Origin: a virus
Lineage: Duplodnaviria > Heunggongvirae > Uroviricota > Caudoviricetes
Strand: one strand, 5' to 3'
Length of the DNA stretch: 38,758 nt
Virus record (IMG/VR): IMGVR_UViG_2541047683_000001
Part shown: positions 1-38,758 of the stretch, in pieces
How the letters are laid out: each line of letters begins with the position of its first letter
Numbering within the stretch: position 1 is the first letter of the stretch
Translations under genes and position numbers: made by a program
Notes under the pieces: generated by a model
The model's database searches: none
Told to the model about the DNA's origin: nothing
What the model saw: the letters and a program-made list of their open reading frames with translations, nothing else

Positions 1-1053
1 TTACGGGGTAATGCCAACCGCTGCCGCCACTTTGTCGCCATTTGGTAACGTTGCCAGTGGATTGAAACGGAGCGCCGTTTCCAAATGATCCGGTGCCAGA
101 TGCGCATAACGCATAGTCATTTTTATATCGTGATGTCCGAGAATTTTTTGTAAGGCCAAGATGTTTCCACCCGACATCATGAAGTGCGCCGCAAACGTAT
201 GGCGCAGAACGTGTGTCAGTTGACCGCGAGGGAGAACGATAGACGTTTTTTCCATCACGGATAAAAATTGAAAATAGCAGTCTGTGAAGAAATTGAACCC
301 ATCGAGCGCCATGATCTCTTCATAAAGCTCTTTACTGATAGGTATGCTTCTGTTTTTCTTCCCCTTCGTTCTCACAAAGGTGATTCGATACTTGGTGACC
401 TGTGAGCGGGTAAGATTGATTGCTTCTCGCCAACGTGCGCCTGTACTTAGACATATTTTTACCACCAGTGCCAGAATTGGGTTCTGACGTTTGCAGTCAG
501 ACAGTAATTCGATAATCTGCTCATGTGTAAGCCATGCCATTTCCTTTTCTGCGATAGTGAATTTGCGCATCTTCTCTAATGGGTTTGGAAGTGTCCATTC
601 ACCCAGGCGGGAAAGTTCTCTGAAAACGCTGCTTAGATGGCTTTGCTCCAGGTTAACAGTAACTGGGCTTGCTCCTTTCTTCCATTTTTCACTGAAGTAG
701 ATTTCACCAGTAAGGCGTTTATCGCGATAGTGAGCAAACATTTTTGAGGTGAGATCAGTTGCAAGGGGATTTCCCAAGGCGTCAACCATCAACAGCAGCT
801 TGTTGTAGACATGCTGTCCGGCAGTAAGAGATTTGCCATGTAATTTGAACCATAGCTCAACCATATCTTTCAGTGTCCGACGATCCACTGATTCGCCCAG
901 CCAGGGCTTTGCTTCTATTTCCCCCATGGTGTATCGCTCGAAGGCCAGTGCTTCGCCTTTGGTGGCGAATTGTTTACGCACACGGCGTCCGCTACGTCCG
1001 GCGGGGTAACATTCGCAAAGCCATTTCCCTGTGGTTAGTTTTCGTACTGCCAT
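1..1053 (-). CDS. int: tyrosine integrase, P2 Int-like
   Basis: ORF track 1..1068 (TTG at 1068); first ATG at 1053 preceded by GGAGGG; P2 Int-like sequence with conserved catalytic region (HVLRHTFA ... MRYAHL); stop at 1..3 lies beyond the att core. Confidence 0.9.
   Translation of the reverse strand: MAVRKLTTGKWLCECYPAGRSGRRVRKQFATKGEALAFERYTMGEIEAKPWLGESVDRRTLKDMVELWFKLHGKSLTAGQHVYNKLLLMVDALGNPLATDLTSKMFAHYRDKRLTGEIYFSEKWKKGASPVTVNLEQSHLSSVFRELSRLGEWTLPNPLEKMRKFTIAEKEMAWLTHEQIIELLSDCKRQNPILALVVKICLSTGARWREAINLTRSQVTKYRITFVRTKGKKNRSIPISKELYEEIMALDGFNFFTDCYFQFLSVMEKTSIVLPRGQLTHVLRHTFAAHFMMSGGNILALQKILGHHDIKMTMRYAHLAPDHLETALRFNPLATLPNGDKVAAAVGITP
19..41. repeat. attL: attL core CGCTGCCGCCACTTTGTCGCCAT, inside the 3' coding end of int
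   Basis: 22/23 identity with 35904..35926; flanking bases differ on both sides. Confidence 0.6.
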
Positions 1054-1083
1054 AAAAATGCCCTCCAATGGAGAGCATTTTTA

Positions 1084-1099
1084 CTGTATACATAACCAG
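1084..1099. promoter_or_regulatory. weak LexA-box-like site CTGTATACATAACCAG between OLD-like gene and int
   Basis: CTGT-N8-CCAG, one mismatch to the CTGT-N8-ACAG consensus; AT-rich spacer. Confidence 0.25.
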
Positions 1100-1130
1100 T
1101 GTCAATGTATGTATATTATTAAGAATACAT

Positions 1131-3113
1131 TCATTTTGAGTTAAAAAAGCTTATAATTTCTGTCAGCCATGAAGGCGTATATTTTTCATTAATATCAAAA
1201 AGAGCATTGGTGTATTCTTGACAAAATTTAGTTTTATTTCCAGATTCCTCAAAATATCTTTTTATTATTAATTTTTGGCTAGTTGTCAGATCTAATATTC
1301 CAGCTGCAACATTGGACGGTAATGTGTTAATGTTCTCTATAAATGAGAATCTATTATCACCTTTCTTATAAAGTCGATGTAATGTTTTGTGGAAAATAAT
1401 CCCAGATAATACATCTTCAATTTCAGTTGGTGGAGAAACTCTATTGTCGGTGGTTTTTAGTAAGTCAGCATCACTTAAATCATCGCGTAGCAGCAGTCTT
1501 CTGATTCTGACTTGCGATATGCTGTCTGAAGTATCAAATTTATCATACGATTGATCTGTATCCAATAAACAAAAGACTTTTCCTTTTATTGCCGGCTTTC
1601 TGTCTTTTAAAGCTAAGATAAGATATGAGTAAATATCTTTGAGTGCAAATGACCCCCCAACACTTAATACAATTATATTTTTATTTTCTAAATTTTCAAA
1701 TTTAAGATGGGATTCAATGTATAATTTATCTGTACGTCCTTCGCACAATATCCAATTATAATTATTTTGTGATGTAATTGAAGTTATTATGGATTGAACA
1801 AGATCATGATTGCTTTTCACTTCTAAAGTATCTAAATATGAGCCTTTAGATTCTTTAACAAGGGTCGACAATTCATCTCGATAATACTCAAGGTTAAGGC
1901 ATTTTATCAATGCTTGATTTGGAGAAACATAAGTGGCACTACCGCTCATTGCTGCAGGAAGAAAACCATACCAATGAGTAGTACATATGGTTTGAATGCC
2001 TATTTCACTTATTTTTTTAATCTTCTCAAATTGTTTAAAGCAAGATGTCGCATGTAAAGATAACTCTGGTTCATCGACAGCTAATATTGTAGCTTGTTGA
2101 GTTTTTTTGGGATTGTCTTTTAAAAAACCTATGGCTAAATCAAGTAATGCCTTCCTTTTTTCACCAGAACTAAGATTGTGGACAGGTGTATCCCTATTGA
2201 TATTGTCAATATAATGAAGAATTTTGTCACTAAAGTAAGTTTCGATGATTTTAGAAATCATGTGGCGTTGAGTAAATGAATTCTGCCGTTGCGTCGGTCT
2301 TTTGAATTGATACTGCCCATCAAGCTTATATGATAGTTGATCAACAAAGTCATTTAAGTGACGATTTATTTCATTGATGTCACTTTTTTTAATTATCTTA
2401 CTGATTCGTTGTTGTAAGTTTTCTCCAAGTAAAGATTGCAATAACTCACTCTCTATTTTTGAATATTCTGACGTGGTAATTTCTGCAGGCAAATAAATAT
2501 AGTTATAGATATCTTTTATATTATCAAGCAAGCGATTTGATGTGTTCTTGAAATGGTTTTTCTGAGTGTTTGGGGAGCTTCCATCGGGAATTAGTTCATC
2601 AATTCTGGAATGATAATCCTCAATTGATTCAAATATTGACATATAAGATCTAGGTGCTTCATTCGCTTTTTCTTTTATGACTCCTAAAGGAATTAAAAAG
2701 TAATCTTTAGATGAGTAGTTTAACTCTAATATATTGCGATGTGATATAAATTTTTCGGCAATTGTTCGTTGCATTGAATTAAAGTCTTCACTTTCCAATT
2801 GCCATGTAATATCACTAATAACATCAAGAGCTTTATAAGTAAATGAATTAGACCTGAAGCGATCTTTACGTATGAGAAAAATTGGTACAATAAACGGTTC
2901 ACGAGTTTCGAATCCCAGACTCCTGGCATCATTATTTATATCAAGTCTGTTTATATCTGTTCTGTTAAGAACAACATCCAAAGCTTGCAATATTGAACTT
3001 TTTCCAACACCATTTTCACCAATAAGCCAAGATGAATTGTTATTCATAGCGATCGGAATATAATGTTGATTCCTAAAATTTTTGAAGTTTCTTAAAATAA
3101 CACCGATAATCAT
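1131..3113 (-). CDS. OLD-family protein: N-terminal ABC-type ATPase plus C-terminal TOPRIM-like nuclease domain (candidate anti-phage cargo)
   Basis: ORF track 1131..3116; ATG at 3113 with AAGGGA upstream, 19 nt after the repressor stop; Walker A GENGVGKSS; Walker B-like ILAVDEPELSLH; C-terminal ILCEGRTD glutamate motif and CLLDTDQ DxD motif; visibly AT-rich. Confidence 0.7.
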   Translation of the reverse strand: MIIGVILRNFKNFRNQHYIPIAMNNNSSWLIGENGVGKSSILQALDVVLNRTDINRLDINNDARSLGFETREPFIVPIFLIRKDRFRSNSFTYKALDVISDITWQLESEDFNSMQRTIAEKFISHRNILELNYSSKDYFLIPLGVIKEKANEAPRSYMSIFESIEDYHSRIDELIPDGSSPNTQKNHFKNTSNRLLDNIKDIYNYIYLPAEITTSEYSKIESELLQSLLGENLQQRISKIIKKSDINEINRHLNDFVDQLSYKLDGQYQFKRPTQRQNSFTQRHMISKIIETYFSDKILHYIDNINRDTPVHNLSSGEKRKALLDLAIGFLKDNPKKTQQATILAVDEPELSLHATSCFKQFEKIKKISEIGIQTICTTHWYGFLPAAMSGSATYVSPNQALIKCLNLEYYRDELSTLVKESKGSYLDTLEVKSNHDLVQSIITSITSQNNYNWILCEGRTDKLYIESHLKFENLENKNIIVLSVGGSFALKDIYSYLILALKDRKPAIKGKVFCLLDTDQSYDKFDTSDSISQVRIRRLLLRDDLSDADLLKTTDNRVSPPTEIEDVLSGIIFHKTLHRLYKKGDNRFSFIENINTLPSNVAAGILDLTTSQKLIIKRYFEESGNKTKFCQEYTNALFDINEKYTPSWLTEIISFFNSK

Positions 3114-3132
3114 CAATTGTCCCTTCTGAATG

Positions 3133-4068
3133 TTATTTACAAGTCATTATTACTTTGGCGATGATGTTAATTTCATCAATTTTACATTCGATCTTATTAT
3201 TCTTACTTTCTAAAGCAATTCGACTGTTAGGCAATCGAATTAAATTACGTATAGAATAAATACCATCAATGGCTACAAGCCATAAGCCATCGTTTACTTC
3301 TTCAAAATCGCTATTGATTAGGTAAATAACATTTTCAAATTCAATAATTGATATTTTGCTACTATCGTTTGGTAAAAGTGTACGATCAAACATTAAATAT
3401 CCGTTGGTAAATAGTTTACCATTGGTAATATTTTGTTTGGTTAGACAAGTTATTTGTGATTTTGCATCCATAAACATAGGACCTTCAGATTGCGAAAGCC
3501 ACCGCAGCGATGCCCCTGTTTCTAAAGCACACTTGATAATCCAGTCGGAGGGAAAAGTATCCCTCATATAACGATTGGCTAATGTACTTTTTGAGACACC
3601 AAGGTGGTCAGCTAAGGCTTGCCGGGTTTTGAATCCATATGCTTGGACAAGGCGTTCTATTGCTGCCTTACCCCCCTTATTTGGATTTATATTGAACTCA
3701 TTTCGGATGTTTTCTTTTCGAACCGTCTTATCACAATTCGAGATTTTTTTGGTTTCATGTTCATCATTGAGTTCATGTTGGTGTGAAACGCTTTCGTTTA
3801 TGCAATCGGTGCCAAATGCTAACCATTCGACAGTAACACCTGTTTCCATGCTACAAATGACAACCCAGTCTGCGGGGAACGTGTCACGTGCATATCTGTT
3901 TGCCATCGTGCTTTGGGAGATACCAATGTGGTTACAGAATGCTTGGCGGGAAGTGAAGCCGTAAGCCTGCAGAATCCGATCTATGACCTGCTGCCCTCCA
4001 CGATTCTGCATTATTAAAGCCTTCATATCATCGCTAACATGGCGAAATGTGTTTTTGTGTGTTGACAT
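3133..4068 (-). CDS. cI: phage 186 CI-like immunity repressor with tandemly duplicated N-terminal DNA-binding domain
   Basis: Two diverged copies of the module ..QAYGF..RQA...LG.S.ST.ANRY.RDTFP.DW...C..ETG...WL (about aa 25-85 and 128-190), then a C-terminal region; alternative in-frame ATGs at 4026 and 4011, true start uncertain. Confidence 0.8.
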   Translation of the reverse strand: MSTHKNTFRHVSDDMKALIMQNRGGQQVIDRILQAYGFTSRQAFCNHIGISQSTMANRYARDTFPADWVVICSMETGVTVEWLAFGTDCINESVSHQHELNDEHETKKISNCDKTVRKENIRNEFNINPNKGGKAAIERLVQAYGFKTRQALADHLGVSKSTLANRYMRDTFPSDWIIKCALETGASLRWLSQSEGPMFMDAKSQITCLTKQNITNGKLFTNGYLMFDRTLLPNDSSKISIIEFENVIYLINSDFEEVNDGLWLVAIDGIYSIRNLIRLPNSRIALESKNNKIECKIDEINIIAKVIMTCK

Positions 4069-4156
4069 ATCCGATTTGTGATCCTATTCTCCGAAATGTG
4101 AAGTTGAAGTCACGATTAATACCGGCTCACCACAAGCCAATAGGAGATGTTGCATC
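4069..4156. promoter_or_regulatory. immunity switch region between divergent repressor and apl/cox-like genes
   Basis: 88-bp intergenic region between divergently transcribed cI and apl-like genes; contains tandem TGAAGT TGAAGT and AGGAG RBS for apl; promoters/operators not resolved. Confidence 0.4.
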
Positions 4157-4378
4157 ATGACCCCTAACATTTCAATAACTCTGAATACGCCACATGTCAC
4201 AATCGAGCGTTATAGCGAACTTACTGGTCTTTCAATCGACACAATTAACGATATGCTGGCTGACGGTCGCATCCCTCGGCATCGCCTTCGGAAAGACAAG
4301 AAAAGAGAAAAGGTGATGATCAACCTTGCTGCTCTTACCGTTGATGCACTTACTGATTGCAATGTTGTATTCAACTAG
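4157..4378 (+). CDS. Cox/Apl-like small DNA-binding protein (excision/switch regulator)
   Basis: 73-aa ORF first in the rightward early operon, directly upstream of the CII homologue; AGGAG 10 nt upstream; basic C-terminal half. Confidence 0.65.
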
Positions 4379-4410
4379 TTCCATTTTGGGATACATCAGG
4401 GGTGTCGACC

Positions 4411-4920
4411 ATGTTTGATTACCAAGTTTCCAAACATCCACATTTTGATGAAGCCTGTCGTGCATTCGCACTGCGACACAATCTGGTGAAACTGGCAGAA
4501 CGTGCAGGCATGAATGTACAGATTCTGCGGAACAAGCTGAACCCAGCTCAACCTCATTTATTAACCGCACCAGAAATCTGGTTGCTTACTGATTTGACTG
4601 AAGATTCAACGCTGGTAGATGGCTTTCTGGCACAAATTCACTGCCTGCCATGTGTACCGATTAATGAGGTAGCAAAAGAGAAACTGCCGCATTACGTCAT
4701 GAGTGCAACCGCAGAGATTGGGCGTGTTGCTGCTGGTGCGGTATCTGGTGATGTGAAAACCAGCGCAGGTCGTCGTGATGCTATCAGCAGCATTAACTCT
4801 GTAACACGATTGATGGCGCTGGCTGCTGTTTCATTGCAGGCCCGTTTACAGGCTAATCCTGCGATGGCGAGTGCAGTTGATACCGTGACTGGCCTCGGCG
4901 CTTCATTCGGTTTGCTATGA
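4411..4920 (+). CDS. cII: phage 186 CII-like lysogeny establishment activator
   Basis: 169 aa starting [20 protein letters not shown] and ending ASFGLL, recalled as close to 186 CII along its length; track ORF starts upstream at 4357 but ATG 4411 matches the CII N-terminus. Confidence 0.9.
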
Positions 4921-4927
4921 GGTGCTT

Positions 4928-5224
4928 ATGCTGACGAAAGAACCATCATTTGCATCGCTGCTGGTAAAACAAAGCCCGGCAATGCACTACGGTCACGGCT
5001 GGATCATGGGAGAGGATGGTAAACGCTGGCATCCATGTCATTCACAAGATGAATTGCTGTCTGAATTGACCACGAGCAAACGGAGAAAGTCCAAATGTAT
5101 GCGGCAGAAAATGAAGTGGTTTATCACTTTCGTTACAGAGGGGAGAATTATTCAGTACCTGAAGATGATTTGCTCTGTTGCTATCCGTCGTTGTCGGGCG
5201 ATGGTAGCTACTTTTTCACGCTAA
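4928..5224 (+). CDS. Fil-like early protein (186 fil position); 3' extent uncertain
   Basis: ATG 4928 with GAGGTG 6 nt upstream, right after cII stop; N-terminal MLTKEPSFASLLVKQSP...HGW resembles my recollection of 186 Fil; C-terminal third looks non-protein-like and overlaps the next ORF. Confidence 0.45.
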   Translation: MLTKEPSFASLLVKQSPAMHYGHGWIMGEDGKRWHPCHSQDELLSELTTSKRRKSKCMRQKMKWFITFVTEGRIIQYLKMICSVAIRRCRAMVATFSR

Positions 5225-5319
5225 AGGATGGAACCTTTATACGTGGTGAAAAAGTACAAGAAGTGATGCGTATAAAGACATCACCTCTTGAACGTTATCG
5301 GCGAAATATTTATCGGTAA
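5095..5319 (+). CDS. hypothetical early protein (186 dhr position)
   Basis: 74-aa ORF with GGAGAAAG RBS 8 nt upstream; protein-like composition; overlaps the previous ORF in another frame. Confidence 0.45.
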   Translation: MYAAENEVVYHFRYRGENYSVPEDDLLCCYPSLSGDGSYFFTLKDGTFIRGEKVQEVMRIKTSPLERYRRNIYR

Positions 5320-5558
5320 CGATCTATCAGTGTCTGTATCAGATGAGTGAATTCTTGTTGTTTAACCGAACCTAAAGGAAGTTTGTTTAATTCTTCGCGG
5401 AGGAGCTCAAAAAATGCTGATTGATTTGCTGAGTCAGTTCGAAATAAGGAGTGGATCAGACCTGAAACAAGAATTCGTTGAACAGCAACCTCATCGCGAA
5501 GACTGGAGATCTCGTTTTCAAGTTGCTCTATACGCTCTCTTTCAACCGGGTTCAACAT
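5310..5558 (-). CDS. hypothetical small coiled-coil protein, antisense to the early operon
   Basis: 82-aa ORF with AAGGAA RBS 7 nt upstream of ATG; charged heptad-like sequence (ERIEQLENEISSLRDEVA). Confidence 0.35.
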   Translation of the reverse strand: MLNPVERERIEQLENEISSLRDEVAVQRILVSGLIHSLFRTDSANQSAFFELLREELNKLPLGSVKQQEFTHLIQTLIDRYR

Positions 5559-5640
5559 TGATGATTCCTTCTAGCTATCAATATGTTGGTAATGGATCAT
5601 ATCAAAAATTTTTTAGTAGATGTGTTGTGGGGATGCATAA

Positions 5641-5982
5641 ATGGCTATTAAAAGCGCTGCGGCGACTGTTCCATTAAGCCCCGGTGAACGCCTGAATGGA
5701 CTTAATCACATTGCGGAGTTAAGGGCGAAAGTATTTGGCCTGAATATTGAGTCAGAGCTTGAGCGGTTTATTAAAGATATGCGTGATCCACGGGATATCA
5801 ATAACGAACAAAATAAACGGGCACTGGCTGCTATATTCTTTATGGCAAAAATTCCAGCTGAACGTCATAGCATCAGCATTAATGAGCTGACCACTGACGA
5901 AAAGCGGGAGTTGATTAAAGCAATGAATCATTTTCGTGCAGTGGTGAGCTTATTTCCCAGACGGCTAACCATGCCGAATTAA
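5641..5982 (+). CDS. hypothetical early protein
   Basis: 113-aa ORF, GGGGA upstream, protein-like composition. Confidence 0.5.
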   Translation: MAIKSAAATVPLSPGERLNGLNHIAELRAKVFGLNIESELERFIKDMRDPRDINNEQNKRALAAIFFMAKIPAERHSISINELTTDEKRELIKAMNHFRAVVSLFPRRLTMPN

Positions 5983-6049
5983 CCAACTAATGAAATTAAT
6001 GGCGTAAACCCGCCGGGTATCCCTTTATCTAAATTCAGGAGAATTGATT

Positions 6050-6283
6050 ATGCGTAATATTGAAACCCTCACGACTAAAACCGGACCGGATGATGCAGGG
6101 CTTAATTTTTTACTGACAGAGGCTCGTCTGGAAGAACGCCGGGCAAGGGCTGAAGCAATGGCAGCTCGCCTTGATAGCCTGGCGTGTCATATCACATCCC
6201 GCCAGCTAAACCACGTCGAAGCGGCAGAACTACTGCGTGTAACTGCTGAAGCAATCCAGAACGAAGCGCAGGAGATCCACTAA
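6050..6283 (+). CDS. hypothetical early protein
   Basis: ATG 6050 with AGGAG upstream; stop overlaps next start (TAATG). Confidence 0.5.
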   Translation: MRNIETLTTKTGPDDAGLNFLLTEARLEERRARAEAMAARLDSLACHITSRQLNHVEAAELLRVTAEAIQNEAQEIH

Positions 6284-6510
6284 TGGCTGATGCAATGGAT
6301 CTCGTACAGCAGCGCGTTGAAGAAGAACGCCAGCGCCATATCCGTGCTGCCCGTGCCAAAACGCCGGGCGTGTCCCGCGTGCTTTGCATTGAGTGTGAAG
6401 CGCCAATTCCGCCAGCACGCCGCCGCGCCATTCCAGGTGTGCAGCTTTGCATTACCTGTCAGGAAATCGCAGAGCTGAAAGGCAAACATTACAACGGAGG
6501 TGCTGTATGA
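6283..6510 (+). CDS. TraR/DksA-family C4 zinc-finger protein
   Basis: CIECEAPIPPARRRAIPGVQLCITCQ four-cysteine motif; translationally coupled to flanking genes. Confidence 0.8.
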   Translation: MADAMDLVQQRVEEERQRHIRAARAKTPGVSRVLCIECEAPIPPARRRAIPGVQLCITCQEIAELKGKHYNGGAV

Positions 6511-7364
6511 GCACCATCCTGAAATGGGCGGGAAATAAAACCGCCATTATGTCCGAACTGAAAAAACACCTTCCTGCTGGCCCGCGACTGGTTGAACCTT
6601 TCGCGGGTTCCTGTGCTGTGATGATGGAGACGGATTACCCCAGCTATCTGGTTGCGGATATTAATCCTGATTTAATCAACCTCTATAAAAAGGTTGCCGC
6701 TGATTGTGAATCGTTTATATCTCGCGCCAGAATTTTATTTGAGAACGCAAACAGGGAGATGGATTATTACAACATAAGGCAGGAGTTTAATTACTCGACT
6801 GAAATTACTGATTTCATGAAAGCGGTATATTTCCTGTATCTCAATCGTCATGGTTACCGTGGGTTATGTCGCTATAACAAGAGCGGGCATTTCAACATTC
6901 CCTACGGGAATTATAAAAATCCGTATTTCCCTGAAAAAGAAATTCGCAAATTTGCAGAAAAAGCCCAACGAGCAACGTTTATCTGCGCCAGCTTTGATGA
7001 AACGCTGGCGATGCTGCAGGTGGGGGATGTGGTGTATTGCGATCCGCCGTATGACGGTACGTTTTCCGGCTATCACACTGATGGTTTCACTGAAGATGAC
7101 CAGTATCACCTGGCATCCGTTCTTGAACATCGGTCATCAGAAGGACATCCGGTCATTGTTTCTAACAGTGATACATCCCTGATCCGTTCGCTGTATCGCA
7201 ATTTTACTCACCACTACATCAAGGCAAAACGCAGCATCGGTGTAGCAGCTGGTGAGAGTAAATCTGCAACAGAAATCATCGCTGTTTCCGGGCCGCGCTG
7301 CTGGGTGGGATTTGATCCTTCGCGTGGCGTGGATAGTTCTGCCGTGTACGGAGTGCGTGCATGA
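6507..7364 (+). CDS. DNA adenine methyltransferase (Dam family, orphan)
   Basis: N-terminal KWAGNK motif and catalytic DPPY ([10 protein letters not shown]); ATG 6507 overlaps TraR stop; GGAGG RBS. Confidence 0.9.
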
Positions 7365-9775
7365 GCCATGCTGATATGAACAACTGCAGCGGCTTTAACG
7401 AGGTCGCCGCAGCATTCTCATGGAACAGCCCGAAAAAGGCCATTAACCCTTATCTGGACCCGGCGGAAGTTGCGCCGGTTTCTGCGCTTTCAAACCTGAT
7501 CACTCTGTACGCTACTGATAACGAGCAGGAACAACTGCGCCGCGAGGCACTGAGTGATCAGGTCTGGGAGCGTTATTTCTTTAATGAATCCCGTGATCCT
7601 GTCCAACGCGAAATGGAGCAGGATAAGCTCATTAGCCGGGCAAAGATGGCGCATGAGCAGCAGCGTTTTAATCCGGACATGGTCATTCTGGCCGACGTCA
7701 ACGCCCAGCCTTCCCATATCAGCAAGCCGCTGATGCAACGTATTGAATATTTCAGCAACCTGGGCAGGCCAAAGGCTTATTCCCGCTATTTGCGTGAGAC
7801 GATTAAGCCATGTCTGGAACGACTGGAGCATGTACGCGACAGCCAGCTATCTGCATCTTTTCGTTTTATGGCAAGCCATGAAGGGCTGGACGGTCTGCTG
7901 ATCCTGCCTGAAATGAGTCAGGATCAGGTGAAACGCCTGTCTACCCTTGTCGCTGCGCATATGAGCATGTGTCTTGATGCCGCTTGTGGTGATTTGTACG
8001 CCTCCGATGATGTTAAGCCAGAAGAAATCCGCAAGACATGGGAAAAGGTGGCTGCAGAAACCCTGCGACTGGATGTCATACCGCCTGCGTTTGAGCAACT
8101 CCGCCGGAAAAGAAACCGCCGCAAACCTGTGCCCTATGAACTCATTCCGGGTTCGCTGGCGCGTATGCTGTGCGCCGACTGGTGGTATCGGAAATTATGG
8201 AAGATGCGTTGCGAATGGCGGGAAGAGCAGTTGCGTGCTGTCTGCCTGGTCAGCAAAAAAGCATCTCCCTATGTCAGCTATGAAGCCGTGATGCATAAAC
8301 GTGAGCAGCGCCGTAAGTCGCTGGAGTTTTTCCGTTCTCATGAACTGGTGAACGAAGACGGCGACACGCTGAACATGGAGGATGTGGTAAACGCCAGCAG
8401 CAGCAACCCGGCGCATCGCCGCAATGAGATGATGGCCTGTGTTAAAGGCCTGGAGCTTATCGCGGAAATGCGTGGTGACTGCGCCGTTTTTTACACTATC
8501 ACCTGTCCGTCACGTTTCCATTCCACGCTAAATAACGGCAGGCCAAACCCGACCTGGACCAACGCGACAGTAAGACAAAGCAGCGATTATCTGGTCGGCA
8601 TGTTTGCTGCATTTCGTAAGGCTATGCACAAAGCCGGGTTGCGCTGGTATGGCGTGCGGGTGGCTGAGCCGCATCATGACGGCACAGTTCACTGGCACCT
8701 GTTGTGTTTCATGCGCAAAAAAGACCGCCGCGCCATTACTGCATTGTTGCGTAAGTTTGCCATCCGTGAAGACCGCGAGGAGCTGGGCAATAACACGGGG
8801 CCACGCTTTAAGTCTGAGCTGATAAACCCGCGCAAAGGAACGCCGACAAGCTACATTGCGAAATATATCAGTAAGAATATTGACGGGCGTGGTCTGGCTG
8901 GCGAGATCAGTAAGGAAACGGGTAAATCCCTGCGTGATAACGCTGAATACGTTAATGCCTGGGCGTCTCTGCATCGTGTTCAGCAATTCCGCTTCTTTGG
9001 CATTCCGGGGCGTCAGGCTTACCGTGAACTGCGATTGCTGGCTGGTCAGGCGGCAAGGCAACAGGGTGACAAAAAAGCAGGTGCGCCGGTACTGGATAAC
9101 CCGCGCCTTGATGCCATCCTGGCTGCTGCTGATGCTGGTTGTTTTGCCACCTACATCATGAAGCAGGGCGGCGTACTGGTTCCCCGCAAATATCACCTCA
9201 TCAGAACCGCTTATGAAATCAACGAAGAGCCAACCGCCTATGGCGATCACGGTATTCGTATTTATGGCATCTGGTCACCCATTGCAGAGGGCAAGATCTG
9301 CACTCATGCAGTGAAGTGGAAAATGGTTCGTAAGGCCGTTGACGTTCAGGAGGCGGCAGCCGACCAGGGCGCTTGCGCCCCTTGGACTCGTGGCAATAAC
9401 TGTCCCCTTGCTGAAAATTTGAACCAACAAGGGAAAGACAAATCAGCTGATGGGGATACCAGGACGGACATTACCCGCATGGATGACAAGGAGTTGCACG
9501 ATTACCTGCACAGTATGAGCAAAAAAGAGCGCCGGGAACTGGCAGCAAGGTTACGCCTTGTGAAACCGAAACGGCGTAAAGACTACAAACAGCGAATTAC
9601 AGATCATCAGCGACAGCAGCTCGTGTATGAACTGAAGTCCAGGGGATTTGATGGCAGCGAGAAAGAGGTCGATTTACTGCTTCGCGGCGGCAGTATTCCA
9701 TCAGGAGCAGGCCTGCGTATCTTCTATCGGAACCAGCGTTTGCAGGAAGATGATAAGTGGCGAAACCTGTATTAA
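7361..9775 (+). CDS. A: replication initiation protein (P2 gpA / 186 RepA-like rolling-circle initiator)
   Basis: 804-aa ORF; HWHLLCF HUH-type motif and YIAKYISKN tyrosine motif; ATGA overlap with dam stop. Confidence 0.9.
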
Positions 9776-9869
9776 TTACGCGGGTTAACAATTCGTGCTC
9801 TTAATAATACCAGGCATATCAGGCTGATGAGCATAAAAAAACGTTTTACATCAGTAAGATTATTATATA

Positions 9870-9885
9870 CTGTAAATATAAACAG
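9870..9885. promoter_or_regulatory. LexA box CTGTAAATATAAACAG overlapping a candidate promoter
   Basis: Perfect CTGT-N8-ACAG with AT-rich spacer (TACTGTAAATATAAACAGTG), about 45 bp upstream of the ATG at 9928; weaker half-site follows. Confidence 0.7.
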
Positions 9886-9927
9886 TGGTTATGTATACAG
9901 TATTGCTTTGGTGTCATAGGAGGAAAG

Positions 9928-10116
9928 ATGCAGGACTATTTTTTGGAGTCTTTGAAGCTCCAGCGCATTGATTTTTTTCTTAAGCTTGTAGCGGCTAGTG
10001 AGTGTAGTGATGAAGAGAAGGGGCTGGCCCTGCAGTGGGTTTCTGAACTGACAGATGAACTTATGGCAAAAATCAGAACCCACGAATACAATCGCTCAAT
10101 GGATGTCATCAGCTGA
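9928..10116 (+). CDS. hypothetical small protein, first gene of putative SOS-controlled operon
   Basis: 62-aa ORF with AGGAGG RBS 4 nt upstream, downstream of LexA box. Confidence 0.55.
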   Translation: MQDYFLESLKLQRIDFFLKLVAASECSDEEKGLALQWVSELTDELMAKIRTHEYNRSMDVIS

Positions 10117-10126
10117 GGTGACCTTT

Positions 10127-10360
10127 ATGCGCATTGAAATAATGATCGATAAAGAGCAGAAGATTAGCCAGTCTACCCTGGACGCCCTTGAATCCGAGCT
10201 TTACCGCAATCTGCGCCCCCTGTATCCCAAAACGGTAATTCGCATCCGCAAAGGTAGCTCTAACGGTGTGGAACTGACCGGACTGCAACTGGACGAAGAA
10301 AGAAAACAAGTGATGAAAATTATGCAGAAGGTGTGGGAAGACGACAGCTGGCTGCATTAA
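10127..10360 (+). CDS. DinI-like damage-inducible protein
   Basis: 77 aa MRIEIMIDKEQKIS...VWEDDSWLH, DinI-like from N- to C-terminus; GAGGTG RBS; track ORF 10055 has an upstream extension without RBS. Confidence 0.75.
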   Translation: MRIEIMIDKEQKISQSTLDALESELYRNLRPLYPKTVIRIRKGSSNGVELTGLQLDEERKQVMKIMQKVWEDDSWLH

Positions 10361-10519
10361 GAAAAGTTGCTGGCGTCTGAACTTGGTTCTGGCGTCAGCA
10401 AGGTTGAACAACGAGTACAGTGAGGCGTTAGGTGTGGCGTTTATTTGATGAGTGAACGCCCGTTCTGCGACAGGTTCGGAGATTAAGGTTGAAACTACGG
10501 GCAAAATACCATCTTTTTC

Positions 10520-10945
10520 CTACTTAATTGAGTCCAGTAACAAGTTACAGTTACTCTCATTGTAGAGAGAACGAGCAATTAGTGTTACCTGCTTTCCATT
10601 CATTCCCGGCTTATCCCATAACACAGCTTCTTGCGACGCCACAAATTCAGCATAATCAATTATGCGTTGTTCGTGATCTGGTTCCTCATAGCCAAAGTAT
10701 GAGAGCGCATCGTTGTAAGCGTGGTAAGCTGCTTTCTGTAATATCTTGATATCGGCTGTAGGTACTTGCTCCGTGTAGCTAGGATCTAATTGTGTGCTAC
10801 TGCCATAGAATGCACATGAAAGGTAAGATATTGATTTCTGTTGAGCTTTAGTTCCTTTCTCATAGTTTTTAGCTGTTACCGCCTGAACTGGGACGCTAAC
10901 AAAGCTTGCAACCAGAATTAAAATTAATACGTAAAAGCTTTTCAT
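10520..10945 (-). CDS. hypothetical secreted protein (moron-like cargo)
   Basis: N-terminal Sec signal peptide MKSFYVLILILVASFVSVPVQA; GAGG RBS; visibly AT-rich; opposite strand to neighbours. Confidence 0.65.
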   Translation of the reverse strand: MKSFYVLILILVASFVSVPVQAVTAKNYEKGTKAQQKSISYLSCAFYGSSTQLDPSYTEQVPTADIKILQKAAYHAYNDALSYFGYEEPDHEQRIIDYAEFVASQEAVLWDKPGMNGKQVTLIARSLYNESNCNLLLDSIK

Positions 10946-11218
10946 TTTGACCTCAGCCGAAACGTTAGAGAGACTATCGAAATTTGTAAAACCCGTGGCG
11001 ATTCAGTTTGAGATCCTCCCCCTTACATGATTTTTAATCAAATATATGCTTTTGTAAGCATACCTGTTAACCGAATTATTTATTTTTAGAGATCTTCCGA
11101 CATACTGATTATGCCCGCTGAGGAGTTCACCTTGCGTAAAGTCCGATTCGCTTTACTCGTCTGTGCATGTCTATGCTGCATGAGATTGCATGATCGTTTG
11201 AGGATCGTTTTTGCTAAG

Positions 11219-11243
11219 GCCCGCCAGAACTGGCGGGCTTTTG
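11219..11243 (+). terminator. rho-independent terminator-like hairpin
   Basis: GCCCGCC(agaact)GGCGGGC followed by TTTTG. Confidence 0.5.
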
Positions 11244-11287
11244 CGTAGATCATGCACCTGCATGAAAACCACTACATAAAGCGGGCA

Positions 11288-11306
11288 GGCGTGGCGGGGA
11301 TACGAG
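11288..11306. other. cos: candidate cos cohesive-end site GGCGTGGCGGGGATACGAG
   Basis: First 13 nt match my recollection of the P2/186 19-nt cohesive end (GGCG.GGCGGGGA...); lies between A and Q as expected; recollection of the cos sequence is uncertain. Confidence 0.3.
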
Positions 11307-11382
11307 CGCGCGGTTTGACTGAAAAGTTATGATAAATCACAATTAGGTCTAGTTAGCATTTTTTCTTTTCATGGAGACAACT

Positions 11383-11883
11383 ATGGAACAGGATTATATA
11401 GATCGTGGCTTTGGTTTATGGTCAAAACCTGGTGTCCCGCGTAAGGGATGGGTAAACGTAGGAGTGGAAGACCTAGAAGAAAGTCGAAAAATTTGTGATA
11501 TGTGTGGGAAAACAGAGATAAGGTATGTCCACATAATGTCACATGAGAATTACCCAGATTACTTAGAGGTAGGGTGCATATGCGCTGGTCACTTGGAGAA
11601 TGATTATGATTCTCCAAGAAAACGAGAAAGTGAAATTAAAAGTCGATCAGCCAAAAGAAAAAGATGGTGTAACTTACCTTGGAAAATATCTAAAAAAAAT
11701 CAATTTTACATAAAAAAAGATGGATATAGCATCATCATTCTCGACAAGGGTGATTATTTTATGGGAATGATAGTTGACGAGAGAACGCAAATTAAATATT
11801 GGACTAGAGAATGTAAAGATACTAACGAGGCGAAATTACTTTCATTCGATAGAATAACAGCGCTAATGGCAAGCTCTAAATAA
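11383..11883 (+). CDS. zinc-ribbon-like protein, first gene of a two-gene accessory cassette
   Basis: ATG 11383 with GGAGA upstream (track ORF starts 11371); cysteine cluster CDMCGK...VGCICAGH; lysine/arginine-rich tail; AT-rich. Confidence 0.65.
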   Translation: MEQDYIDRGFGLWSKPGVPRKGWVNVGVEDLEESRKICDMCGKTEIRYVHIMSHENYPDYLEVGCICAGHLENDYDSPRKRESEIKSRSAKRKRWCNLPWKISKKNQFYIKKDGYSIIILDKGDYFMGMIVDERTQIKYWTRECKDTNEAKLLSFDRITALMASSK

Positions 11884-11899
11884 TTTTAGGATTAATTAA

Positions 11900-13030
11900 A
11901 TGTATAATGTTGTATTGGATACAAACATACTCCATGCGGAAGGTATTCACTCACGAGGTATGGCAACTCTTAAAAAGTTAATAGATGAAGGCATTGTTAA
12001 AGTTCATTTGCCTGAACTAGTCGTGAGAGAATTTTCCACGAAAAAAATCACCGTAATAAATGAAGCCTATAATAAGGCGATTAATATTTTAAGAGGCACT
12101 GAACGCGAAGCAAGAGGATCCGAAGAGTCGATACTGCGAGATATTGATGAACTAAAAAACATCATAGACGACAAAGTGAAAGTACTTGATGAAAAAATTA
12201 ATGGTGCAGTTAGGCAATGGATTCAGGATTTTCGAATAAATATTATCCCGTTACATAGTGAATTTACATCAACTGTTTTTGAGAACTATTTTTGTGGCAA
12301 TGGTGTTTTTAAATCGAAAAAATCAAGAGAAGACATACCAGATGCTTTCATTAGCCTCAGTATCGAAAAGTTGCATGATGAAGTCGGTGAATTAATGGTT
12401 GTACTCAAGGATGCGTTGTTTAGAAAGCATTTGTCTGGCTTGGATGGGGTAAAAGTTTATGATAGCTTAGATGAACTTTTCCAATTGCCTAACATTAGAG
12501 CCAGTTTAGAAAATGAAGCCGCATCCTCTTTTTTGACATCAAGTTTATTCAGAACAGCGTTAGAAAACTTCTTACAGCAGAAACCGAATTATTTCGAAGG
12601 ATTCTATCTTGAGATTACTGAGGGAACAGAACTGCTTGCTGATTGGGTTATTGGTGCACATACCGAAATCAACGATTATGGACAAGTAAAGGATATTACA
12701 ATAAGTGATGTAATCAGAAAATCTGAAAGTAACTATTCAGCAAAAATTTCTTTTAAATTGGACTCTAATATCTCTTATGTAACGGATTACGGTGAAGTGC
12801 TTAAAATAGAGAGAGATAAAAACAGAAGCGCGGATTGTTGGAGTATGACAGGTGATGGCATGTGCGATCTTAATGAAAATGTGAATTTAACCTTGGAAGG
12901 TGACTTAAGTATTACCTTTCAAGGTGATTTCAATACATTGAAAAAAGAAGAATCCGAAACTTATTTGAATGAAAATGTTATTGTTATGACAATAAGTTTA
13001 TATGAGGCTATTATAGACAAAGTTCTTTGA
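11900..13030 (+). CDS. PIN-like domain protein, second gene of the cassette
   Basis: 376 aa; N-terminus MYNVVLDTNIL typical of PIN-fold first acidic residue, later EDIPDAF; AGGA RBS; 17 bp after upstream gene; AT-rich. Confidence 0.7.
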   Translation: MYNVVLDTNILHAEGIHSRGMATLKKLIDEGIVKVHLPELVVREFSTKKITVINEAYNKAINILRGTEREARGSEESILRDIDELKNIIDDKVKVLDEKINGAVRQWIQDFRINIIPLHSEFTSTVFENYFCGNGVFKSKKSREDIPDAFISLSIEKLHDEVGELMVVLKDALFRKHLSGLDGVKVYDSLDELFQLPNIRASLENEAASSFLTSSLFRTALENFLQQKPNYFEGFYLEITEGTELLADWVIGAHTEINDYGQVKDITISDVIRKSESNYSAKISFKLDSNISYVTDYGEVLKIERDKNRSADCWSMTGDGMCDLNENVNLTLEGDLSITFQGDFNTLKKEESETYLNENVIVMTISLYEAIIDKVL

Positions 13031-13033
13031 TTT

Positions 13034-13060
13034 AAAAGAGGCGGTTTTTCGCCTCTTTTT
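13034..13060. terminator. bidirectional rho-independent terminator between PIN-like gene and portal gene
   Basis: AAAGAGGCG(gttttt)CGCCTCTTTTT with A-run upstream and T-run downstream. Confidence 0.7.
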
Positions 13061-13065
13061 ATTAT

Positions 13066-14094
13066 CTAAATAGTGTAATTCCCAAATTTTATTATTTCAA
13101 TATCTGCCCAATTATTTAATTCTGTTAATCTTTTCTGCAGTGGTGATAGTTCATTACGCACAAATACATTTGCGGCCTTCTCCACATCCCCAAATCCTCC
13201 AACATTATTAGGCATAATCCCCATCATTTGCGGCGGCACGCGGTGCGCAGCCATCATGTCGTCGCGGCTGACATTTTTGATATTCAGAAATTCATCCTTC
13301 GCCGCGACTTCTGACAACGGGATAATCTGAAGACCATCCTTTTTGCCGTTAGGTGAGTACATAAACAGGTTGCGGAAGTTGCCTGGACCTTTGGCGCTTT
13401 TCATCGCATTGCGGAGGTTGTTCACATCCTCCTGGTTCTGCGCGGCATCGGTCATGTACATGATGAAGCCTGCATGACTGCCGTTAATGTAATACTTCCG
13501 GCGGAACAGCGTGGCGGACTCGTTGAGCAGGGCTGACGGAATGGCAGAAAGATAGCCGGGCAGGCCGTAGATCTCCTGGTTAATGTCCGGTTCCATCAGA
13601 TGAAAAATGCTGCCTTTCGTGAACTGATACGGCTGGGTTGTCATACCGTATTGCACAAACCAGTAGGTATCCAGGTCTAACCCGCGTCGGGTGTATTTTG
13701 CCAGAGCAGGCTCAAGGGCGATAACTTCACCGAAGCGGTTCGTGCGTTTCTCCAGGTAGGCGTTACCAAATACCAGATAGTCCTGCACAAAACGTGAAAA
13801 AGCCTGCTGGCTGAGCAGCGGGTGAGGGATGTAGGTACTGGTCAGAATGTTGCATTTCACCGCAATTGGTGAACTGTGATGCACGGCAGCGCGGAAGGTG
13901 CGCGCCAGTCCGTCAAAGCTTACTGGCGGTTCATACCAGCGATCTGTCTGTACGCATTCCACATAGTCCAGCAGTTCACGGCGGTCCAGAACAGGAACGG
14001 GATCGCCAAAGCTGAATGTTTCGGCTGAAGTCTGGCTTTTATGCTGAATCTGGGGCGTCGACGCAGTGCGGCTCTTCTTACTCTTTCCCATCAA
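13066..14094 (-). CDS. Q: portal protein (P2 gpQ-like)
   Basis: 342-aa ORF upstream-adjacent to terminase in P2 order; P2 gpQ-like sequence and length. Confidence 0.9.
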   Translation of the reverse strand: MMGKSKKSRTASTPQIQHKSQTSAETFSFGDPVPVLDRRELLDYVECVQTDRWYEPPVSFDGLARTFRAAVHHSSPIAVKCNILTSTYIPHPLLSQQAFSRFVQDYLVFGNAYLEKRTNRFGEVIALEPALAKYTRRGLDLDTYWFVQYGMTTQPYQFTKGSIFHLMEPDINQEIYGLPGYLSAIPSALLNESATLFRRKYYINGSHAGFIMYMTDAAQNQEDVNNLRNAMKSAKGPGNFRNLFMYSPNGKKDGLQIIPLSEVAAKDEFLNIKNVSRDDMMAAHRVPPQMMGIMPNNVGGFGDVEKAANVFVRNELSPLQKRLTELNNWADIEIIKFGNYTI

Positions 14095-15857
14095 AAAATC
14101 TCCACAATATTGCTGGTATTGGCGGACTCGCCCTGCAGCGGTTCGTTAAACAGTGCGTGCATTGTTGCCCAGGCCAGATCGGCATGGCTGGCTTCTTCGC
14201 TGCGGCTGGCTTCATAGGTTGGGCGGTTGCCGCTGGCGGTGGTGGCGCGACGGATTGCCATAAATGACTGCGCTATGTCGGTGTGTCCGGCGTCAAACTC
14301 CAGACGACGGTGACTGATAATGTCGTAGGCCTTGAGTACCAGGGCGTTTTTAACGTTGGGGTTGTAGACAAACTCCCGGACGGCTGGAAAAAACGCTTTC
14401 ACGTTCTCGTAAACCCCGTGGCCGACACCTGTCGAGTCGATGCCGATGTAGGTCACGTTGTATTGCTCGGTCAGTTTTTTGATGGCGTCAGCCTGGGCGC
14501 GGAAGTCCATCCCGCGCCACTGGTGACGCTCAAGAATGCGGAACTTACCGCCCGGCACGGCTGGCGGTGCCACCACCACGCACCCGGCGCTGTCGCCGTT
14601 TTGCGTACCTTTTGCCGGGTCATAACCGATCCACACTTCGCGCCAGCCAAACGGGCGCAGGGCCAGTGCATGAAAGTCGGTCCAGACTTCCCAGCTGTCC
14701 ACCATGCACGCCTGCAGTTCGCTGAGCGGGAACACGGACGCGAGATCGTCCACGAACTCGCACATCAGCAGGTTCTGGTATTCGTCCGGGCTGTACTCCA
14801 TGCGTAGCTGGTCGAGGTCGAACAGGTTACAGCCGCCGCGCACCGCATCTTCCACGGTGACTATCTGGCGGTATTGCCCGTCTGCGCACAGCAGGCCGGG
14901 GGCCAAATTGCTGTGGGACAGGTCGATGTCCACCTTGTCAGCTTTGTTGCGTCCACGGTTGAACAGCGCACCGGACCAGAACGGATAAGCACTGTGGGTC
15001 AGGCTGGATGGCGTGGAAAAATAGGTTTGTCGCCATTTTTTGTGAATAGCCATCCCGGAAGCCACTTTGCGCAGCTCCTGGAATTTCGGTATCCAGAAAT
15101 ATTCATCCAGATACAGGTTGCCGTGATAACTCTGGGCCGTGCGGGCATTGGTGCCGAGGAAGTAAAGCGTGGCTCCGTTAGGAAGCACCATCGGATCGCC
15201 TTTTAGCTCCACCTCGACTTCTTTGGCGAAGTCGATGATGTATTGTTTAAAGACGTGGGCCTGAGCCTTACTGGCAGAAAGGAAAATCTGGTTACGTCCG
15301 GTAAGCAGGGCGTCAATCAGGGCTTCACGGGCAAAATAGAAGGTCGCGCCGATCTGGCGTGACTTCAGCAGGTTGCGGATGCGGTTGGTTTTTCCGGCTT
15401 CCCACCAGTGGCGCTGGTAGTTGAACATGGAGGAATGGAAGATTTCTTCCAGCTTCTCAATCTGCTCATCGGTGAAAACATTCTTTTCCGGCTGACGGCG
15501 TGGGCCTTTATTGCGGTTGGCGACGTTAGGGTTTAAGTCGGCTTCGTTGCCGCCATTGTTAAACTTGCCGATCCGCGCGTGGCGCTCAGACTGGCGCGCC
15601 AGCAGGTCAATCTCTTTGAAATCTTTCCCTTCTTTGTGCTCCTTCATAATGAGCTGGCAGTAGCGTGCGGCGGTGGTGAGCTGCATCTGATCCAGCGGCC
15701 CATAGTCACCCCACTTGTCGCGTTTTTTCCAGCTGTGAACGGTTGCAACTTTCTCGCCCAGCATTTCAGCAATGCGGGCTACGCGGTATCCCTGAAAGTA
15801 CAGCAGCATGGCCTGCCGACGGGGATCGAGATCTGCGGGTGTCAGTGTGGTGTTCAT
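14091..15857 (-). CDS. P: terminase large (ATPase) subunit (P2 gpP-like)
   Basis: 588-aa ORF; P2 gpP-like length and sequence; overlaps Q start. Confidence 0.95.
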   Translation of the reverse strand: MNTTLTPADLDPRRQAMLLYFQGYRVARIAEMLGEKVATVHSWKKRDKWGDYGPLDQMQLTTAARYCQLIMKEHKEGKDFKEIDLLARQSERHARIGKFNNGGNEADLNPNVANRNKGPRRQPEKNVFTDEQIEKLEEIFHSSMFNYQRHWWEAGKTNRIRNLLKSRQIGATFYFAREALIDALLTGRNQIFLSASKAQAHVFKQYIIDFAKEVEVELKGDPMVLPNGATLYFLGTNARTAQSYHGNLYLDEYFWIPKFQELRKVASGMAIHKKWRQTYFSTPSSLTHSAYPFWSGALFNRGRNKADKVDIDLSHSNLAPGLLCADGQYRQIVTVEDAVRGGCNLFDLDQLRMEYSPDEYQNLLMCEFVDDLASVFPLSELQACMVDSWEVWTDFHALALRPFGWREVWIGYDPAKGTQNGDSAGCVVVAPPAVPGGKFRILERHQWRGMDFRAQADAIKKLTEQYNVTYIGIDSTGVGHGVYENVKAFFPAVREFVYNPNVKNALVLKAYDIISHRRLEFDAGHTDIAQSFMAIRRATTASGNRPTYEASRSEEASHADLAWATMHALFNEPLQGESANTSNIVEIF

Positions 15858-15903
15858 GGCACAAACCTACAGCCTTGAATGAAGGCTTTCCCCGCCTGCG
15901 GTT

Positions 15904-15921
15904 TGTGTGGTTGTCGGTACA
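15904..15921. promoter_or_regulatory. Ogr-type late activator site TGTGTGGTTGTCGGTACA in divergent P/O promoter region
   Basis: TGT-N12-ACA dyad in the 142-bp P/O intergenic region; near-identical dyads at 22340 and 28663. Confidence 0.55.
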
Positions 15922-15999
15922 AATACCGCGCATTGTTTCACTGCCCCCATCACCGCAACCATAAGGCTCCAGTAAGTTTTTTCTAACGGAGCACGGCTC

Positions 16000-16833
16000 A
16001 TGACAGTGAAAGCAAAGCGTTTTCGCATCGGGGTGGAAGGTGCCACCACCGACGGACGCGAAATCCAGCGTGAATGGCTGGAACAGATGGCAGCCAGCTA
16101 CAACCCGGCGGTTTACACCGCGCTGATTAACCTTGAGCACATCAAGTCTTATCTGCCGGACAGCACCTTTAACCGCTACGGCAAGGTGACGGCGCTGTTT
16201 GCTGAAGAAATCACGGAAGGTCCGCTGGCAGGCAAGATGGCGCTGTATGCCGACGTTGAGCCCACGGAGTCCCTGGTGGAGCTGGTGAAAAAAGGCCAGA
16301 AATTATTCACCTCTATGGAAGTCAGCCCGAAGTTCGCTGATACGGGCAAAGCCTACCTGGTCGGCCTGGCTGCCACTGATGACCCTGCCAGTCTGGGCAC
16401 TGAAATGCTGACATTCAGCGCCAGTGCAGCCCATAACCCGCTGGCAAACCGCAAGCAGAATCCCGCCAATCTTTTTACCGCTGCAGAGGAAACGGTGATC
16501 GAACTGGAAGAAATCCAGGATGACAAACCGTCCCTGTTTGCCCGTGTCACGGCGCTGTTCACCAAAAAAGAGCAGTCCGATGACGCCCGGTTCTCTGATG
16601 TGCATAAGGCCGTGGAACTGGTCGCCACTGAGCAGCAGAACCTGAGTGCGCGCACCGAAAAATCCCTGTCTGAGCAGGAAGAACGCCTGTCTGAGCTGGA
16701 GACTGCCCTGCTGGCACAGCAGACCGCCTTTAACGAACTGGTGGACAAGCTGAGCCAAGAAGACAGCCGCCAGGACTACCGCCAGCGTGCAACAGGCGGT
16801 AACGCCCCCGCTGACACTCTGACCAATTGCTGA
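16000..16833 (+). CDS. O: capsid scaffolding protein (P2 gpO-like)
   Basis: FRIGVEG...DGR...INLEH...YLVGLAATDDPASLGTE matches gpO family. Confidence 0.9.
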   Translation: MTVKAKRFRIGVEGATTDGREIQREWLEQMAASYNPAVYTALINLEHIKSYLPDSTFNRYGKVTALFAEEITEGPLAGKMALYADVEPTESLVELVKKGQKLFTSMEVSPKFADTGKAYLVGLAATDDPASLGTEMLTFSASAAHNPLANRKQNPANLFTAAEETVIELEEIQDDKPSLFARVTALFTKKEQSDDARFSDVHKAVELVATEQQNLSARTEKSLSEQEERLSELETALLAQQTAFNELVDKLSQEDSRQDYRQRATGGNAPADTLTNC

Positions 16834-16849
16834 TGGAGCACAAAACCTG

Positions 16850-17908
16850 ATGAAGAAGAATACCCGCTTTGCTTTTAACGCTTACCTGCAGCAACTGGCG
16901 CGTCTGAACGGTGTGGCAGTTGAAGAACTGTCCAGCAAGTTCACCGTAGAGCCGTCCGTGCAGCAGACATTGGAAGACCAGATCCAGCAATCCGCCGCTT
17001 TCCTGACGCTGATTAACGTCACGCCAGTGACTGAGCAGTCCGGTCAGCTGCTGGGGTTGGGAGTTGGCAGCACCATTGCCGGAACCACTGATACCACCGC
17101 GAAAGAGCGTGAACCTGTCGATCCGACGCTGATGGTCGATGTGGAATATAAATGCGAGCAGACCAACTTTGACACGGTACTGACCTACGCGAAGCTGGAC
17201 CTGTGGGCGAAGTTTCAGGATTTTCAGGTGCGTATCCGTGACGCCATCGTGAAACGTCAGGCACTGGACCGCATCATGATCGGCTTTAACGGCGTGAAGC
17301 GTGCGAAAACCTCCAACCGTAGCGAAAACCCGTTACTGCAGGATGTGAATAAAGGCTGGCTGCAGAAAATCCGTGAGGATGCACCGGATCACGTCATGGG
17401 CAGCACCACCACGGGCGGTGAAACCACACCGGGTGCGGTGAAAGTCGGGAAAGGTGGTGAATATGCCAACCTGGACGCCGTGGTGATGGATGCCGTTAAT
17501 GAGCTTATCGACGTGGTCTATCAGGACGATGACGATCTGGTGGTGATTTGCGGTCGTGAACTGCTGTCTGACAAGTATTTCCCGCTGGTCAACAAAGAGC
17601 AGGAAAACAGTGAAAAACTGGCTGCCGATATGATCATCAGTCAGAAACGCATGGGTGGCCTGCAGGCCGTGCGTGCGCCGTTCTTCCCGCCGAATGCGCT
17701 GCTGATCACCCGTCTGGATAACCTGTCCATCTACTGGCAGGAAGACACCCGCCGCCGTTCAGTTATCGACAACCCGAAACGTGACCGGATTGAAAACTTT
17801 GAATCCGTTAACGAAGCCTATGTGGTTGAGGACTACCGCTGCGCCGCACTGGTGGAAAACATCCAGATTGGTGATTTCAGCGCCGCCGCAGCCGAAACCG
17901 GAGCGTAA
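16850..17908 (+). CDS. N: major capsid protein (P2 gpN-like)
   Basis: TRFAFNAYL...KFTVEPSV N-terminus and overall P2 gpN-like sequence. Confidence 0.95.
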   Translation: MKKNTRFAFNAYLQQLARLNGVAVEELSSKFTVEPSVQQTLEDQIQQSAAFLTLINVTPVTEQSGQLLGLGVGSTIAGTTDTTAKEREPVDPTLMVDVEYKCEQTNFDTVLTYAKLDLWAKFQDFQVRIRDAIVKRQALDRIMIGFNGVKRAKTSNRSENPLLQDVNKGWLQKIREDAPDHVMGSTTTGGETTPGAVKVGKGGEYANLDAVVMDAVNELIDVVYQDDDDLVVICGRELLSDKYFPLVNKEQENSEKLAADMIISQKRMGGLQAVRAPFFPPNALLITRLDNLSIYWQEDTRRRSVIDNPKRDRIENFESVNEAYVVEDYRCAALVENIQIGDFSAAAAETGA

Positions 17909-17911
17909 TCC

Positions 17912-18562
17912 ATGAGCCTGAGTCCCGCACGGCAGCATCGCCTGCGCGTTCAGGCTGAACAGGCCGCCCGCGAGGGCGGCAGTGTTCGCCACGCATCGGG
18001 CTATGACCTGATGCTGCTGCAACTGGCGGAAGACCGCCGCCGTCTCAAGGGCGTTCAGTCCACGGTCAAAAAAGCGGAAATCAAGGTGGAGCTGCTGCCG
18101 AAGTACGCCGCCTGGGCAGAGGGTGTCCTGGCTGCCGGAGGCGCTCAACAGGATGACGTGCTGATGTACGTGATGCTGTGGCGCATTGATGCCGGAGATT
18201 ATGCCGGAGCGCTGGAGATCGGGCGTCATGCCCTGCGTCATGGCTGGGTGATGCCGCTGGGTAACCGCAACGTGCAGACCGTGCTGGCAGAGGAAATGGC
18301 AGACGCCGCGCAGAGCGCAATGCTTGCCACCACCGGCTTTGATGCCGATCTGTTGCTGCAGACGCTGGAGCTGACAGACGGTCTGGATATGCCGGACCAG
18401 TCACGGGCGCGTCTGCATAAAGCGATTGGCGCGGTCCTGAGTGAAAGCAATCCGGCGTCTGCCCTTAATCATCTCAACCATGCGTTACAGCTCGATCCCC
18501 GCTGTGGCGTGAAAAAAGACAAACAGCAGCTGGAGCGCAGACTGCGCAATGACAGCCGCTGA
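17912..18562 (+). CDS. M: terminase small/endonuclease subunit (P2 gpM-like)
   Basis: LMYVMLWRIDAGDYAGALEI and LELTDGLDMPD conserved blocks. Confidence 0.9.
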   Translation: MSLSPARQHRLRVQAEQAAREGGSVRHASGYDLMLLQLAEDRRRLKGVQSTVKKAEIKVELLPKYAAWAEGVLAAGGAQQDDVLMYVMLWRIDAGDYAGALEIGRHALRHGWVMPLGNRNVQTVLAEEMADAAQSAMLATTGFDADLLLQTLELTDGLDMPDQSRARLHKAIGAVLSESNPASALNHLNHALQLDPRCGVKKDKQQLERRLRNDSR

Positions 18563-18657
18563 CAGAACGTGCCCCCGCGCACGGGCGGCACGGGGTGGCG
18601 AAAGGCACTGCCACATCAAAACCCCGTCCACCGCCCTCTATTTCAGGAGAAAGCAGC

Positions 18658-19122
18658 ATGAAGTTTGTTGCGCCAGAACAGGCACCGGAACAGGCGGAAA
18701 TCATCAGAAATACGCCGTTCTGGCCTGATGTGGACCTGTCGGAGTTTCGCAGTGTCATGCGCACTGACGGCACGGTGACGCAGCCGCGTTTAAAGCAGGT
18801 TGCGCTGTCGGCAATTTCGGAGGTCAACGCAGAGCTGTATGAGTTTCGCAGACGCCAGCAGATGCTGGGGTATGCCTCGCTGGCAGAGGTTCCGGCGGAA
18901 CAGCTGGACGGCAAAAGTGAGCGCATTCAGCACTATTTCAACGCGGTTTACTGCTGGGCACGCGCCATGCTCAACGAACGTTACCAGGACTATGACGCCA
19001 CGGCATCCGGTGTGAAGCGGGGCGAGGAACTGGCAGAAGCCAGCGGTGATTTATGGCGTGACGCCCGCTGGGCCATCAGCCGGGTACAGGACGCGCCGCA
19101 CTGCACAGTGGAGCTTATCTGA
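18658..19122 (+). CDS. L: head completion protein (P2 gpL-like)
   Basis: ATG 18658 with GGAGAAAG RBS (track ORF 18595 has an RBS-less extension); position after M. Confidence 0.85.
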   Translation: MKFVAPEQAPEQAEIIRNTPFWPDVDLSEFRSVMRTDGTVTQPRLKQVALSAISEVNAELYEFRRRQQMLGYASLAEVPAEQLDGKSERIQHYFNAVYCWARAMLNERYQDYDATASGVKRGEELAEASGDLWRDARWAISRVQDAPHCTVELI

Positions 19123-19325
19123 TGAAAGTGCGTGCGCATCAGTATGACACGGTGGACGCGCTTTGCTGGCGTCATTACGGGCGCACGCAGGGTGTCACGG
19201 AGCAGGTACTGAAGGCAAATCCGGGGCTTGCCGAATATGGCCCCTTTTTACCTCACGGGCTGCAGGTGGAGCTGCCGGACATTCCGACAACCACCACCGT
19301 GCAGACCGTCCAGCTATGGGACTGA
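19122..19325 (+). CDS. X: tail protein X (LysM-like)
   Basis: 67 aa MKVRAHQYDTVDALCWRHYG..., gpX family; TGATG overlap with L. Confidence 0.85.
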   Translation: MKVRAHQYDTVDALCWRHYGRTQGVTEQVLKANPGLAEYGPFLPHGLQVELPDIPTTTTVQTVQLWD

Positions 19326-19328
19326 ATT

Positions 19329-19544
19329 ATGACGCTTGAGCGAATCAGCGCCTTTATCACGTATTGCATCGCCGTCGTGCTGGCCTGGCTGGGCGATTTG
19401 TCCATCAAGGATGCCTCAACGCTGGGCGGCCTGATGATCGGTGTGCTGATGCTGGCTATCAACTGGTACTACAAACACAAAGCCTACCAGCTTCTGCGCG
19501 ACGGGCAGATCACGCGGGAGGACTATGAATCCATCAATCGTTAA
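19329..19544 (+). CDS. holin (possible pinholin)
   Basis: 71 aa with two hydrophobic helices and charged C-terminus, directly upstream of endolysin. Confidence 0.7.
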   Translation: MTLERISAFITYCIAVVLAWLGDLSIKDASTLGGLMIGVLMLAINWYYKHKAYQLLRDGQITREDYESINR

Positions 19545-20040
19545 ACGCTGCCTTGTAGGGGCCGTGCTGGCTATTGCTGCCACGCTGCCGGGTTTTCAGC
19601 AGCTTCACACCTCCGTGGAGGGGCTGAAACTGATTGCCGATTACGAAGGTTGTCGTCTGCAGCCGTATCAGTGTAGCGCGGGTGTCTGGACCGACGGCAT
19701 TGGTAATACATCGGGCGTCATTCCCGGCAAAACAATCACGGAACGACAGGCAGCAGAAGGGCTGATCTCCAACGTGCTGCGTGTGGAGCGGGCGCTGGAA
19801 AGGTGTGTGAAGCAACAGCCGCCGCAGAAGGTGTATGACGCGGTGGTGTCGTTTGCCTTCAACGTGGGTACGGGCAATGCCTGCAGTTCCACGCTGGTGA
19901 AATTGCTCAATCAGCGCCGCTGGGCGGATGCGTGCCGACAGTTGCCGCGCTGGGTGTATGTAAAAGGTGTGTTTAATCAGGGGCTGGATAACCGCCGTGC
20001 GCGGGAGATGGCCTGGTGCCTTAAAGGAGCTGGACTATGA
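19525..20040 (+). CDS. SAR endolysin (GH24 lysozyme, phage 21 R-like)
   Basis: N-terminal signal-anchor-release segment CLVGAVLAIAATLPG, catalytic YEG...D...T region, C-terminal ACRQLPRWVY block. Confidence 0.85.
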   Translation: MNPSIVKRCLVGAVLAIAATLPGFQQLHTSVEGLKLIADYEGCRLQPYQCSAGVWTDGIGNTSGVIPGKTITERQAAEGLISNVLRVERALERCVKQQPPQKVYDAVVSFAFNVGTGNACSSTLVKLLNQRRWADACRQLPRWVYVKGVFNQGLDNRRAREMAWCLKGAGL

Positions 20041-20465
20041 CGCGTGCGTTGGCAGTAGTGGTGGCGCTGGCACTCGTTGCGCTGGGCTGGCAGTCGTGGC
20101 GGCTTAACAGCGCCAGCCACACCATCGAAACGCAGCGCGCGGCGCTGAAAAGTAAAGCGCAAGAACTGACGAAGAAAAACAGCCAGCTGATCGGTCTGTC
20201 CATTCTGGCTGAAACCAACAACCGGGAGCAGGCGCGGCTCTACGCCGAAGCAGAACAGACCAGCGCACTGCTGAGACAACGACAACGCCGGATTGAGGAA
20301 CTGAAACGTGAGAACGAGGATTTACGCCGCTGGGCTGATACTCCTTTGCCTGCTGACATTATCCGGCTGCGGGAACGTCCGGAACTCACCGGAGGTGCAG
20401 CTTACCGTCAGTGGTTGTCCGCGAGTGACGCCGTGTCGGCTGGATCAGGCAGCGCCGCGCACTAA
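20037..20465 (+). CDS. i-spanin (Rz/LysB-like)
   Basis: N-terminal transmembrane helix, coiled-coil middle, C-terminal WADTPLPADIIRL. Confidence 0.75.
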   Translation: MTRALAVVVALALVALGWQSWRLNSASHTIETQRAALKSKAQELTKKNSQLIGLSILAETNNREQARLYAEAEQTSALLRQRQRRIEELKRENEDLRRWADTPLPADIIRLRERPELTGGAAYRQWLSASDAVSAGSGSAAH

Positions 20466-20598
20466 CGGTGATCTGAACGCATTGCTGGATGAAACGGAGG
20501 CCGCCTGGGCGGTCTGTGCAGACAAAGTGGACATGATTATTGCGTGTCAGGAGCGAAACAGTGAACAAACCACAATCCCTGCGCCACGCCCTAAATAA
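20308..20598 (+). CDS. o-spanin (Rz1/LysC-like lipoprotein) in +1 frame within and beyond the i-spanin gene
   Basis: GTG start with GAGGAA RBS; lipobox LTLSGC; proline-rich mature part. Confidence 0.7.
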   Translation: MRTRIYAAGLILLCLLTLSGCGNVRNSPEVQLTVSGCPRVTPCRLDQAAPRTNGDLNALLDETEAAWAVCADKVDMIIACQERNSEQTTIPAPRPK

Positions 20599-20992
20599 AG
20601 CAGTGCCTTATGTCCGCAATAACCCGGACAAACTGCATCTGTTTGTGGATAACGGTTCGCTGGTTGCCACGGGGGCCAGCTCCATGTCATGGGAGTACCG
20701 TTATACCCTCAACGTGGTGATTGAGGATTTCAGCGGCGACCAGAATCTGCTGATGGCCCCGGTTTTGCTGTGGCTGCGTGATAACCAGCCCGATGCCATC
20801 AATAACCCGGCGTTACGGGAAAAACTATTCACCTTTGAGGTGGATATTTTGCGCAACGATGTCTGTGATATCAGCCTTAACCTGCAACTGACGGAGCGTG
20901 TGCTGGTCAGTACTGACGGCAGTGTGTCGAGTGTTGAAGCTGTAGCGGAACCCGATGAACCTGAAGAAATGTGGACGGTGAAACGTGGCTGA
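20561..20992 (+). CDS. R: tail completion protein (P2 gpR-like)
   Basis: GTG 20561 with AGGAG 8 nt upstream gives MNKPQSLRHAL matching the gpR N-terminus; conserved FVDNGS...RYTLNVV. Confidence 0.85.
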   Translation: MNKPQSLRHALNKAVPYVRNNPDKLHLFVDNGSLVATGASSMSWEYRYTLNVVIEDFSGDQNLLMAPVLLWLRDNQPDAINNPALREKLFTFEVDILRNDVCDISLNLQLTERVLVSTDGSVSSVEAVAEPDEPEEMWTVKRG

Positions 20993-21428
20993 ACTGCAGA
21001 AGGTGGACGACTGGCTGAGTGCTTTGTTGGCGAATCTGGAACCAGCCGCAAGAAGCCGCATGATGCGGCAGCTGGCGCAGGAACTGCGTCGGACACAGCA
21101 GCAGAATATCAGAATGCAGCGCAATCCAGATGGCAGCAGTTATGAACCTCGACGGGTAACAGCACGCAGTAAAAAGGGGCGCATCAAACGTCAGATGTTT
21201 GCAAAGCTGCGCACCACAAAATACCTGAAAACTGCCGCCAGCGCCGACTCTGCCAGCGTACAGTTTGAAGGTAAGGTGCAGCGTATTGCCCGTGTTCACC
21301 ATTACGGCCTGCGTGATCGCGTCAGTCATAAAGGGCCGGAGGTCCGTTACGCAGAGCGTCGCCTTCTGGGTGTGAATAATGAGGTGGAAACAGTCACTCG
21401 TGACACCCTTATGCGCTGGCTGGGTTAG
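20985..21428 (+). CDS. S: tail completion protein (P2 gpS-like)
   Basis: 147-aa ORF following R, GTG start; gpS-like. Confidence 0.85.
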   Translation: MAELQKVDDWLSALLANLEPAARSRMMRQLAQELRRTQQQNIRMQRNPDGSSYEPRRVTARSKKGRIKRQMFAKLRTTKYLKTAASADSASVQFEGKVQRIARVHHYGLRDRVSHKGPEVRYAERRLLGVNNEVETVTRDTLMRWLG

Positions 21429-22330
21429 AGACTAATTTCTAACTCAGTCAATCTATTTCTTGCGTTATCGAGGTTAATCTCATCATGGATTGCTTTTCCT
21501 GCCCCGTCAGCAGAAGGGTATATGCTAGCCGCACTGAACCCTGCTTTATTAAGAAGCTGGTAAGCATTGTATACTTCTTTTATGGGGAGTGTGTATTTAA
21601 AGAATACCGGGTGCGGGAAATCCCCAGAAAGCTCCTCTAGGCTATGAATTGTAGCTGTCCGTCCTCGTCCGCCAGTATGTGGATGAACGCTAAAAAGCCC
21701 AAATTGCGCCGCTAAGTGCGGACTGATAGAACCTGCTGTTGAATGCAATTTTATTTGTGGGTGAAGATTTATAAACTCTTTATTAAAGGCCCATATGGCT
21801 AATTTACTGGATGCATTCCAGTTTTTATAATTAGCAATGCAGGAGCTAACTGCAAAGTAAATCGCTATGTAAGGGATTCGAGTCCAATCTAACAATCTTG
21901 TTGGCACGCCATGATGCTGTGCGAGAGCCATTAAGTCGAAAACTTCTGGATTTGGCCAAGATGATGGATTTATAAGCCAATAATCTTGATTATTTATATC
22001 TAAATGCAATCTGCGGAAGTCAGGGCTATTACCGGGGATACGGACACCTACTCTGTCACAGTGATGCACAAAAGACATTAATGTTATTATCTCGCTTGCA
22101 ACAATGTCATCCGACGTAGGTGATGTTCTTCTTGTTAAATATTGCGGTGGATTACGAAGTGCTGATGGGATCAAGCTCCAGTTGGCATCACCTTGCCCTC
22201 TATAAATAATATTATCTTTACAGTTTGGGTCTATCTTTTGTGTCGGTGATAGAGCATCCCAAAGTTCAGCTGCATTGTTAAATTCGCGTAGTGAAAAAGT
22301 CGGGTATTTACGTTCGCTCATTATTTTCAT
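21425..22330 (-). CDS. FRG-domain-like protein inserted antisense between S and V (candidate defence cargo)
   Basis: Track ORF 21425..22366 starts at GTG; first ATG at 22330; motif IIYRGQGDANWSLIPSALR resembles the FRG-domain signature; stop codon overlaps S stop; no clear RBS. Confidence 0.6.
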   Translation of the reverse strand: MKIMSERKYPTFSLREFNNAAELWDALSPTQKIDPNCKDNIIYRGQGDANWSLIPSALRNPPQYLTRRTSPTSDDIVASEIITLMSFVHHCDRVGVRIPGNSPDFRRLHLDINNQDYWLINPSSWPNPEVFDLMALAQHHGVPTRLLDWTRIPYIAIYFAVSSCIANYKNWNASSKLAIWAFNKEFINLHPQIKLHSTAGSISPHLAAQFGLFSVHPHTGGRGRTATIHSLEELSGDFPHPVFFKYTLPIKEVYNAYQLLNKAGFSAASIYPSADGAGKAIHDEINLDNARNRLTELEISL

Positions 22331-22339
22331 TTGTAGTTT

Positions 22340-22357
22340 TGTGTGGATAACCACACA
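22340..22357. promoter_or_regulatory. Ogr-type late activator site TGTGTGGATAACCACACA upstream of V
   Basis: Near-perfect palindromic TGT-N12-ACA about 50 bp upstream of the V ATG; overlaps the GTG-extended 5' end of the antisense FRG-like ORF. Confidence 0.5.
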
Positions 22358-22403
22358 AGTTAGCACACTGCATATTAAAAGTGACCAATGGCACTCTTAT
22401 GCC

Positions 22404-22982
22404 ATGAACGCACAACTCACAGAAATCATGCGCCTTATCACCAACCTGATCCGCACAGGTGTAGTCACCAAAGTGGACCGGGAGAACTGGCTTTGCCGGG
22501 TGAAAACGGGCGACCTTGAAACCAACTGGATCAGCTGGCTGACGCTGCGTGCCGGGAATGCCCGCACATGGTGGCGACCATCGGAAGGTGAGCAGGTGGT
22601 GCTGCTGAGTCTGGGCGGCAATCTGGAAACCGCCTTTGCGTTACCCGCCATCTATTCGAATCAGTTCGCGCCACCGTCGACGTCGGCGGACGCCTGCGTG
22701 ACAGAACATCCTGACGGTGGCTGGTTTGAATACGAACCCGCCACCGGGCGCTGGTTTGTCAGGGGCATCAAATCAATGGTCATTGAGACCGCTGACAATA
22801 TCACCCTGAAAACCAGTGAGTTTGTGCTGGAGGCTGACCGCACGCGTATTAACAGCGAAGTGGTGATCAATGGTGGCGTTACCCAGAGCGGCGGTGCGAT
22901 GAGTTCTAACGGGATCGTGGTTGATGCGCATCAGCATACTGGCGTCCTGAAAGGCGGCGATACAACCGGAGGCCCGGTATGA
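22404..22982 (+). CDS. V: baseplate spike protein (P2 gpV-like)
   Basis: ATG 22404; NWISWLTLRAG...RTWW.PS.GEQVV.LS conserved gpV block. Confidence 0.9.
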   Translation: MNAQLTEIMRLITNLIRTGVVTKVDRENWLCRVKTGDLETNWISWLTLRAGNARTWWRPSEGEQVVLLSLGGNLETAFALPAIYSNQFAPPSTSADACVTEHPDGGWFEYEPATGRWFVRGIKSMVIETADNITLKTSEFVLEADRTRINSEVVINGGVTQSGGAMSSNGIVVDAHQHTGVLKGGDTTGGPV

Positions 22983-23338
22983 CGCTTTATATCGGGATGA
23001 ACAATACCAGCGGTAAAGCCATTACTGATATTGACCATCTGCGCCAGTCGGTGCGGGACATTCTGCTGACACCGCAGGGTAGCCGTATTGCCCGTCGGGA
23101 ATATGGATCTCTGCTGTCGGCTTTAATAGATCAGCCACAAAATCCGGCATTACGCCTGCAGGTCATGTCGGCAGTGTATGTGGCGCTGAGTCGCTGGGAG
23201 CCACGGCTGATGCTGGATTCCATCACCATCAACAGCCATTTTGACGGTTCAATGGTGGTGGGGCTGATCGGGCGGCGTAATAACGGTGTGCCTGTTTCCC
23301 TTTCCGTATCAACAGGAGCAGAGAATGGCAGTGATTGA
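22979..23338 (+). CDS. W: baseplate protein (P2 gpW-like)
   Basis: GMN...DIDHLRQSVRDILLTP.GSR..RR.YGSLL conserved gpW block. Confidence 0.9.
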   Translation: MTLYIGMNNTSGKAITDIDHLRQSVRDILLTPQGSRIARREYGSLLSALIDQPQNPALRLQVMSAVYVALSRWEPRLMLDSITINSHFDGSMVVGLIGRRNNGVPVSLSVSTGAENGSD

Positions 23339-24233
23339 CCTTTCGCAGTTGCCTGCGCCGCAGATTGTCGATGTGCTGGACTTTGAGACGCTGCTTGCCG
23401 AACGCAAGGCAGAATTTGTGGCGCTTCATCCGAAAGATGAGCAGGAAGCAGTGATCCGCACGCTGGAACTGGAATCTGAACCCGTCACCAAATTGTTGCA
23501 GGAGAACGCTTACCGTGAGTTGCTTCTGCGCCAGCGCATTAACGAAGCCGCGCAGGCGGTAATGGTGGCTTACGCGATGGGCGGCGATCTTGACCAGATC
23601 GCTGCCAACTACAACGTGAAACGCCTGACGGTGACGCCTGCTGATAATGACGCTGTGCCGCCCGTTGCAGCAGTGATGGAAAGCGATGAAGCGTTACGCC
23701 TGCGTGTGCCTGCAGCCTTTGAGGGGCTTTCAGTTGCGGGACCAACTGCCGCTTATGAATTTCATGCCCGAAGCGCCGACGGTCGGGTGGCGGATGCCAG
23801 TGCAACCAGTCCGGCACCTGCAGAGGTGGTGCTGACAGTCCTTAGCCGCGAAGGCGACGGAACAGCAGAAAAAGACCTGCTGGATGTGGTGGAGAAAGCA
23901 CTGAACAGTGAGAATGTCCGCCCGGTGGCTGACCGTCTGACGGTTCGCAGCGCGGAAATCATCCCGTACCGCGTGGAAGCCACCATTTTTCTCTATCCGG
24001 GACCGGAAGCAGAGCCGGTAATGGCAGCGGCAAAAGCCAGCCTGCAGAAGTACATCGCCAGTCAGACGCGTCTTGGTCGGGATATTCGCCGTAGCGCCAT
24101 CTTTGCCGCCCTGCATGTTGAGGGTGTGCAGCGTGTGGAGCTGGCTTCTCCTCTGGCGGATGTGGTCCTGAACAAAACACAGGCGGCATCATGTACGCAG
24201 TGGAGCGTAACCAACGGAGGAACGGATGAATAG
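23325..24233 (+). CDS. J: baseplate protein (P2 gpJ-like)
   Basis: ATG 23325 with AGGAG RBS; 302 aa as P2 gpJ. Confidence 0.9.
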   Translation: MAVIDLSQLPAPQIVDVLDFETLLAERKAEFVALHPKDEQEAVIRTLELESEPVTKLLQENAYRELLLRQRINEAAQAVMVAYAMGGDLDQIAANYNVKRLTVTPADNDAVPPVAAVMESDEALRLRVPAAFEGLSVAGPTAAYEFHARSADGRVADASATSPAPAEVVLTVLSREGDGTAEKDLLDVVEKALNSENVRPVADRLTVRSAEIIPYRVEATIFLYPGPEAEPVMAAAKASLQKYIASQTRLGRDIRRSAIFAALHVEGVQRVELASPLADVVLNKTQAASCTQWSVTNGGTDE

Positions 24234-24831
24234 TCTGCTGCCACCGGGTTCAACACCACTGGAGCGCCGACTGGCGCAAGCGTGCAGCGGGATTTCTGAT
24301 TTGCAGGTGCCGCTGCGTGACCTGTGGGATCCGACGACCTGTCCGGTCAGTTTCCTGCCTTATCTCGCCTGGGCGTTCTCTGTGGATCGCTGGGATGAGG
24401 GCTGGACTGAAAGCGTCAAGCGCCAGGTGGTGAAGGATGCTTTTTATATTCATCAGCATAAAGGGACCACCAGTGCCGTGCGTCGGGTGGTGGAGCCGTT
24501 CGGCTTTCTGATCCGCATTATTGAGTGGTGGCAGACCGGAGAGACACCGGGCACGTTTCGTCTGGATATCGGCGTGCAGGACCAGGGCATCACTGAAGAT
24601 ACCTATCTGGAACTTGAGCGACTGATAAGCGATGCCAAACCATGTAGCCGTCACATGATCGGCATGTCCATCAACCTGCAGACCAGCGGCCCGCATTGGG
24701 TGGGAGTCGCCAGCTATCTTGGCGAAGAAATCACGATCTATCCGTATATCAACGAAACGATTATTTCCGGTGGCACCGCGCATGAAGGCGGGGCGGTCCA
24801 TGTTATTGACACAATGAGAGTGAATCCATGA
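24226..24831 (+). CDS. I: baseplate/tail fibre attachment protein (P2 gpI-like)
   Basis: 201-aa ORF between J and H, overlapping both. Confidence 0.85.
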   Translation: MNSLLPPGSTPLERRLAQACSGISDLQVPLRDLWDPTTCPVSFLPYLAWAFSVDRWDEGWTESVKRQVVKDAFYIHQHKGTTSAVRRVVEPFGFLIRIIEWWQTGETPGTFRLDIGVQDQGITEDTYLELERLISDAKPCSRHMIGMSINLQTSGPHWVGVASYLGEEITIYPYINETIISGGTAHEGGAVHVIDTMRVNP

Positions 24832-26333
24832 GCACAAAATTTTATACCCTGCTGACGGATATTGGCGCGGCGAAACTTGCCAGCGCCGCCGCGCTCGGTG
24901 TGCCGCTAAAAATTACCTATATGGCGGTGGGCGATGGCGGTGGAGTATTGCCAACGCCGGACGCAAAGCAGACGGCACTGGTAAATGAGAAACGCCGGGC
25001 TGCGCTGAATATGCTTTATATCGACCCGCAGAACAGCAGCCAGATTATTGCCGAACAGGTGATCCCTGAAAACGAGGGCGGTTGGTGGATACGTGAAGTG
25101 GGCTTGTTTGATGAGTCCGGGGCATTGATTGCTGTGGGCAACTGCCCGGAAAGCTATAAGCCGCAACTGGCTGAAGGTAGCGGGCGCACTCAGACCGTGC
25201 GCATGGTGCTGATTACCAGCAGCACGGACAATATCACCCTGAAAATCGACCCTGCTGTAGTGCTGGCAACCCGCAAGTATGTGGATGACAAGGCACTGGA
25301 GCTGAAGGTGTACGCGGATGATCAGATGGCAAAACATCTTGCCGCACCGGACCCGCATTCACAGTACGCGCCAAAAGCCAGCCCGACATTTACCGGAACC
25401 CCCAAAGCGCCAACGCCAGCGGCGGGGAATAATACCACGCAGGTTGCGACCACTGCGTTTGTACAGGCGGCACTGACGGCCCTTATTAATGGTGCGCCAG
25501 CCACGCTGGACACGCTGAAAGAAATAGCCGCAGCCATTAACAATGATCCGAATTTCAGTACCACCATTAACAATGCGCTGGCACTTAAAGCACCGTTGTC
25601 GAGTCCGGCACTCACCGGAACGCCAACAGCCCCCACGGCGGCGCAGTCGGTCAACAATACACAGATTGCCACTACGGCTTTTGTGAAATCGGCGATTGCA
25701 GGAATGGTGGGTTCTGCACCTGCTGCACTGGATACACTGAACGAACTGGCGGCGGCACTGGGGAATGATCCGAACTTTGCCACGACAATGCTTAATGCGC
25801 TGGCAGGTAAACAACCGCTGGACAATACGCTGACTCATTTGAGTGGAAAGGATGTAGCAGGTCTTCTCGCATACCTTGGTTTGGGAGAAGGTGCTCCAGC
25901 TATTGGCGTTCCGTTCTTCTGGCCCTCCGCTGCAATGCCAAATTCTGTCATCGACAGCTGGTCCGGTATGGTGTTTTTGAAGTTCAACGGCGCGAAATTC
26001 TCTGCCACTGATTATCCTGTGCTGGCGAAAGTGTTTCCTTCGCTGGTATTACCTGAAGCCCGCGGTGATTTCATTCGTATCTGGGATGACGGGCGAGGTG
26101 CAGACGGTGGTCGCGAATTATTAAGCTGGCAGGCAGCTACAAACTTTTCTCAGTTTGCCGGGAATATAGGCGAAGGTGCGGGACACGCAATTAACTTTCA
26201 TGATGGCATCGCCGGAAATCAGCCAGGATTTTCACGATTTAATTTCACCAGTAACTCTGTGGGTGATGGTGTGAATTTTGTTGCTGTCAGACCGCGAAAT
26301 ATTGCATTTAACTTTCTGGTGAGGGCTAAATAA
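24828..26333 (+). CDS. H: tail fibre protein (P2 gpH-like)
   Basis: Conserved fibre N-terminus MSTKFYTLLTDIGAAKLA; internal fibre repeats; followed by tail fibre assembly gene. Confidence 0.9.
   Translation: MSTKFYTLLTDIGAAKLASAAALGVPLKITYMAVGDGGGVLPTPDAKQTALVNEKRRAALNMLYIDPQNSSQIIAEQVIPENEGGWWIREVGLFDESGALIAVGNCPESYKPQLAEGSGRTQTVRMVLITSSTDNITLKIDPAVVLATRKYVDDKALELKVYADDQMAKHLAAPDPHSQYAPKASPTFTGTPKAPTPAAGNNTTQVATTAFVQAALTALINGAPATLDTLKEIAAAINNDPNFSTTINNALALKAPLSSPALTGTPTAPTAAQSVNNTQIATTAFVKSAIAGMVGSAPAALDTLNELAAALGNDPNFATTMLNALAGKQPLDNTLTHLSGKDVAGLLAYLGLGEGAPAIGVPFFWPSAAMPNSVIDSWSGMVFLKFNGAKFSATDYPVLAKVFPSLVLPEARGDFIRIWDDGRGADGGRELLSWQAATNFSQFAGNIGEGAGHAINFHDGIAGNQPGFSRFNFTSNSVGDGVNFVAVRPRNIAFNFLVRAK
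25377..25820 (+). repeat. two tandem 222-bp (74-aa) repeats inside tail fibre gene H
   Basis: Protein repeats aa 184-257 and 258-331 share the pattern P.FTGTP.AP....N.TQ.ATTAFV..A.......AP..LDTL.E.AAA..NDPNF.TT..NALA.K.PL. Confidence 0.6.
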
Positions 26334-26926
26334 TGAAACCTGTTTTTGATGAAAATGGGCTGGCTACAGTGCCGGGCGATATGCGTTGTTTTTATTATGA
26401 TGCTGAAACATCTGAGTATACGGGCTGGTCTGATGAATATATTAATACTGGCGTAAGTATGCCCGCCTGTTCCACTGGTATTGACCCTGGCGAAAACATT
26501 CCGGGAAAAGTAGCAGTATTTACGGGTAAGGGATGGAGCCATGAAGAAGACCATCGCAATGAGACCGTTTACTCAACTGAAAATGGCGCAGCTGTTACAG
26601 TGGATTATATCGGTGCCATCAAAGACGGTTATGTCACGCTTTCACCGTTAACGCCATACGATAAATGGGATGGTGAGAAATGGGTGACGGATACCGAGGC
26701 ACAGCATAGCGCCGCAGTAGAAGCGGCAGAAGCACAGCGCCAGTCGCTGATTGATGCTGCAATGGCTTCCATCAGTCTGATTCAACTGAAATTACAGGCC
26801 GGACGGAAGTTGACGCAGGCAGAAACAACCCGACTTAACGCCGTGCTGGATTACATTGACGCGGTGGCGGCAACAGATACCAGCACCGCGCCGGATGTCA
26901 TCTGGCCTGAACTGCCGGAGGCGTAG
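26333..26926 (+). CDS. G: tail fibre assembly protein (P2 gpG / Tfa-like)
   Basis: 197 aa with Tfa-type C-terminus VDTSTAPDVIWPELP; TAATG coupling with H. Confidence 0.85.
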   Translation: MKPVFDENGLATVPGDMRCFYYDAETSEYTGWSDEYINTGVSMPACSTGIDPGENIPGKVAVFTGKGWSHEEDHRNETVYSTENGAAVTVDYIGAIKDGYVTLSPLTPYDKWDGEKWVTDTEAQHSAAVEAAEAQRQSLIDAAMASISLIQLKLQAGRKLTQAETTRLNAVLDYIDAVAATDTSTAPDVIWPELPEA

Positions 26927-27125
26927 GCCATTCAATATCTGGTGCACTGGAAGTATCGACCAGTTCCAGTGCGTCCAGGTAATCCAGCCACAAATTATAT
27001 TGTGCCAGTTCCTCACCTTTCAGACAACCAATAGCTGCTTTGCCAGGCCATTGCTTACTGTTTATAAACTCATTAGCCCAGTCTATTCGCAGCTGTTTCT
27101 CTGCTTCGGCAGCAATAACAATCTC
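26898..27125 (-). pseudogene. inverted 3' fragment of a second tail fibre assembly gene (remnant of invertible fibre segment)
   Basis: Minus-strand ORF ends LWLDYLDALELVDTSSAPDIEWPTPP (Tfa C-terminus), tail-to-tail with G and overlapping it by about 29 nt; N-terminal part replaced by AT-rich sequence from about 27126. Confidence 0.6.
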
Positions 27126-27169
27126 ATATAAATGAAACTGATAAGTTTTTATTAAAAGTAAGATGGATA

Positions 27170-27192
27170 CCACCATTTAATATAAATGGTGG
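27170..27192 (-). terminator. hairpin immediately downstream of the 290-aa cargo gene
   Basis: CCACCATTT(aatat)AAATGGTGG perfect 9-bp stem right after stop at 27200 on the minus strand, followed by a T-rich tract. Confidence 0.4.
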
Positions 27193-27199
27193 TTCACAG

Positions 27200-28072
27200 T
27201 TAACTAGCGTGTAATAAGTTGAACAGGTTTTTAGTTACTTCGTTTTTAGTACTAAAAAACATATCTTTAAGGTCAGGTAATGCAAAGAGAGCATTTGGGG
27301 CATTCGGTACAACAATAGGAGGTTCATATCCGTTGTCATACATTTTCTTTAAAGCGGCTACTATTTTTTTCTGATTTCGATTGAATTCATTCATGTCAAT
27401 AAAAATTTCTCCAGATAGTGTCCCGTCATCTTCACGTAGTATCGCTGGTTTGACACGACATATCTGATCCATTTCTCCAGTAGAAAAACCGGCAATCGCT
27501 GCATTAAATAACAAAGATGAAGTAGCCCATTTTTCATATAGTTTTTTGATAGCCATGCTTCTGATTTTTTTATCGTTGATATATCCAATGCCACTGGCCA
27601 AAACTTCGGTTAATGGATTTTCCCCGCGAGTTACTCCAGACCAATAGTTGTGCATCCAGGGCGCATTTTGCTCAAGTGGAGAGCCGAGATAATCAGTGAT
27701 CCACTCTGAATCCACCTCTGTAAAGTTCAAACCATGAAAATCAATTTCTGCAATAGTATTTTTATAGTTTTGATTTAAACTCCAACGGTCGATTGCTATT
27801 TCAGCCATTTCTTTTGTTTTGAATAGGTATATTCCGGTTAGGCGGGAAACCTTATCTCTGAAATTGTCTGAGCGAACCTTTTCAAGAGCTAACTCATTTT
27901 GTAATTTTTCATTGTGATTATCTGATAAGTATTTCCTTACTAGATTGTAGAACCAAATAGATACTCCAAACTCACTTTTATAGCAAATTGATTCAATTCT
28001 TCCTATTGCAACCTCCCAGGCAACAATTGGATTATTTAAATTTAAGTAAGCATATAGTTTTCTCTGTTCCAT
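27200..28072 (-). CDS. hypothetical 290-aa protein, AT-rich cargo at the tail fibre/invertase locus (candidate defence or exclusion gene)
   Basis: Track ORF 27200..28171; ATG 28072 with AAGGAAA RBS (upstream extension is AT-rich and RBS-less); globular-looking, not fibre-like; no motif I recognise. Confidence 0.6.
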   Translation of the reverse strand: MEQRKLYAYLNLNNPIVAWEVAIGRIESICYKSEFGVSIWFYNLVRKYLSDNHNEKLQNELALEKVRSDNFRDKVSRLTGIYLFKTKEMAEIAIDRWSLNQNYKNTIAEIDFHGLNFTEVDSEWITDYLGSPLEQNAPWMHNYWSGVTRGENPLTEVLASGIGYINDKKIRSMAIKKLYEKWATSSLLFNAAIAGFSTGEMDQICRVKPAILREDDGTLSGEIFIDMNEFNRNQKKIVAALKKMYDNGYEPPIVVPNAPNALFALPDLKDMFFSTKNEVTKNLFNLLHAS

Positions 28073-28209
28073 TTTTATTTTCCTTATAGATGCTATGAAG
28101 GTTATTATTACATAAATGTTCGATAAATATTTTAAAGTTTTAACTATGTTTCGGTGGCAATAAATATACATTACAAGTGAAATTTATCAAGATAACAAAA
28201 GGATAGCTA

Positions 28210-28614
28210 ATGCTAATAGGCTATGTACTCGTGTCAACAAATGACCAGAACACCGAGCTGTAACTCTTTATGCTGACAGAAGAGTTGCGCCAGCATGGTG
28301 TGAATTTTAGAAGCCTGACTGACAGTATTGATACCAGTACCCCAATGGGCCGTTTCTTTTTTCATGTCACGGGTGCCCTGGCTGAAATGGAACGCGAACT
28401 GATAGTTGAACGTACCAGGGCGGGGCTTGCTGCAGCTCGCGCCAAAGGCAGAGTAGGTGGACGCCGTCCTAAGTTGACCACCGAACAGTGGGCACAGATT
28501 GGGCGTTTACTCGAGGCCGGAGAATCAAGACAGCGTATTGCACTGATTTTTGATGTGGGTGTTTCCACAATTTATAGAAAATTTCCGCCAAATAAGAGCA
28601 ATGAATCCCCCTGA
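28210..28614 (+). pseudogene. serine DNA invertase (Pin/Gin/Hin family) inactivated by in-frame internal deletion with stop codon
   Basis: N-terminus MLIGYVLVSTNDQNTEL then TAA at 28261, continuing in frame with EELRQHGVNFRSLTDSIDTSTPMGRFFFHVTGALAEMERELI...GRRPKLT (C-terminal two-thirds of an invertase); about 65 catalytic-domain codons missing; R-to-L change in GYVRVS motif. Confidence 0.8.
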
Positions 28615-28662
28615 ATCAGCATAATTTTGATTATCCCTGCAAGCAGACAAATACCGTCATTT

Positions 28663-28680
28663 TGTGTGAATAACGGTACA
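28663..28680. promoter_or_regulatory. Ogr-type late activator site TGTGTGAATAACGGTACA upstream of FI
   Basis: TGT-N12-ACA about 77 bp upstream of FI ATG. Confidence 0.55.
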
Positions 28681-28756
28681 ACTGCGCTTAGCTGTTTGTC
28701 AGGCACAATCACTTCAACATAGGGCGAAGCCTAATCCAATCAGGAGGTTCGCCACT

Positions 28757-29929
28757 ATGGCTCAGGATTACCACCACGGGGTGCGTGTTGTTGAAGTCAA
28801 CGAAGGCACCCGATCCATTACCACGGTGAGCACCGCCATCGTGGGTATGGTCTGCACGGGCGATGATGCCGATGCAAAAATGTTTCCTCTTAATAAACCT
28901 GTGCTGATCACTGATGTGCTGACTGCAAGCGGTAAAGCGGGTGAGTCCGGCACATTGGCCCGCTCGTTGGATGCCATCGCTGACCAGGCAAAACCCGTGA
29001 CCGTTGTTGTGCGTGTACCGCAGGGTGAAACGGAAGAAGAAACCACGACCAATATCATCGGCGCAGTGACTGCTGAAGGTAAAAAAACAGGTATGAAAGC
29101 CCTGTTATCTGCCCAGTCCCAGCTCGGCGTTAAACCGCGTATTCTCGGCGTGCCAGGCCACGACACCAAGGCGGTAGCTACTGAGTTGCTGAGCGTGGCG
29201 CAAAGCCTGCGTGGGTTTGCTTACCTGTCAGCGTATGGCTGCAAGACAGTGCAGGAGGCGATCACTTACCGCGAAAACTTCAGCCAGCGCGAAGGGATGC
29301 TGATCTGGCCTGACTTTACTGGCTGGGACACGGTACTGAATGCCGAAGCAACGGCATATGCCACCGCCCGTGCGCTCGGTCTGCGCGCCAAAATTGATGA
29401 GCAGACTGGATGGCACAAAAGCCTGTCCAACGTGGGCGTGAACGGTGTCACCGGAATTTCTGCTGATGTGTTCTGGGATCTGCAGGACCCGGCAACCGAT
29501 GCAGGTCTGCTGAACCAGAACGACGTCACCACGCTTGTGCGCAAGGATGGTTTTCGCTTCTGGGGTTCCCGCTGTCTGAGCGATGATCCGCTCTTTGCCT
29601 TCGAAAACTACACCCGCACGGCGCAGGTGCTGATGGACACGATGGCAGAAGCACACATGTGGGCGGTGGATAAACCGCTTAACCCGTCGCTGGCCCGCGA
29701 CATTATCGAGGGTATCCGCGCCAAAATGCGCAGCCTGGTCAGTCAGGGCTATCTCATTGGTGGTGATTGCTGGCTGGATGAGTCGGTGAACGACAAAGAC
29801 ACGCTGAAAGCCGGAAAACTTACCATCGACTACGACTACACGCCAGTGCCGCCACTTGAAAACCTGATGCTGCGTCAGCGCATCACCGATCAGTACCTGG
29901 TGAATTTCGCCAGCCAGGTCAGCGCGTAA
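28757..29929 (+). CDS. FI: tail sheath protein (P2 gpFI-like)
   Basis: 390-aa ORF; AGGAGG RBS; gpFI-like sequence and position. Confidence 0.95.
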
Positions 29930-29938
29930 GGGGACAAC

Positions 29939-30454
29939 ATGGCTTTACCACGCAAATTAAAACACCTGAACCTGTTTAATGACGGGAACAACTGGCAGGG
30001 GATCGTTGAGTCGCTGACGCTGCCGAAATTCACCCGCAAATATGAGAAGTATCGCGGCGGCGGAATGCCGGGTGCAGTGGATGTGGATCTGGGGCTTGAT
30101 GACAGTGCGCTGGACACAGAATTTTCCATTGGTGGTACTGAACTGCTGCTGTTTAAACAGATGGGCAAAGCCACGGTGGATGGCATCCAGTTGCGCTTCA
30201 CCGGCTCTATCCAGCGTGACGATACCGGAGAAGTGCAGGCCGTGGAACTTGTGGTGCGTGGACGTCACAAAGAAGTGGATTCCGGCGAGTGGAAGACGGG
30301 CGAAAGCAACACCACCAAAGTGACCAGTACCAACAGCTACGTGAAGCTGACTATCAATGGTGAGGTGCTCTATGAAGTGGACCTTATCAACATGGTGGAA
30401 ATTGTGGACGGTGTGGACCTGATGGAAGCGCACCGCAACGCCCTCGGCCTCTGA
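29939..30454 (+). CDS. FII: tail tube protein (P2 gpFII-like)
   Basis: 171-aa ORF after sheath; gpFII-like length and position. Confidence 0.9.
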   Translation: MALPRKLKHLNLFNDGNNWQGIVESLTLPKFTRKYEKYRGGGMPGAVDVDLGLDDSALDTEFSIGGTELLLFKQMGKATVDGIQLRFTGSIQRDDTGEVQAVELVVRGRHKEVDSGEWKTGESNTTKVTSTNSYVKLTINGEVLYEVDLINMVEIVDGVDLMEAHRNALGL

Positions 30455-30508
30455 TGTATCTGAACGGCGCGGAATGCCGCGCCAGAACCCAATTTACAGG
30501 ACAGCAAA

Positions 30509-30811
30509 ATGAGTGATAAGCAGACTGAAAAGACCATTCAACTGGATACCCCCATCAAGCGCGGTAAAACAGAAATCACCGAAATTGTGCTGCGTAAACC
30601 GCAGTCCGGTGCGCTGCGCGGTACACGCCTGCAGGCCATTATGGATATGGATGTGAACGCGATGATGACCGTGATCCCCCGCATCTCCAGTCCGGCACTG
30701 ACTGCACAGGAAATTGTAGAGATGGACCCGGCAGATCTCACTGCCATGTCGGTTGAGGTTGTCACTTTTTTGTTGAAGAAGTCGGTGCTTGCCGGTTTAC
30801 CGACAGCCTGA
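30509..30811 (+). CDS. E: tail assembly chaperone (P2 gpE-like)
   Basis: 100-aa ORF upstream of tape measure gene, ends with slippery site region. Confidence 0.85.
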   Translation: MSDKQTEKTIQLDTPIKRGKTEITEIVLRKPQSGALRGTRLQAIMDMDVNAMMTVIPRISSPALTAQEIVEMDPADLTAMSVEVVTFLLKKSVLAGLPTA

Positions 30812-30945
30812 CGGTTGACGATCTGGTGGCTGATATCGCCACCATCTTTCACTGGCCGCCATCCGTTACTGACGTTATGCCGCTGACCGAAGTGCTGGAA
30901 TGGCGGTATAAAGCGATTCAGAGAAGCGGGGCCAACGATGAGTGA
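30509..30945 (+). CDS. gpE+E' fusion produced by programmed -1 ribosomal frameshift at TTTTTTG (30766..30772)
   Basis: Canonical slippery heptamer in E zero frame (ACT TTT TTG); -1 frame stays open for 57 codons (..FHWPPSVTDVMPLTEVLEWRYKAIQ..) and stops at 30943..30945, overlapping the T start. Confidence 0.65.
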
Positions 30946-33900
30946 TAATAACCTGCGCCTGCAGGTCATTCTTAATGCGGTTGACAAACTCACCCGCCCA
31001 TTCCGTGCTGCACAGGCCAGTTCGAAAGAGCTGGCTGGCGCAATCAGAAACTCCCGTGACGCATTAAAGCAACTCAATCAGGCGGGTAACAGCCTGGAAA
31101 AATTTCGCAAGCTGCAGGCCGATAACAAGAAGTTAGGCGACAGGCTGAACTATGCCAGACAGAAGGCTAATTTGCTTAGCTCTGAGCTGGAGTCGATGGA
31201 ACAACCATCACAACGGCACCTTGTGGCTTTAGGTCGGCAAACGCTGGCAGTCCAACGCCTGGAAGAACAACAAAAATATTTGCAGAAGCAAACGGCGCTT
31301 GTGCGTGCAGAACTGTACCGGGCGGGAATTTCTGCGAAAGATGATGCGGGAGCAACTGCCCGTTTAGCCCGTGAAACATCACGTTATAACCAGGAACTGT
31401 CGAAACAGGAGGCGCGGCTGAAGCGACTGGGGGAAGCTCAGCGCAGGATGAATGCAGCGCGTGCCAGTTATGCCCGTTCGCTGGAGGTGCGCGATCGCAT
31501 CGCAGGAGCTGGAGCCACCACCACGGCTGCAGGGCTGGCAATGGGGACGCCAGTGATGGCGGCAGTAAAAAGCTATACCAGCATGGAAGATGCCATGAAA
31601 GGTGTGGCAAAGCAGGTCAATGGTCTGCGTGACGATAATGGCAACCGCACTGCACGTTTTTATGAAATGCAGGATGCCATCAAGGCTGCCAGCGAACAGT
31701 TGCCGATGGAAAACGGTGCGGTGGACTTCGCTGCACTGGTTGAAGGTGGTGCGCGCATGAACGTCGCAAACCCTGACGACAGCTGGGAAGACCAGAAACG
31801 TGACCTGCTGGCCTTCGCCAGTACGGCAGCAAAGGCGGCAACAGCCTTTGAGCTGCCAGCGGATGAACTGTCAGAAAGTCTGGGGAAAATCGCCCAGCTC
31901 TACAAAATACCTACCCGCAATATTGAACAGCTCGGCGATGCGCTGAACTATCTGGATGATAACGCCATGTCGAAAGGGGCGGACATCATTGATGTGATGC
32001 AACGTCTGGGCGGTGTGGCTGACCGTCTGGATTATCGTAAAGCGGCGGCACTGGGGTCCACCTTTCTGACACTGGGCGCTGCGCCGGAGGTTGCAGCCAG
32101 TGCAGCAAACGCGATGGTGCGTGAATTGTCCATTGCCACCATGCAAAGCAAGAGTTTCTTTGAAGGGATGAATCTGCTGAAACTCAATCCTGAAGTGATT
32201 GAAAAGCAGATGACGAAGGATGCGATGGGAACTATCCAGCGTGTGCTGGAGAAGGTGAACGCACTGCCGCAGGATAAACGTCTGTCTGCCATGACCATGT
32301 TGTTTGGTAAAGAGTTTGGCGATGACGCGGCGAAACTGGCAAACAACCTGCCGGAACTGCAGCGCCAGCTAAAACTGACAGCGGGCAATGATGCGCTCGG
32401 CTCCATGCAGAAAGAATCCGACATTAACAAGGACTCACTTTCTGCGCAGTGGTTGCTGGTCAAAACCGTAGCACAGAACACCTTCAGCAGCCTAGGCGAA
32501 ACGCTGCGCCAGCCGCTGATGGATATTCTGTACACGGTGAAAAGCATCACGGGGGCGTTGCGCCGCTGGGTGGAAGCTAACCCGGAACTGACAGGCACAC
32601 TGATGAAAGTAGCCGCTGTGGTGGCTGCGGTTACCGTAGGCCTCGGCACCTTAGCGGTGGCGCTGGCTGCAGTGCTGGGGCCGCTGGCAGTGATCCGTCT
32701 GGGATTCTCTGTGCTGGGTATCAAAACGTTACCTTCCGTTACGGCAGCAGTAACTCGAACCAGCAGCGCGTTGTCCTGGCTGGCTGGCGCACCACTGGCA
32801 CTGCTGCGACGCGGGCTTGCTTCATCGGGCAACGCCGCAGGTTTACTTACTGCGCCGTTGTCGTCTTTGCGCCGCACGGCATCACTGACGGGAAATGTCC
32901 TGAAAACTGTAGCAGGTGCGCCGGTTGCACTTTTGCGGTCTGGATTATCCGGTTTACGTGCTGTTGCTGTGATGTTTATGAATCCTCTGGCGGTACTGCG
33001 CGGTGGACTGGTCGGCGCAGGCACGGTGCTGCGAGTACTGGCATCTGGTCCACTGGCGATGCTGCGCGTTGCCCTGTATGCCGTATCTGGTCTGTTAGGT
33101 GCTCTGCTCAGTCCGATAGGTCTTGTGGTTACTGCACTGGCGGGCGTGGCGCTGGTTGTCTGGAAATACTGGCAACCCATCACCGCATTTCTTGGTGGCG
33201 TGGTGGAAGGATTCAAAGCGGCGGCAGGTCCCGTCAGTGCAGCATTCGAACCGCTTAAGCCCGTGTTCCAGTGGATTGGCGACAAAGTACAGGCGCTGTG
33301 GGGCTGGTTTACTAATCTGCTGACGCCCGTTAGGTCGACCTCTGCCGAACTGCAGAGTGCAGCGGCAATGGGGCGGCGATTCGGGGAGGCACTGGCGGAA
33401 GGGCTGAATATGGTCATGCATCCGCTGGACTCCCTGAAATCCGGCGTTTCCTGGTTGCTGGATAAACTCGGCATTGTCAGTAAAGAGGCCGCAAAGGCAA
33501 AACTGCCGGAAAGCGTGACGCGTCAGCAACCTGCGACGGTGAATGCAGACGGTAAAGTGATGATGCCATCGGGTGGTTTTCCATCATGGGGATATGGCTT
33601 TGCGGGGATGTATGGCAGCGGCGGGTATATCCCGCGCGGGCAGTTTGGCATCGTCGGTGAAAACGGGCCGGAAATTGTTAACGGCCCGGCAAATGTGACC
33701 AGCCGGAGAAATACAGCTGCACTGGCTGCCGTTGTTACCGGAATGATGGGCGTTGCTGCCGCGCCAGCAGAACTTCCACCGTTGCACCCTTTGGCACTTC
33801 CCGCGAAAGGTGGAGAAGCAATTGTGAGTCGCGCAGCCACTGTGCCGCCCGTTTACAGGATTGAGGCACCGACGCAGATCATCATCCAGACGCAGCCAGG

Positions 33901-34015
33901 ACAAAGTGCGCAGGATATTGCGCGGGAGGTGACCCGCCAGCTTGATGAACGTGAACGCAGGCTGAAGGCAAAAGCCAGGAGTAACTACAGCGATCAGGGG
34001 GGATACGACGCATGA
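30938..34015 (+). CDS. T: tail tape measure protein (P2 gpT-like)
   Basis: 1025-aa ORF; coiled-coil N-terminal half; repeated hydrophobic LxxLRxGL segments. Confidence 0.9.
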   Translation: MSDNNLRLQVILNAVDKLTRPFRAAQASSKELAGAIRNSRDALKQLNQAGNSLEKFRKLQADNKKLGDRLNYARQKANLLSSELESMEQPSQRHLVALGRQTLAVQRLEEQQKYLQKQTALVRAELYRAGISAKDDAGATARLARETSRYNQELSKQEARLKRLGEAQRRMNAARASYARSLEVRDRIAGAGATTTAAGLAMGTPVMAAVKSYTSMEDAMKGVAKQVNGLRDDNGNRTARFYEMQDAIKAASEQLPMENGAVDFAALVEGGARMNVANPDDSWEDQKRDLLAFASTAAKAATAFELPADELSESLGKIAQLYKIPTRNIEQLGDALNYLDDNAMSKGADIIDVMQRLGGVADRLDYRKAAALGSTFLTLGAAPEVAASAANAMVRELSIATMQSKSFFEGMNLLKLNPEVIEKQMTKDAMGTIQRVLEKVNALPQDKRLSAMTMLFGKEFGDDAAKLANNLPELQRQLKLTAGNDALGSMQKESDINKDSLSAQWLLVKTVAQNTFSSLGETLRQPLMDILYTVKSITGALRRWVEANPELTGTLMKVAAVVAAVTVGLGTLAVALAAVLGPLAVIRLGFSVLGIKTLPSVTAAVTRTSSALSWLAGAPLALLRRGLASSGNAAGLLTAPLSSLRRTASLTGNVLKTVAGAPVALLRSGLSGLRAVAVMFMNPLAVLRGGLVGAGTVLRVLASGPLAMLRVALYAVSGLLGALLSPIGLVVTALAGVALVVWKYWQPITAFLGGVVEGFKAAAGPVSAAFEPLKPVFQWIGDKVQALWGWFTNLLTPVRSTSAELQSAAAMGRRFGEALAEGLNMVMHPLDSLKSGVSWLLDKLGIVSKEAAKAKLPESVTRQQPATVNADGKVMMPSGGFPSWGYGFAGMYGSGGYIPRGQFGIVGENGPEIVNGPANVTSRRNTAALAAVVTGMMGVAAAPAELPPLHPLALPAKGGEAIVSRAATVPPVYRIEAPTQIIIQTQPGQSAQDIAREVTRQLDERERRLKAKARSNYSDQGGYDA

Positions 34016-34497
34016 TGATGGTGCTGGGATTGTACGTGTTTATGCTGCGCACCGTGCCGTATCAGGAGCTGCAGTATCAACGCAGCTGGCGACATGCGGC
34101 AAACAGCCGGGTAAACCGACGTCCGTCCACGCAGTTTCTGGGACCGGACAACGACATGCTGACGCTTTCTGGTGTTCTTATGCCGGAGATAACAGGTGGC
34201 AGGCTGTCGTTGCTGGCACTGGAGCAGATGGCAGAACAGGGGAAAGCATGGCCCCTGATTGAAGGCAGCGGCACCATTTACGGCATGTATGTGATTGAGG
34301 GAATAAATCAGACTAAAACGGAGTTTTTCCGCGATGGTATGCCGCGCCGGATTGAGTTCACCCTGTCGCTCAAACGGGTGGATGAATCCCTGTCCGATAT
34401 GTTCGGTGATCTCAGTACGCAACTGAATAATCTGCAGGATACGGCAACGTCTGCCTTAAGCGATATCGGTAAAACGGTGGGAGGGCTGCTGTCGTGA
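34012..34497 (+). CDS. U: tail protein (P2 gpU-like)
   Basis: 161-aa ORF overlapping T stop and D start. Confidence 0.85.
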   Translation: MMMVLGLYVFMLRTVPYQELQYQRSWRHAANSRVNRRPSTQFLGPDNDMLTLSGVLMPEITGGRLSLLALEQMAEQGKAWPLIEGSGTIYGMYVIEGINQTKTEFFRDGMPRRIEFTLSLKRVDESLSDMFGDLSTQLNNLQDTATSALSDIGKTVGGLLS

Positions 34498-35594
34498 ATT
34501 TCAGCTCTGAACTGCTTAACAAAGGCAACAAAACTCCCGCATTCAGCATCAGTATTGAGGGCAGGGATATCACCACTGTGCTGGATAACCGCCTGATGAG
34601 TCTGACGCTGACGGACAATCGGGGCTTTGAAGCGGACCAGCTTGATCTGGAACTGGATGATGCCGACGGAAAAATCGTGCTGCCGCGCCGAGGTGCGGTC
34701 ATTACGCTGGCGCTGGGCTGGAAGGGGCAGCCGCTTTTCCCGAAAGGGACATTCACGGTGGACGAGATTGAACACACTGGCGCACCGGACCGCCTGACTA
34801 TCCGGGCGCGAAGTGCTGATTTTCGTGAAACGCTGAATACCCGCCGTGAAAAGTCGTGGCACAAGACTACTGTCGGGGAAGTGGTCAAGGAAATAGCCGC
34901 GCGTCACAAGCTGAAGATGGCACTGGGTAAAGACCTGTCGGATAAGCCCGTGGAACATATAGACCAGACTAATGAGAGTGACGGCAGTTTTCTGATGCGG
35001 CTGGCGCGCCAGTACGGTGCTATTGCGTCAGTGAAAAATGGCAATCTGTTATTCATCCGGCAGGGACAGGGTAAAAGCGTCAGCGGTAAACCACTGCCGG
35101 TGATCACTATCACACGTAAGGACGGCGACAGTCACCGCTTTACCCTGGCAGATCGCGGAGCCTATACGGGCGTAATTGCCAGCTGGTTGCATACCCGCGA
35201 ACCCGCGAAGAAAGAAAGCACCACGGTGAAGCGTAAGCGCAGAACTAAGAAGCAGAAGAAAGAGCCGGAAGCGAAGCAGGGCGATTACCTGGTGGGGACG
35301 GATGAAAACGTGCTGGTACTTAATCGCACTTATGCCAACCGGAGCAACGCCGAACGAGCGGCGAAAATGCAGTGGGAACGCCTGCAACGCGGTGTTGCGT
35401 CATTCTCGCTACAACTGGCGGAAGGGCGGGCAGATCTCTACACGGAAATGCCAGTGAAAGTCAGTGGCTTTAAACAGCCGATAGATGATGCGGAATGGAC
35501 CATTACGACTCTGACGCATACCGTCAGCCCGGATAACGGTTTTACGACCAGTCTGGAGCTTGAAGTGAGGATTGATGATTTCGAAATGGAATGA
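34494..35594 (+). CDS. D: tail protein (P2 gpD-like)
   Basis: 366-aa ORF last in the tail operon. Confidence 0.9.
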   Translation: MNFSSELLNKGNKTPAFSISIEGRDITTVLDNRLMSLTLTDNRGFEADQLDLELDDADGKIVLPRRGAVITLALGWKGQPLFPKGTFTVDEIEHTGAPDRLTIRARSADFRETLNTRREKSWHKTTVGEVVKEIAARHKLKMALGKDLSDKPVEHIDQTNESDGSFLMRLARQYGAIASVKNGNLLFIRQGQGKSVSGKPLPVITITRKDGDSHRFTLADRGAYTGVIASWLHTREPAKKESTTVKRKRRTKKQKKEPEAKQGDYLVGTDENVLVLNRTYANRSNAERAAKMQWERLQRGVASFSLQLAEGRADLYTEMPVKVSGFKQPIDDAEWTITTLTHTVSPDNGFTTSLELEVRIDDFEME

Positions 35595-35684
35595 TTCTTC
35601 GCAATGGAGAACTTTTAAGTTTGCAAAATGGAATAATGCGGTATCATTATTGTGAATTTAGCAAAAATGGGGAGAACTCGAAAA

Positions 35685-35903
35685 ATGATGATTTGCCCAC
35701 TGTGTGGAAGTGCCGCCCATACTCGCAGCAGTTTTCAGGTATCTTCATTGACCAAAGAGCGTTACAACCAGTGCCAGAACATTAACTGCAGCCATACTTT
35801 TGTTACCCATGAAACTTTTGTTCGTTCGATTGCAACGCCAAAAGAGTCAAATCCGGTTCAGCCGCATCCAATGAAATCAGGACAGGTGGCGCTCTCTCTT
35901 TGA
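35685..35903 (+). CDS. ogr: late gene transcriptional activator, zinc-finger (P2 Ogr / 186 B family)
   Basis: 72 aa MMICPLCGSAAHTRSS...KERYNQCQNINCSHTFVTHE, Ogr-like CxxC...CxxxxC zinc finger; GGGGAGA RBS; stop abuts attR core. Confidence 0.9.
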   Translation: MMICPLCGSAAHTRSSFQVSSLTKERYNQCQNINCSHTFVTHETFVRSIATPKESNPVQPHPMKSGQVALSL

Positions 35904-35926
35904 CGCTGCCGCCATTTTGTCGCCAT
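35904..35926. repeat. attR: attR core CGCTGCCGCCATTTTGTCGCCAT
   Basis: 22/23 identity with 19..41; begins immediately after ogr stop codon. Confidence 0.6.
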
Positions 35927-36138
35927 CGTTAAAAAACAGTGCTTCTAACATCATGATTTTAAAAGGCATAAATTTTAGACAACAAAAAACCCACCAACCT
36001 TGAACCGAAATGGCGGGGTTGATGGGCTCCACAAAATGGGGACATCAAAGAAAAGCAGTGGCACTAATTAAGACTGATGCCCTGCGGAAAAGTTCTGCGG
36101 TTGTGCAAAAAAATTTCATTTTCAGGGCAACTTCAGTT

Positions 36139-37824
36139 TTATCCTAATCCTGGCCATACCATGACGATGATTGTCCCTGCCAGCGTCAGCAGGACGTTGG
36201 CGATTGCGTAGGTGCCCGCATAGCCCAGCGCCGGGATGTTACTGCGAGCTGTATCACTGATGATCTCCATTGCCGGCGCGCAGGTGCGTGCGCCCATCAT
36301 TGCGCCGAACAACAGTGCGCGGTTCATTCGCAATACATAAGCACCGAACAAGAAGCAGATAACCACTGGCACCAGACTGACAATCAATCCGGCAATCAAC
36401 ATCTGACCGCCAATCGCGCCCAGGCCGTTATTAATACCGCTACCAGCGCTCAGACCAACGCCTGCCATAAACACCATCAAGCCGAACTCCTTCACCATGC
36501 TTAATGCACCCTGCGGAATGTAACCGAAGGTCGGGTGGTTAGCACGCATAAAGCCCAGCATAATTCCGGCGAATAACAACCCGGCAGCGTTCCCCATGCC
36601 GAAACTGAATGTGCTGAACTGGAAGGTGATCATCCCGATCATCAGCCCAATAACAAAGAAGGCGCAGAATGCCAGCAAGTCAGTGACCTGGCTGTGAATC
36701 GAGATAAAGCCGATGCGATCGGCGATGGTTTTTACGCGGCGGGCATCGCCGCTGACTTGTAAAACGTCACCTTTGTTAAGCACGACGTTGTCATCAATCG
36801 GCATCTCAATCTGGCTACGTATGACGCGGTTAAGGAAGCAACCGTGATCGGTCAACTTCAGTTGTGCCAGGCGTTTGCCAACAGCGTTATGGTTTTTAAC
36901 GACCACTTCTTCAGTGACGATACGCATGTCGAGAAGGTCACGATCGAAAACTTCTTTGCCATTACGGAAACTGGGATCGAGTCGGGCGTGGGCGTCGGGG
37001 TAGCCTACCAACGCTATTTCATCGCCCATTTGTAGCACGGCATCACCGTCTGGATTTGCCAGAATCCCGTTACGCCGAATACGTTCAATGTAGCAGCCGG
37101 TTTGTCGATAAATACCCAGTTCACGCAGATTTTTGCCGTCGGTCCAGGCTACCAGCTCCGGGCCGACGCGGTAGGCGCGGATCACCGGCAAATAAACCTT
37201 ACGGTTGGCATCTGTGTCCAGGCCACGTTCGCGGGCGATTTGCTGGGCGCTGGTCTGTAAGTCCTGATGCTGCAATTTCGGCAAGTAACGCGCACCAACA
37301 ATCAAACTCACCAGACCGATTAAATAGGTTAAGGCATACCCGAGGCTCAGATTATCCAGTGCCAGTGAGAGCTGCCTGCTTTCCATGCCGGAATGACGCA
37401 GTGTATCGCCAGCACCGACCAGAACCGGTGTTGACGTCATAGAGCCTGCTAACATACCGGCCGTCAGGCCAATATCCCAGCCAAACAGCTTACCTAACCC
37501 TAAGGCGATGGCCAGCGCACTGCCAACCATCACCAGTGCTAACATTAGGTAATTTTTCCCATCGCGAAAAAAAATGGAAAAAAAGTTCGGTCCGGCTTCG
37601 ACCCCGACGCAGAAAATAAACAGCATAAAGCCAAGATTAAGCGCGTCGGTGTTAATGCTGAAATGTTGTTGGCCTAATAACAGCGATACGACTAAAACGC
37701 CAATGGAATTACCCAGTTGGATCGAACCAAGTCGTAATTTCCCGAGACATAGCCCAAGCGCGAGGACCACAAATAATAACAGAATGTAATTCCCATTTAA
37801 CAATTCGGCGACGTTTATATTCAC
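36139..37824 (-). CDS. ybjL: host putative transporter YbjL (AAE-family)
   Basis: 561-aa multi-pass membrane protein with two central soluble domains, matching E. coli YbjL as I recall it. Confidence 0.9.
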
Positions 37825-38093
37825 GGAGGCTAACTTCTTGTTTACTAGTAAGCTGTTGAAAGAAATGGTAATTTACGATAATGTTTTTTACCAGAATTCA
37901 GGGCGCAGATTCATTCAGCGCACCTAAACGATAGTAAAGTAACAATATATTTTACTAGTGTAATCACATTAGGTATCAACGGCTATATGAATTGCGTTGG
38001 CCTATATTAGCATGGAATGCGAAGCGGCTTTATCTTACTGAACGCCACACTGGCGAAAAATGTGTTCGATAGACGCAGTGTCAGGAGGAACGA

Positions 38094-38471
38094 GTGAAAC
38101 ATAAACAACGTTGGGCGGGGGCAATCTGCTGTTTTGTCCTCTTCATTGTGGTGTGCCTTTTTCTGGCGACGCACATGAAAGGCGCTTTTCGGGCTGCCGG
38201 GCATCCTGAAATCGGCTTGCTGTTTTTCATTCTTCCTGGAGCAGTTGCCAGCTTCTTTTCACAGCGTAGAGAAGTCTTGAAACCTCTGTTTGGTGCAATG
38301 CTGGCGGCACCCTGTTCAATGCTTATTATGCGGCTGTTTTTTTCACCGACGCGCTCATTCTGGCAAGAGCTGGCATGGTTATTAAGTGCGGTGTTCTGGT
38401 GTGCGCTGGGGGCACTGTGTTTCTTATTTATCAGTAGTTTGTTTAAACCACAGCACAGAAAAAATCAATAA
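38094..38471 (+). CDS. ybjM: host inner membrane protein YbjM
   Basis: 125-aa hydrophobic protein between ybjL and grxA, as in E. coli K-12 gene order. Confidence 0.85.
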   Translation: MKHKQRWAGAICCFVLFIVVCLFLATHMKGAFRAAGHPEIGLLFFILPGAVASFFSQRREVLKPLFGAMLAAPCSMLIMRLFFSPTRSFWQELAWLLSAVFWCALGALCFLFISSLFKPQHRKNQ

Positions 38472-38472
38472 A

Positions 38473-38489
38473 GCCCTCAACGCGAGGGC
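38473..38489. terminator. bidirectional terminator hairpin between convergent ybjM and grxA
   Basis: GCCCTC(aacgc)GAGGGC flanked by AAA upstream and TT downstream. Confidence 0.7.
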
Positions 38490-38500
38490 TTGTCAGACGA

Positions 38501-38758
38501 TCAGGCGTCCAGATTCTCTTTCACCCATGCAGCAAAATCGGTATAGCCGCCGATATGTTGCTGATCGACAAAAATCTGCGGCACGGTTTCTACGGGTTTA
38601 CCTGCCTTTTGTTGTAGATCTTCTTTAGTGATCCCTTCCGCACGAATATCTACATACTGATACTGAAAATCATCGCGTTCATTGCTCAATTTCTCAGCCA
38701 GATCTTTTGCACGCACACAGTAAGGGCAACCCGGACGACCAAAAATAACGGTTTGCAT
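38501..38758 (-). CDS. grxA: host glutaredoxin 1
   Basis: 85 aa with CPYC active site (MQTVIFGRPGCPYCVRAKDLA...), complete to window end. Confidence 0.95.
   Translation of the reverse strand: MQTVIFGRPGCPYCVRAKDLAEKLSNERDDFQYQYVDIRAEGITKEDLQQKAGKPVETVPQIFVDQQHIGGYTDFAAWVKENLDA

Follow-up and report, generated by a model that had tools for sequence, protein, structure and literature searches.

Between the repressor and integrase genes of an Escherichia coli prophage lies a gene for a 660-aa protein that is most probably a single-polypeptide OLD-family enzyme, joining an ATPase sensor or switch to a TOPRIM nuclease and occupying the cI-int slot of a 186-like prophage as defence cargo. The window, the whole stretch of 38,758 nucleotides analysed here, belongs to a prophage of the 186/P2-like type (Peduoviridae). 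Both the OLD protein type and the repressor-integrase cargo position are already known, and the candidate is a good but unsurprising one, a divergent member of the OLD family. The locus comprises the following features:

1-1053, minus strand: tyrosine integrase gene (int) of the P2/186 type, last gene of the lysogenic operon (Pfam Int_N and Phage_integrase; RefSeq)
1131-3113, minus strand: OLD-family ATPase/TOPRIM gene, 660 aa (open reading frame list; identical RefSeq coding sequence WP_021513000; homologues at E = 0)
3114-3132, minus strand: cI-to-OLD intergenic spacer of 19 nt, with the Shine-Dalgarno sequence GAAGGG at 3121-3126 (sequence)
3133-4068, minus strand: cI repressor gene, 311 aa, with two Phage_CI_repr HTH domains and a CI C-terminal domain (Pfam)

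The OLD-type gene runs from an ATG at 3113-3111 to a TGA stop at 1133-1131, and cI, the OLD-type gene and int all lie on the minus strand. Exactly 19 nt (CATTCAGAAGGGACAATTG) separate the cI stop from the ATG, with GAAGGG placed 7 nt upstream of the start codon, and 77 nt separate the stop from the start of int. The open reading frames and RefSeq agree with the sequence-only reading, which had placed a 660-aa gene between repressor and integrase, on their strand and 19 nt behind the repressor. An identical gene in E. coli C4 is annotated in RefSeq as an 'AAA family ATPase' (WP_021513000), an accession for which a literature search returned no match.

Domain boundaries and motifs within the protein were assigned as follows:

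1959-3113, minus strand: ATPase domain of the ABC/SMC type (aa 1-385); predicted helical insertion at aa ~85-300
2994-3020, minus strand: Walker A
2154-2174, minus strand: ABC signature LSSGEKR
2052-2084, minus strand: Walker B/D-loop
1971-1982, minus strand: H-loop TTHW
1404-1760, minus strand: predicted OLD-type TOPRIM nuclease domain (aa ~452-570)
1740-1742, 1554-1562 and 1416-1418, minus strand: TOPRIM catalytic-type residues E458, D518xD520 and E566
1134-1403, minus strand: C-terminal helical domain (aa 571-660; AlphaFold2 (AF2) pLDDT >90, conserved, no Pfam match)

Profile searches support both halves of this architecture, with matches well beyond chance. Pfam AAA_15 and AAA_21 together span aa 1-380 (AAA_15, E 1.6e-17), and OLD-like_TOPRIM spans aa 454-519 with 23.9 bits for the whole protein and 25.2 bits for the C-terminal part; at a gathering cut-off of 23.2 bits, the whole-sequence score passes narrowly. 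The PARIS ATPase is likewise AAA_15/AAA_21, but the AAA_15 match of the ATPase half is generic. PADLOC models for Old, GajA, AbiLi, RT-Toprim and AbiLii matched the protein; among the PADLOC and NCBIfam profiles there was no defence-specific full-length match, and NCBIfam and PHROGs gave matches at the level of a generic ATPase, with no named family. Searches of PDB sequences with the single sequence and with the family profile matched retron PtuA, AriA, SMC and Rad50 at their P-loop and Walker B regions alone, and a profile of the C-terminal region matched none of them, so the TOPRIM assignment rests on Pfam and the fold comparison. In that comparison, the AF2 model (pLDDT 84.8) found GajA (3.7e-14), the retron Eco8 OLD and the Thermus scotoductus (Ts) OLD as its best full-length Foldseek matches, with 305-320 of its residues aligning to these three proteins. 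Long helices at aa 181-296 lie between the two ATPase lobes of the model and may correspond to the helical dimerisation domain that OLD nucleases carry within their ATPase.

Conservation falls on the residues that such an enzyme would need. Across an alignment of 38 homologues reaching down to 33% identity, the Walker A, signature, Walker B and H-loop motifs, E458, D518xD520, E566 and K627 are invariant; within the C-terminal helical domain, where K627 lies, F621, F630, Y634 and W649 are near-invariant. All four motifs quoted in the sequence-only reading are present, GENGVGKSS at aa 32-40, LAVDEPELSLH at 344-354, ILCEGRTD at 455-462 and CLLDTDQ at 515-521, and all fall on invariant columns. 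Its proposal of an ABC ATPase joined to a TOPRIM domain is borne out by Pfam, the fold search and the invariant E458/D518xD520/E566; against the opposite outcome, placement in a non-defence ATPase family with no TOPRIM domain, the Pfam search returned OLD-like_TOPRIM above its cut-off.

The sequence-only reading had left undecided whether this is a standalone Class 1 OLD or a fused PARIS-like protein, and genomic context bears directly on the choice, as Class 1 OLDs are standalone by a context-based definition (Schiltz 2019; review PMC10568477). At four Enterobacterales loci (E. coli, Klebsiella and Serratia) the neighbours of the homologues are cI and int only, a Vibrio cholerae lambdoid prophage carries its homologue as a lone gene on the opposite strand, and the Pseudomonas and Aeromonas loci show no conserved partner or common neighbour. 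No helicase was found in the operon or flanks of any of these loci. The open reading frame list and RefSeq annotation contain no reverse transcriptase, and Rfam at its gathering threshold detected no retron non-coding RNA, only RybB in the window; a retron was accordingly rejected. DUF4435 (PF14491) gave no match at E <= 1 for the whole protein or at E <= 10 for the C-terminal part, and the PADLOC AriB models did not match either. Because no helicase, reverse transcriptase, retron RNA or DUF4435 partner accompanies the gene or its homologues, the question resolves towards a single-gene, Class 1-type OLD nuclease by the context-based definition, not a PARIS fusion. The alternative, a single-gene fusion of an AriA ATPase with an AriB DUF4435 Toprim (a Class 4 OLD) that would respond to Ocr or other anti-restriction proteins of phages by cleaving tRNA, is improbable given the missing DUF4435 and AriB matches, the OLD-like_TOPRIM match and a fold nearer to full-length OLDs than to AriA.

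Comparison with sister prophages places the gene in a segment that is exchanged as a unit:

1111-3535, unstranded: variable AT-rich cargo module, comprising the CI C-terminal domain and the OLD-type gene (sister-prophage homology stops at ~1110/1111 and resumes at ~3536)

GC content is 0.315 for the OLD-type gene (GC3 0.24); int has 0.474 and the remainder of the prophage 0.513. An AT-rich gene had been described from the letters alone, and this holds, with the correction that the tract continues past it into the 3′ third of cI (3136-3535, GC 0.32) and so is not confined to the cargo gene. BLASTN breakpoints, the CI alignment and GC content all assign the 3′ part of cI (3133 to ~3535) to the swapped module, one breakpoint of which thereby falls inside the repressor gene. 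Sister prophages at the rcdA attachment site hold at least six cargo types between cI and int, among them a P2-Old homologue, GmrSD+HEPN, SNIPE/DUF4041, DUF2971 and Panacea proteins, and Klebsiella phage 4LV2017 likewise shows the same flanks around different cargo. The cI-int slot is a recurrent cargo hotspot in 186-like coliphages, and the earlier suggestion of acquired cargo gains support from both the composition and the unrelated defence genes at this position. Roughly 1,650 loci of this kind were found in E. coli. For each cargo type seen in the slot there is a distinct CI C-terminal domain, strongly diverged from the others, next to DNA-binding domains that stay conserved; all 13 E. coli genomes with the CI C-terminal type seen here also carry the ATPase gene.

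This constant linkage to one particular CI C-terminal domain would also suit a non-defence, SMC/RecF-like ATPase serving the biology of the phage itself, in DNA repair, replication or the control of lysogeny and excision. Such a role would explain the place of the gene in the lysogenic operon; the ATPase half is as close to SMC, Rad50 and RecF heads as to OLDs, and an archaeal OLD-like ATPase that acts in the cell cycle shows that the OLD family is not all defensive (PMC12796447). The gene is, however, dispensable for this phage type, as cI abuts int in phage 186 and most sister prophages hold unrelated genes in the slot. Some homologues belong to a lambdoid prophage unrelated to this one or lie where no prophage is recognisable, the TOPRIM active site is conserved, and the gene is present in just 13 of the 5426 complete E. 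coli genomes, as expected of accessory cargo. We therefore consider a phage-own role very unlikely and retain the reading as defence cargo.

Two promoter-like sites bear on expression in the lysogen:

4147-4175, minus strand: inferred lysogenic promoter (pL-like), TTGAAA-17-CAACAT, positioned with respect to the apl start as pL is in phage 186
1077-1105, minus strand: putative promoter-like site TTGACA-17-AAAAAT upstream of int (consensus scan)

The pL-like site is a positional assignment only and scores below the consensus-scan threshold. The site upstream of int lies inside a conserved block that ends at 1111 and is kept in hundreds of prophages whatever their cargo. Within the 19-nt spacer there is no promoter-like or terminator-like site. 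Annotation of phage 186 has cI and int abutting or overlapping, transcribed from pL/pE, with a terminator beyond int. From the short gap, the ribosome-binding site, the lack of a terminator-like site and the fit to the 186 operon, we infer that the lysogenic promoters drive co-transcription of cI, the OLD-type gene and int, and hence that the gene product is present in the lysogen. A terminator-like site at 3500-3480 was considered as an operon break and rejected, being weak and inside the cI coding sequence; the four terminator-like sites observed are close to the number expected from shuffling, 2.2 +/- 1.7. AT-rich DNA is often silenced in E. coli, and this, like the promoter-like site ahead of int, speaks against expression by read-through from pL.

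Low GC content, the rarity of the gene in E. coli and the interruption of one of its five closest copies by IS5 would also fit a passenger that is decaying or silenced and has no current function, being foreign AT-rich DNA kept repressed in the lysogen. Sequence evolution argues otherwise: the 660-codon frame is intact, the catalytic motifs are invariant across the divergent homologues described above, and against orthologues pN is 0.22-0.29 with pS of 0.72-0.80 (saturated). Most pairs being saturated at synonymous sites, dN/dS could be computed for a single pair, at ~0.11. The gene is thus shown to be under purifying selection. It also follows cI at a tight gap behind a good ribosome-binding site, and its E. 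coli, Klebsiella and Serratia orthologues retain the same low GC content, an indication of constraint rather than recent arrival. A passenger without function is accordingly most doubtful.

The least probable reading, suggested by the 13/13 linkage and the cargo-specific CI C-terminal domains, is that the nuclease and the C-terminal (oligomerisation) domain of CI form a single functional unit beyond their physical linkage, with the OLD-like enzyme reading the state of its cognate repressor. The CI assembly could, for example, keep the enzyme inactive, or the two could be made in a fixed ratio; the anti-repressor of a superinfecting phage, or an SOS signal, would then free the enzyme by disturbing CI, so that CI-linked cargo, if this were true, would guard lysogeny.

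The single-polypeptide OLD-family enzyme that we favour would probably defend the lysogen against phages, either abortively or directly, with expression from the lysogenic promoter. The N-terminal ABC/SMC-type ATPase, with its predicted helical insertion, would serve as sensor and switch, and the C-terminal TOPRIM domain as a metal-dependent nuclease, in a protein that the cI-int lysogenic transcript would already have supplied to the lysogen. During heterologous phage infection, a phage-made cue may act on the ATPase, altering its ATP-bound or oligomeric state, and so license the nuclease, which would then cut phage or host DNA, as do Vc OLD and GajA, or host tRNA, as do P2 Old and AriB. Cleavage would halt replication of the phage and would probably sacrifice the infected cell.

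Within a large defence family, no branch is as poorly understood as Class 1, the single-gene OLDs. In the literature consulted, reported phenotypes are confined to P2 Old, Vc OLD and E. coli YbjD, the last by induced expression, and even these three disagree in target, tRNA or DNA, and in whether the trigger depends on RecBCD. A separate, compact clade of ~320 cluster representatives could show whether substrate and trigger vary clade by clade in OLD enzymes, and its natural expression context, a lysogenic operon in a 186-like E. coli prophage, makes this member easy to test. A swap site with breakpoints inside the repressor should also help the mining of cargo and the understanding of how immunity and defence modules recombine.

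Among the closest known systems is P2 Old (AAD03309, Class 1), a prophage-encoded agent of lambda exclusion that is a tRNA-Thr(UGU) anticodon-stem nuclease (PMC12445682). Each is a single-gene ATPase-plus-TOPRIM protein that a P2-family prophage carries as cargo for lysogenic conversion. P2 Old is shorter, at 586 aa against 660 aa, and its gene lies at the gpA-portal/cos end and not in the cI-int slot; the P2 coordinates (old 31620-33380, int 24462-25475) confirm the earlier remark that old sits at the other end of that genome. A profile alignment by hhalign relates the two proteins with a probability of 97.9% (E 4e-13), running from Walker B into the TOPRIM glutamate, whereas BLASTP aligns ~26% identity over 174 aa plus the P-loop, with no TOPRIM alignment, and the PADLOC Old model covers only aa 287-494. 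Another E. coli prophage carries in its cI-int slot a P2-Old homologue matching P2 Old at 37% identity over 586 aa, end to end, and this slot-mate is as distant from the 660-aa protein as P2 Old itself. On sequence grounds the protein is not a P2 Old orthologue and belongs to a separate, unnamed clade. That clade comprises ~650-aa proteins in 319 cluster representatives from Gammaproteobacteria; tblastn found no relative in 50,697 deposited phage genomes, so its phage contexts are all prophages. The trigger of P2 Old, RecBCD inhibition, and its tRNA target are not transferable to the 660-aa protein.

Other Class 1 enzymes are also distant. The Thermus scotoductus OLD (PDB 6P74) matches at E 0.0032 over aa 11-50 only, with nothing significant past the P-loop. 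Vibrio cholerae Vc OLD (HAS2513945.1) is a Class 1 DNA nickase with motif residues K48/D313/D468/D470 (PMC12392090), against K38/D347/D518/D520 here, a spacing that indicates a different clade; identity with Vc OLD was rejected on these published residue numbers. An extra C-terminal helical domain of ~90 aa further sets the protein apart from both. In E. coli YbjD the Toprim domain is reported to be dispensable (PMC13261556). OLD-family phage defence also includes Gabija, retron Eco8 and PARIS (PMC10568477). Unlike GajA (Gabija, Class 2) and the Burkholderia pseudomallei OLD, the gene here, like the examined homologues, has no adjacent UvrD-like GajB, and GajA profiles match only its P-loop and Walker B regions; it differs from the retron Eco8 OLD effector (Class 3) and the retron Eco2 RT-Toprim in lacking a reverse transcriptase gene and retron RNA.

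As to position, section 12 of Rousset 2022 (PMC9122126) describes a cI-int hotspot in P2-related, K139-like vibriophages, and an aggregate figure in a 2026 preprint (10.64898/2026.02.27.708500) places 8% of systems between integrase and primase in P2-like phages of E. coli, Klebsiella and Salmonella. An exchange of the CI C-terminal domain along with the cargo goes unmentioned in that section and beside that figure, and distinguishes the present slot; in the passages concerned, the published repressor-integrase and integrase-primase hotspots otherwise resemble it in holding variable defence cargo between cI and int on the lysogenic strand.

E. coli strain C4 carries, integrated beside rcdA, a prophage with 100% identity to that of the window, whose 5′ edge is the stop codon of a P2/186-type integrase. 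The minus-strand gene order is cI, the OLD-like gene and int, with these features:

1-1053, minus strand: int, P2/186-type integrase
1105-1077, minus strand: promoter-like TTGACA-17-AAAAAT (consensus scan) ahead of int, just inside a conserved block
1131-3113, minus strand: OLD-like ORF, 660 aa; RefSeq WP_021513000, 'AAA family ATPase'
3133-4068, minus strand: cI, 311 aa; two tandem Phage_CI_repr helix-turn-helix (HTH) domains (aa ~25-86 and 135-199), then the CI C-terminal domain
4062-4090: pR-like TTGACA-17-TATTCT (consensus scan)
4175-4147, minus strand: pL-like TTGAAA-17-CAACAT, at the position relative to the apl start that pL has in phage 186

Exactly 19 nt separate the cI stop from the OLD-like ATG (CATTCAGAAGGGACAATTG), with a GAAGGG ribosome-binding site 7 nt 5′ of that ATG; 77 nt separate the TGA stop from the int ATG. 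The sequence-only reading had placed the gene 19 nt after the repressor stop on the same strand and called it AT-rich relative to its flanks. Both points are borne out: the gene has a GC content of 0.315 (GC3 0.24), whereas int has 0.474 and the remaining prophage 0.513. A further point is that the 3′ third of cI (3136-3535, GC 0.32) belongs to the same AT-rich tract.

Domain, fold and profile comparisons converge on an OLD-family protein. The four ATPase and TOPRIM motifs quoted from the sequence lie at aa 32-40, 344-354, 455-462 and 515-521. The ATPase half (aa 1-380) matches Pfam AAA_15 (E 1.6e-17) and AAA_21 and, more weakly, SMC_N, AAA_23 and DUF2813. Residues 454-519 match Pfam OLD-like TOPRIM at 23.9 bits in the whole protein and 25.2 bits in the C-terminal part alone, just above the gathering cut-off of 23.2 bits. 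PADLOC ranks a generic 'AriA' model first for the whole protein, covering the same residues as AAA_15, followed by mad3, Old (aa 287-494), AbiLi and many GajA/PtuA P-loop matches; the C-terminal part matches only RT-Toprim_I-C, AbiLii and PDC-M38B. AriB/DUF4435 models matched neither the whole protein nor its C-terminal part, and NCBIfam and PHROGs held no specific family for it. Foldseek comparison of an AlphaFold2 model of the whole protein (pLDDT 84.8) with the PDB, ranking matches that cover both halves, returned GajA (8u7i, E 3.7e-14), the Retron Eco8 OLD effector (9lpa, E 3.3e-12) and Thermus scotoductus OLD (6p74, E 1.1e-09). A second fold table lists the Burkholderia OLD C-terminal region (6nk8; 159 residues, 2.8 Å) at 9.6, Retron Eco2 RT-Toprim at 8.9, AriB at 8.6, Ts OLD at 8.5 and GajA at 6.7. 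Profile-sequence comparison with P2 Old gave a probability of 97.9% (E 4e-13) and an unbroken alignment from the ATPase C-lobe through Walker B to the TOPRIM glutamate.

A search of 5.8 billion proteins revealed a coherent family of 640-670 aa with end-to-end alignments in Escherichia, Citrobacter, Cronobacter, Klebsiella, Serratia, Pectobacterium, Yersinia, Aeromonas, Vibrio, Shewanella and Pseudomonas. When 1.84 billion cluster representatives were searched with a profile, 319 relatives passed E <= 1e-30, a number that rises to 542 at E <= 1e-10; among the best 150 of these 542, nearly all are full-length. Across an alignment of 38 members with identity down to 33%, the invariant residues comprise Walker A G32, G35, G37, K38 and S39; the signature motif S315-S-G-E318; Walker B D347-E-P-E350; the D-loop S352, L353 and H354; the H-loop H380; the TOPRIM glutamate E458 (in C-E-G); D518-T-D520; E566 (in T-E-I-E); R539; and K627. 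Collectively, the Pfam and PADLOC matches, invariant residues, fold matches and P2 Old profile comparison identify an OLD-family ATPase with a predicted nuclease activity, and the Pfam and fold support for the TOPRIM domain excludes an ABC ATPase lacking one.

Gene context sets the OLD class (PMC10568477): a standalone gene is Class 1, one paired with a UvrD-like helicase is Class 2, a retron component is Class 3, and PARIS, in which the DUF4435 Toprim is separate, is Class 4. The sequence-only reading had posed Class 1 against a PARIS-like fusion and proposed a search for a partner gene. The sole neighbours here are cI and int, as they are in the E. coli, Klebsiella variicola and Serratia ureilytica loci whose homologues share 57-66% identity with the protein; a Vibrio cholerae homologue (38% identity) is a lone gene on the opposite strand of a lambdoid prophage, and the Pseudomonas and Aeromonas homologues have no neighbour in common. 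No partner emerged in the four Enterobacterales loci or in these other contexts. Because the locus has only these neighbours and no reverse transcriptase gene, retron RNA, helicase or DUF4435, the protein is Class 1 by the context definition, and a fused PARIS, which would call for an AriB/DUF4435 profile match, is unlikely.

In phage 186, a one-base overlap joins cI to int, and both genes are driven by pL (for maintenance) and pE (for establishment), the operon terminator lying past int and orf69. The window prophage holds 2.06 kb inserted at the cI-int junction. A consensus scan found no terminator-like site between cI and the OLD-like gene, or between the latter and int. The pL-like and pR-like elements are putative assignments by position. 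The conserved block ahead of int is kept in hundreds of prophages regardless of cargo, and the promoter-like site within it could serve as a cargo-independent promoter for int.

The cI-int slot is a hotspot. The 4.4-kb region has partial matches in 1,650 of 5,426 complete E. coli genomes and is present whole in only 5. In sister prophages that share the attachment site, other genes fill the slot: a 314-aa hypothetical protein, a P2-Old homologue, a GmrSD + HEPN pair, a SNIPE/DUF4041 protein, and DUF2971 and Panacea-domain proteins; in Klebsiella phage 4LV2017 the occupant is a 349-aa hypothetical protein. All cargo examined lies on the lysogenic strand, 1-43 nt after cI.

Homology to sister prophages ends at ~1110/1111, a point 57 nt ahead of the int ATG that falls just beyond the TTGACA, and restarts at ~3536, within cI. 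Among seven aligned CI proteins the HTH domains are highly conserved and the C-terminal domains very divergent, except that the window and the locus with a 66%-identical OLD-like gene have similar C-terminal domains. Sensitive blastn of the CI C-terminal/gene junction placed this C-terminal type in 13 E. coli genomes (5 with this allele, 8 with a 71%-identical allele), and the ATPase gene is present in every one. The breakpoints, CI alignment and linkage mark the swapped unit as the CI C-terminal domain plus cargo, which also accounts for the reach of the AT-rich tract into cI. The simplest reading of this association is linkage, through recombination in int and in the conserved DNA that encodes the HTH domains. 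It is unlikely that the CI C-terminal domain and the enzyme are functionally tied, since homologues occur where no 186-type CI is present.

Every observed type of cargo is paired with a divergent CI C-terminal domain of its own (window; sister-prophage loci L002, L003 and L012-L015). Unlike 186 CI (one HTH domain, 192 aa), the window CI has two HTH domains in 311 aa; long CIs (292-316 aa) also occur in four sister loci and Klebsiella phage 4LV2017, and short ones (196-198 aa) in two other sister loci.

Compared with orthologues from three genera, the OLD-like gene has a pS of 0.72-0.80, at which synonymous sites are saturated, a pN of 0.22-0.29, a dN/dS of ~0.11 in the sole computable pair and a GC content of 0.31-0.33 in all hosts; these values show a gene kept by selection rather than in decay. 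An interrupted copy occurs among the five closest: in E. coli ECCRA-119 (L021:1432-4613), IS5 splits the gene into 490-aa and 144-aa ORFs.

Other loci in the window are:

~11383-13030: 376-aa PIN-domain protein and 166-aa hypothetical protein, in the classical P2 hotspot between replication endonuclease and portal
~21425-22321, opposite strand: FRG-domain protein, between baseplate and virion-morphogenesis genes
~27200-28072: 290-aa hypothetical protein, next to a truncated recombinase/invertase and pieces of tail-fibre genes
35981-36059, minus strand: RybB sRNA (Rfam, 104 bits), in host flank past the prophage ogr end

The first may be a second defence cargo; a 141-aa hypothetical gene and a DinI-like gene lie near it. 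The next two are further accessory loci. The RybB position indicates that the window extends past the right end of the prophage into the ybjL-ybjM-grxA chromosome.

With full ABC ATPase catalytic and TOPRIM acidic sets, a single-gene organization and a position in the lysogenic operon and a defence-cargo slot, the OLD-like protein probably acts in defence. By family resemblance, the ATPase would act as sensor or switch and the TOPRIM domain as a two-metal nuclease, a mechanism proposed for Bp OLD; a phage-borne cue would activate cleavage, which would either abort the infection or damage the phage genome directly. In vivo, P2 Old (PMC12445682), Vc OLD (PMC12392090) and PARIS (PMC10568477) depend on their ATPase and Toprim residues.

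The protein type, the prophage-cargo role and the hotspot position are known: Rousset et al. describe a cI-int hotspot in P2-related vibriophages (PMC9122126), and, according to a 2026 preprint, integrase and primase flank 8% of P2-encoded systems (10.64898/2026.02.27.708500). The additions are modest: an unnamed OLD clade matched end to end by no defence-specific profile, its repeated presence between cI and int in 186-like prophages of Enterobacterales, and the inheritance of the repressor C-terminal domain together with cargo.

BLASTP to P2 Old gave 26% identity over only 174 aa plus the P-loop, which rules out orthology. A genuine P2-Old homologue of 589 aa (37% identity over all 586 aa of P2 Old) occupies the slot of a sister prophage in E. 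coli PCP07083 (L012:2127-3896, minus strand), so P2-type old genes are not limited to the cos-proximal hotspot; it is as far from the OLD-like protein as P2 Old. The published catalytic residues of Vc OLD (K48, D313, D468/D470; PMC12392090) are spaced unlike K38/D347/D518/D520 here, and this difference in the residue numbers suggests that Vc OLD belongs to another clade. P2 Old cuts the tRNA-Thr(UGU) anticodon stem and responds to RecBCD inhibition (PMC12445682); Vc OLD nicks DNA independently of RecBCD (PMC12392090); and GajA reportedly cuts DNA and AriB tRNA. Characterized OLDs thus differ in both substrate and trigger, and for the OLD-like protein DNA and tRNA targets are roughly equally plausible.

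Follow-up and report, generated by a model that had tools for sequence, protein, structure and literature searches.

A 186-type CI repressor with two DNA-binding heads that appear to derive from different phage repressor lineages

The analysis of a 38,758-nucleotide stretch of caudoviral DNA (hereafter the window) revealed that its immunity repressor, CI, possesses two DNA-binding heads per subunit instead of the canonical one, and we thus regard it as a variant rather than a canonical member of the 186-type CI family. Sequence comparisons indicate that the outer and inner N-terminal DNA-binding domains (NTD1 and NTD2) come from two repressor lineages, referred to here as Q-type and K-type, that were joined by recombination and not by duplication within the gene, and that only the outer head matches the candidate operators of the phage itself. 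The explanation we favour, with reasonable though far from complete confidence, is that of a chimeric CI whose Q-type NTD1 acts on its own pR operators, the K-type NTD2 being retained against incoming K-type phages.

The coordinates of the gene, its domains and the neighbouring switch are collected in Table 1. The CI protein is 100% identical to an E. coli protein annotated at NCBI as 'phage repressor protein CI'. Pfam detected PF07022 (Phage_CI_repr) in two stretches (E 1.5e-56) and PF16452 (Phage_CI_C) at residues 210-307 (E 2.3e-24), which, together with the position of the gene in the switch, bears out the proposal of the first-pass annotation that the gene serves a 186-like prophage as its immunity repressor. 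Two homologous helix-turn-helix (HTH) domains followed by a C-terminal domain (CTD) had also been proposed, which is correct; the two HTH domains were recovered by all three approaches used: Pfam, a gapless local self-alignment of residues 19-84 with residues 127-192 (score 230, compared with 26.5 ± 4.0 and a maximum of 44 in 500 shuffles) and the AlphaFold2 (AF2) model. The AF2 monomer contains two five-helix bundles (residues 25-85 and 133-193, pLDDT ~85-93), a linker (90-130) at pLDDT ~30 and a beta-rich CTD (206-310), with a pTM of 0.40; a helix is predicted at residues 13-21 of the N-terminal extension (pLDDT 60-77). Foldseek superposed the CTD on 2fkd_A with a TM-score of 0.89 and an rmsd of 1.3 Å, and the 186 CI structure 2FJR matched residues 136-307 (E 1.4e-24), with NTD2 aligned to the NTD of 186 CI. 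LexA CTDs showed only a distant fold resemblance to the model (E 1e-3 to 4e-6), and Pfam reported no Peptidase_S24 domain (PF00717) in CI at E<=0.01. From 26-30% identity and the fold similarity, we assume that CI assembles into a wheel (in 186 a 14-mer, made of dimers). Regarding the start codon, PGAP chose M1 (position 4068) in strain C4 and the equivalent of M20 in strain WP5-W18; M1 is favoured by the sequence comparison, because single-domain relatives that lack an alternative start use the same MST, overlapping the pR -35 hexamer.

Table 1. Features of the repressor locus and of the induction module in the window
Feature	Position	Strand	Basis or remark
cI gene, 311-aa two-HTH immunity repressor	3133..4068	-	stop codon 3133-3135; ORF list, Pfam
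C-terminal oligomerisation domain, residues 206-311, 186 CI CTD fold	3136..3453	-	PF16452, Foldseek
NTD2, residues 131-195, K-type HTH, recognition helix SKSTLANRYMR	3484..3678	-	Pfam best stretch 135-199
Inter-domain linker, residues 88-130, predicted disordered	3679..3807	-	pLDDT 29-37
Degenerate K-type O1 remnant, GAACTCATTTCGGATG versus GATCTCAYTTGGGTAC in K-type singles	3694..3709		5/16 positions changed
Block without counterpart in a K-type single-domain prophage	3707..4108		K-type has 64 bp of pR there
Third exact CGAWWTGTGA, inverted	3731..3740	-	inside linker codons, 341 bp left of O2
NTD1, residues 23-87, Q-type HTH, recognition helix SQSTMANRYAR	3808..4002	-	Pfam, clade beside Q-type singles
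N-terminal extension, residues 1-22 (MSTHKNTFRHVSDDMKALIMQN)	4003..4068	-	alignments; common to Q-type single-domain CIs
Candidate O1, GGCGAAATGTGT	4041..4052	+	upstream of -35; comparison of loci
Candidate pR, TTGACA-17-TATTCT	4062..4090	+	10/12 to consensus (promoter scan)
Candidate O2, TCCGATTTGTGA	4070..4081	+	in pR spacer; PWM 16.9, second in window
Candidate O3, TCCGAAATGTGA	4090..4101	+	directly after -10; PWM 17.9, top of window
apl/cox-like gene, 73 aa	4157..4378	+	comparison of loci
cII (Phage_CP76)	4411..4920	+	Pfam E 5e-42
LexA box CTGTAAATATAAACAG	9870..9885	+	precedes split tum-like operon
tum-N ORF	9928..10116		split tum-like operon
DinI-like ORF	10127..10360		split tum-like operon

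The two heads share 52% identity in protein and 57% in DNA, and 23 of 65 third codon positions are alike, so they are old relatives, in agreement with the ancient divergence noted earlier. The tandem duplication proposed at the same time is not supported, because each copy is far closer to a separate single-domain lineage than to its partner, with NTD1 showing 65-72% identity to the NTD of Q-type single-domain CIs (206-209 aa) and NTD2 ~88% identity to that of K-type single-domain CIs (196 aa). In a neighbour-joining tree, NTD1 and NTD2 fall in separate clades, the NTD1s forming one clade beside the Q-type singles and the NTD2s being interleaved with single-domain CIs. The same division extends beyond the heads, NTD2 plus CTD being 70% identical to the K-type single P0035, and the extension plus NTD1 64% identical to the Q-type single P0119. 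The DNA is a mosaic as well. Blastn against the K-type prophage L059 aligned positions 1417-3706 at 70% and 4109-5300 at 94%, with a gap of ~400 bp in between, and blastn against the Q-type prophages L017 and L026 aligned positions 3837-4103 at 72% identity. The traceable part of the block (3837-4103), which comprises NTD1, the N-terminal extension and pR, is of Q-type; the source of its linker part could not be traced by pairwise blastn against these three prophages. With strain WP5-W18, homology extends from the beginning of cII through apl and the switch to NTD1 and breaks off at ~3805. Double-NTD prophages and K-type single-domain prophages encode the same Apl protein, and Q-type singles a different one.

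As in 186, the leftward cI-(cargo)-int genes face the rightward apl-cII genes with pR at the start of cI, and the annotated position of the 186 pR matches that of our candidate. The -35 hexamer overlaps the cI ATG, a layout found in all K-type, Q-type and double-NTD loci aligned on it, and the codons of the N-terminal extension hold O1. The candidate operators are three repeats of the CGAWWTGTGA type around pR (4041-4101), 29 and 20 bp apart. At O1, ATGGCGAWWTGTG is kept in nine double-NTD loci and in the Q-type singles L017, L026 and L024, whereas K-type singles have TCTCAYTTGGGTAC in its place; O2 is Q-like in the window and in Q-type singles and less type-specific in the other double-NTD loci; O3 lies at +24 from the cI ATG in 9/9 double-NTD loci and in L017. 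A position weight matrix (PWM) built from the other loci, leaving out the window's own sites, placed O3 at the top of the whole window, with O2 next. More generally, CGWWWTGTGA sites are common to the nine double-NTD loci and the three Q-type singles, and nine K-type singles have TCTCAYTTGGGTAC and (G)TNCCCAWWTGGGKAC instead; the K-type pR carries the palindrome GTACCCAATTGGGTAC together with TCTCAYTTGGGTAC, not CGAWWTGTGA, and in phage 813R9 reads TCTCACTTGGGTAC ... GTACCCAATTGGGTAC. The exact CGAWWTGTGA motif occurs three times in 38.7 kb (0.55 expected; one of 100 shuffles reached three), all within 370 bp. The third occurrence, at 3731-3740, could possibly be an FL-like distal site; no counterpart was found in the other double-NTD loci scanned. 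CGWWWTGTGA is missing from L029 and L022, two singles with Q-like recognition helices, and thus the recognition helix alone does not set the site. The assignment of the operators to NTD1 is based on co-variation and co-inheritance. Relative to the nearest single-domain relatives, the distinct immunity type anticipated for this repressor agrees with the sequence data.

Candidate sites for the inner head were sought throughout the window. Pattern and PWM scans retrieved no K-type operator GTACCCAWWTGGGTAC anywhere in the 38.7 kb, including near pR. The best K-type PWM match (34-51) resembles an Int arm-type site by the 186-annotated consensus, and a second candidate, at 28337-28350, has three mismatches, such matches being no commoner than expected by chance. 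The site TTCCATTTTGGGATAC at 4379-4394, the position of FR in 186, was rejected as a K-type NTD2 site; it is not type-specific, because it is conserved across K-type, Q-type and double-NTD loci, and it may belong to pE. A second exact copy of its 10-mer lies at 10222-10231 inside the DinI-like gene, probably by chance. The Q-like site at 5704-5718 was uninformative, as the K-type single prophage L059 has it too. A role for NTD2 in repressing pB of the late activator was also discarded, because the 100 bp upstream of ogr show no co-variation: they are near-identical in the window, in WP5-W18, in a Klebsiella double-NTD phage whose NTD2 is T-type and in another phage whose single CI belongs to an unrelated type.

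The architecture could in principle be an artefact, either a sequencing or frameshift error that fused adjacent repressor genes or a decaying pseudogene, but nothing was found in its favour. A frameshift, also raised with the first-pass annotation, is ruled out because 46 of the 120 best homologues, spread over E. coli, Salmonella, Klebsiella, Citrobacter, Enterobacter and Edwardsiella, have the two-domain layout, and we give the artefact a negligible probability, as the open reading frame is uninterrupted in five complete E. coli genomes (identical in three, 97.8% identical in two others), in CFT073 (308 aa), in the group of Klebsiella phage 4LV2017 (species Elveevirus 4LV2017) and in dozens of clusters defined at 90% identity. 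Some 4% of complete E. coli genomes, CFT073 among them, carry the Q-type head. A scan of one genome per species returned mostly single-domain CIs, which made it a good comparison set and a poor source of double-NTD loci. A second alternative, close to the earlier proposal of a different operator geometry or extended half-sites, is that both HTHs of one subunit together read extended or composite half-sites of the phage's own DNA. In favour of such joint reading, each chain has two HTH domains that are intact and conserved, and there are three repeats at pR, yet the single-domain Q-type phages have the same motif with the same offsets (in L017, O1 at -25, O2 at +4 and O3 at +24 from the cI ATG) or the same 29/20-bp spacing (L026), and thus a second domain is not needed to explain the operators. 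Moreover, no K-type half-site was found beside the repeats or elsewhere in the window, the same NTD1 and pR module precedes at least three NTD2 types (K, T with SKSTLATRY, and SKSTVANRY), and the tether of 40 residues, predicted to be disordered (pTM 0.40), would impose no fixed geometry between the domains. Joint reading is, in our opinion, distinctly improbable, and the geometry proposed earlier is not supported.

The inner head could instead be a passive leftover or spacer devoid of specific DNA binding, persisting by virtue of a fusion point at the 5' end of the recipient gene, a need in the folding or assembly of the CTD, or renewal by recombination. The lack of a cognate operator in the window, the degeneration of the K-type O1 remnant and the free swapping of NTD2 types behind one NTD1 clade would suit a passive NTD2. 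Conversely, the comparison of sequences indicates that NTD2 is under constraint and as conserved as NTD1: among related pairs, mean identity is 0.41 for the linker and 0.84-0.86 for the NTDs (0.86 for NTD2; 17 same-backbone pairs), 17 columns of NTD2 are invariant over 35 proteins, including the recognition helix and the Tyr/Arg positions, and no visibly decayed NTD2 was seen among the homologues retrieved. The nearest variant, in strain ECCRA-119, differs from the window in NTD2 by three synonymous and no nonsynonymous changes. Part of this conservation could stem from repeated recombination with functional single-domain genes, since the NTD2s are interleaved with the latter in the tree. Also against a passive NTD2, the title of PDB 7JVT suggests that the 186 CTD accepts a foreign NTD, a modularity of the sort on which the natural chimera draws, and the architecture, on sequence grounds, arose repeatedly, also with a Peptidase_S24 CTD (P0263, a distant double-NTD relative). 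We therefore regard passive retention as unlikely. Finally, NTD2 could act in cis on the former O1 of the recipient, now inside cI ~330-370 bp from pR, in an FL-like manner that would mean looping to pR or a roadblock autoregulating cI. Such a role would fit the position of the 186 FL, inside cI at a similar distance, and the survival of the motif TCTCAWTTGGG in the hypervariable linker of L004, L005, L058, L060 and L069, all with a K-type NTD2, and of the T-like TTTCATTRTCGAAC in L056, L057 and L066, all with a T-type NTD2. However, the remnant is degenerate in the window and in L001, the 11-mer could be conserved for the sake of the peptide (F/Y)P(I/N)E, and the sole distal candidate in the window is Q-type, not K-type. 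A cis role appears very improbable.

Our best guess from the sequences is that, by virtue of NTD2, the lysogen would remain immune to phages of the parental K-type. In this chimeric scheme, a block of ~400 bp, mostly Q-type, would have taken the place of the 64-bp pR region in a 186-like phage of the K-type, bringing with it the pR operators, the cI start, the 22-residue extension and the Q-type HTH, and would have been joined in frame to an almost complete K-type cI. The product would be ordered as extension, NTD1(Q), a flexible tether of 40 aa, NTD2(K) and CTD(K). The CTD would build the oligomer, which in 186 is a wheel of dimers, and the tethered NTD1s would bind CGAWWTGTG(A) around pR and silence lytic transcription of apl-cII. 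Induction would proceed via a Tum-like antirepressor controlled by LexA; indeed, the LexA box and split tum-like operon are the probable induction route, as opposed to self-cleavage of CI, and the same split tum is known in PSP3/Fels-2 (PMC3121763). NTD2 would go on binding the K-type operators of incoming K-type phages, close kin that use the same attachment site, so that the lysogen would stay immune to the parental type while the phage itself would escape K-type repression, resulting in one-way immunity.

The immunity specificity of temperate phages is usually viewed as changing by co-evolution or by wholesale swap of repressor and operators. Here, a new specificity appears to have been gained by adding a second DNA-binding head with the old one retained, an event that seems to have happened repeatedly. 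Provided that the inner head is active, one protein would confer immunity to two phage types, asymmetrically between close relatives, and would give the phage an advantage over kin competing for its host and attachment site. Importing a foreign operator-plus-HTH cassette would let the phage leave its parental immunity group, and with the old HTH kept, the parental phages would still be repressed in its lysogens. We suggest tentatively, and as a rather doubtful extension, that double-headed CIs are dual-specificity repressors formed by domain accretion with one-way immunity; with at least five NTD combinations and an S24 CTD, this could be a general route by which immunity specificity evolves in the family, with a bearing on prophage competition and on the phages able to spread in E. 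coli, Klebsiella and Salmonella. Where relatives have preserved the former O1 within cI, their inner head may in addition contribute an FL-like contact in cis. The protein also offers a natural test of how well a 186-type oligomer tolerates DNA-binding domains that hang on long, flexible tethers.

Several relatives place this repressor in context. Double-NTD CIs from the databases, such as WP_001589054.1 of CFT073, those of the Klebsiella phages 4LV2017 and ST437-OXA245phi4.2 and a Salmonella 'Repressor protein CI', share the Q-type NTD1 and pR module and 52-62% overall identity, but have other NTD2 and CTD backbones and are annotated just as 'repressor protein CI'; no description of a two-headed CI was found in the literature searched. 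At least four further NTD combinations exist besides Q+K. In four of these, the pR repeats mismatch the type of the inner NTD, and in L060 (S+K) and L061 (T+N) they matched singles of the N-terminal type. P0209, P0223 and P0235, with four to seven 'stretches', were set aside as generic multi-HTH proteins that are no relatives of CI. The K-type singles (cI of phage vB_EcoM-813R9; P0035, 196 aa; from E. coli and Klebsiella) have no NTD1, yet the cII region of prophage L059 is 94% identical to the window, and phage 813R9 has in common with it the integrase (89% in nucleotides), the early region (92-97%) and the rcdA-side insertion site. The Q-type singles (P0096, P0108, P0119 and P0120; 206-209 aa), found in prophages of Enterobacter, Klebsiella, Buttiauxella and Lelliottia, are 64-72% identical over extension and NTD, but carry the NTD directly on a CTD of their own and differ in apl and the Apl sites. 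Two XRE-type HTH domains are reported in phiCDKH01_17, a lysogeny regulator of a Clostridioides difficile phage (PMC11172241), which belongs to an unrelated family without a 186-type CTD and for which the available part of that account reports no chimeric origin. PDB 7JVT, by its name a 'lambda-186 hybrid repressor', matches the CI model but is engineered, its NTD, again judging by the name, being replaced and not added. Among the closest known systems is CI of coliphage 186 (PDB 2FJR, CTD 2FKD), with which the repressor shares the Phage_CI_repr and Phage_CI_C domains, a gene facing apl-cII, a pR right at the cI start amid several close sites and an induction module of the LexA/Tum type. The two proteins are only ~30% identical and do not share operator sequences, and for FL, FR and pB as annotated in 186 the window has no type-specific counterparts; 186 CI has one NTD in 192 aa, whereas the repressor described here bears an additional NTD and an extension on a disordered tether of ~40 residues.

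The repressor encoded by the cI gene of the window carries an outer HTH domain (NTD1, residues 23-87) and an inner one (NTD2, residues 131-195) in front of its C-terminal domain (CTD, residues 206-311). Pfam matched PF07022 (Phage_CI_repr) in two stretches (E 1.5e-56), then PF16452 (Phage_CI_C) at residues 210-307 (E 2.3e-24), and residues 19-84 aligned with residues 127-192 without gaps, with a score of 230 against 26.5 +/- 4.0 for 500 shuffles. An AlphaFold2 model, for which the alignment input was 35 relatives, confidently predicts a five-helix bundle at 25-85 and another at 133-193, a linker (90-130) with a pLDDT of ~30 and a beta-rich CTD (206-310); its pTM of 0.40 indicates that the predicted inter-domain arrangement is not fixed. 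The top structural matches were 186 CI (2fjr_A, E 5e-17) and the 186 CI CTD (2fkd_A, TM 0.89, rmsd 1.3 A), and the 2FJR sequence aligns in one piece to residues 136-307, corresponding to NTD2 and CTD. By its domains, fold and context, the repressor belongs to the 186 CI family; it presumably oligomerises. A first-pass annotation had read it as a 186 CI-like repressor with a tandemly duplicated HTH domain, expected to recognise a different operator geometry: the two domains and the family are confirmed, while the duplication and the geometry are not supported.

The two-NTD layout is neither an artefact nor rare. It was found in 46 of the 120 best homologues, most of them of 290-330 aa, from E. 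coli, Salmonella, Klebsiella, Citrobacter, Enterobacter and Edwardsiella, as well as in the 308-aa CI of E. coli CFT073 and in deposited Klebsiella phage genomes, one of which belongs to the named species Elveevirus 4LV2017. Out of 5426 complete E. coli genomes, 239 contain DNA resembling the NTD1 coding region. Databases annotate the two-NTD genes as plain "repressor protein CI" in every case, and full-text literature searches returned no published account of the architecture.

cI belongs to an E. coli prophage that is complete and 186-like (Peduoviridae); the stretch compared with strain C4 showed 100% identity. Its cII is followed by fil, dam and replication gene A (see table). The 661-aa cargo protein has AriA (E 2e-22) and Old (E 7e-16) as best PADLOC matches; the int-cI interval is the usual cargo slot in P2/186-like prophages, and relatives carry quite different cargo there (GmrSD_N + HEPN, ASCH, AAA_15 + DUF4276). 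The tum-like protein is 100% identical in phages of four different CI types (the window and loci L066, L067 and L068), so that, as an antirepressor, it would need a target common to all four.

Features of the prophage, with side observations on further genes
Feature	Coordinates	Strand	Remarks
int	1-1068	-	
Cargo gene	1131-3116	-	661 aa, AAA_15/AAA_21 ATPase + OLD-like TOPRIM; between int and cI
cI	3133..4068	-	311 codons, intact (ORF list)
Candidate O1	4041-4052		-25 from cI ATG, upstream of -35 hexamer
Candidate pR	4062-4090	+	sigma-70-type, TTGACA-17-TATTCT
Candidate O2	4070-4081		+4 from cI ATG, in promoter spacer
Candidate O3	4090-4101		+24 from cI ATG, directly past -10 hexamer
apl/cox-like gene	4157-4378	+	
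cII	4411-4920	+	
82-aa ORF	5310-5558	-	opposite strand between fil and DUF5347 gene; "hypothetical protein" in strain C4, absent from WP5-W18 prophage; no Pfam match
LexA box	9870-9885	+	perfect, CTGTAAATATAAACAG; downstream of A
LexA box, then 62-aa tum-like ORF, then DinI-like ORF	9870-10360	+	
141-aa ORF	10520-10945	-	after DinI-like gene; N-terminal hydrophobic stretch, signal-peptide-like; no Pfam or PADLOC match
Two-gene insert	11371-13030	+	between tum/DinI region and portal gene; 170-aa ORF without family match, 376-aa PIN_12-domain protein; no PADLOC match for either
313-aa FRG-domain protein	21425-22366	-	opposite strand within late-gene block; matches PADLOC candidate defence family PDC-S15 (E 1e-31)
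323-aa ORF	27200-28171	-	between tail-fibre genes and sheath gene; no Pfam or PADLOC match
ogr upstream region	35585-35684	+	similar repeats TTTGCAAAATGGAAT and TTAGCAAAAATGGGGAG, ~38 bp apart, around TATCAT -10-like hexamer

With 52% protein and 57% DNA identity, and third codon positions near saturation (23 of 65 identical), the two NTD copies did diverge long ago at the DNA level, as first proposed. What speaks against a tandem duplication is that each is nearer to a separate lineage of single-domain CIs ("singles") than to its partner, both in protein identities and in an NJ tree. NTD1 has the recognition helix of the Q-type lineage (SQSTMANRYAR); taken together with a 22-residue N-terminal extension, it shares 64-72% identity with the N-terminal part of CIs of 206-209 aa found in Klebsiella, Enterobacter and related genera. 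Q-type NTD1s form a single clade adjoining the Q-type singles. NTD2 has the K-type helix (SKSTLANRYMR) and shares ~88% identity with the NTDs of CIs that are 196 aa long, with 70% overall identity between NTD2 plus CTD and one of these, the K-type CI cluster P0035; in the tree, NTD2s intermingle with singles of several kinds. A remnant of the K-type N-terminus directly precedes NTD2 (NEFNINPNKGG in the window vs SEIKINPNKGG in singles).

The DNA is likewise a mosaic. The window is homologous to the K-type single-domain prophage L059 at 1417-3706 (70%) and 4109-5300 (94%), and the intervening 402 bp (3707-4108) occupy the place of 64 bp. The sole homology to the Q-type prophages L017 and L026 left of cII is 3837-4103 (72%), a Q-derived stretch; comparison with these three prophages revealed no traceable source for the linker part 3707-3836. 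The pR of a K-type phage was thus exchanged for a block made of pR, cI start, extension, NTD1 and linker, which was joined in frame to almost the entire K-type cI. Double-NTD and K-type prophages encode the same Apl protein, Q-type ones a different one. The WP5-W18 E. coli prophage is 91% identical in DNA over a stretch that reaches from the start of cII back across apl and the switch to ~3805, where NTD1 meets the linker, and the similarity does not extend further left; since homology ends at this boundary, the NTD1-plus-switch module has been recombined onto different backbones. These comparisons show CI to be a chimera that arose by fusion of two immunity types.

The -35 hexamer of the candidate pR overlaps the cI start codon in all related loci (ATGTCAACA, which is TGTTGACAT on the opposite strand; 4062-4068), and the first operator lies inside cI codons 5-10 in the window and all related loci, so that the conserved N-terminal peptide (TFRH in the window, KYPSEI in K-type) would double as operator DNA. 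When switch regions were aligned on this hexamer, (G/C)CGWWWTGTG(A) repeats were seen in nine double-NTD loci (window, L001, L004, L005, L056-58, L066, L069) and in three Q-type singles (L017, L026, L024). Operator offsets in L017 are exactly those of the window; the sites of L026 are likewise 29 and 20 bp apart, and its offsets differ solely because the anchor is not at its ATG. In nine K-type singles the place of these repeats is taken by TCTCAYTTGGGTAC to the left and (G)TNCCCAWWTGGGKAC to the right, the right-hand site of phage 813R9 being a perfect palindrome, GTACCCAATTGGGTAC. With a PWM built from other loci only, the window sites being left out, O3 ranked first and O2 second in the entire window; the 38.7 kb contain three exact copies of CGAWWTGTGA, against an expectation of 0.55, and a span of 370 bp takes in all three. 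By these matches, pR carries operator-like sites of the Q type. Since single-domain Q-type phages show the same sites in the same arrangement, the second domain is not needed to explain the operators, and the expectation of a new geometry is not supported.

Four more double-NTD combinations, involving further NTD types, were examined (L060, S+K; L061, T+N, Edwardsiella; L062, N+T; L063): pR repeats matching the inner-domain type were found in none of the four, and those of L060 and L061 matched single-domain phages of the N-terminal-domain type. From such matches we infer the assignment of heads to operators. Across double-NTD loci, O2 is less type-specific than the other sites. The motif is absent from L029 and L022, two singles whose helices are Q-like, and this suggests that residues beyond the helix, perhaps the extension, matter as well.

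NTD2 itself appears to be constrained. In 17 double-NTD pairs sharing a backbone, identity averages 0.84 in NTD1 and 0.86 in NTD2, compared with 0.74 in the CTD and 0.41 in the linker; among 35 proteins, 17 columns of NTD2 show no variation, those of the recognition helix included; and NTD2 differs from that of the ECCRA-119 gene (97.8% identical) by three synonymous and no nonsynonymous changes. The K-type palindrome has no match in the window at <=3 mismatches, and the other K-type operator form gave nothing above chance anywhere in it. Two positions known from phage 186 were ruled out as NTD2 targets: 4379-4394 (FR position) is conserved irrespective of CI type, and pB, which lies upstream of ogr, hardly differs between phages of four different CI types. 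As the ogr upstream region is near-invariant across CI types, the type-specific part of CI is an unlikely binder there.

NTD2 may be a passive, structurally tolerated leftover, refreshed by recombination. It might also have an FL-like role in cis in relatives that keep an internal site: the former K-type O1, now within linker codons, is kept as TCTCAWTTGGG in five relatives with K-type NTD2, and a T-like version in three with T-type NTD2, a partial lead, but it is degenerate in the window (3694-3709). The linker codons of the window, alone among the loci scanned, hold an inverted exact CGAWWTGTGA, the Q-type motif (3731-3740, minus strand), 341 bp left of O2, which by analogy could be an FL-like distal site at roughly the FL distance. 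The reading we favour over these two, if at rather low confidence, is that NTD2 continues to act in trans on K-type operators and that the lysogen stays immune to K-type phages. The latter are the closest relatives of the window phage: K-type 813R9 has an integrase 89% identical in nucleotides, the rcdA-side insertion site in common and an early region at 92-97%. The kept NTD2 would make the lysogen immune to them, and the Q-type operators would let the phage itself escape K-type repression.

NTD2 by itself, used as the query against 1.84 billion cluster representatives (E <= 1e-3), matched 181 families, with at least two matched stretches in 33 of the best 150; three multi-stretch families were rejected on inspection as generic multi-HTH proteins. 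Clusters P0124, P0202 and P0229 are true distant doubles with Phage_CI_C, P0263 (330 aa) has a Peptidase_S24 CTD behind its two Phage_CI_repr domains, and an Erwinia tasmaniensis prophage (L043, 2486-3349) encodes a 288-aa double-NTD CI ~30% identical to the query, both NTDs being very divergent. Addition of a second head thus recurs in the 186 CI family. Gilliamella loci L053 (2444-3622) and L055 (2438-3582) carry small separate genes arrayed in tandem, two or three at a time, and each gene encodes one Phage_CI_repr-like domain and a conserved ~45-residue tail (…EKLERIAALKKDGAITDDEYNLLKGSIF) that looks SHOCT-like; Phage_CI_C is absent from all of these genes.

The candidate pR lies directly at the cI start, as in 186, and the split tum has the arrangement reported for PSP3 and Fels-2 (PMC3121763). 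Canonical 186 CI, in contrast, has one head, where the CI of the window has two.

Follow-up and report, generated by a model that had tools for sequence, protein, structure and literature searches.

The locus studied here can be compared with the early operons of the P2-family phages P2 and 186. Upstream of the replication gene A, the P2 record lists orf80 (DUF2732), orf81, orf82 (a DksA-like zinc finger) and orf83, and the 186 record lists orf80 (DUF2732), orf81 (a DksA-like zinc finger), orf82, orf83 and orf84. The zinc-finger protein of P2 has been purified: Orf82 occupies the DksA site in the secondary channel of E. coli RNA polymerase, in competition with DksA, complements a dksA deletion and inhibits rrnB P1 in vitro (IC50 250 nM; PMC9239242). 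Its lower activity was tentatively put down to the absence of A8 from its DxxDxA motif (PMC9239242). As to the end of the operon segment, the 186 record states that translation of A appears to need translation to the end of the preceding gene, orf84, and that a terminator located early in A, tM1, acts when A is untranslated.

Phage-borne orphan methylases of GATC type are likewise described. HP1, K139, P1 (Dmt), T4 and VT2 all carry one, in lineages and at genome positions other than those of the gene reported below, and some such enzymes have been shown to be active (PMC7556043; for K139, PMC8537503). Their role, in the words of a review-type statement, 'is still not well understood' (PMC7556043). 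Within the P2 family, the CFT073 prophage phi-b0847 has been classed as a P2-like phage of Fels-2 type, and its description mentions a Dam methylase (PMC3573123). The Fels-2/RE-2010-type prophages of Salmonella (RE2010), Klebsiella (KP12 and 4LV2017), E. coli CFT073 (phi-b0847) and E. coli C4 share the succession DUF2732, zinc finger, Dam and A. For the Dam of our locus or a close homologue of the Fels-2/RE-2010 type we found genome descriptions only and no published experiment.

The window analyzed here, a stretch of 38,758 nucleotides of viral DNA, contains a 186/Fels-2-type prophage of the P2 family sitting in a segment of E. coli chromosome. Between positions 6000 and 7500 it is 100% identical to E. 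coli strain C4; compared with the Dam loci of Fels-2/RE-2010-type prophages in general, only accessory genes elsewhere differ. In strain C4 the integrase gene opens the prophage directly after ybjJ and rcdA, and in the window the other prophage end adjoins genes with products matching Asp-Al_Ex/TrkA_C and YbjM. The insertion site is thus the ybjJ/rcdA-ybjL region of the E. coli chromosome. We take b0847 to be ybjL, in which case CFT073 phi-b0847 would occupy the same chromosomal site.

The annotated order in strain C4 is integrase, OLD-like ATPase, CI repressor, the divergent early operon and DinI. The early operon itself consists of an apl-like gene, cII, fil, one small gene in reverse orientation, DUF5347, DUF2732, the zinc finger, Dam and A. 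In the window the last four of these genes lie on the forward strand. The DUF2732 gene (6050..6283; PF10809, E = 3e-29), equivalent to orf80 of both P2 and 186, is followed by a TraR/DksA-type C4 zinc-finger gene (6283..6510; 75 aa), the orthologue of P2 orf82 and 186 orf81. Next come an orphan Dam-family N6-adenine DNA methyltransferase gene (6507..7364; 285 aa) and the replication gene A, which encodes the rolling-circle nicking protein (7361..9775; 804 aa; Phage_GPA, E = 5e-127). We compared this arrangement with the P2 and 186 records, with four other genera and with 79 loci of other species, and found the synteny of the P2 family (Peduoviridae): repressor, divergent early promoter, DUF2732, zinc finger, a variable slot and A.

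Our best explanation of the whole is a Fels-2-type prophage that encodes an RNA-polymerase-binding zinc finger and a GATC-specific early orphan Dam acting as a methylation supplement. We regard this as probable when taken as a unit. Its parts differ in firmness: the gene identities are held with high confidence, and the biological role of the Dam, which we read from its sequence and setting, is proposed tentatively, as something short of an even chance.

A putative pR-like early promoter is found at 4062..4090 on the forward strand (TTGACA, a 17-nt spacer and TATTCT; 10/12 consensus matches). It is the sole strong forward promoter-like site upstream of the operon and occupies the position of 186 pR, just to the right of the cI start. 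Within the operon we saw no excess of internal promoter-like sites. With a single strong promoter-like site at the pR position and no such excess, expression of the zinc finger, Dam and A would have to await the lifting of CI repression. The placement of the methylase in the early operon, proposed in a preliminary description of this DNA, is borne out by its location between the zinc-finger gene and gene A in a layout like that of 186.

The zinc-finger protein matches PF01258 (zf-dskA_traR) with 43.5 bits (cutoff 24.9, E = 3e-11) and TIGR02419, the TraR subfamily of phage and plasmid zinc fingers, with 65.8 bits (cutoff 59.7). It is 68% identical to 186 Orf81, 47% to P2 Orf82 and 39% to F-plasmid TraR, and the nearest solved structures are those of YbiI and F-plasmid TraR. 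When the four proteins are aligned, C35, C38, C56 and C59 are invariant, as are D3 and D6. These family models and the four cysteines agree with its initial reading as a TraR/DksA-type C4 zinc finger at 6283-6510. The protein resembles P2 Orf82, 186 Orf81 and F-plasmid TraR in its length of 75 aa, its C4 zinc finger and its N-terminal D3/D6, and the two phage proteins also in its operon position. The N-terminal DxxDxA motif, on which activity depends, retains D3 and D6, with V in place of A at position 8, where P2 Orf82 has I and both 186 Orf81 and TraR have A.

Orthology with P2 Orf82 suggests that the mechanism of the zinc finger is likely already known. The protein is the TraR homologue of the phage and, by the same orthology, would attach to host RNA polymerase in its secondary channel and so redirect transcription of the host in the lytic phase. 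The preliminary description had held that neither this gene nor the methylase belongs to canonical P2. The statement is wrong for the zinc finger, which is present in the same position after the DUF2732 gene as P2 orf82 and 186 orf81; P2 is Dam-less and has a DUF5405 gene in the slot. By its sequence and its position the zinc-finger gene classifies as a core P2 gene.

The Dam protein matches PF02086 (MethyltransfD12) over the entire profile (1-253/253) with 259 bits (cutoff 22, E = 7e-77), and TIGR00571 (dam) with 323 bits (cutoff 115). Its score against NF008152, the equivalog model of housekeeping Dam, is 289.7 bits and stays below the cutoff of 441, which points to a paralogous phage lineage and not to housekeeping Dam. 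KWAGNK (residues 6-11, positions 6522-6539), EPFAGS (residues 30-35) and DPPY (residues 179-182, positions 7041-7052) align with the corresponding EcoDam motifs. Taken with the family models, they confirm the enzyme as a Dam-family N6-adenine methyltransferase, recognized early on from KWAGNK and DPPY. Matches in PHROG and PADLOC, besides those in Pfam and NCBIfam, bear out the identity and integrity of these genes, at levels far above those that chance would give. Alignment of the Dam protein with E. coli Dam gives 46% identity over residues 3-263 (E = 9e-84) and shows no rearrangement. P1 Dmt is 35.5% identical to our protein, and T4 Dam matches it with E = 3e-18. With EcoDam (PDB 2G1P) it shares the D12-class alpha-group fold, KWAG-K, an FxGxG-like EPFAGS, DPPY, a recognition hairpin and orphan status. 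Unlike EcoDam, it is phage-borne and under a repressor-controlled lytic promoter, and it has a 22-aa C-terminal tail, which carries the ribosome-binding site of gene A.

The residues through which EcoDam reads GATC allow a prediction of specificity. In EcoDam, R124 reads the fourth base pair, L122 and P134 the third, and K9 and Y138 the first, while Y119 intercalates and N120 gives a base hydrogen bond (PMC4417163). Six of these seven contact residues are kept in our protein: K9, Y119, L122, R124, P134 and Y138 correspond to K6, Y117, L120, R122, P132 and Y136. The residues of EcoDam that contact phosphates align unchanged. The seventh, N120, is replaced by R118; R is also present in a Klebsiella phage homologue, and N in the other two Dam lineages. 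Together with R137, which is replaced by N, this change lies in or beside the recognition hairpin, where flank preference or fidelity might shift.

These substitutions, of which N120 to R is lineage-specific, could be taken to mean that the enzyme methylates a different motif from GATC, or has relaxed specificity, and that it is a true anti-restriction methylase giving protection beyond that of host Dam. The score below the host-Dam equivalog cutoff (290 versus 441 bits) and the existence of phage adenine methylases with relaxed specificity (PMC7556043) would fit such a reading. We nevertheless consider it very unlikely, given that only one of the seven GATC-reading residues and none of the phosphate contacts is changed, and that the overall identity is 46% with no rearrangement. 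Moreover, all the phage adenine methylases of relaxed specificity that we know of belong to families other than that of Dam. The degree of identity and the near-unchanged recognition hairpin make a GATC target, identical to that of host Dam, likely, and we predict GATC specificity from the sequence with high confidence.

We next considered whether the methylase has a restriction partner. Searches with Pfam, PADLOC and NCBIfam recognized no restriction endonuclease family among the accessory ORFs of the prophage, four of which match no family. The best PADLOC model for Dam is oMTase ('orphan methyltransferase'), with 369 bits, and its neighbours are the zinc-finger gene and gene A. The early view that Dam lacks a cognate restriction gene is therefore upheld within these searches. 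The phage genome has 135 GATC sites, compared with 151 expected from base composition, and so exhibits no avoidance of the motif.

The genes of this operon segment overlap one another. The ATG of the zinc-finger gene at 6283 has one base in common with the TAA of the DUF2732 gene (6281-6283). At the junction of zinc finger and Dam (6496..6510, forward strand), a Shine-Dalgarno (SD) sequence GGAGG at 6496-6500 precedes an ATGA overlap at 6507-6510, formed by the Dam ATG at 6507 and the zinc-finger TGA at 6508-6510. The junction of Dam and A (7350..7364, forward strand) has the SD sequence GGAG at 7350-7353 and an ATGA overlap at 7361-7364, with the A ATG at 7361 and the Dam TGA at 7362-7364. 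For each start the SD sequence lies inside the preceding gene, that of the zinc finger being AGGAG at 6270-6274. The two ATGA overlaps that had been described, with the zinc-finger gene upstream and gene A downstream, are thus present.

From these overlaps we conclude that zinc finger, Dam and A are probably translationally coupled; the ATGA overlaps would tie translation of Dam, and then of gene A, to that of the preceding gene. The dependence of A on orf84 in the 186 record makes a real coupling from Dam to A plausible here. A predicted RNA hairpin at the Dam start places the SD sequence in the stem and the AUG in the loop (z = -2.7; 3/200 shuffled sequences fold equally well), and is suggestive only as a coupling signal. 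An RNA structure concealing the gene A start was rejected, the fold there being no better than that of shuffled sequence (z = -1.3).

Successive genes in this stretch of the operon overlap at their starts and stops by 1 to 11 nt in P2, in 186 and in further relatives, independently of which genes are present, and this identifies the overlaps as general operon architecture and not as the mark of a special Dam/zinc-finger unit. To compare gene content we surveyed the surroundings of gene A at 80 loci, each in the genome of a different species; 79 of them have an A ORF and were counted. Upstream ORFs were typed by BLASTP against reference genes, and Dam was scored within 4 kb upstream of A on the same strand. 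A Dam-family gene is found in 33 of the 79 P2-family loci (by best reference match, 16 have the type found here, 12 that of phiT5282H and 5 that of ev129), and a zinc finger is detectable in 48.

The two genes occur independently. Both are found in 16 loci, Dam only in 17, the zinc finger only in 32 and neither in 14, giving an odds ratio of 0.41, and a positive association between them was rejected. The special link that the preliminary description had implied is accordingly not retained. One could still argue from the adjacency with its ATGA overlap, and from the 13/79 loci in which Dam directly follows the zinc finger, that the pair is a dedicated two-gene functional unit, for instance a regulator plus its enzyme. 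This seems to us highly improbable: besides the lack of positive association, the zinc finger is kept in the Dam-less P2 and 186 with other genes after it, 17 loci have Dam and no detectable zinc finger, and P2 Orf82 acts alone on RNA polymerase in vitro (PMC9239242).

The slot between the zinc finger and gene A is filled differently from phage to phage. P2 has a DUF5405 gene there (orf83), and 186 an exonuclease-like gene, a DUF5405 gene and a PAPS-reductase-like gene. Klebsiella phage ST15-OXA48phi14.1 carries a Dam 72% identical to ours with the same overlaps, Escherichia phage ev129 carries Dam plus Dcm, and Enterobacter phage phiT5282H carries Dam plus a small ORF. The comparison of these sequences classes the Dam gene as optional cargo of the variable slot, and since more than half of the related phages are without Dam, it is dispensable. 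The slot has repeatedly captured DNA-modifying genes, namely Dam in three lineages, Dcm and the PAPS-reductase-like gene. All captured slot genes end on the A start, so translation of these genes and of the replication initiator is probably linked.

This position suggests a further reading, in which selection acts mainly on having an ORF that ends at the A start and delivers ribosomes to it, the methylase activity being incidental. The gene that ends on the A start varies (Dam, PAPS-reductase-like, DUF5405, Dcm or small ORFs), and the overlap with that start is maintained at 4 to 11 nt in P2, 186 and other annotated relatives. The 186 record, with its apparent requirement for orf84 translation and the tM1 terminator early in A, fits as well. 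Conversely, in 19 loci the zinc finger lies directly before A, and no extra gene is needed. The Dam gene has also kept its full set of catalytic motifs and is intact in three separate lineages and in over 1200 E. coli genomes, which argues for selection on the enzyme itself. We consider ribosome delivery rather unlikely as the main basis of selection; it is compatible with our preferred explanation, in which the enzyme supplements host methylation.

For that role we propose the following scheme, in which the product of the Dam gene is most likely a functional orphan adenine methyltransferase specific for GATC. Synthesis of the enzyme would depend on firing of the CI-repressed early promoter and would thus follow only upon infection or induction. 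It would supplement limiting host Dam, such that the 135 GATC sites of the fast-replicating phage genome could be fully methylated before packaging. Full methylation would shield progeny DNA from restriction enzymes that are blocked by GATC methylation and would keep host MutH and SeqA from acting on under-methylated phage DNA. Host Dam has been reported to be limiting for high-copy DNA, and phage Dam to act against restriction (bioRxiv 10.1101/2020.06.22.160242). Protection of incoming DNA, at first suggested for orphan methylases of phage early operons, has to be abandoned: the enzyme is synthesized after entry, so the incoming genome cannot be protected and only replicating and progeny DNA can be modified.

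Enterobacterial hosts already methylate GATC, so any benefit of a second Dam is hypothetical; the effect of a phage-borne second GATC methylase on a P2-type phage whose host has Dam is a point of modest value. The Dam of P1 has a documented packaging role, and we know of none for Dam in P2-type phages. Action of Dam at the replication origin was considered and rejected: the ori-like sequence, placed in gene A by homology with P2 and 186, lies at about 9370-9400, with 9295 and 9602 as the closest GATC positions and none at the nick region. We also considered whether M.EcoMIV, a prophage Dam homologue of E. coli EC958, can be linked to this gene. The P2-like prophage that we found in EC958, between serS and dmsA, is without Dam, so M.EcoMIV is probably on another prophage. 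Its expression data (it is reported as barely transcribed in the lysogen; PMC4659465) are for this reason not transferable to our locus.

The early promoter itself contains a GATC. It lies at 4080..4083 in the spacer, one base before the -10 element, and abuts the middle one of three CGAWWTGTG direct repeats (at 4043, 4072 and 4092), which from their sequence are presumed to be CI operators. The arrangement TTGAC-N13-GATC-N-TAnnnT is found at the equivalent place in 17/24 relatives with the same repressor type, in which the rest of the spacer and the repeats diverge; a scan of 1.43 Mb gives 20 forward-strand occurrences and none on the reverse strand. A precedent is offered by the P2-like Vibrio phage K139, which has its own adenine methylase: under-methylated GATC sites at its cI operator have been reported and ascribed to CI binding (PMC8537503).

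It can be imagined from these features that phage Dam methylates the promoter GATC, alters CI binding or promoter strength and so commits the phage to lysis. The site would then be an epigenetic switch element in this group of P2-family phages, shielded as long as CI is bound. Once the promoter is free it would be methylated by host Dam, with reinforcement from phage Dam where there is one, which would make a return to repression difficult, and phage Dam would be part of a commitment device. If true, phage Dam would be more than an anti-restriction function and part of the lysis-lysogeny commitment, and the conserved promoter GATC is a simple, testable link between Dam methylation and a phage switch. 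We consider this reading unlikely, however. The GATC is kept in 9/13 relatives with phage Dam and in 8/11 without, so it is not tied to the Dam gene; an association between the two was rejected, and host Dam suffices if methylation matters. Counted by switch type, the promoter GATC is found in 0/9 loci of the 186 type and in 1/12 of the P2 C-type, and in 0/10 of the P2 C-type loci that do have Dam.

The combination of genes described here is already known, as an annotated and widespread orphan phage Dam together with a biochemically studied zinc-finger orthologue. Dam-family genes occur in 478 phage records in all. The 1.5-kb module itself is found in 58 phage records, mostly of Klebsiella and Salmonella and including RE2010, at 96-97% nucleotide identity. 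It is also present in 1245 of 5426 complete E. coli genomes, mostly at 95-99% identity, where a 'DNA adenine methylase' is annotated beside a 'TraR/DksA family transcriptional regulator' and a 'replication endonuclease'.

The early promoter pR carries a GATC site at 4080-4083, which occupies a fixed position in the spacer, one base ahead of the -10 element. This GATC adjoins the middle copy of three CGAWWTGTG direct repeats (4043-4100), presumed to be the operators of the CI repressor. An equivalent arrangement is found at the early promoter of L004, an annotated P2-family relative (1071-1099), and at 18 of the gene-A loci from other species (L010-L089). Among the 24 relatives with the same repressor type, 17 have the GATC at this fixed position in spacers that are otherwise divergent, and it is retained both with and without a phage Dam. 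The GATC-bearing pR may act as a promoter or operator that responds to Dam.

The repressor gene itself (3133-4068, - strand) encodes a protein of 311 aa, compared with 192 aa in 186. The Phage_CI_repr helix-turn-helix domain matches this protein twice, suggesting from domain searches that its N-terminal DNA-binding domain is duplicated. Within the early operon, an 82-aa gene belonging to phrog_26925, a family of unknown function, lies reversed between fil and the DUF5347 gene (5310-5558, - strand), with a terminator-like hairpin nearby on the minus strand (5290-5257). Transcripts of the early operon must read through this gene in antisense.

The slot ahead of gene A seems to gather DNA-modification genes. 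In some P2-family phages, Dam and Dcm-type cytosine methylase genes stand in tandem directly 5' of gene A, and in others Dam is followed by a PAPS-reductase-like gene before gene A; examples are Escherichia phage ev129 (L005, 3495-5353) and the gene-A loci L040 and L061. In the window Dam, the catalytic DPPY motif is encoded by GAT CCG CCG TAT (7041-7052), which includes a GATC, placing the presumed target of the enzyme inside its own active-site coding sequence, probably by chance through codon usage.

Between DinI and the portal gene, the variable region contains a 170-aa ORF without family followed by a gene for a 376-aa PIN_12-domain protein (11371-13030, + strand), which may form a defence or toxin pair. 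Beside them lies a reverse feature (10520-10945, - strand), and the divergent intergenic stretch upstream of the 170-aa ORF (10946-11370) contains five GATC in 240 bp (11012-11248).

A stretch of 1.7 kb (25767-27466) is free of GATC and extends into the start of an AT-rich island (27050-28250, 29-38% GC versus about 50% overall), which is reversed in orientation between tail-fibre genes and the tail-sheath gene. Its 323-aa protein (27200-28171, - strand) has no match in Pfam, NCBIfam or PADLOC, and by Pfam it is no acyltransferase. In the CFT073 prophage phi-b0847 (PMC3573123), the AT-rich virulence gene neaT occupies the same 'moron position 2'.

Finally, between the integrase and CI genes (1131-3116, - strand) lies the gene for an ATPase of 661 aa whose TOPRIM domain is OLD-like. 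Its top PADLOC matches are AriA and Old, and it is probably an anti-phage defence gene carried by the prophage, analogous to P2 old but at a different position.

Follow-up and report, generated by a model that had tools for sequence, protein, structure and literature searches.

A split tum operon behind two overlapping LexA boxes, the probable SOS-induction switch of a Fels-2/186-type prophage

Results

Organization of the locus

The window (the whole stretch of DNA that was analysed, 38,758 nt in length) belongs to a P2/186-like prophage, in which replication gene A (ending at 9775) is followed after 152 bp by an ORF of 62 codons (starting at 9928) and by a DinI-like ORF of 77 codons, here called tumA and tumB (Table 1). 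A preliminary description of this DNA had placed a LexA box in a gap of about 150 bp after gene A and a strong RBS in front of the 62-aa ORF, and both were recovered, the box at 9868-9887 and the RBS as AGGAGG. The two ORFs are in different reading frames and 10 nt apart: the TGA of the first (10114-10116) overlaps a GAGGTG (10115-10120), and a second ATG follows at 10127, which is the layout of a split tum.

Table 1. Features of the tumA-tumB locus and of the presumed target repressor (positions in the window)
Feature	Position	Strand	Basis
Presumed target of TumA: 311-aa 186-type CI, two tandem HTH and one C-terminal domain	3133-4068	-	Pfam
-35 hexamer TTTACA	9845-9850	+	sequence reading; equivalent to phage 186 p95
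-10 hexamer TACTGT, inside LexA box 1	9868-9873	+	same hexamer and same LexA overlap as in annotated 186 p95
LexA box 1 (promoter-distal) TACTGTAAATATAAACAGTG	9868-9887	+	shuffles, heterology index, 31/33 species loci
LexA box 2 (promoter-proximal, weaker) CAGTGGTTATGTATACAGTA	9883-9902	+	heterology index, colicin operator match
tumA RBS AGGAGG	9918-9923	+	sequence reading; (T/A)AGGAGG conserved across species loci ahead of the ATG
tumA, 62-aa acidic two-helix protein, presumed CI antirepressor	9928-10116	+	homology, orthologue deletion, dN/dS
tumB RBS GAGGTG, overlapping the tumA TGA (10114-10116)	10115-10120	+	sequence reading
tumB, DinI-like gene, 77 aa	10127-10360	+	Pfam DinI, identity to the Tum C-terminus
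Conserved hairpin at the 3' end of the operon	10367-10401	+	RNA fold, covariation
Invariant junction motif GGTTGAACAACGAG-N5/6-(T/C)GAGGCGTTAG	10402-10431	+	locus comparison

The module is common. It was found in 1125 of 5426 complete E. coli genomes (about a fifth, in nearly identical copies) and in 56 phage records.

SOS promoter and LexA operator

Neither a promoter nor a terminator was found at the operon by a scan for consensus elements. The promoter escaped the scan because its -10 hexamer fits the consensus at only three of six positions; it was recognised through comparison with p95 of phage 186, which is annotated as TTCACA-18 nt-TACTGT and corresponds to TTTACA-17 nt-TACTGT in the window. 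Among 33 loci taken from different species of Enterobacterales (called species loci here), most retain the hexamer TTTACA, with a spacer of variable sequence.

The CTGT-N8-ACAG core reported earlier (CTGTAAATATAAACAG, 9870-9885) is the sole such core in the window. The bare 16-mer is not significant (0.68 expected per window, and at least one in 48 of 100 shuffles), but the 20-mer TACTGTAAATATAAACAGTG has at most three mismatches to the consensus TACTGTATATATATACAGTA, and sites of this quality occurred in none of 100 shuffles. Scoring with a LexA matrix, the check proposed in the preliminary description, ranked this 20-mer as the top LexA-type site in the window, with an approximate heterology index of 4.0-4.5, inside the range of genuine E. 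coli boxes (the matrix reproduces published values only roughly, so that all indices given here are approximate). Of the 33 species loci, 31 retain a box here although the flanks diverge, and it was lost only where the gene has decayed (locus L037).

The earlier account of a single LexA box stands for box 1 but missed a second box, CAGTGGTTATGTATACAGTA, and the operator is in fact an overlapping pair (5 nt are common to the two 20-mers, and a single G to the 16-mer cores at 9870-9885 and 9885-9900). The left half-site of box 2 is poor (GTGG), and its approximate heterology index of 8.1-10.0 is better than that of the proximal box of colicin N scored with the same matrix (9.6-12.5). The double arrangement is present in 21 of the 33 species loci, and box 2 lies where phages 186 and PSP3 have their single LexA box. 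In a blastn search of 7.3 Gb of plasmid DNA, the 39-nt double operator aligned with the operators of colicin N and colicin R at 84-88% identity (42-43 nt aligned, E 3e-5 to 9e-6); it has two LexA 16-mers that share one base in the colicin-type order CTGT-N8-NCAG / GTGG-N8-ACAG. According to PMC2994835, paired boxes of this kind in colicin operons are bound by two LexA dimers and hold expression very tightly in check; by analogy, two dimers would occupy the operator of the window. The likeness to the colicin operators may reflect common descent or convergence under LexA constraints.

A second LexA-box promoter is located before int. We considered whether a GT/AC difference between the window and DuoHS (a prophage of E. 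coli HS) co-varies between tum box 2 and the box upstream of int; the idea was dropped as coincidence because locus L007 breaks the pattern.

TumA is related to the N-terminal half of Tum

The 62-aa protein is identical at 61 of 62 positions to STM2728 of Fels-2 and to ECHS_RS04495 of DuoHS. It had been called unrecognised, which holds for the curated libraries, where RefSeq lists it as 'hypothetical protein' and neither Pfam, NCBIfam nor PADLOC (the last with respect to neighbouring genes) has a model for it, but not for the literature, where it goes by the name of TumA and corresponds to the upstream part of a split tum (PMC3121763; PSP3 record). Three PHROG profiles match TumA (phrog_698, E 3.6e-38; phrog_8554, 2.4e-8; phrog_1993, 2e-3), and the same three match the N-terminal half of 186 Tum (E 5.9e-6, 3.4e-12 and 1.5e-23, respectively); PSP3 TumA matches phrog_1993 (E 2.7e-32). 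The profiles tie the 62-aa protein to Tum residues 1-48. Over 48 columns, the TumA group and the group of 186 Tum N-termini align without gaps and with a conserved hydrophobic pattern, and hhalign on shallow family alignments brings residues 4-43 in register with residues 4-43 (P = 0.0018, probability 15%). Neither 186 Tum nor PSP3 TumA aligned with the 62-aa protein in pairwise BLASTP, and the homology was therefore taken from the profiles; it is a remote, profile-level relationship that rests on the PHROG profiles, synteny and the gapless alignment. A sequence-profile search of the PDB with TumA returned no match. AlphaFold2 models TumA as a helical hairpin (pLDDT 90.5), for which Foldseek retrieved only generic helical hairpins from the PDB, all with E > 1.

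Against 30 species loci, tumA shows dN/dS values of 0.03-0.19, with synonymous sites near saturation, which indicates strong purifying selection. Its function can be read from close relatives. A 2025 study removed ECHS_RS04495 from DuoHS under the name 'tum', and both mitomycin-C lysis and virion foci were abolished, as they were in a lexA(Ind-) background; the deletion was in-frame, the available text of that study describes no complementation, and polarity on the neighbouring DinI-like gene is conceivable (PMC12055606). In Fels-2, STM2726-STM2728 respond to induction like a single operon, and the mutagen MX raises STM2727 by 5.5- to 14.8-fold alongside genes of the LexA regulon (PMC2225428). 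The tum genes of Fels-2 and PSP3 are split by a stop codon, and antirepressor activity is assigned to the upstream gene of PSP3, according to PMC3121763. The antirepressor role suggested earlier for the 62-aa protein gains from the orthologue deletion and from the Tum N-terminal profiles; for the tandem-HTH repressor of the window, such an action is proposed by extension.

TumB is a phage paralogue of DinI

The 77-aa ORF, previously described as DinI-like, scores 81.3 bits against Pfam DinI (PF06183; cut-off 24.2, E 6.6e-23, profile positions 1-63 of 63) and also matches E. coli DinI (PDB 1GHH). It is 41% identical to Tum residues 71-145 (E 3e-24; 42% to the Tum C-terminal half), 78% identical to PSP3 TumB, and identical at 77 of 77 positions to the Fels-2 and DuoHS proteins. 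Its score against the host DinI equivalog NCBIfam NF007893 (42.7 bits) is under the cut-off of 111, and we therefore regard it as a phage paralogue of DinI and not as DinI itself. In the 20 species loci with a dinI gene, the intercistronic gap measures 8-12 nt and always contains a G-rich RBS, and the relative reading frame of tumA and tumB takes all three values. A further 13 species loci have tumA and no DinI gene.

The 3' end of the operon

Behind tumB, the RNA can fold into a hairpin of -21 kcal/mol (z-score -1.9). Covariation among 15 loci agrees with the fold: 87% of the cells are paired, against 36-51% with the partners slid, and seven pairs change on both sides. Many of the pairs are G-U, so that the folded strand is the + strand. 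No U tract follows the hairpin, and an Rfam search of 9700-10600 gave no match; the hairpin may terminate part of the transcripts or serve in RNA processing or stabilisation. The junction motif is present in 18 of 36 loci, located after dinI or, where dinI is absent, right after tumA, and cargo genes diverge directly past it. In several loci its GAGG is the RBS of a downstream ORF on the + strand; only a 7-codon stub lies downstream of it in the window.

The CI repressor and its pairing with TumA

The repressor of the window matches Phage_CI_repr twice and Phage_CI_C once (Pfam), and no match to Peptidase_S24, the domain of lambda-type repressors, was reported for it by Pfam at E <= 0.01. The earlier proposal that the prophage is induced through an antirepressor rather than by RecA-mediated cleavage is in keeping with this, since a 186-type CI that lacks the S24 autocleavage domain fits the former and not the latter. 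Tum of phage 186 binds CI and keeps it off its operators (Shearwin 1998, cited in PMC3121763), and on the strength of phage 186 biology CI is the likely target of TumA in the window as well.

The CI of the window is 47% identical to that of DuoHS and about 35% identical to that of Fels-2, and carries an extra HTH, so that the pairing of TumA with this CI is extrapolated. This very repressor occurs in just 5 of 5426 E. coli genomes, and tandem-HTH CIs have precedents in PSP3 and in Klebsiella phages. The latter share the CI architecture (52-56% identity over 98% of the length) and carry the module at 97.6% DNA identity; the pairing therefore recurs. Across 29 loci, TumA is highly conserved regardless of the CI type, as expected if a conserved feature of CI is recognised. 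The CIs presumed to be its partners are far less conserved, and TumA shows no co-variation with them. Fels-2-type TumA proteins (at least 96% identical) are paired with CIs, both single- and tandem-HTH, that are 25-35% identical in their C-terminal domain.

Discussion

Very probably, the operon serves the SOS induction of a P2-family prophage of the Fels-2/186 type and represents the split tum form, tumA-tumB. The likeness to the tum region of phage 186 noted in the preliminary description is confirmed by the promoter and LexA layout as well as by the homology of both ORFs to Tum. The module is already known, a real but ordinary DNA-damage switch of P2/186-family prophages, to which the present analysis adds the anatomy, homology and conservation observed for this copy. 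LexA dependence and damage induction are known from the orthologues in DuoHS and Fels-2, and the operon of the window presumably shares them.

In a lysogen, LexA would sit on the double operator, with box 1 over the -10 hexamer and box 2 over the start region, and keep the promoter off. DNA damage would activate RecA, LexA would cleave itself and the operon would be transcribed. TumA would then bind the 186-type CI and release the lytic promoter, allowing lytic growth without cleavage of the repressor. The co-translated DinI-like protein may act on RecA filaments and tune the strength or duration of the SOS signal.

It is conceivable that the operon is SOS-controlled but that TumA is inactive on the tandem-HTH CI of the window, in which case the module would be a hitch-hiking SOS modulator (its DinI-like protein acting on RecA) and the prophage non-inducible or induced in another way. 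The low identity of this CI to the DuoHS and Fels-2 repressors, its duplicated HTH and its rarity in E. coli would fit such a situation. However, Klebsiella phages combine a tandem-HTH CI with the same module, PSP3 pairs a two-HTH CI with a tumA that is annotated as needed for UV induction, TumA is conserved over the 29 loci whatever the CI type, and tumA is under strong purifying selection, all of which make an inactive TumA improbable.

Two other explanations are far less probable still. Since the two halves form one 146-aa protein in phage 186 and are out of frame and 10 nt apart in the window, the ORFs might be taken for a frameshifted, inactivated remnant of a fused tum. A pseudogene is hard to reconcile with a split form that 20 species loci retain, with a gap of 8-12 nt, a separate RBS and all three relative frames, with the 13 loci that have tumA alone, or with low dN/dS values at near-saturated synonymous sites; furthermore, deletion of the upstream ORF alone abolishes induction of DuoHS (PMC12055606), and even in phage 186 the DinI half is additionally produced on its own by initiation at an internal GTG. 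The LexA-like site, for its part, could be a chance AT-rich palindrome, with an operon expressed independently of LexA, and the expectation of 0.68 for the 16-mer core would allow it. We give this very little credence, given the absence of comparable 20-mers from all 100 shuffles, the overlap with the -10 hexamer exactly as in 186 p95, the retention of the site in 31 of 33 species despite diverging flanks (with loss only at the decayed L037), the likeness to colicin operators and the failure of the near-identical DuoHS to be induced in lexA(Ind-) (PMC12055606).

If, as we consider very probable, tumA-tumB is the induction operon, the main value of the analysis lies in annotation: a 62-aa gene that is 'hypothetical' in RefSeq is the induction switch of a widespread prophage family, which is also found in many Klebsiella and Salmonella strains. 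As the induction switch, tumA would govern the SOS-triggered (e.g., antibiotic-triggered) release of these phages and of their defence cargo. The double operator, the uncoupling of TumA from CI and the LexA-box promoter of int lead to hypotheses on the tightness of silencing and the breadth of induction. One of them, which we put forward tentatively and hold to be somewhat less probable than its opposite, is that Fels-2-type TumA is an immunity-independent 'master key' that acts on an invariant surface of CI and cross-induces heteroimmune co-resident P2-family prophages, and that a small SOS regulon is encoded by the prophage itself (the tum promoter, the int LexA-box promoter and, in some relatives, a 3' junction element that couples the cargo). 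If true, the colicin-type double LexA operator would set a high threshold for induction.

Comparison with known systems

The closest relatives are Fels-2 of Salmonella LT2 (STM2728/STM2726.1) and DuoHS (ECHS_RS04495/ECHS_RS04500), which agree with the window in the position after gene A, the promoter and LexA box 1. DuoHS is about 95% identical to the window at the DNA level over the aligned stretch, the divergent tail past dinI included. The spacer of box 2 differs by 2 nt, and both prophages lack the hairpin and junction motif of the window, the divergence beginning right after the dinI stop codon. Their CI partners are shorter and have a single HTH each (189 aa in DuoHS, 210 aa in Fels-2), in contrast to the 311-aa tandem-HTH CI of the window.

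PSP3 shares with the window the split tum (with a 60-aa upstream ORF annotated 'UV induction of prophage' and a DinI homologue downstream), the preceding LexA box and a CI partner (286 aa) with two HTH copies. Its TumA is only about 22% identical to that of the window and belongs to phrog_1993 instead of phrog_698, and its single LexA box is placed as box 2 of the window. In phage 186, a promoter downstream of gene A again has a LexA box across its -10 hexamer TACTGT, the antirepressor part (N-terminal) and the DinI-like part (C-terminal) follow in the same order, and CI, to which type the repressor of the window likewise belongs, is inactivated through binding and not by cleavage. Unlike in the window, 186 Tum is one fused frame of 146 aa (its DinI part is also made from the internal GTG start), there is a single LexA box, and the gene is followed by a canonical intrinsic terminator (t95a), whereas the hairpin of the window has no U tract.

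The operons of colicins N, R and others have the same operator design (CTGT-N8-(A/C)CAG followed by GTGG-N8-ACAG, with one G in common), but there the double box drives a bacteriocin and in the window a prophage antirepressor. The antirepressors GfoA, GftA and FsoA of Gifsy-1, Gifsy-2 and Fels-1 follow the same logic, a LexA-repressed small antirepressor next to a DinI homologue and a repressor inactivated by binding (PMC3121763); by the description in that paper, dinI comes first in these prophages, and the phage background and repressor family differ from those of the window. Antirepressors of the GfoA/GftA/FsoA type can act in trans on other prophages (PMC3121763).

Prophage and gene layout

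The window is a complete-looking prophage of the P2/186 family (Peduoviridae), and E. coli strain C4 (NZ_CP010121) is 100% identical to it over 9780-10400 and 3133-4160. The OLD-family protein (AAA_15 ATPase and OLD-like TOPRIM, with AriA/Old matches in PADLOC) is encoded by an insertion separating cI from int, an interval described as a minor defence hotspot in P2-like phages (PMC13586616). The cargo in the GpA-GpQ defence hotspot includes a convergent 141-aa ORF (phrog_7437, function not known; secreted-looking, judged by eye) and a + strand cassette encoding a 170-aa cysteine-rich protein and a 376-aa PIN_12-domain protein. None of these cargo genes had a match in PADLOC, and the cassette is for this reason a possible uncharacterised defence pair.

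Features of the prophage and of its SOS module
Feature	Position	Strand	Remarks
Integrase (int)	1-1053	-	
Promoter TTGACA-16/17 nt-TAAAAAT	1077-1105	-	~30 nt upstream of integrase ATG (1053)
LexA-type box CACTGGTTATGTATACAGTA	1082-1101	-	in the spacer of this promoter
OLD-family ATPase/TOPRIM gene	1131-3116	-	661 aa
186-type CI repressor	3133-4068	-	311 aa
CII, Fil, DUF5347, DUF2732, DksA-like zinc finger, Dam			left to right after CI, then gene A
Replication gene A	7361-9775		
-35 hexamer TTTACA	9845-9850	+	17 nt upstream of TACTGT
-10 hexamer TACTGT	9868-9873	+	
LexA box 1, core CTGTAAATATAAACAG	9870-9885		in the 152-bp gap after gene A
LexA box 2, CAGTGGTTATGTATACAGTA	9883-9902		overlaps box 1
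tumA	9928-10116	+	62 aa; ribosome-binding site AGGAGG, 9918-9923
DinI-like gene (tumB)	10127-10360	+	77 aa; Pfam DinI, 81.3 bits
Hairpin	10367-10401	+	
Invariant motif	to 10431	+	directly after the hairpin
GpA-GpQ cargo	10520-13030		after the gene A module
Portal and terminase genes			after the cargo
LexA-like site TACTGTTTATAAACTCATTA	27056-27075		tail-fibre/cargo region

A LexA operator after gene A

The preliminary description had placed a LexA box after gene A, and this holds. Its bare core, the sole CTGT-N8-ACAG in the window, is without significance (0.68 expected per window; at least one in 48 of 100 shuffles); the 20-mer TACTGTAAATATAAACAGTG has at most 3 mismatches from the LexA consensus, and sites this close occurred in none of 100 shuffles. 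The proposed matrix scoring gave box 1 an approximate heterology index of 4.0-4.5 (matrix built from E. coli LexA sites, compared with published reference values), the best in the window and in the range of genuine boxes. Box 1 was kept in 31 of 33 loci from different Enterobacterales species, with variable spacer and flanks. In Siccibacter turicensis (L037, ~9900-10180) the module is decayed (tumA is a 20-codon stub, the LexA box has degenerated to TGCTGTGTATATAAGTATT), box loss and gene decay occurring together in this one locus among the 33.

Box 2 had been missed. The composite operator of 39 nt, TATACTGTAAATATAAACAGTGGTTATGTATACAGTATT, probably holds two LexA dimers, and the double-box arrangement was found in 21 of the 33 loci. 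The same approximate matrix rates box 2 (8.1-10.0) no worse than the proximal colicin N box (9.6-12.5).

TumA and the DinI-like protein

For the 62-aa ORF neither Pfam nor NCBIfam has a model, and BLASTP against 186 Tum and PSP3 TumA found nothing. Profile matches were obtained to phrog_698 (3.6e-38), phrog_8554 (2.4e-8) and phrog_1993 (2e-3), families that also match the N-terminal 70 residues of 186 Tum (5.9e-6, 3.4e-12 and 1.5e-23, respectively); PSP3 TumA belongs to phrog_1993 (2.7e-32). A gap-free alignment of the two subfamilies spans 48 columns, in which the hydrophobic pattern is conserved along with E7, R13, L20, C26, A34, E40 and K48; hhalign placed residues 4-43 of both in register (P = 0.0018), at a probability of only 15% from shallow alignments. 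The ORF has the ribosome-binding site that had been described, and "unrecognised" was correct for Pfam and NCBIfam but not for PHROG, which ties the protein, known as TumA, to the N-terminal part of Tum. The AlphaFold2 model folds into a hairpin of two helices (2-23 and 28-61; pLDDT 90.5), and structure and sequence-profile searches gave no informative PDB match.

The DinI-like assignment of the second ORF was likewise confirmed. Its product shares 41% identity with 186 Tum over residues 71-145 (E 3e-24), 78% with PSP3 TumB and 100% with its counterparts in Fels-2 and in DuoHS, a prophage of E. coli HS. The protein matches E. coli DinI (PDB 1GHH), but its score is under the cut-off that NCBIfam sets for DinI proper, and it is therefore a phage paralogue. 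Since tumA occurs without dinI in 13 of the 33 loci, the core function seems not to require the DinI gene.

A conserved hairpin follows, with compensatory changes over 15 loci (87% of cells paired, compared with 36-51% in slid controls; observed value reached in 0 of 500 shuffles), and then an invariant motif, GGTTGAACAACGAG-N5/6-(T/C)GAGGCGTTAG. The element, which lacks a U tract and matches nothing in Rfam, ends the SOS operon with or without dinI, and cargo genes diverge immediately beyond. In some species a + strand ORF has the motif's GAGG as its ribosome-binding site and encodes a small MGKKD.NYQIVYRG protein or, in locus L022, a UmuD-like protein.

Other LexA-type sites

The box ahead of int is the second strong box of the window (approximate heterology index 4.1). 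DuoHS and three further loci (L007, L016, L039) keep it despite divergence in the flank upstream; these are the only loci with an int at least 89% identical and inserted genes between int and cI. The box is absent where another int type adjoins cI. Conservation with this int type only, despite flank divergence, suggests that int may be under its own SOS-controlled promoter. The weak match in the tail-fibre/cargo region (approximate index 8.8) is probably due to chance because only its left half-site is good.

The repressor and its pairing with TumA

In CI, Pfam identifies a tandem pair of Phage_CI_repr HTH domains and a single C-terminal domain. Only 5 of 5426 E. coli genomes have this exact gene, but the duplicated-domain repressor previously called unusual is not unique: PSP3 cI (286 aa) aligns over both HTH copies, and Klebsiella phages such as ST437-OXA245phi4.2 and 4LV2017 encode CIs of ~302-305 aa (52-56% identity over 98% of length) together with the same tum module (97.6% DNA identity).

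Over 29 loci, mean pairwise identity was 86% for TumA and 63%, 27% and 39% for the CI N-terminal domain, linker and C-terminal domain, and the divergence of TumA and CI was not correlated (Spearman -0.04 and -0.12); in many locus pairs TumA is at least 96% identical, yet the CI C-terminal domains are just 25-35% identical. Because TumA conservation does not track CI divergence, TumA may recognise an invariant feature of CI, a candidate being the conserved N-terminal motif AYGF..RQ.L..HL..S.ST.A.RY.RD.FP..W...C..ETG; cross-induction of heteroimmune relatives would then be predicted.

Induction model and alternatives

LexA, probably as two dimers, would cover the -10 hexamer and start region; upon its removal after DNA damage, one transcript would yield TumA and the DinI-like protein, with translational coupling suggested by the overlap of the second ribosome-binding site with the first stop codon. 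TumA would sequester CI, an action established biochemically for 186 Tum (cited in PMC3121763), and the DinI-like protein may modulate RecA filaments, judging from its family and the 186 annotation 'modulates SOS induction'. A Pfam search found no S24 autocleavage domain in CI, which fits induction via an antirepressor.

The two ORFs could be read as a frameshifted pseudogene and the LexA site as a chance palindrome; both readings are contradicted by conservation, by selection (tumA dN/dS 0.03-0.19 with synonymous sites near saturation, hence strong purifying selection, and antisense ORFs interrupted in most loci) and by orthologue genetics. That the module is inactive on this particular CI is unlikely, as the same pairing recurs in Klebsiella phages and PSP3.

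Comparison with known systems

The module is of a textbook type and already characterised, and tumA/tumB is the right annotation. The PSP3 GenBank record lists tumA ('similar to 5' end 186 tum; UV induction of prophage') and tumB, and Lemire et al. assigned the antirepressor activity of PSP3 to the upstream gene (PMC3121763). TumA is identical at 61 of 62 residues to Fels-2 STM2728 and to DuoHS ECHS_RS04495. The Phollow study (PMC12055606) made an in-frame deletion of ECHS_RS04495, there called 'tum', and neither this strain nor a lexA(Ind-) strain lysed or formed virion foci after mitomycin C; these results support the SOS-controlled antirepressor induction postulated earlier. Salmonella STM2726-STM2728 behave as a single induced operon; the mutagen MX raises STM2727 5.5- to 14.8-fold, together with genes of the LexA regulon (PMC2225428). 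Of 5426 complete E. coli genomes, 1125 carry the module, BL21 and CFT073 derivatives among them, as do 56 phage records, most of them from Klebsiella. Modest new points are the double operator, the LexA-box promoter ahead of int, the hairpin and junction motif at the 3' end, and the conservation of TumA irrespective of CI diversity.

The likeness to the 186 tum region extends from the homology of both Tum halves to the promoter: annotated p95 has the same layout (TTCACA-18 nt-TACTGT), its -10 hexamer likewise within the LexA site. Phages 186 and PSP3 have one LexA box each, aligned with box 2. The operators upstream of the colicin N and colicin R genes align to the 39-nt operator at 84-88% identity (blastn, 45-nt query, 7.3 Gb of plasmid sequence, E 3e-5 to 9e-6).

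Follow-up and report, generated by a model that had tools for sequence, protein, structure and literature searches.

P2-like phages carry variable genes, often for defence, between gpA and gpQ beside the cos site, and retron Ec67 occupies the slot between cos and the portal gene (PMC9122126, PMC5694545, PMC7826664). The cos site of SEN8, which was assigned by annotation from similarity, has been described (PMC5427200). The 55-base-pair core common to P2 and P4 is credited to Ziermann and Calendar 1990 in the passages of PMC5694545, PMC9594776, and PMC3931495 that quote it. In Fels-2 and PSP3, tum exists as two separate genes, one for the antirepressor and dinI (PMC3121763). The cargo hotspot at the side of cos is thus already described.

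The window analyzed here is the whole stretch of 38,758 nucleotides of the IMG/VR record IMGVR_UViG_2541047683_000001. As judged by homology, the region 11219..11306 is the cos site of an E. coli prophage that belongs to the P2 family and resembles Fels-2 and 186, an assignment that is correct but ordinary. The joint reading favored here, with a probability of roughly 0.7, is that positions 11163..11313 form the packaging site of a complete prophage of this type (Peduoviridae) and that the site contains an embedded rightward terminator. The elements of the site are:

11163..11313, + strand: conserved cos module, approximately −125 to +26 from the top-strand nick, delimited by the BLAST block and column conservation
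11164..11192, + strand: three distal TGCATG direct repeats, starting at 11164, 11177, and 11187; putative gpM recognition repeats
11219..11242, + strand: terminator-shaped hairpin, with stem 11219-11227/11230-11238 (GCCCGCCAG/CTGGCGGGC) and T-tract 11239-11242
11251..11264, + strand: proximal inverted TGCA repeat CATGCAccTGCATG, then AAAAC; near-invariant columns
11288..11306, + strand: 19-nt cohesive-end sequence (cosN), by homology to the annotated cos of P2, 186, and SEN8
11307..11312, + strand: conserved CGCGCG right of the cohesive end; columns +21..+25 near-invariant

The + strand sequence at 11288..11306 is GGCGTGGCGGGGATACGAG, the cohesive-end type of Fels-2 and SEN8. It is identical to the annotated cos site of SEN8 and is the commonest 19-mer among recovered IMG/VR cos loci (53 of 104). 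In alignment, the window 19-mer falls on the cosL annotated in P2 and on the annotated cos of 186; it shares all of the first 13 bases with 186 (15 of 19 overall) and 12 of the first 13 with P2, which agrees with the match to the first 13 nucleotides of the P2/186 cohesive end proposed in the first-pass annotation. The sequence GGCG(A/T)GGCGGGGA, with which the P2-family 19-mer starts, has an exact match at 11288..11300 that is unique in the window. A single exact match to GGCGWGGCGGGGA is present in the 38.7-kb window, where approximately 0.002 are expected by chance on both strands by our own arithmetic. No gaps are needed to align the 19-mer and its flanks with the cohesive ends annotated in 186, P2, and P4. 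The ends of the SEN8 and EtG records fall exactly between window positions 11287 and 11288, and cosR of fiAA91-ss is annotated at the place equivalent to the window nick. The cos consensus is conserved at 11288..11306 in alignment with the cos regions of P2, 186, and Fels-2, and the proposed cos assignment holds. By homology, this is the sequence that terminase would nick in a staggered fashion to produce 5' cohesive ends, with predicted nicks between 11287 and 11288 in the top strand and between 11306 and 11307 in the bottom strand. Fixing cos at 11288..11306 would provide the true ends of the virion genome.

The block of approximately 150 base pairs around the 19-mer is 92–97% identical in Fels-2, SEN8, RE-2010, 500465-1, 813R9, and many P2-like phages of Klebsiella and E. 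coli (BLAST), and at this identity it was found in 87–103 P2-like phage records. The architecture TGCATnAAAA...AAGCGGGCA / 19-mer / GCGCG is free of indels in 104 of the 120 IMG/VR loci with the pattern, and indels are likewise absent between −125 and +1 in 92 unique cos regions. TGCAT or ATGCA occurs five times in 130 base pairs, compared with 0.26 copies expected (Poisson 8e-6), which makes this the densest such stretch in the window. The columns of the distal TGCATG repeats are conserved across the 92 regions and also in 186, P2, and P4; the repeats may be recognition elements for the small subunit of terminase. The second half-repeat of the proximal pair, TGCATG at 11259, opens the 55-base-pair P2/P4 core. 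The core in the window, TGCATnAAAAC...AAGCGGGC / 19-mer / nGCGCGC at 11259..11313, gives a gap-free alignment with P2, P4, and 186, and its columns are near-invariant in the 92 regions. In P2 and P4, identity extends over most of the proximal-repeat stretch, with 55 base pairs from TGCAT to GCGCGC. Homology to relatives stops at +26, and in more than 1000 E. coli genomes the left-side homology ends at window positions 11312-11325. Homology thus shows the 19-mer embedded in the 55-base-pair core of the family, preceded at a fixed spacing by the putative recognition repeats.

The genes that define the position of cos and the contents of its right-hand side are:

7361..9775: gene A (Phage_GPA)
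11383..11883, + strand: cargo gene 1 right of cos, with CxxC motifs; 166 aa from ATG 11383 (GGAGA ribosome-binding site), or 170 aa from 11371
11900..13030, + strand: cargo gene 2, a 376-aa PIN_12-domain protein (Pfam PIN_12 2.2e-17)
13034..13059, both strands: bidirectional terminator AAAAGAGGCG-GTTTTT-CGCCTCTTTT (scan; fold −16.6 kcal/mol, z = −4.5)
13066..14094, − strand: portal protein, gpQ homologue (Pfam Phage_portal; RefSeq)
14091..15857, − strand: large subunit of terminase, gpP homologue, the expected cos-cutting enzyme (Pfam Terminase_6N, Terminase_6C, Terminase_5)
17912..18562, + strand: small subunit of terminase, gpM homologue, the expected cos-recognition subunit (Pfam Phage_term_smal 1.4e-40)

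The cos site lies between gene A and portal gene Q, as was originally suggested, and terminase genes P and M are present, which is the arrangement of the P2 family. The distance of about 1.7 kb given by the first-pass annotation between cos and the portal gene corresponds to 1760 base pairs from 11306 to the Q stop at 13066; in P2, the portal gene almost adjoins cos, with Q starting 187 base pairs from the P2 end. RefSeq calls cargo gene 1 at 11383..11883, and the scan placed a promoter-like site TTGACT-17-CACAAT upstream at 11315..11343. The protein encoded by cargo gene 1 has only two matching clusters among 5.8 billion proteins and no match in Pfam, PHROG, NCBIfam, or PADLOC. Searches of the right-hand pair against PADLOC, PHROGs, NCBIfam, and PDB sequences were empty, cargo gene 2 included, and the Pfam PIN_12 match is the sole functional hint. 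The terminator at 13034..13059 closes the cargo pair as well as the Q-P operon and is the counterpart of P2 tQ and 186 tW, whose annotated positions are equivalent.

That cargo flanks cos on either side, also pointed out previously, has been published for P2-like phages (PMC9122126, PMC5694545, PMC7826664). With variable content between gpA and gpQ, the region around cos belongs to the hotspot of Rousset et al. 2022, Dodd and Egan 1996, and P2 tin/old, and its homology to relatives breaks within approximately 7 base pairs right of the cohesive end and at approximately −125 to the left. The difference is that the window cargo, a 141-aa protein gene on the left and the 166-aa CxxC and PIN_12 genes on the right, matches no PADLOC model above noise. 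The full arrangement of 9776..13065 is present in 5 of 5426 E. coli genomes, whereas the left part through cos is found in more than 1000, at 95–99% identity. The cargo around cos also differs among Fels-2, SEN8, and 500465-1. The cos site splits the accessory island into a left and a right cargo slot, each with its own transcription logic. The elements to the left of the cos module are:

9868..9886, + strand: LexA box TACTGTAAATATAAACAGT, overlapping the −10 hexamer of an SOS promoter similar to 186 p95
9928..10116, + strand: 62-aa ORF, homologue of Fels-2 STM2728, which has the same position in Fels-2 (phrog_698 3.6e-38)
10127..10360, + strand: DinI-like (TumB) gene (Pfam DinI 1.3e-22; phrog_189 1.5e-29; RefSeq 'DinI-like family protein')
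10367..10401, + strand: long hairpin without a T-tail directly after dinI (fold −21 kcal/mol, z = −3.0)
10520..10945, − strand: 141-aa cargo gene, transcribed away from cos (phrog_7437 4e-99)

The LexA box is an exact match to TACTGT-N8-ACAGT, for which 0.33 occurrences are expected by chance. The promoter hexamers TTTACA (9845..9850) and TACTGT (9868..9873), read by eye and not scored by the scan, are separated by a 17-nt spacer; p95 of 186 is annotated with a LexA site overlapping its −10 hexamer, the same arrangement as in the window. The 62-aa ORF is probably the TumA-type antirepressor half of a split tum. The candidate hairpin at 10367..10401 occupies the place of the partial terminator t95a of 186, annotated between tum and orf97. 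The protein encoded by 10520..10945 has no Pfam match and appears from its translation to be secreted, with a signal-peptide-like N-terminus. Its gene sits where Fels-2 (STM2726) and 186 have an orf97-like gene on the + strand.

The hairpin in the cos module has the sequence GCCCGCCAG-AA-CTGGCGGGC-TTTTG at 11219..11243, and its letters and + strand fold are those of the plus-strand terminator hairpin that had been reported there. It is located at −69..−46 from the nick, between the three distal TGCATG repeats and the 55-base-pair core. The + strand RNA folds with −25.1 kcal/mol (z = −4.2), and none of 200 shuffles folds as well; like the 19-mer, the hairpin is well outside what chance would produce. 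The GC-rich stem contains nine Watson-Crick pairs, or eleven with A-U and G-U extensions, and encloses a 4-nt loop, as in the stem of an intrinsic terminator. TTTT at 11239..11242, followed by GCGT, provides a U-tract for an intrinsic terminator, albeit a short one of 4 U; no T-tail follows the stem when it is read on the − strand. A simple consensus terminator scan did not list the hairpin, the probable reason being that only 2 nt remain for the loop in the maximal stem. Two short ORFs over the hairpin (11111..11248 on the + strand and 11086..11253 on the − strand) were rejected as spurious: they have no family match, start outside the conserved block, and are not annotated in RefSeq.

Among 34 unique Fels-2-type variants, 91% of the stem cells are paired, compared with 27–49% when the partners are slid, and 28 variants have at least four T in the six nucleotides after the stem. 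In seven of the 34 (the GGGTCGG...CCGGCCC subgroup and L021), the hairpin lacks a free T-tail. A formal covariation count found four of eight pairs changed on both sides, with a score reached by none of 500 shuffles; this count is inflated, because alignment A1 includes four non-Fels-2 sequences picked for their terminator look. Locus L079 has a different terminator-shaped version at the same position, GGGGCCAG/CTGGCCTC + T7, and L065 has GCCCGCC-tttcat-GGCGGGC + T6 without the CCAG core; the terminator-shaped versions of such other lineages differ independently. The hairpin with its T-tract is kept in most Fels-2-type cos modules, whatever the upstream gene: the upstream ORF is on the + strand in 16 loci and on the − strand in 9, and a link between the T-tract and the orientation of that gene was rejected on these numbers. 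A + strand cargo ORF that would otherwise be exposed to read-through follows cos directly in 29 of 32 Fels-2-type loci. A family-wide rule that a + strand terminator precedes cos did not hold in a 450-bp scan of approximately 100 loci, which found one in most Fels-2-type loci and in less than half of the others. Within 450 base pairs upstream of cos, no + strand terminator was recognized in many 186-type loci; therefore, a terminator near cos is not a requirement of the whole family.

Rightward transcription could reach this position in two ways only: from the tumA-dinI operon under LexA control, with its promoter near 9845..9886, or by read-through from the early operon. The hairpin and T-tract at 11219..11242, placed in the spacer that separates the distal repeats from the core, would act as a Rho-independent terminator of + strand transcription. 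It would keep transcripts off cos and the + strand cargo at 11383..13030 and would prevent an antisense run into the Q-P operon. The hairpin would do the job of terminator t95b of 186 from a different position and with a different sequence, and the cos module would serve as a fixed anchor between two recombination-prone cargo slots. The DinI-like gene is the last + strand gene upstream of the hairpin, and the LexA box/tumA/dinI operon, ending at 10360, is the nearest + strand unit, approximately 860 nucleotides away with a − strand gene between. This long antisense cargo region between dinI and the hairpin is one point against a terminator, as transcription may reach the hairpin only in part. 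In favor of one, the p95 terminator of 186, t95b, which was named from experiments, directly precedes the cos block of that phage. The hairpin looks orphan because the − strand gene at 10520..10945 has taken the place of the orf97-type gene on the + strand upstream. Calling it an orphan, as the first-pass annotation did, is accurate in that no gene feeds it locally; it is misleading in that the hairpin travels with the conserved cos module. Of the two transcripts that had been proposed to end at the hairpin, that of the SOS operon is better supported, by the LexA box, the tumA- and dinI-like genes, the terminator t95b of 186, and a consensus scan that found no other + strand terminator between dinI and cos; its 3' end here is inferred.

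The second proposal, that the hairpin ends a small RNA, meaning a short independent transcript starting in 10946..11218, is extremely unlikely. A strong terminator with no protein gene of the same strand ending nearby is a classic signature of small RNAs, and approximately 270 base pairs of non-coding DNA precede the hairpin. However, the scan found no promoter-like site on the + strand in 10950..11218, and the best hexamers found by eye, TTTACT (11152..11157) and TATGCT (11172..11177), are only 14 nucleotides apart. No Rfam family was matched at either the gathering or a permissive threshold, the sole match having E = 0.83. Conservation begins only at 11163, in the TGCATG repeats common to the cos of P2, 186, and P4; therefore, any promoter of a small RNA would fall in non-conserved cargo DNA. 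It is also improbable, though a little less so, that the cos-like sequence is a relic of a cryptic prophage and is no longer cut or used. The 19-mer differs from the experimentally sequenced ends of P2 and 186 at 4–5 of 19 positions, and position +26 is G where the majority of relatives have C; but +26 is variable among relatives, and the intact module equals or almost equals that of SEN8, a phage recovered as particles (PMC5427200), and of many phage records. Furthermore, the window holds a full P2-type set of head, terminase, replication, and repressor genes as long ORFs, and the recurrence of the same left flank and cos in over a thousand E. coli genomes speaks against a relic.

The remaining alternative concerns the function of the dyad at −69..−50, which may be mainly a structural part of the packaging signal (a binding site, a bend, or an extruded hairpin for terminase or a host factor), so that its terminator shape would be incidental or secondary. 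186-like phages and P4 contain a shorter palindrome without a T-tract at the same position (CGCCAGnnCTGGCG, or CCGCGCC/GGCGCGG), and the element may have a packaging role. Most 186-type cos sites, that of 186 among them, have the core CGCCAGnnCTGGCG(CGG) at exactly this distance from the nick, P4 has the CCGCGCC/GGCGCGG form, and the indel-free spacing from −125 to +1 is as expected of an architectural element. The 186-like and P4 palindrome is conserved as a sequence more than as a pairing (64% of cells paired), which suggests a second or a different role in packaging, and outside the Fels-2 group the right half-site is conserved even where pairing has been lost. Nevertheless, no palindrome is present there in P2 or in loci L017, L030, L081, L090, L091, and L106, and the dyad is outside the 55-base-pair core common to P2 and P4. 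The perfect hairpin with T6 of L065, which lacks CCAG/CTGG, favors structure plus a U-tract over sequence recognition. Transitions in the Fels-2 group that keep + strand G.U pairing outnumber those that break it by approximately 9 to 3, in a hand count that is weak and whose events are non-independent. A mainly structural role is considered unlikely. A combined view can be put forward only tentatively: the dyad may be an undescribed, widely conserved architectural element of P2/P4-family cos sites, to which the Fels-2 lineage added three GC pairs and a T-tract, so that the 24-nt element would be both a part of cos and an insulator against SOS-induced transcription into cos and the downstream defence cargo.

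Placing cos and separating the two cargo slots is useful for annotating P2-like prophages and for mining the cos-proximal defence hotspot. The one part beyond the literature within reach is that a rightward terminator would belong to the Fels-2-type cos module itself and would build on a palindrome also present in 186-like phages and P4. If true, this would explain how cargo is swapped on either side of cos without becoming coupled to transcription of the SOS operon, and the terminator would be relevant to the design of P2/P4 cosmids. General understanding is unchanged by the finding.

The closest known systems, Fels-2, SEN8, and RE-2010 (Felsduovirus) together with 500465-1 and 813R9, have the identical 19-mer, and their modules, including the hairpin, T-tract, and TGCATG repeats, account for the 92–97% identity to the window. 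In these phages, cos likewise has the tum/dinI region on one side and, on the other, a + strand cargo gene ahead of portal gene Q, and the sole difference from the window is the flanking cargo. Fels-2 has the + strand orf97-like gene left of cos and a 565-aa ORF right of it, whereas SEN8 has a − strand gene for a DNA-binding protein on the left and genes for a hypothetical protein and an HNH endonuclease on the right.

Coliphages 186 and P2 and the satellite P4, with 19-nt 5' cohesive ends, share the architecture and spacing of the window: distal TGCATG, proximal TGCATnAAAAC, AAGCGGGC(A/G) / GGCG(T/A)GGCGGGGA..., and GCGCG. Positions 14-19 of the cohesive end are TACGAG in the window, compared with AAGCAT in 186 and AAGCAC in P2. 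At −69..−50, 186 and P4 have only a 6–7-bp palindrome without a T-tract, and P2 has none. Unlike in the window, the portal gene of P2 and 186 directly follows cos. The terminator t95b, at the end of the LexA-controlled p95/tum-orf97 operon of 186, resembles the putative terminator of the window: it is intrinsic and rightward, comes after the SOS operon, and is the final element ahead of cos. However, t95b, at 30436..30463 of 186, is approximately −188..−161 from the nick, outside the TGCATG repeats, and has the unrelated sequence AAGACCGGTACTATTAAAGCCGGTTTTTTT. Position and sequence rule out orthology, and the window hairpin instead aligns to the T-less 186 palindrome CGCCAGAGCTGGCG; on this comparison, the two terminators are analogous, not orthologous.

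In phage lambda, cosB comprises the terminase and IHF sites R3-I1-R2-R1 beside cosN. The short repeats on one side of the nick and the fixed-length spacer resemble those of the window, but the motifs and the terminase family are unrelated, and no IHF consensus was seen by eye in the cos region of the window. Late transcription of lambda crosses cos. By contrast, the cos site of the window is bracketed by the putative terminator at 11219..11242 and the terminator at 13034..13059.

The sequence at 11288..11306 (GGCGTGGCGGGGATACGAG) is, by its likeness to known cos sites, the predicted cohesive end of this prophage, with nick positions inferred by homology only. The first-pass annotation had proposed a P2/186-type cohesive end here, and the nucleotides are exactly those it gave; GGCGWGGCGGGGA has one exact match in the whole 38.7-kb window. 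BLAST comparison of the region with 50,697 phage records reveals a single conserved block, 11163..11315, which is 92–97% identical in Fels-2, RE-2010, SEN8, SopEPhi, the E. coli phages 500465-1 and 813R9, and dozens of Klebsiella phages, and is matched more weakly in P2 and P2-like phages of Yersinia, Erwinia, Aeromonas, and Ralstonia. The record ends of SEN8 and Erwinia EtG lie exactly at the equivalent of 11287, and fiAA91-ss has a cosR feature annotated at the equivalent place. The SEN8 record opens with ggcgtggcggggatacgag cgcgcgc, labelled 'putative cos site', and the same 19-mer is quoted in the SEN8 genome paper, where cos was assigned by annotation, not end mapping (PMC5427200). The joined record ends of 186, P2, and P4 align with the window without gaps as ...TGCATnAAAACC-N9-AAGCGGGC(A/G) | GGCG(T/A)GGCGGGGA(T/A)A.... 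| nGCGCGC, where the bars set off the 19-mer. The stretch that begins with TGCAT and ends with GCGCGC measures 55 bp, in agreement with the '55-bp core' credited to Ziermann and Calendar 1990 in PMC5694545, PMC9594776, and PMC3931495.

A search of IMG/VR with CAGGCGTGGCGGGGA yielded 120 loci, 104 of which have the cos architecture. Their 19-mers end in ATACGAG (53 loci, the type of the window, here called Fels-2-type), ATAGCAT (29), AAAGCAT (15, the 186 type), AGAGCAT (5), or ATACGAT (2). When 92 unique cos sequences are aligned without gaps, the conserved columns comprise, from the left, three distal TGCATG repeats (at −124, −111, and −101 from the nick), a central CGCCAGnnCTGGCG, CATGCAnnTGCATGAAAAC (−37..−19), AAGCGGGCA, the 19-mer, and GCGCG. 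The 130-bp cos stretch of the window contains five copies of TGCAT/ATGCA, compared with 0.26 expected. Inside the cos module, at 11192..11206, the interval separating the TGCATG repeats from the hairpin contains two GATC (Dam) sites 11 bp apart. They form the motif GATCGTTTGAGGATCG, which is kept in most Fels-2-type cos regions; some relatives have the palindrome GATCCAAAAAGGATC instead.

The hairpin at 11219..11243 has the sequence GCCCGCCAG-AA-CTGGCGGGC-TTTTG, as first described. It occupies positions −69..−46 from the nick, where a spacer separates the distal from the proximal TGCATG elements, and is therefore inside the conserved module and outside the 55-bp core. Folded as plus-strand RNA, it has an energy of −25.1 kcal/mol (z = −4.2), and none of 200 shuffled sequences is as stable; on the minus strand, no T's follow the stem. 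A simple terminator scan does not list the hairpin, probably because its maximal stem leaves a 2-nt loop. Among 34 distinct versions with the 19-mer type of the window, 91% of stem cells are paired, compared with 27–49% when the partners are slid by 1–3 columns, and 28 of the 34 have at least four T's in the six nucleotides 3' of the stem. In a formal count on 41 distinct sequences, 91.4% of cells are paired, four of eight pairs have changed on both sides, and none of 500 shuffles reaches the covariation score; however, the alignment includes four non-Fels-2 sequences picked for their terminator-like look, from which most of the double changes stem. These are L079 (GGGGCCAG/CTGGCCTC, then T7), L065 (GCCCGCC-tttcat-GGCGGGC, then T6, without the CCAG/CTGG core), L038 and L100 (the same over the hairpin and forming one row), and L124. 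The four versions indicate that a hairpin with a T-tract is retained or has re-arisen at this position in differing sequence guises. A Fels-2-type subgroup (L014, L023, L031, L060, L068, and L127) has a much longer hairpin at −85..−40 (GGGTCGGGGCCGCCAGAACTGGCGCGCTTTCCGGCCCG, up to −32 kcal/mol), whose stem takes up the T's; having no free T-tail, it is not terminator-shaped.

By contrast, 186 and most 186-type cos regions have the short palindrome CGCCAGnnCTGGCG at the hairpin position, and P4 has CCGCGCC/GGCGCGG. These palindromes are only 6–7 bp long and lack a T-tract, and just 64% of their cells are paired; P2 and several other loci have no palindrome at this position. The Fels-2-type element thus resembles an ancestral palindrome of the cos spacer that has gained three GC pairs and a T-tract. 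The palindrome may have a packaging role alongside termination; packaging as its primary function is rather unlikely.

Transcription termination by the Fels-2-type hairpin would act within the following arrangement of the complete P2-like prophage:

3133..4068, 186-type CI repressor gene
7361..9775, replication gene A
9868..9886, between A and cos, LexA box overlapping a promoter with a 186 p95-like layout
between A and cos, 62-aa ORF, homologue of Fels-2 STM2728 (phrog_698)
between A and cos, DinI-like gene
10520..10945, minus strand, gene for a 141-aa protein matching phrog_7437, with a putative signal-peptide-like N-terminus (MKSFYVLILILVASFVSVPVQA)
in 11383..13030, plus strand, cargo gene 1 right of cos, 166/170-aa protein with CxxC motifs
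in 11383..13030, plus strand, cargo gene 2 right of cos, 376-aa PIN_12-domain protein
13034..13059, bidirectional terminator common to the plus-strand cargo pair and the Q-P operon
13066..14094, minus strand, portal gene Q
14091..15857, minus strand, large terminase gene P
16000..18562, scaffold O, capsid N, and small terminase M genes

The window is a segment of an E. coli chromosome, and 9776..13065 is 100% identical to strain C4. RybB sRNA (35981..36059, minus strand; Rfam, 104 bits) and an Asp-Al_Ex family transporter gene (36139..37824, minus strand) mark the chromosomal flank right of the prophage; therefore, the attachment site is probably just left of rybB. The 62-aa ORF and the DinI-like gene form the split tum arrangement known from Fels-2 and PSP3 (PMC3121763). 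Right after the dinI stop codon, an 11+4-bp hairpin without a T-tail (10367..10401, plus strand; −21 kcal/mol, z −3.0) is placed where 186 carries the partial terminator t95a.

The only sources of rightward transcripts would be the LexA-controlled tumA-dinI operon and read-through of the early operon. The terminator scan shows no other plus-strand terminator ahead of cos, so the hairpin at 11219..11242 would be their first stopping point. Termination there would leave cos untranscribed, and would prevent SOS-driven expression of plus-strand cargo after cos, which is present at 29 of 32 Fels-2-type loci, and antisense transcription into Q-P. The bidirectional terminator at 13034..13059 would do the same job from the other side.

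The first-pass annotation had noted that no obvious protein gene feeds the terminator. In Fels-2, the hairpin is preceded, at a distance of about 100 bp, by the end of a plus-strand orf97-like gene, whereas in the window and three IMG/VR loci (L018, L076, and L108) this slot is filled by the same minus-strand 141-aa gene, in place of the plus-strand orf97-type gene of 186 and Fels-2. In 186, the annotated terminator t95b closes the SOS operon (p95, tum, and orf97); it lies at about −188..−161 relative to the nick, slightly beyond the TGCATG repeats, and its sequence is unrelated to that of the window hairpin. At T-tract-bearing Fels-2-type loci, the nearest upstream ORF is on the plus strand in 16 cases and on the minus strand in nine. 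Therefore, the terminator travels with the cos module irrespective of the neighbouring gene. The window ceases to align with its relatives at about −125 on the left side and at +26 on the right, so that the module acts as a constant anchor flanked by two interchangeable slots for cargo.

The pair of genes in 11383..13030 is complete in just five of 5426 E. coli genomes; located in the P2 hotspot, it is a candidate for an uncharacterised defence or toxin pair. The CxxC protein matches only two clusters among 5.8 billion proteins and matches no family in Pfam, PHROGs, NCBIfam, or PADLOC. In the related E. coli phage 500465-1 (locus L001, 757..1989 and 3723..4151), IS100-like fragments interrupt replication gene A, and the slot right of cos holds a TIR-domain protein, a further example of defence-type cargo at the same place. 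At the immunity end of the prophage, an OLD-like nuclease gene (1131..3116, minus strand; 661 aa, AAA_15 and OLD-like TOPRIM) adjoins the CI repressor gene, and a second LexA-box-like sequence with one mismatch lies at 1082..1100 (TACTGTATACATAACCAGT); the segment 1082..3116 may be further defence cargo.

Overall, what the first-pass annotation observed is confirmed and its interpretation supported. No account of a terminator embedded in a Fels-2-type cos module, or of a conserved palindrome in 186-like/P4 cos flanks, was found in the literature searched; the primary cos papers lie outside that search, and newness is not claimed. What the analysis adds is modest: it sets out how the cos module is built and accounts for the 'orphan' terminator. 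The site itself is of an ordinary, known kind in a well-studied phage family: the cos type is known from the SEN8 and Fels-2 records, and the 55-bp core and cargo slots are also known. PMC9122126 describes the gpA-gpQ region beside cos as a hotspot that shows 1,650 gene arrangements in E. coli, PMC5694545 describes the cosL-Q slot as a pick-up place for foreign genes (citing Dodd and Egan 1996 and Nakayama 1999), and retron Ec67 lies between cos and the packaging gene (PMC7826664).

What the first reader, a model, noticed from the sequence alone, without database searches (positions are those of the whole stretch)
11383..13030. Zinc-ribbon protein plus PIN-like protein: unrecognised two-gene cassette in the A-to-Q accessory hotspot
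Two co-oriented genes 17 bp apart lie in a visibly AT-rich island between the replication gene A and portal gene Q, where P2 carries tin/old and where P2-like prophages are known to carry variable anti-phage cargo. Gene 1 (167 aa) has a CxxC...CxC zinc-ribbon-like cluster and a basic tail, suggesting nucleic-acid binding. Gene 2 (376 aa) opens with a PIN-like signature (MYNVVLDTNIL, later EDIPDAF), suggesting a metal-dependent nuclease fold, followed by about 250 aa I cannot assign. I do not recognise the pair as any named defence or toxin-antitoxin system. The cassette has its own RBSs and is closed by a strong bidirectional terminator (13034..13060); the AT-rich composition appears to run into the last codons of Q.
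Basis: partly seen in the sequence, partly recalled or inferred. Interest (0 to 1): 0.85.

Follow-up and report, generated by a model that had tools for sequence, protein, structure and literature searches.

The report
Known two-gene phage defence DS-5
The two genes are real and form a phage-defence cassette in a P2-like prophage, but this exact pair was already cloned and shown to block phage infection as "DS-5" in a 2026 Science paper, so only its mechanism remains open.

Summary

The pair is not unrecognised. Both proteins are 100% identical to WP_021513008.1 and WP_021513009.1, which DefensePredictor (Science 2026, PMC13092281) cloned as "PN12" and named DS-5. That study reports 10^3.7 to 10^6.5-fold protection against phage Bas60. 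Protection was lost with D7A, with E44A, or with gene 1 deleted, and the deletion caused no toxicity, so it is not a toxin-antitoxin pair. Rousset 2022 had already listed the pair in the P2 hotspot.

New here:
- The cassette lies between a cos-like site and Q.
- Gene 2 relatives (38-48% identical) occupy satellite and island slots without gene 1.
- Gene 1 belongs to a family of about 2,600 clusters, paired with or fused to many nucleic-acid enzymes.

I infer gene 1 is a nucleic-acid-binding sensor or adaptor (about 0.4). Novelty: already known. Interest: low to moderate.

The parts
11288..11312 (.). cos-like core GGCGTGGCGGGGATACGAGCGCGCG (packaging site of the P2-like prophage); left boundary of the cargo slot
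   Evidence: 12 of the first 13 bases match P2 cosL as annotated in AF063097. It lies in a roughly 150-bp unannotated segment conserved in 90 P2-like phage records. The same core lies upstream of gene 1 in L008, L009, L099 and L100, and upstream of lone gene 2 in L002 and L005.
11315..11343 (+). promoter-like site TTGACT-17-CACAAT upstream of gene 1
   Evidence: Consensus scan, 9 of 12 matches. This is weak: the number of sites found equals the shuffle expectation. [quoted passage not shown]
11383..11883 (+). gene 1 (DS-5 first protein, WP_021513008.1, 166 aa): zinc-binding protein with two beta-beta-beta-alpha lobes, required for defence
   Evidence: 100% identical to the published sequence. 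Invariant C38, C41, C67, H50, H54, W13, W23, W95 and W100. AlphaFold2 pLDDT 93. No significant fold match. No Pfam, PADLOC, NCBIfam or PHROG family.
11900..13030 (+). gene 2 (DS-5 second protein, WP_021513009.1, 376 aa): PIN_12/DUF4935 nuclease with a helical insertion (39-110) and a C-terminal beta-rich domain (about 230-376)
13034..13059 (+). intrinsic terminator closing the cassette, in the position of P2 tQ
   Evidence: 11-bp stem followed by a T run. P2 has tQ between cos and the Q stop codon.
13066..13380 (-). 3' end of portal gene Q; right boundary and recombination arm of the cargo slot
   Evidence: Low GC runs into it. About 290 bp (window 13091-13379) are 72-78% identical to the DNA that follows lone gene 2 in L002, L005, L097 and L104. 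Those loci keep only Q fragments of 62-169 aa.

Best explanation
The cassette is the two-gene anti-phage system DS-5, carried as cargo in the cos-to-Q slot of a P2-like prophage.

[quoted passage not shown] Protection needs PIN residues D7 and E44, and it needs gene 1. Loss of gene 1 is not toxic.

Shown here:
- Gene 2 is a catalytically intact PIN_12 nuclease with an extra C-terminal beta-rich domain.
- Gene 1 is a zinc-binding protein with two beta-beta-beta-alpha lobes joined by a basic helix.
- The gene 1 module recurs next to, or fused with, many different nucleic-acid enzymes.

Inferred mechanism: gene 1 is a positive cofactor. Most likely it is a nucleic-acid-binding sensor or adaptor that recognises an infection-specific nucleic acid or complex. 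It would then license or target the otherwise quiescent PIN nuclease, which degrades RNA (possibly DNA) and stops phage replication.

How likely: identity with DS-5, about 0.97. PIN nuclease as the effector, about 0.9. Gene 1 as sensor or adaptor rather than expression factor, about 0.4.
For: Identity: both proteins are 100% identical to the DS-5 sequences (Table S6; supplementary sequences).

Phenotype, read from the PMC13092281 supplementary data: Bas60 efficiency of plating drops 10^3.7, 10^6.5 and 10^5.6-fold. The gene 1 deletion leaves 0.78 and 0.32 log, D7A 0.26 log and E44A 0.43 log. The main text says both components are essential and the system is not a toxin-antitoxin pair.

PIN effector: Pfam hit, invariant acidic tetrad, predicted fold.

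Linkage of the two genes: the pair is kept in a second lineage where gene 1 is 63% and gene 2 38% identical, with stop and start abutting as TAAATG.

Gene 1 as a module that works with nucleic-acid enzymes:
- The family has 2,647 clusters at 50% identity.
- The module is fused to either end of UvrD-like helicases and to RNase H.
- Co-oriented neighbours include PIN_12, pP_pnuc, NYN, an OLD-like nuclease, Mrr, SIR2/DUF4917, DUF3223/HamC and type I restriction-modification subunits, often behind RmrA or CapH/CapP-type regulators.
Against: - Gene 2 relatives at 38-48% identity stand alone with no trace of gene 1: Klebsiella islands with the same cos core and a Q remnant, P4-like satellites, and Cronobacter, Alteromonas and Glaciecola loci. 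A PIN_12 protein may therefore not need gene 1 in general.
- The 'essential' result rests on one deletion. I could not check whether gene 2 expression was kept or whether gene 1 complements in trans.
- 14 of 57 family loci show no co-oriented partner within 150 bp on either side.
- The substrate (RNA or DNA) is unknown.
Confidence: 0.6

Rival explanations
1. Gene 2 is a complete, self-inhibited single-protein defence. Gene 1 is only a DNA-binding regulator needed for its expression, or the published deletion was polar on gene 2.
For: - Lone gene 2 homologues sit in the same cos-to-Q-remnant slot with their own AT-rich upstream region of 122-147 bp.
- DUF4935 genes are described as usually monocistronic (PMC5499597).
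- The only promoter-like site with a reasonable match lies upstream of gene 1.
Against: - The gene 1 module is fused directly to helicases and to RNase H. That fits an enzyme partner better than a transcription factor.
- In many relatives it is the last gene of an operon that already has its own HTH-M78 or WYL regulator.
- The published system behaved as two essential components.
Confidence: 0.25
2. It is a VapBC-like type II toxin-antitoxin module, with gene 1 as the antitoxin that neutralises the PIN toxin until infection.
For: A small upstream gene is tightly coupled to a PIN nuclease. VapC toxins are among the best structural matches.
Against: - Deleting gene 1 abolished defence without releasing toxicity (PMC13092281).
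- Gene 2 homologues persist without gene 1.
- Gene 1 relatives pair with dozens of unrelated partners.
- Gene 2 is about three times the size of a VapC and carries extra domains.
Confidence: 0.05
3. The two genes are independent neighbours. Gene 1 is a separate cargo gene, for example an anti-defence protein as the AcrIF4-like annotation might suggest, and merely sits beside a PIN defence gene.
For: - Both genes occur without the other.
- DefensePredictor scored gene 1 at only 0.9 log-odds against 10.0 for gene 2.
- The paper notes an AcrIF4-like domain in gene 1.
Against: - Deleting gene 1 ablates defence.
- The pair is conserved across deep divergence with abutting stop and start codons.
Confidence: 0.1

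Closest known systems
DS-5 (working id PN12), DefensePredictor, Science 2026 (PMC13092281)
   Same: It is the same system. Both proteins are 100% identical, the span is the same 1,648 bp, and the published source contig (NZ_QOYG01000008) appears in Rousset's P2-hotspot table with the same neighbouring genes as the window.
   Different: Nothing in sequence. The paper gives the phenotype but no mechanism. It does not describe the cos-to-Q placement, the lone gene 2 relatives, or the wide modular spread of gene 1.
PIN_12 / DUF4935 family (PF16289; Matelska et al. 2017, PMC5499597)
   Same: Gene 2 is a full-length member: an N-terminal VapC-type PIN domain with a long helical insert, a C-terminal alpha/beta region of unknown fold, and a length of about 350-380 aa.
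   Different: The family was described as usually monocistronic and of unknown function. Here it is in a two-gene operon with a demonstrated defence role.
VapBC type II toxin-antitoxin systems
   Same: PIN nuclease with the same acidic catalytic residues, and a small upstream gene.
   Different: Gene 1 is not an antitoxin, since its deletion is non-toxic and abolishes defence. Gene 2 is much larger and has extra domains.
DS-3 (single-protein PIN system, same paper)
   Same: An anti-phage system that depends on PIN catalytic residues and has no antitoxin.
   Different: DS-3 is one protein with a split PIN domain, and the authors say it is not closely related. DS-5 needs a second protein.
P2 tin/old and other P2/P4 cos-proximal hotspot cargo (Rousset et al. 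2022, PMC9122126)
   Same: The same cos-proximal variable region between gpA and gpQ. The pair is listed 7 times in their hotspot table.
   Different: There is no sequence relation to Tin or Old. The cassette is on the Q side of cos, whereas P2 tin and old lie on the A side (P2 map, from established knowledge). Rousset 2022 catalogues the pair only; I found no sign they tested it.
RosmerTA and CapH/CapP-regulated defence operons
   Same: Relatives of gene 1 in other bacteria sit in operons led by RmrA-like or CapH/CapP-like HTH plus M78 peptidase regulators.
   Different: The window has no such regulator, and gene 1 itself matches no PADLOC model.

Membership tests
DS-5 (DefensePredictor 2026) | Two proteins, WP_021513008.1 followed by WP_021513009.1, in one transcription unit | tested here: met
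   String comparison with the sequences printed in the paper's supplement: 166/166 and 376/376 identical. The span of 1,648 bp equals cds_start-cds_end in Table S6.
DS-5 (DefensePredictor 2026) | Anti-phage phenotype that depends on the PIN residues and on gene 1 | not testable with these tools
   Taken from the paper's data.
PIN_12 / DUF4935 (PF16289) | Score above the Pfam gathering threshold | tested here: met
   64.4 bits against a cutoff of 32, residues 4-162.
PIN_12 / DUF4935 (PF16289) | Conserved acidic metal-binding residues of the PIN active site | tested here: met
   D7, E44, D148 and D171 are invariant in 32 sequences.
PIN_12 / DUF4935 (PF16289) | PIN fold | tested here: met
   [not shown]
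VapBC-type toxin-antitoxin | The upstream gene neutralises the toxin, so its loss is toxic | not testable with these tools
   The paper reports the opposite: the deletion is non-toxic and defence is lost.
VapBC-type toxin-antitoxin | The toxin gene always travels with its antitoxin | tested here: not met
   Lone gene 2 homologues in 9 groups of loci, with no tblastn trace of gene 1.
DUF5830 (PF19148), as the paper annotates gene 1 | Detectable match to the Pfam model | tested here: inconclusive
   None of 62 family members hits DUF5830 with hmmscan at E up to 1. The paper reports HHpred probability 0.91 for residues 33-75. No HHpred run against Pfam is available here.
AcrIF4-like domain, as the paper annotates gene 1 | Structural or sequence similarity to AcrIF4 | tested here: not met
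   [not shown]
Known defence systems in PADLOC-DB v2.0.0 (including Tin, Old and the Rousset and Vassallo systems) | Match to any model | tested here: not met
   No hit for either protein at E up to 1.

The most novel reading that the evidence does not exclude
Gene 1 defines a large, unnamed family (about 2,600 clusters at 50% identity) of zinc-binding nucleic-acid sensor or adaptor modules. Bacteria would plug this module into many different defence effectors: PIN_12, NYN, pP_pnuc, OLD-like, Mrr, SIR2/DUF4917, UvrD-like helicases and RNase H. DS-5 would be the first experimentally tractable example, and working out what gene 1 recognises in Bas60 infection would explain a whole class of modular systems.
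Probability: 0.35. Interest if true: 0.6.

Novelty: already known. Interest (0 to 1): 0.25.

Why it matters
As a discovery the cassette adds nothing.

What remains useful is mechanistic:
- DS-5 is a PIN-nuclease system that needs a second, non-antitoxin protein.
- That second protein belongs to a widespread module also attached to helicases, RNase H and many nucleases.
- Natural 'gene 2 only' versions exist in the same cos-to-Q slot.

These contrasts give direct experiments on how a PIN nuclease is kept silent and then switched on by infection.

Tried and rejected
- PADLOC, NCBIfam and PHROGs gave nothing significant for either protein.
- A text search for 'PIN_12' was wasted on journal DOIs. 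Searching the accession in main texts found nothing. Only supplement searches revealed the match.
- The 2026 P2/P4 hotspot preprint describes new systems (Bandua, Aernus, Toga, Reve, Crouga, Hailong), but none has a PIN_12.
- The paper's DUF5830 and AcrIF4 labels for gene 1 could not be reproduced with the tools here.
- No phage record carries gene 2, and only 4 of 50,697 carry a gene 1 relative.
- Rfam finds no RNA family in 9700-13400.
- I considered a missed gene 1 in the long gene-free stretches upstream of lone gene 2 and rejected it: no tblastn hit with 62 family queries and no suitable ORF.

Full report
**Observation.** The window carries a P2-like prophage. Replication gene A runs 7361-9775 (+), portal Q 13066-14094 (-) and terminase P 14091-15857 (-). 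The RefSeq annotation of a 99.9% identical E. coli locus agrees. Two co-oriented ORFs sit at the reported place. Gene 1 is 11383-11883 (166 aa, with GGAGA six bases before the ATG). Gene 2 is 11900-13030 (376 aa). GC falls to 0.30-0.38 across 11450-13250 against 0.52-0.60 in the flanks, and the low GC runs into the 3' end of Q. A terminator with an 11-bp stem at 13034-13059 closes the cassette. Rfam finds no RNA family in 9700-13400. Nearly identical DNA occurs in only 5 of 5,426 complete E. coli genomes, always in this slot, and in no phage record.

**The decisive result: this is DS-5.** Supplement searches show that this exact pair is already published. Rousset et al. 2022 list WP_021513008 with WP_021513009 ('hypothetical + PIN_12') seven times among P2-hotspot gene arrangements. 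DefensePredictor (Science 2026, PMC13092281) cloned NZ_QOYG01000008.1 68231-69878 as 'PN12'. Table S6 marks it defensive and names it DS-5. The printed sequences are 100% identical to both window proteins.

**Anatomy added here.** A cos-like core, GGCGTGGCGGGGATACGAGCGCGCG, lies at 11288. It matches 12 of the first 13 bases of P2 cosL. In P2 only 167 bp and the terminator tQ separate cos from the Q stop codon. The core sits in a roughly 150-bp unannotated segment conserved in 90 P2-like phage records. The cassette therefore fills the cos-to-Q gap. It does not occupy the A-side position where, from my knowledge of the P2 map, tin and old lie.

The same core precedes gene 1 in the other paired loci (L008, L009, L099, L100). 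It also lies 147 bp upstream of a lone gene 2 homologue in the Klebsiella islands L002 and L005. Four lone loci (L002, L005, L097, L104) are followed by a 62-169 aa remnant of the Q 3' end. The unit 'cos - cargo - Q 3' end' thus appears to move by homologous recombination between P2-like phages and satellite-like islands.

**Are the two genes obligate partners?**

For linkage:
- The pair recurs at 86% identity (L099, L100).
- It also recurs in a deeply diverged lineage (L008, L009), where gene 1 is 63% and gene 2 38% identical and the stop and start abut as TAAATG.

Against a universal requirement, gene 2 homologues at 38-48% identity stand alone in several settings:
- Klebsiella DUF927-primase islands.
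- P4-like satellites next to the alpha primase.
- A Cronobacter chromosomal remnant.
- Alteromonas, beside a Metallophos-nSTAND gene.
- A Glaciecola defence island.

None of these loci shows any tblastn trace of gene 1, even with 62 family queries.

**What the gene 1 family keeps company with.** Of 57 loci analysed, 43 have a co-oriented neighbour within 150 bp and 14 have none. Downstream partners are almost all different from each other: 35 clusters among 45 proteins. Pfam finds PIN_12, pP_pnuc, NYN, AAA_15 plus OLD-like Toprim, DUF2130, RlaP, DUF6710, DUF3223, type I S subunits, SF1 helicases and others. Recurrent upstream genes are HTH plus Peptidase_M78, divergent WYL regulators, ADP-ribosylglycohydrolase, DUF4917/SIR2, Mrr and HsdM/HsdS. 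PADLOC labels operon partners RmrA (8 members), CapH and CapP (5 each), HamC/DUF3223 (3), type I specificity subunits and PDC-S21. The module is also fused to UvrD-like helicases at the N-terminus (P0179, P0183, P0190) or the C-terminus (L086, L093, L094, P0290, P0293), and to RNase H (P0180). This company argues that gene 1 is a portable module that works directly with nucleic-acid enzymes in defence contexts.

**Mechanism.** The effector is the PIN nuclease; the catalytic mutants show this in the paper, and the intact active site is shown here. Gene 1 acts positively and is not an antitoxin (published deletion). I infer that gene 1 binds a nucleic acid or nucleoprotein signal of infection and licenses or targets the nuclease, perhaps through the C-terminal domain of gene 2. 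I give this about 0.4. The main rival, at about 0.25, is that gene 1 is needed only for gene 2 expression. The lone homologues and the promoter position support that rival. A toxin-antitoxin reading (0.05) and independent neighbours (0.1) are largely excluded.

**Verdict.** Novelty is 'already known' and interest is low to moderate. The residual value lies in the unresolved mechanism and in the breadth of the gene 1 module.

Noticed in passing
window 11163-11326 (core at 11288-11312): A cos-like packaging site lies in a roughly 150-bp unannotated segment conserved in 90 P2-like phage records. A GC-rich hairpin plus T run (GCCCGCCAG..CTGGCGGGCTTTT, about 11219-11243) lies just upstream of it. 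The DS-5 cassette is on the Q side of cos.
   Followed up: partly
L002/L005 7854 and 9169-9429; L097 9230-9733; L104 5280-5465: Lone gene 2 homologues are followed by a 3' remnant of portal gene Q. In the Klebsiella islands L002 and L005 the same cos core also lies 147 bp upstream. The cos-cargo-Q' unit seems to be exchanged between P2-like phages and satellite-like islands.
   Followed up: partly
P0179, P0183, P0190, P0180, P0290, P0293; L086, L093, L094: The gene 1 module is fused to either end of UvrD-like SF1 helicases and to an RNase H domain. One C-terminal fusion also has a weak PcrA/UvrD Tudor hit before the module.
   Followed up: partly
L043, L047, L051, L053, L059, L017, L020, L063, L071 and others: Gene 1 relatives sit in operons behind RosmerTA-type (RmrA) or CapH/CapP-type HTH plus M78 regulators, or next to divergent WYL regulators. 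Their companions include Mrr, SIR2/DUF4917 (PADLOC PDC-S21) and a 625-aa ADP-ribosylglycohydrolase protein.
   Followed up: partly
window 9928-10945: The A-side part of the hotspot holds a 62-aa ORF (9928-10116), a DinI-like gene (about 10127-10360) and a 141-aa protein with a signal-peptide-like N-terminus on the minus strand (10520-10945, WP_000834899). None was studied.
   Followed up: no
Rousset 2022 supplementary file 6: Other PIN_12 proteins (WP_000920989 and WP_000920990) also occupy the E. coli P2 hotspot, with or without a preceding hypothetical gene. One DS-5 arrangement additionally carries a KAP_NTPase gene.
   Followed up: no
L104 3328-4001; L106 1-557; L107 3278-4001: Gene-free stretches of 560-770 bp lie upstream of lone gene 2 homologues, with no convincing ORF and no gene 1 remnant. 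Their function is unknown (promoter, leader or RNA).
   Followed up: partly
L008 1882-6690: In one metagenomic contig the diverged gene 1 / gene 2 pair is followed by a truncated portal gene. After that come two unannotated genes, a 758-aa HATPase_c_3 protein and an N6_Mtase gene, which suggests a stacked defence island.
   Followed up: no
[not shown]
   Followed up: no

Follow-up and report, generated by a model that had tools for sequence, protein, structure and literature searches.

Lysis cassette of a P2-like Escherichia coli prophage with an HP1-family holin, a predicted P1 Lyz-type SAR endolysin, and P2-type overlapped spanins

Gene content and layout of the cassette

The DNA analyzed here (the window) is a stretch of 38,758 nucleotides from a virus of the Caudoviricetes (IMG/VR record IMGVR_UViG_2541047683_000001). 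Positions 19329 to 20598 hold an intact, ordinary lysis cassette of a P2-like (Peduoviridae) E. coli prophage, comprising four intact, closely packed genes for a holin, an endolysin, an i-spanin, and an o-spanin (Table 1). All four open reading frames lie where an earlier reading, made from the letters alone (the sequence-only reading), had placed them.

Table 1. Features of the lysis cassette and its flanking genes (positions in the window)
Feature	Position	Strand	Evidence or remark
Tail gene X (upstream neighbor, as in P2)	19122..19325	+	PF05489 2.2e-34; 61% identity to P2 X
Class II holin, 71 aa, HP1 holin family	19329..19544	+	PF16080; phrog_20
Predicted SAR endolysin, 171 aa, GH24 muramidase, P1 Lyz type	19525..20040	+	PF00959 2.7e-40
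Predicted SAR segment, endolysin codons 9-24, CLVGAVLAIAATLPGF, including Cys9	19549..19596	+	After K7-R8
Endolysin codons 41-56: triad Glu41/Cys50/Thr56 and predicted caging Cys43	19645..19692	+	Aligned with P1 Lyz
lysB, i-spanin, 142 aa, N-terminal TMD	20037..20465	+	TIGR03495; phrog_89
lysC, o-spanin lipoprotein precursor, 96 aa, +1 frame, GTG start	20308..20598	+	NF038368; PF23793
Tail completion gene R, GTG start (PGAP agrees)	20561..20992	+	PF06891 4e-48

Gene identities and families, the conservation of motifs and cysteines, gene architecture, and distribution are direct observations. Profile searches (Pfam, PHROG, and NCBIfam equivalogs) were combined with pairwise BLASTP and, for the endolysin, with PDB sequence matching, while hydrophobicity was scored as mean KD and summed Hessa dG, a test of composition only. 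E-values of the family matches ranged from 4e-9 to 5e-51, and the matches are therefore not due to chance.

Translation signals are good: lys, lysB, lysC, and R have strong Shine-Dalgarno sequences, and their starts are coupled. The holin and endolysin genes overlap by 20 nt, and the lysB ATG overlaps the endolysin stop codon (ATGA). No regulatory RNA within the cassette was matched by Rfam, and terminator-like sites are no commoner there than in shuffled sequence. The sole convincing terminator is at positions 21417 to 21450, after gene S. Small alternative-frame ORFs within 19329 to 20598 have no obvious hydrophobic segment, as judged by eye. The cassette encodes no dual-start antiholin and, LysA also being missing, lysis-timing control is not visible in its sequence.

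Holin and endolysin

The holin has hydrophobic segments at residues 6 to 22 and about 28 to 48, predicted to form two TMDs (class II), and a basic KHK stretch follows the second; the sequence-only reading of a two-helix holin ahead of the endolysin was thus correct. The protein scored 36.7 bits against PF16080, the HP1 holin family (TC 1.E.7; cut-off, 28.8), matched phrog_20 at 1.9e-26, and is encoded by a gene that PGAP names “HP1 family phage holin.” Against PF04971, the S21 family, it scored 23.1 bits, under the cut-off of 26, and it is accordingly not assigned to that family. In BLASTP, similarity to HP1 Hol was insignificant (21% identity; E, 0.23) and similarity to the S21-like EssD was marginal (20 residues matched; E, 0.002), so that it is only the PF16080 profile that places the protein in the HP1 family.

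The first transmembrane segment, ISAFITYCIAVVLAWLG, is strongly hydrophobic (summed dG, −0.6; KD, 2.12) and not rich in Gly, Ala, or Ser, compared with a dG of +7.0 and a KD of 0.56 for TMD1 of EssD and a dG of +3.9 for that of HP1 Hol. The weaker helix in the window's holin is TMD2 rather than TMD1. By composition, therefore, this TMD1 does not resemble an SAR-like, membrane-exiting segment (−0.56 versus +7.0 in EssD). A dual start was rejected: an in-frame TGA (19323 to 19325) lies two codons before the ATG, and residues 2 to 35 include no Met. TMD2 has a small-xxx-small pattern (S30/G34/G38), and its G33, G34, and G38 align with TMD2 of EssD. The description of the holin as “pinholin-like” depends on remote homology and was overstated: the two TMDs and the SAR endolysin partner agree with it, while the subthreshold S21 profile, the TMD1 composition, and the single start do not. 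As far as can be judged from the protein sequence, pinholin status is plausible but unproven.

The endolysin scored 138 bits against PF00959 (Phage_lysozyme/GH24; cut-off, 22.3) and belongs to phrog_7. As the sequence-only reading had proposed, an SAR-like N terminus precedes this GH24 core, K7 and R8 being followed by 16 uncharged residues (C9 to F24). The hydrophobic core is short, at only 13 residues (C9 to L21), and Ala, Gly, and Thr occur within it; over residues 5 to 21, the most hydrophobic stretch of 17 residues, mean KD is 1.95 and summed dG is +3.1, values compatible with an SAR segment.

The resemblance to phage 21 R that had been proposed gives way to a closer one. The best match among solved structures is P1 Lyz (1XJT/1XJU; 1.1e-26), compared with 8.1e-18 for R21 (3HDE), and the motif EGCRxxPYxCxAGVWTDGIGNT is conserved between the endolysin and P1 Lyz. 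The published GH24 triad is Glu-X8-(Asp/Cys)-X5-Thr, for which P1 uses Cys51 (PMC8228626). In the window's endolysin the triad is of the form Glu-X8-Cys-X5-Thr, its Glu41/Cys50/Thr56 aligning with P1 Lyz Glu42/Cys51/Thr57, and Cys9, Cys43, and Cys50 align with P1 Lyz Cys13, Cys44, and Cys51, Cys43 lying two residues after the catalytic Glu. The P1 Lyz sequence used here was verified against 1XJT over residues 11 to 181, a span that takes in Cys13, Cys44, and Cys51. All three cysteines are present in each of the nine Lyz-type sequences aligned, down to 35% identity, and the R21-like RrrD has Ala, Val, and Asp at these positions. Because the endolysin carries the P1 cysteine set, activation by disulfide isomerization is predicted. 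An R21-type SAR endolysin was rejected, as Cys50 replaces Asp44 of RrrD/R21, and RrrD lacks counterparts of Cys9 and Cys43. The endolysin is better described as P1-Lyz-like (cysteine-switched) than as R21-like, and we class it as a predicted SAR endolysin of the P1 Lyz (disulfide isomerization) type.

Neither protein is a counterpart of P2 Y or K. BLASTP in a seven-sequence set gave no significant match of the holin or endolysin to either (E at least 0.001), and the families differ: PF16080 and phrog_20 for the holin versus PF04550 and phrog_175 for P2 Y, and PF00959 and phrog_7 for the endolysin versus phrog_90 for P2 K, which has no PF00959 match. The sequence-only reading was thus correct that the endolysin is not P2 K.

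Spanins, lysA, and distribution

The genes after the endolysin are of P2 type. LysB scored 172.7 bits against TIGR03495 (phage_LysB; cut-off, 92.75; 4.5e-51), shares phrog_89 with P2 LysB, has its TMD at residues 1 to 17, and in BLASTP matches the C-terminal half of P2 LysB with 34% identity (E, 1.6e-9). LysC scored 123.9 bits against NF038368 (P2_Rz1; cut-off, 27; 2.2e-36) and matched PF23793 at 1.7e-15. It is 42% identical to full-length P2 LysC over residues 1 to 92, with Met1 aligned, and its Cys21, Cys37, Cys43, Cys70, and Cys80 are at positions identical to those in P2 LysC. The lipobox LTLSGC occupies residues 16 to 21, with L18-S19-G20-C21 encoded at 20359 to 20370. The residue at +2 after the lipidated Cys is Gly rather than Asp. 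Under the Lol sorting rule, a residue other than Asp, such as Gly, at +2 of a lipoprotein points to the outer membrane, and sorting of LysC to the outer membrane is therefore indicated.

The lysC gene begins 158 nt before the lysB stop codon and ends 133 nt after it. A Shine-Dalgarno sequence, TGAGGA, lies 8 nt upstream of GTG 20308, and this start is favored because the protein then regains its signal peptide and agrees with P2 LysC; the RefSeq start, CTG 20350, is probably wrong. The overlap of lysC with R is exactly 38 nt, and the corresponding P2 overlap is likewise 38 nt. P2 is the named textbook example of the “overlapped” spanin class (PMC6139136). Judged from sequence, the window's spanins are plain P2 LysB/LysC equivalogs of this class. 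The o-spanin features that had been reported, namely, the lipobox, the +1 frame, the start inside the i-spanin gene, and the extension into R, were confirmed, but an overlapping spanin pair cannot be counted as a departure from P2, which itself defines the class. The broader claim that the cassette departs from canonical P2 holds for the holin and endolysin, which replace Y and K, and fails for the other two of the four genes, which are the ordinary P2 homologues that would count against it.

A tblastn search of the whole window with P2 LysA and the LysA homologue of relatives found no lysA, in agreement with the sequence-only reading, and tblastn for hidden P2 Y, K, or LysA anywhere in the window gave chance matches only. 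P2 LysA belongs to phrog_162, and P2 lysA is annotated as nonessential. The LysA homologue of relatives is a protein of 125 aa with four TMDs, encoded between lys and lysB; it is found there in 780 E. coli genomes, compared with 234 that have the window's direct lys-lysB junction (a ratio of about 3:1). Loss of lysA by simple recent deletion was rejected, as the junction and the N-terminal half of LysB match those of the lysA-less Salmonella phage RE-2010. The difference from lysA-positive relatives is a mosaic replacement reaching into the 5′ half of lysB rather than a clean deletion.

The cassette is not unusual: about a fifth of complete E. coli genomes (1029 of 5426) contain the hol-lys DNA, compared with 1498 for the P2-type Y-K. 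Several Peduoviridae genera have it as well, the arrangement X-hol-lys-(lysA)-lysB-lysC-R being shared by phages of Wadgaonvirus, Felsduovirus, Dagavirus, Duonihilunusvirus, and Eganvirus, and PGAP annotates the cassettes of relatives as “HP1 family phage holin / lysozyme / LysB / LysC.” DNA identity is 95 to 100% to the roughly 1000 E. coli prophage copies, to Escherichia phages Cartapus and 500465-1 (Wadgaonvirus), and to Klebsiella phages KP12 and 4LV2017, and the cassette proteins of RE-2010 (Felsduovirus) are 79 to 94% identical to those of the window; all five phages have the order X-hol-lys-lysB-lysC-R. The LysA homologue is present in 500465-1, KP12, 4LV2017, and the 780 E. coli genomes but not in the window, Cartapus, or RE-2010. 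Cartapus matches the window without the lysA insertion, and RE-2010 shares the lysA-less junction and the endolysin C terminus (…CLKGAGL) of the window and has a 91%-identical LysB. Klebsiella phage ST13-OXA48phi12.1 also has the lysA-less arrangement, with gene lengths identical to those in the window. The 95%-identical KP12 cassette has been described as a P1-Lyz-like SAR endolysin with overlapped spanins of the P2 type, in a study that also expressed and purified the endolysin in order to test its lytic activity (PMC9902359). P2-like prophages thus have two common alleles of the lysis module, of which this already known cassette is one. In E. coli P2-like prophages, two interchangeable holin-endolysin modules precede the same LysB/LysC spanins, and lysA is optional in the module with an HP1-type holin and a Lyz-type SAR endolysin.

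Proposed lysis pathway, alternatives, and known systems

We consider it very likely that the cassette is a late-operon module in which Y-K of P2 has given way to a class II holin of the HP1 family and an SAR endolysin of the P1 Lyz type, LysB and LysC are kept, and lysA is absent. A pathway can be proposed by analogy with P1 Lyz, HP1 Hol/Lys, and lambda Rz/Rz1, which serve as models for membrane topology, the disulfide switch, the size of the holes, and the sequence of events. The endolysin would be exported by Sec and remain anchored in the inner membrane through its weakly hydrophobic SAR segment, where it would be inactive because catalytic Cys50 is disulfide bonded to Cys43. The holin would build up in the inner membrane until, at a programmed time, lesions (probably small pinholes) collapse the proton motive force. 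Depolarization would let the SAR segment exit the bilayer, and the Cys9 thiol could then attack the Cys43-Cys50 bond and form Cys9-Cys43. With Cys50 freed, the endolysin would refold and degrade murein. LysB in the inner membrane and LysC, an outer-membrane lipoprotein, once freed from the murein meshwork, would fuse both membranes.

Hole size is where the preferred reading has its most serious competitor. The holin could be a canonical large-hole class II holin that still triggers the SAR endolysin by depolarization, as P1 LydA does for Lyz, and we regard this as possible, with the balance against it. It would account for a TMD1 so much more hydrophobic (−0.56) than that of S21 (+7.0) and not rich in Gly, Ala, or Ser, for the PF04971 score under the cut-off, and for the lack of a dual start, and SAR endolysins are established to work with either holin type (P1 LydA/Lyz; named in PMC9025707). 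Against it stands the PF16080 score above the gathering cut-off, as the family founder, from HP1, acts as a pinholin with an SAR endolysin in a P2-like phage, without β-galactosidase release (PMC7312051). The small two-TMD size, the small-xxx-small pattern of TMD2 with its EssD-aligned glycines, and the pairing of an HP1-family holin with an SAR endolysin at all Peduoviridae loci inspected also speak against large holes. A phage-21-type system, as the sequence-only reading had it, with an R21-like, sterically regulated SAR endolysin and an S21-like pinholin, is improbable. The logic of a small two-TMD holin with an SAR GH24 enzyme is the same, R21/RrrD are detectable homologues (8e-18), and the S21 Pfam family gives a subthreshold match; however, the catalytic residue is Cys rather than Asp, the SAR and caging cysteines are not in RrrD/R21, P1 Lyz is the closer match (1e-26), and TMD1 of the holin is not SAR-like.

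Even less probable is that the endolysin N terminus is a cleavable Sec signal peptide and the enzyme is secreted and soluble rather than SAR tethered. Such a peptide would be suggested by the basic n-region (K7, R8), the shortness of the hydrophobic core, and a possible signal peptidase site at small residues (A16-I17-A18 or P22-G23). [quoted passage not shown] That the cassette is a decaying remnant, with lysA deleted and a prophage that lyses poorly, is the least credible of the alternatives. The excess of genomes with a LysA homologue over those with the direct junction (780 versus only 234) could be taken in its favor, but none of the four genes is disrupted and their translation signals are good, the lysA-less arrangement recurs in RE-2010, ST13-OXA48phi12.1, and Cartapus, P2 lysA is itself nonessential by annotation, and the mosaic replacement into 5′ lysB is not a clean deletion.

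The importance of the cassette goes little beyond annotation. We suggest, as an unlikely idea, that enterobacterial HP1-family holins may differ in topology from S21, with TMD1 stably embedded and TMD2 weak. If true, such a topology would agree with the N-in/C-out active form, itself unusual, that has been suggested for HP1 Hol, and the lysA-plus/minus dimorphism in E. coli would be a natural test of LysA as an antiholin or timer for the holin and SAR endolysin.

Among known systems, the P2 cassette (Y, K, lysA, lysB, lysC) likewise sits in the late O operon with X on one side and R on the other, and its spanins have the same PHROGs, NCBIfam equivalogs, and +1-frame overlap architecture, apart from two cysteines in P2 LysB and none in the window's LysB. 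In contrast, P2 Y is a three-TMD holin and P2 K a soluble endolysin, both unrelated to the proteins of the window. P1 Lyz, which is activated by disulfide isomerization, has SAR, caging, and catalytic cysteines at equivalent positions and about 36% identity to the window's endolysin; the P1 holin LydA and antiholin LydB are unrelated to the window's holin. Phage 21 and DLP12 (S21-R21 and EssD-RrrD) have an SAR GH24 endolysin and a 71-aa two-TMD holin whose TMD2 and C-terminal junction (…N-x-Y-[YF]-K) resemble those of the window's holin, but the R21 triad has Asp and there are no regulatory cysteines, S21 has an SAR-like TMD1 and a dual start, and the spanins are embedded Rz/Rz1 rather than overlapped. 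The P2-like Haemophilus phage HP1 has an experimentally studied pinholin and SAR endolysin. HP1 Hol is of the same Pfam family as the window's holin and likewise lacks a dual start, HP1 Lys has the same Cys motif as the window's endolysin (34% identity; 1e-27), and a LysB-like gene follows the SAR endolysin in both. HP1 differs in its weakly hydrophobic Hol TMD1 and in the location of its cassette, which follows the tail tube gene rather than X, and the endolysins of both P1 and HP1 have an insertion of ∼11 residues after the NVG motif that the window's endolysin lacks.

The prophage and its lysis cassette

The lysis cassette is real and intact, its function can be assigned confidently, and the module is already known and very common. 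Its ORFs agree exactly, in coordinates and overlaps, with those of the sequence-only reading. Good Shine-Dalgarno (ribosome-binding) sequences are present at the lys, lysB, lysC, and R starts, and lysC begins 158 nt ahead of the lysB stop. Judged from profile matches, the family assignments are unambiguous, and the PHROGs labels are holin, endolysin, and Rz-like spanins. Matches to the 1.6-kb cassette occur in 58 phage records (Klebsiella, 44; Escherichia, 6; Salmonella, 6) and in 1,038 of 5,426 complete E. coli genomes, with 100% identity in three and PGAP names already present. The holin-lys pair alone is found in 1,029 E. coli genomes and the P2-type Y-K pair in 1,498. The holin has tblastn matches in 83 phage records and, in every annotated record among the matches listed, adjoins an endolysin or a tail gene of a P2-like phage. 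The gene order X-hol-lys-(lysA)-lysB-lysC-R also occurs in Wadgaonvirus, Felsduovirus, Dagavirus, Duonihilunusvirus, and Eganvirus. The 95% identical cassette of Klebsiella phage KP12 has been published as a P1-Lyz-like SAR (signal-arrest-release) endolysin with P2-type overlapped spanins, and the KP12 endolysin was expressed, purified, and assayed for lytic activity (PMC9902359).

The window differs at 33 of its 38,758 positions from the E. coli strain C4 chromosome (NZ_CP010121.1, 3393067-3431824, reverse strand). A complete P2-like prophage lies within the window, extending from the integrase (left end) to ogr (∼35.7 kb), with ybjL and the RybB sRNA gene as neighbors and a 186-like early region (CI repressor, CII, and Fil). 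The RybB gene lies ∼80 nt outside the ogr end, which suggests an attachment site at or beside rybB. The FRG-domain gene lies in the S/V interval, in the moron (accessory-gene) slot of P2 orf30, and is convergent with S, the two having a common terminator-like hairpin at 21417-21450. The AAA_15 ATPase is probably a prophage-borne anti-phage nuclease. The two-gene insert separates the replication region from portal gene Q at the old/tin hotspot of P2; neither of its genes has a PADLOC match. The tail fiber neighbors comprise a fragment of a tail fiber assembly gene, a 323-aa ORF, and a recombinase pseudogene without its N terminus and together look like a decayed invertible tail fiber segment.

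Features of the lysis cassette, its surroundings, and a related locus
Feature	Position	Strand	Remarks
X	19122-19325	+	Upstream neighbor
Holin, 71 aa	19329-19544	+	PF16080 (HP1 holin family), 36.7 bits (cutoff 28.8)
Endolysin (lys), 171 aa	19525-20040	+	PF00959, 2.7e-40; 20-nt overlap with holin gene
lysB, 142 aa	20037-20465	+	ATGA start/stop overlap with lys; TIGR03495 phage_LysB, 172.7 bits (cutoff 92.75)
lysC, 96 aa	20308-20598	+ (+1 frame)	GTG start; PF23793, 1.7e-15; NF038368 P2_Rz1, 123.9 bits (cutoff 27)
R	From 20561	+	GTG start; 38-nt overlap with lysC
FRG-domain protein, 313 aa	21425-22366	-	PF08867, 2e-19; PADLOC candidate defense family PDC-S15, 1e-31
AAA_15 ATPase with OLD-like TOPRIM domain, 661 aa	1131-3116	-	Between integrase and CI repressor; PADLOC AriA-like, Old-like
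Two-gene insert	11371-13030	+	170-aa protein without family; 376-aa PIN_12-domain protein
Tail fiber neighbors	26900-28620		323-aa ORF at 27200-28171 (-), without family
RybB sRNA gene	35981-36059	-	Rfam RF00110, 104 bits
378-bp lysA homologue	1440-1817 of phage 500465-1 locus L002		Compare window 20037

Endolysin and holin

The endolysin had been read as a SAR protein of the GH24 family resembling R21 of phage 21 and not P2 K. The GH24 assignment and the distance from K stand, but the protein is of the P1 Lyz type and not the R21 type. Alignment with both, which had been proposed as a check, places P1 Lyz closer: it is the best match among all PDB sequences (1XJT, 1.1e-26; 1XJU, 2.8e-25), with weaker matches to R21 (3HDE, 8.1e-18) and to its DLP12 twin, RrrD (4ZPU, 1.2e-17). 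When aligned with P1 Lyz, HP1 Lys, RrrD, and six endolysins from other Peduoviridae, residues Glu41, Cys50, and Thr56 fall on the Glu-X8-(Asp/Cys)-X5-Thr triad, published as Glu42/Cys51/Thr57 in P1 and Glu35/Asp44/Thr50 in phage 21 (PMC8228626). Cys43 (P1 Cys44) and the single Cys of the N-terminal hydrophobic segment (Cys9, equivalent to P1 Cys13) are kept in all nine Lyz-type sequences aligned but not in RrrD. The N-terminal segments of Lyz-type endolysins are otherwise very divergent, and conservation of this Cys argues that the segment stays on the mature enzyme. It consists of K7-R8 followed by CLVGAVLAIAATLPGF, and its 17-residue window (mean KD hydrophobicity, 1.95; summed Hessa dG, +3.1) is marginal for stable insertion. 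By analogy with P1 Lyz, as reportedly described by Xu et al. 2005, we predict a membrane-tethered, disulfide-caged proenzyme, in which exit of the SAR segment from the bilayer would allow Cys9 to isomerize the Cys43-Cys50 bond and so activate the enzyme.

The holin has two predicted hydrophobic segments (TMD1 and TMD2). Inspection for an upstream in-frame stop and an early Met revealed no dual start: an in-frame TGA two codons upstream of the start precludes an N-terminal extension, and there is no early internal Met. The pinholin-like label given to this protein is an inference. The holin scores above the cutoff of the HP1-family model, and HP1 Hol has been found experimentally to kill cells without β-galactosidase release, is needed for lysis together with a SAR endolysin, and was termed a pinholin by its authors (PMC7312051). 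The S21 Pfam model, however, scored below its cutoff (23.1 versus 26). Pairwise identity of the holin to HP1 Hol is 21% (E, 0.23), and its match to the S21-like EssD is restricted to TMD2 and the junction (E, 0.002). A live rival is a canonical class II holin, favored by a strongly hydrophobic TMD1 (dG, −0.56; TMD2 is the weaker helix), unlike the membrane-exiting TMD1 of EssD/S21 (+7.0) or that of HP1 Hol (+3.9). We lean modestly toward a pinholin as the likelier of the two and use the label provisionally.

Spanins and the missing lysA

In LysB, a charged region with many Glu, Arg, Gln, and Leu residues follows an N-terminal TMD. LysC has a predicted 20-residue signal peptide (MRTRIYAAGLILLCLLTLSG, directly before the lipidated Cys), and the residue after that Cys is Gly; under the Lol rule, Gly at this position directs sorting to the outer membrane, which is thus the predicted destination of LysC. 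Starting lysC at CTG 20350, as PGAP/RefSeq does, would cost the protein most of its signal peptide. The better call is GTG 20308, because TGAGGA lies 8 nt upstream and the start aligns with that of P2 LysC. In several phage records, lysC is annotated only as a 117- to 171-nt fragment (500465-1, 813R9, and ST13-OXA48phi12.1) or not at all, and the 96-aa GTG ORF of Salmonella phage RE-2010 is unannotated.

In tblastn searches of the whole window, P2 Y, K, and LysA and the LysA homologue of the relatives all gave no match, bearing out the reported absence of lysA. In most close relatives, lys and lysB are separated by a 378-bp gene, whose 125-aa product has four TMDs and the NCBIfam name DNZ54_00345 family. 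This protein is a true LysA homologue, as it matches phrog_162, the PHROG of P2 LysA, over its full length (4.6e-43) and is bridged to P2 LysA by EtG gp11 (40% identical to P2 LysA). In E. coli, the homologue is present in 780 genomes and the direct lys-lysB junction of the window in 234, a dimorphism among cassettes that are otherwise ∼95% identical. A fresh deletion was rejected: the lysA-less RE-2010 has the same junction (both endolysins end in CLKGAGL), and the window LysB is 91% identical to that of RE-2010 versus 81% to that of lysA-plus 500465-1. On this evidence, the lysA-less form is an established allele. P2 lysA is annotated as nonessential, with an effect limited to lysis timing.

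Comparison with phage P2

The two cassettes were compared one protein at a time. The flanking X and R are 61% and 54% identical to their P2 counterparts. Similarity was not significant between the holin and P2 Y or between the endolysin and P2 K, and the profiles agree (P2 Y, PF04550/phrog_175; P2 K, phrog_90). LysC is 42% identical to P2 LysC over residues 1 to 92, with Met1 aligned and the four periplasmic Cys residues at identical positions, and LysB is 34% identical to P2 LysB in the C-terminal half (E, 1.6e-9). P2 and EtG LysB have two Cys residues near the C terminus (ACxxxxDC), whereas the window LysB and its close enterobacterial relatives have none. If disulfides join i-spanin homodimers, as they do in lambda Rz, the Cys-less LysB clade must manage without that link.

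The sequence-only reading had set the whole cassette apart from canonical P2. This applies to the holin, the endolysin, and the absence of lysA but not to the spanins, which are equivalogs of ordinary P2 LysB and LysC. P2 LysB and LysC belong to the same PHROGs and Pfam family as those of the window, P2 lysC (8202-8492) likewise overlaps R (8455-) by 38 nt, and P2 is cited as the example of "overlapped" spanin architecture (PMC6139136). By sequence comparison, therefore, the departures from P2 are only the holin-endolysin pair and the missing lysA, and the spanin half of the cassette is the canonical P2 arrangement.
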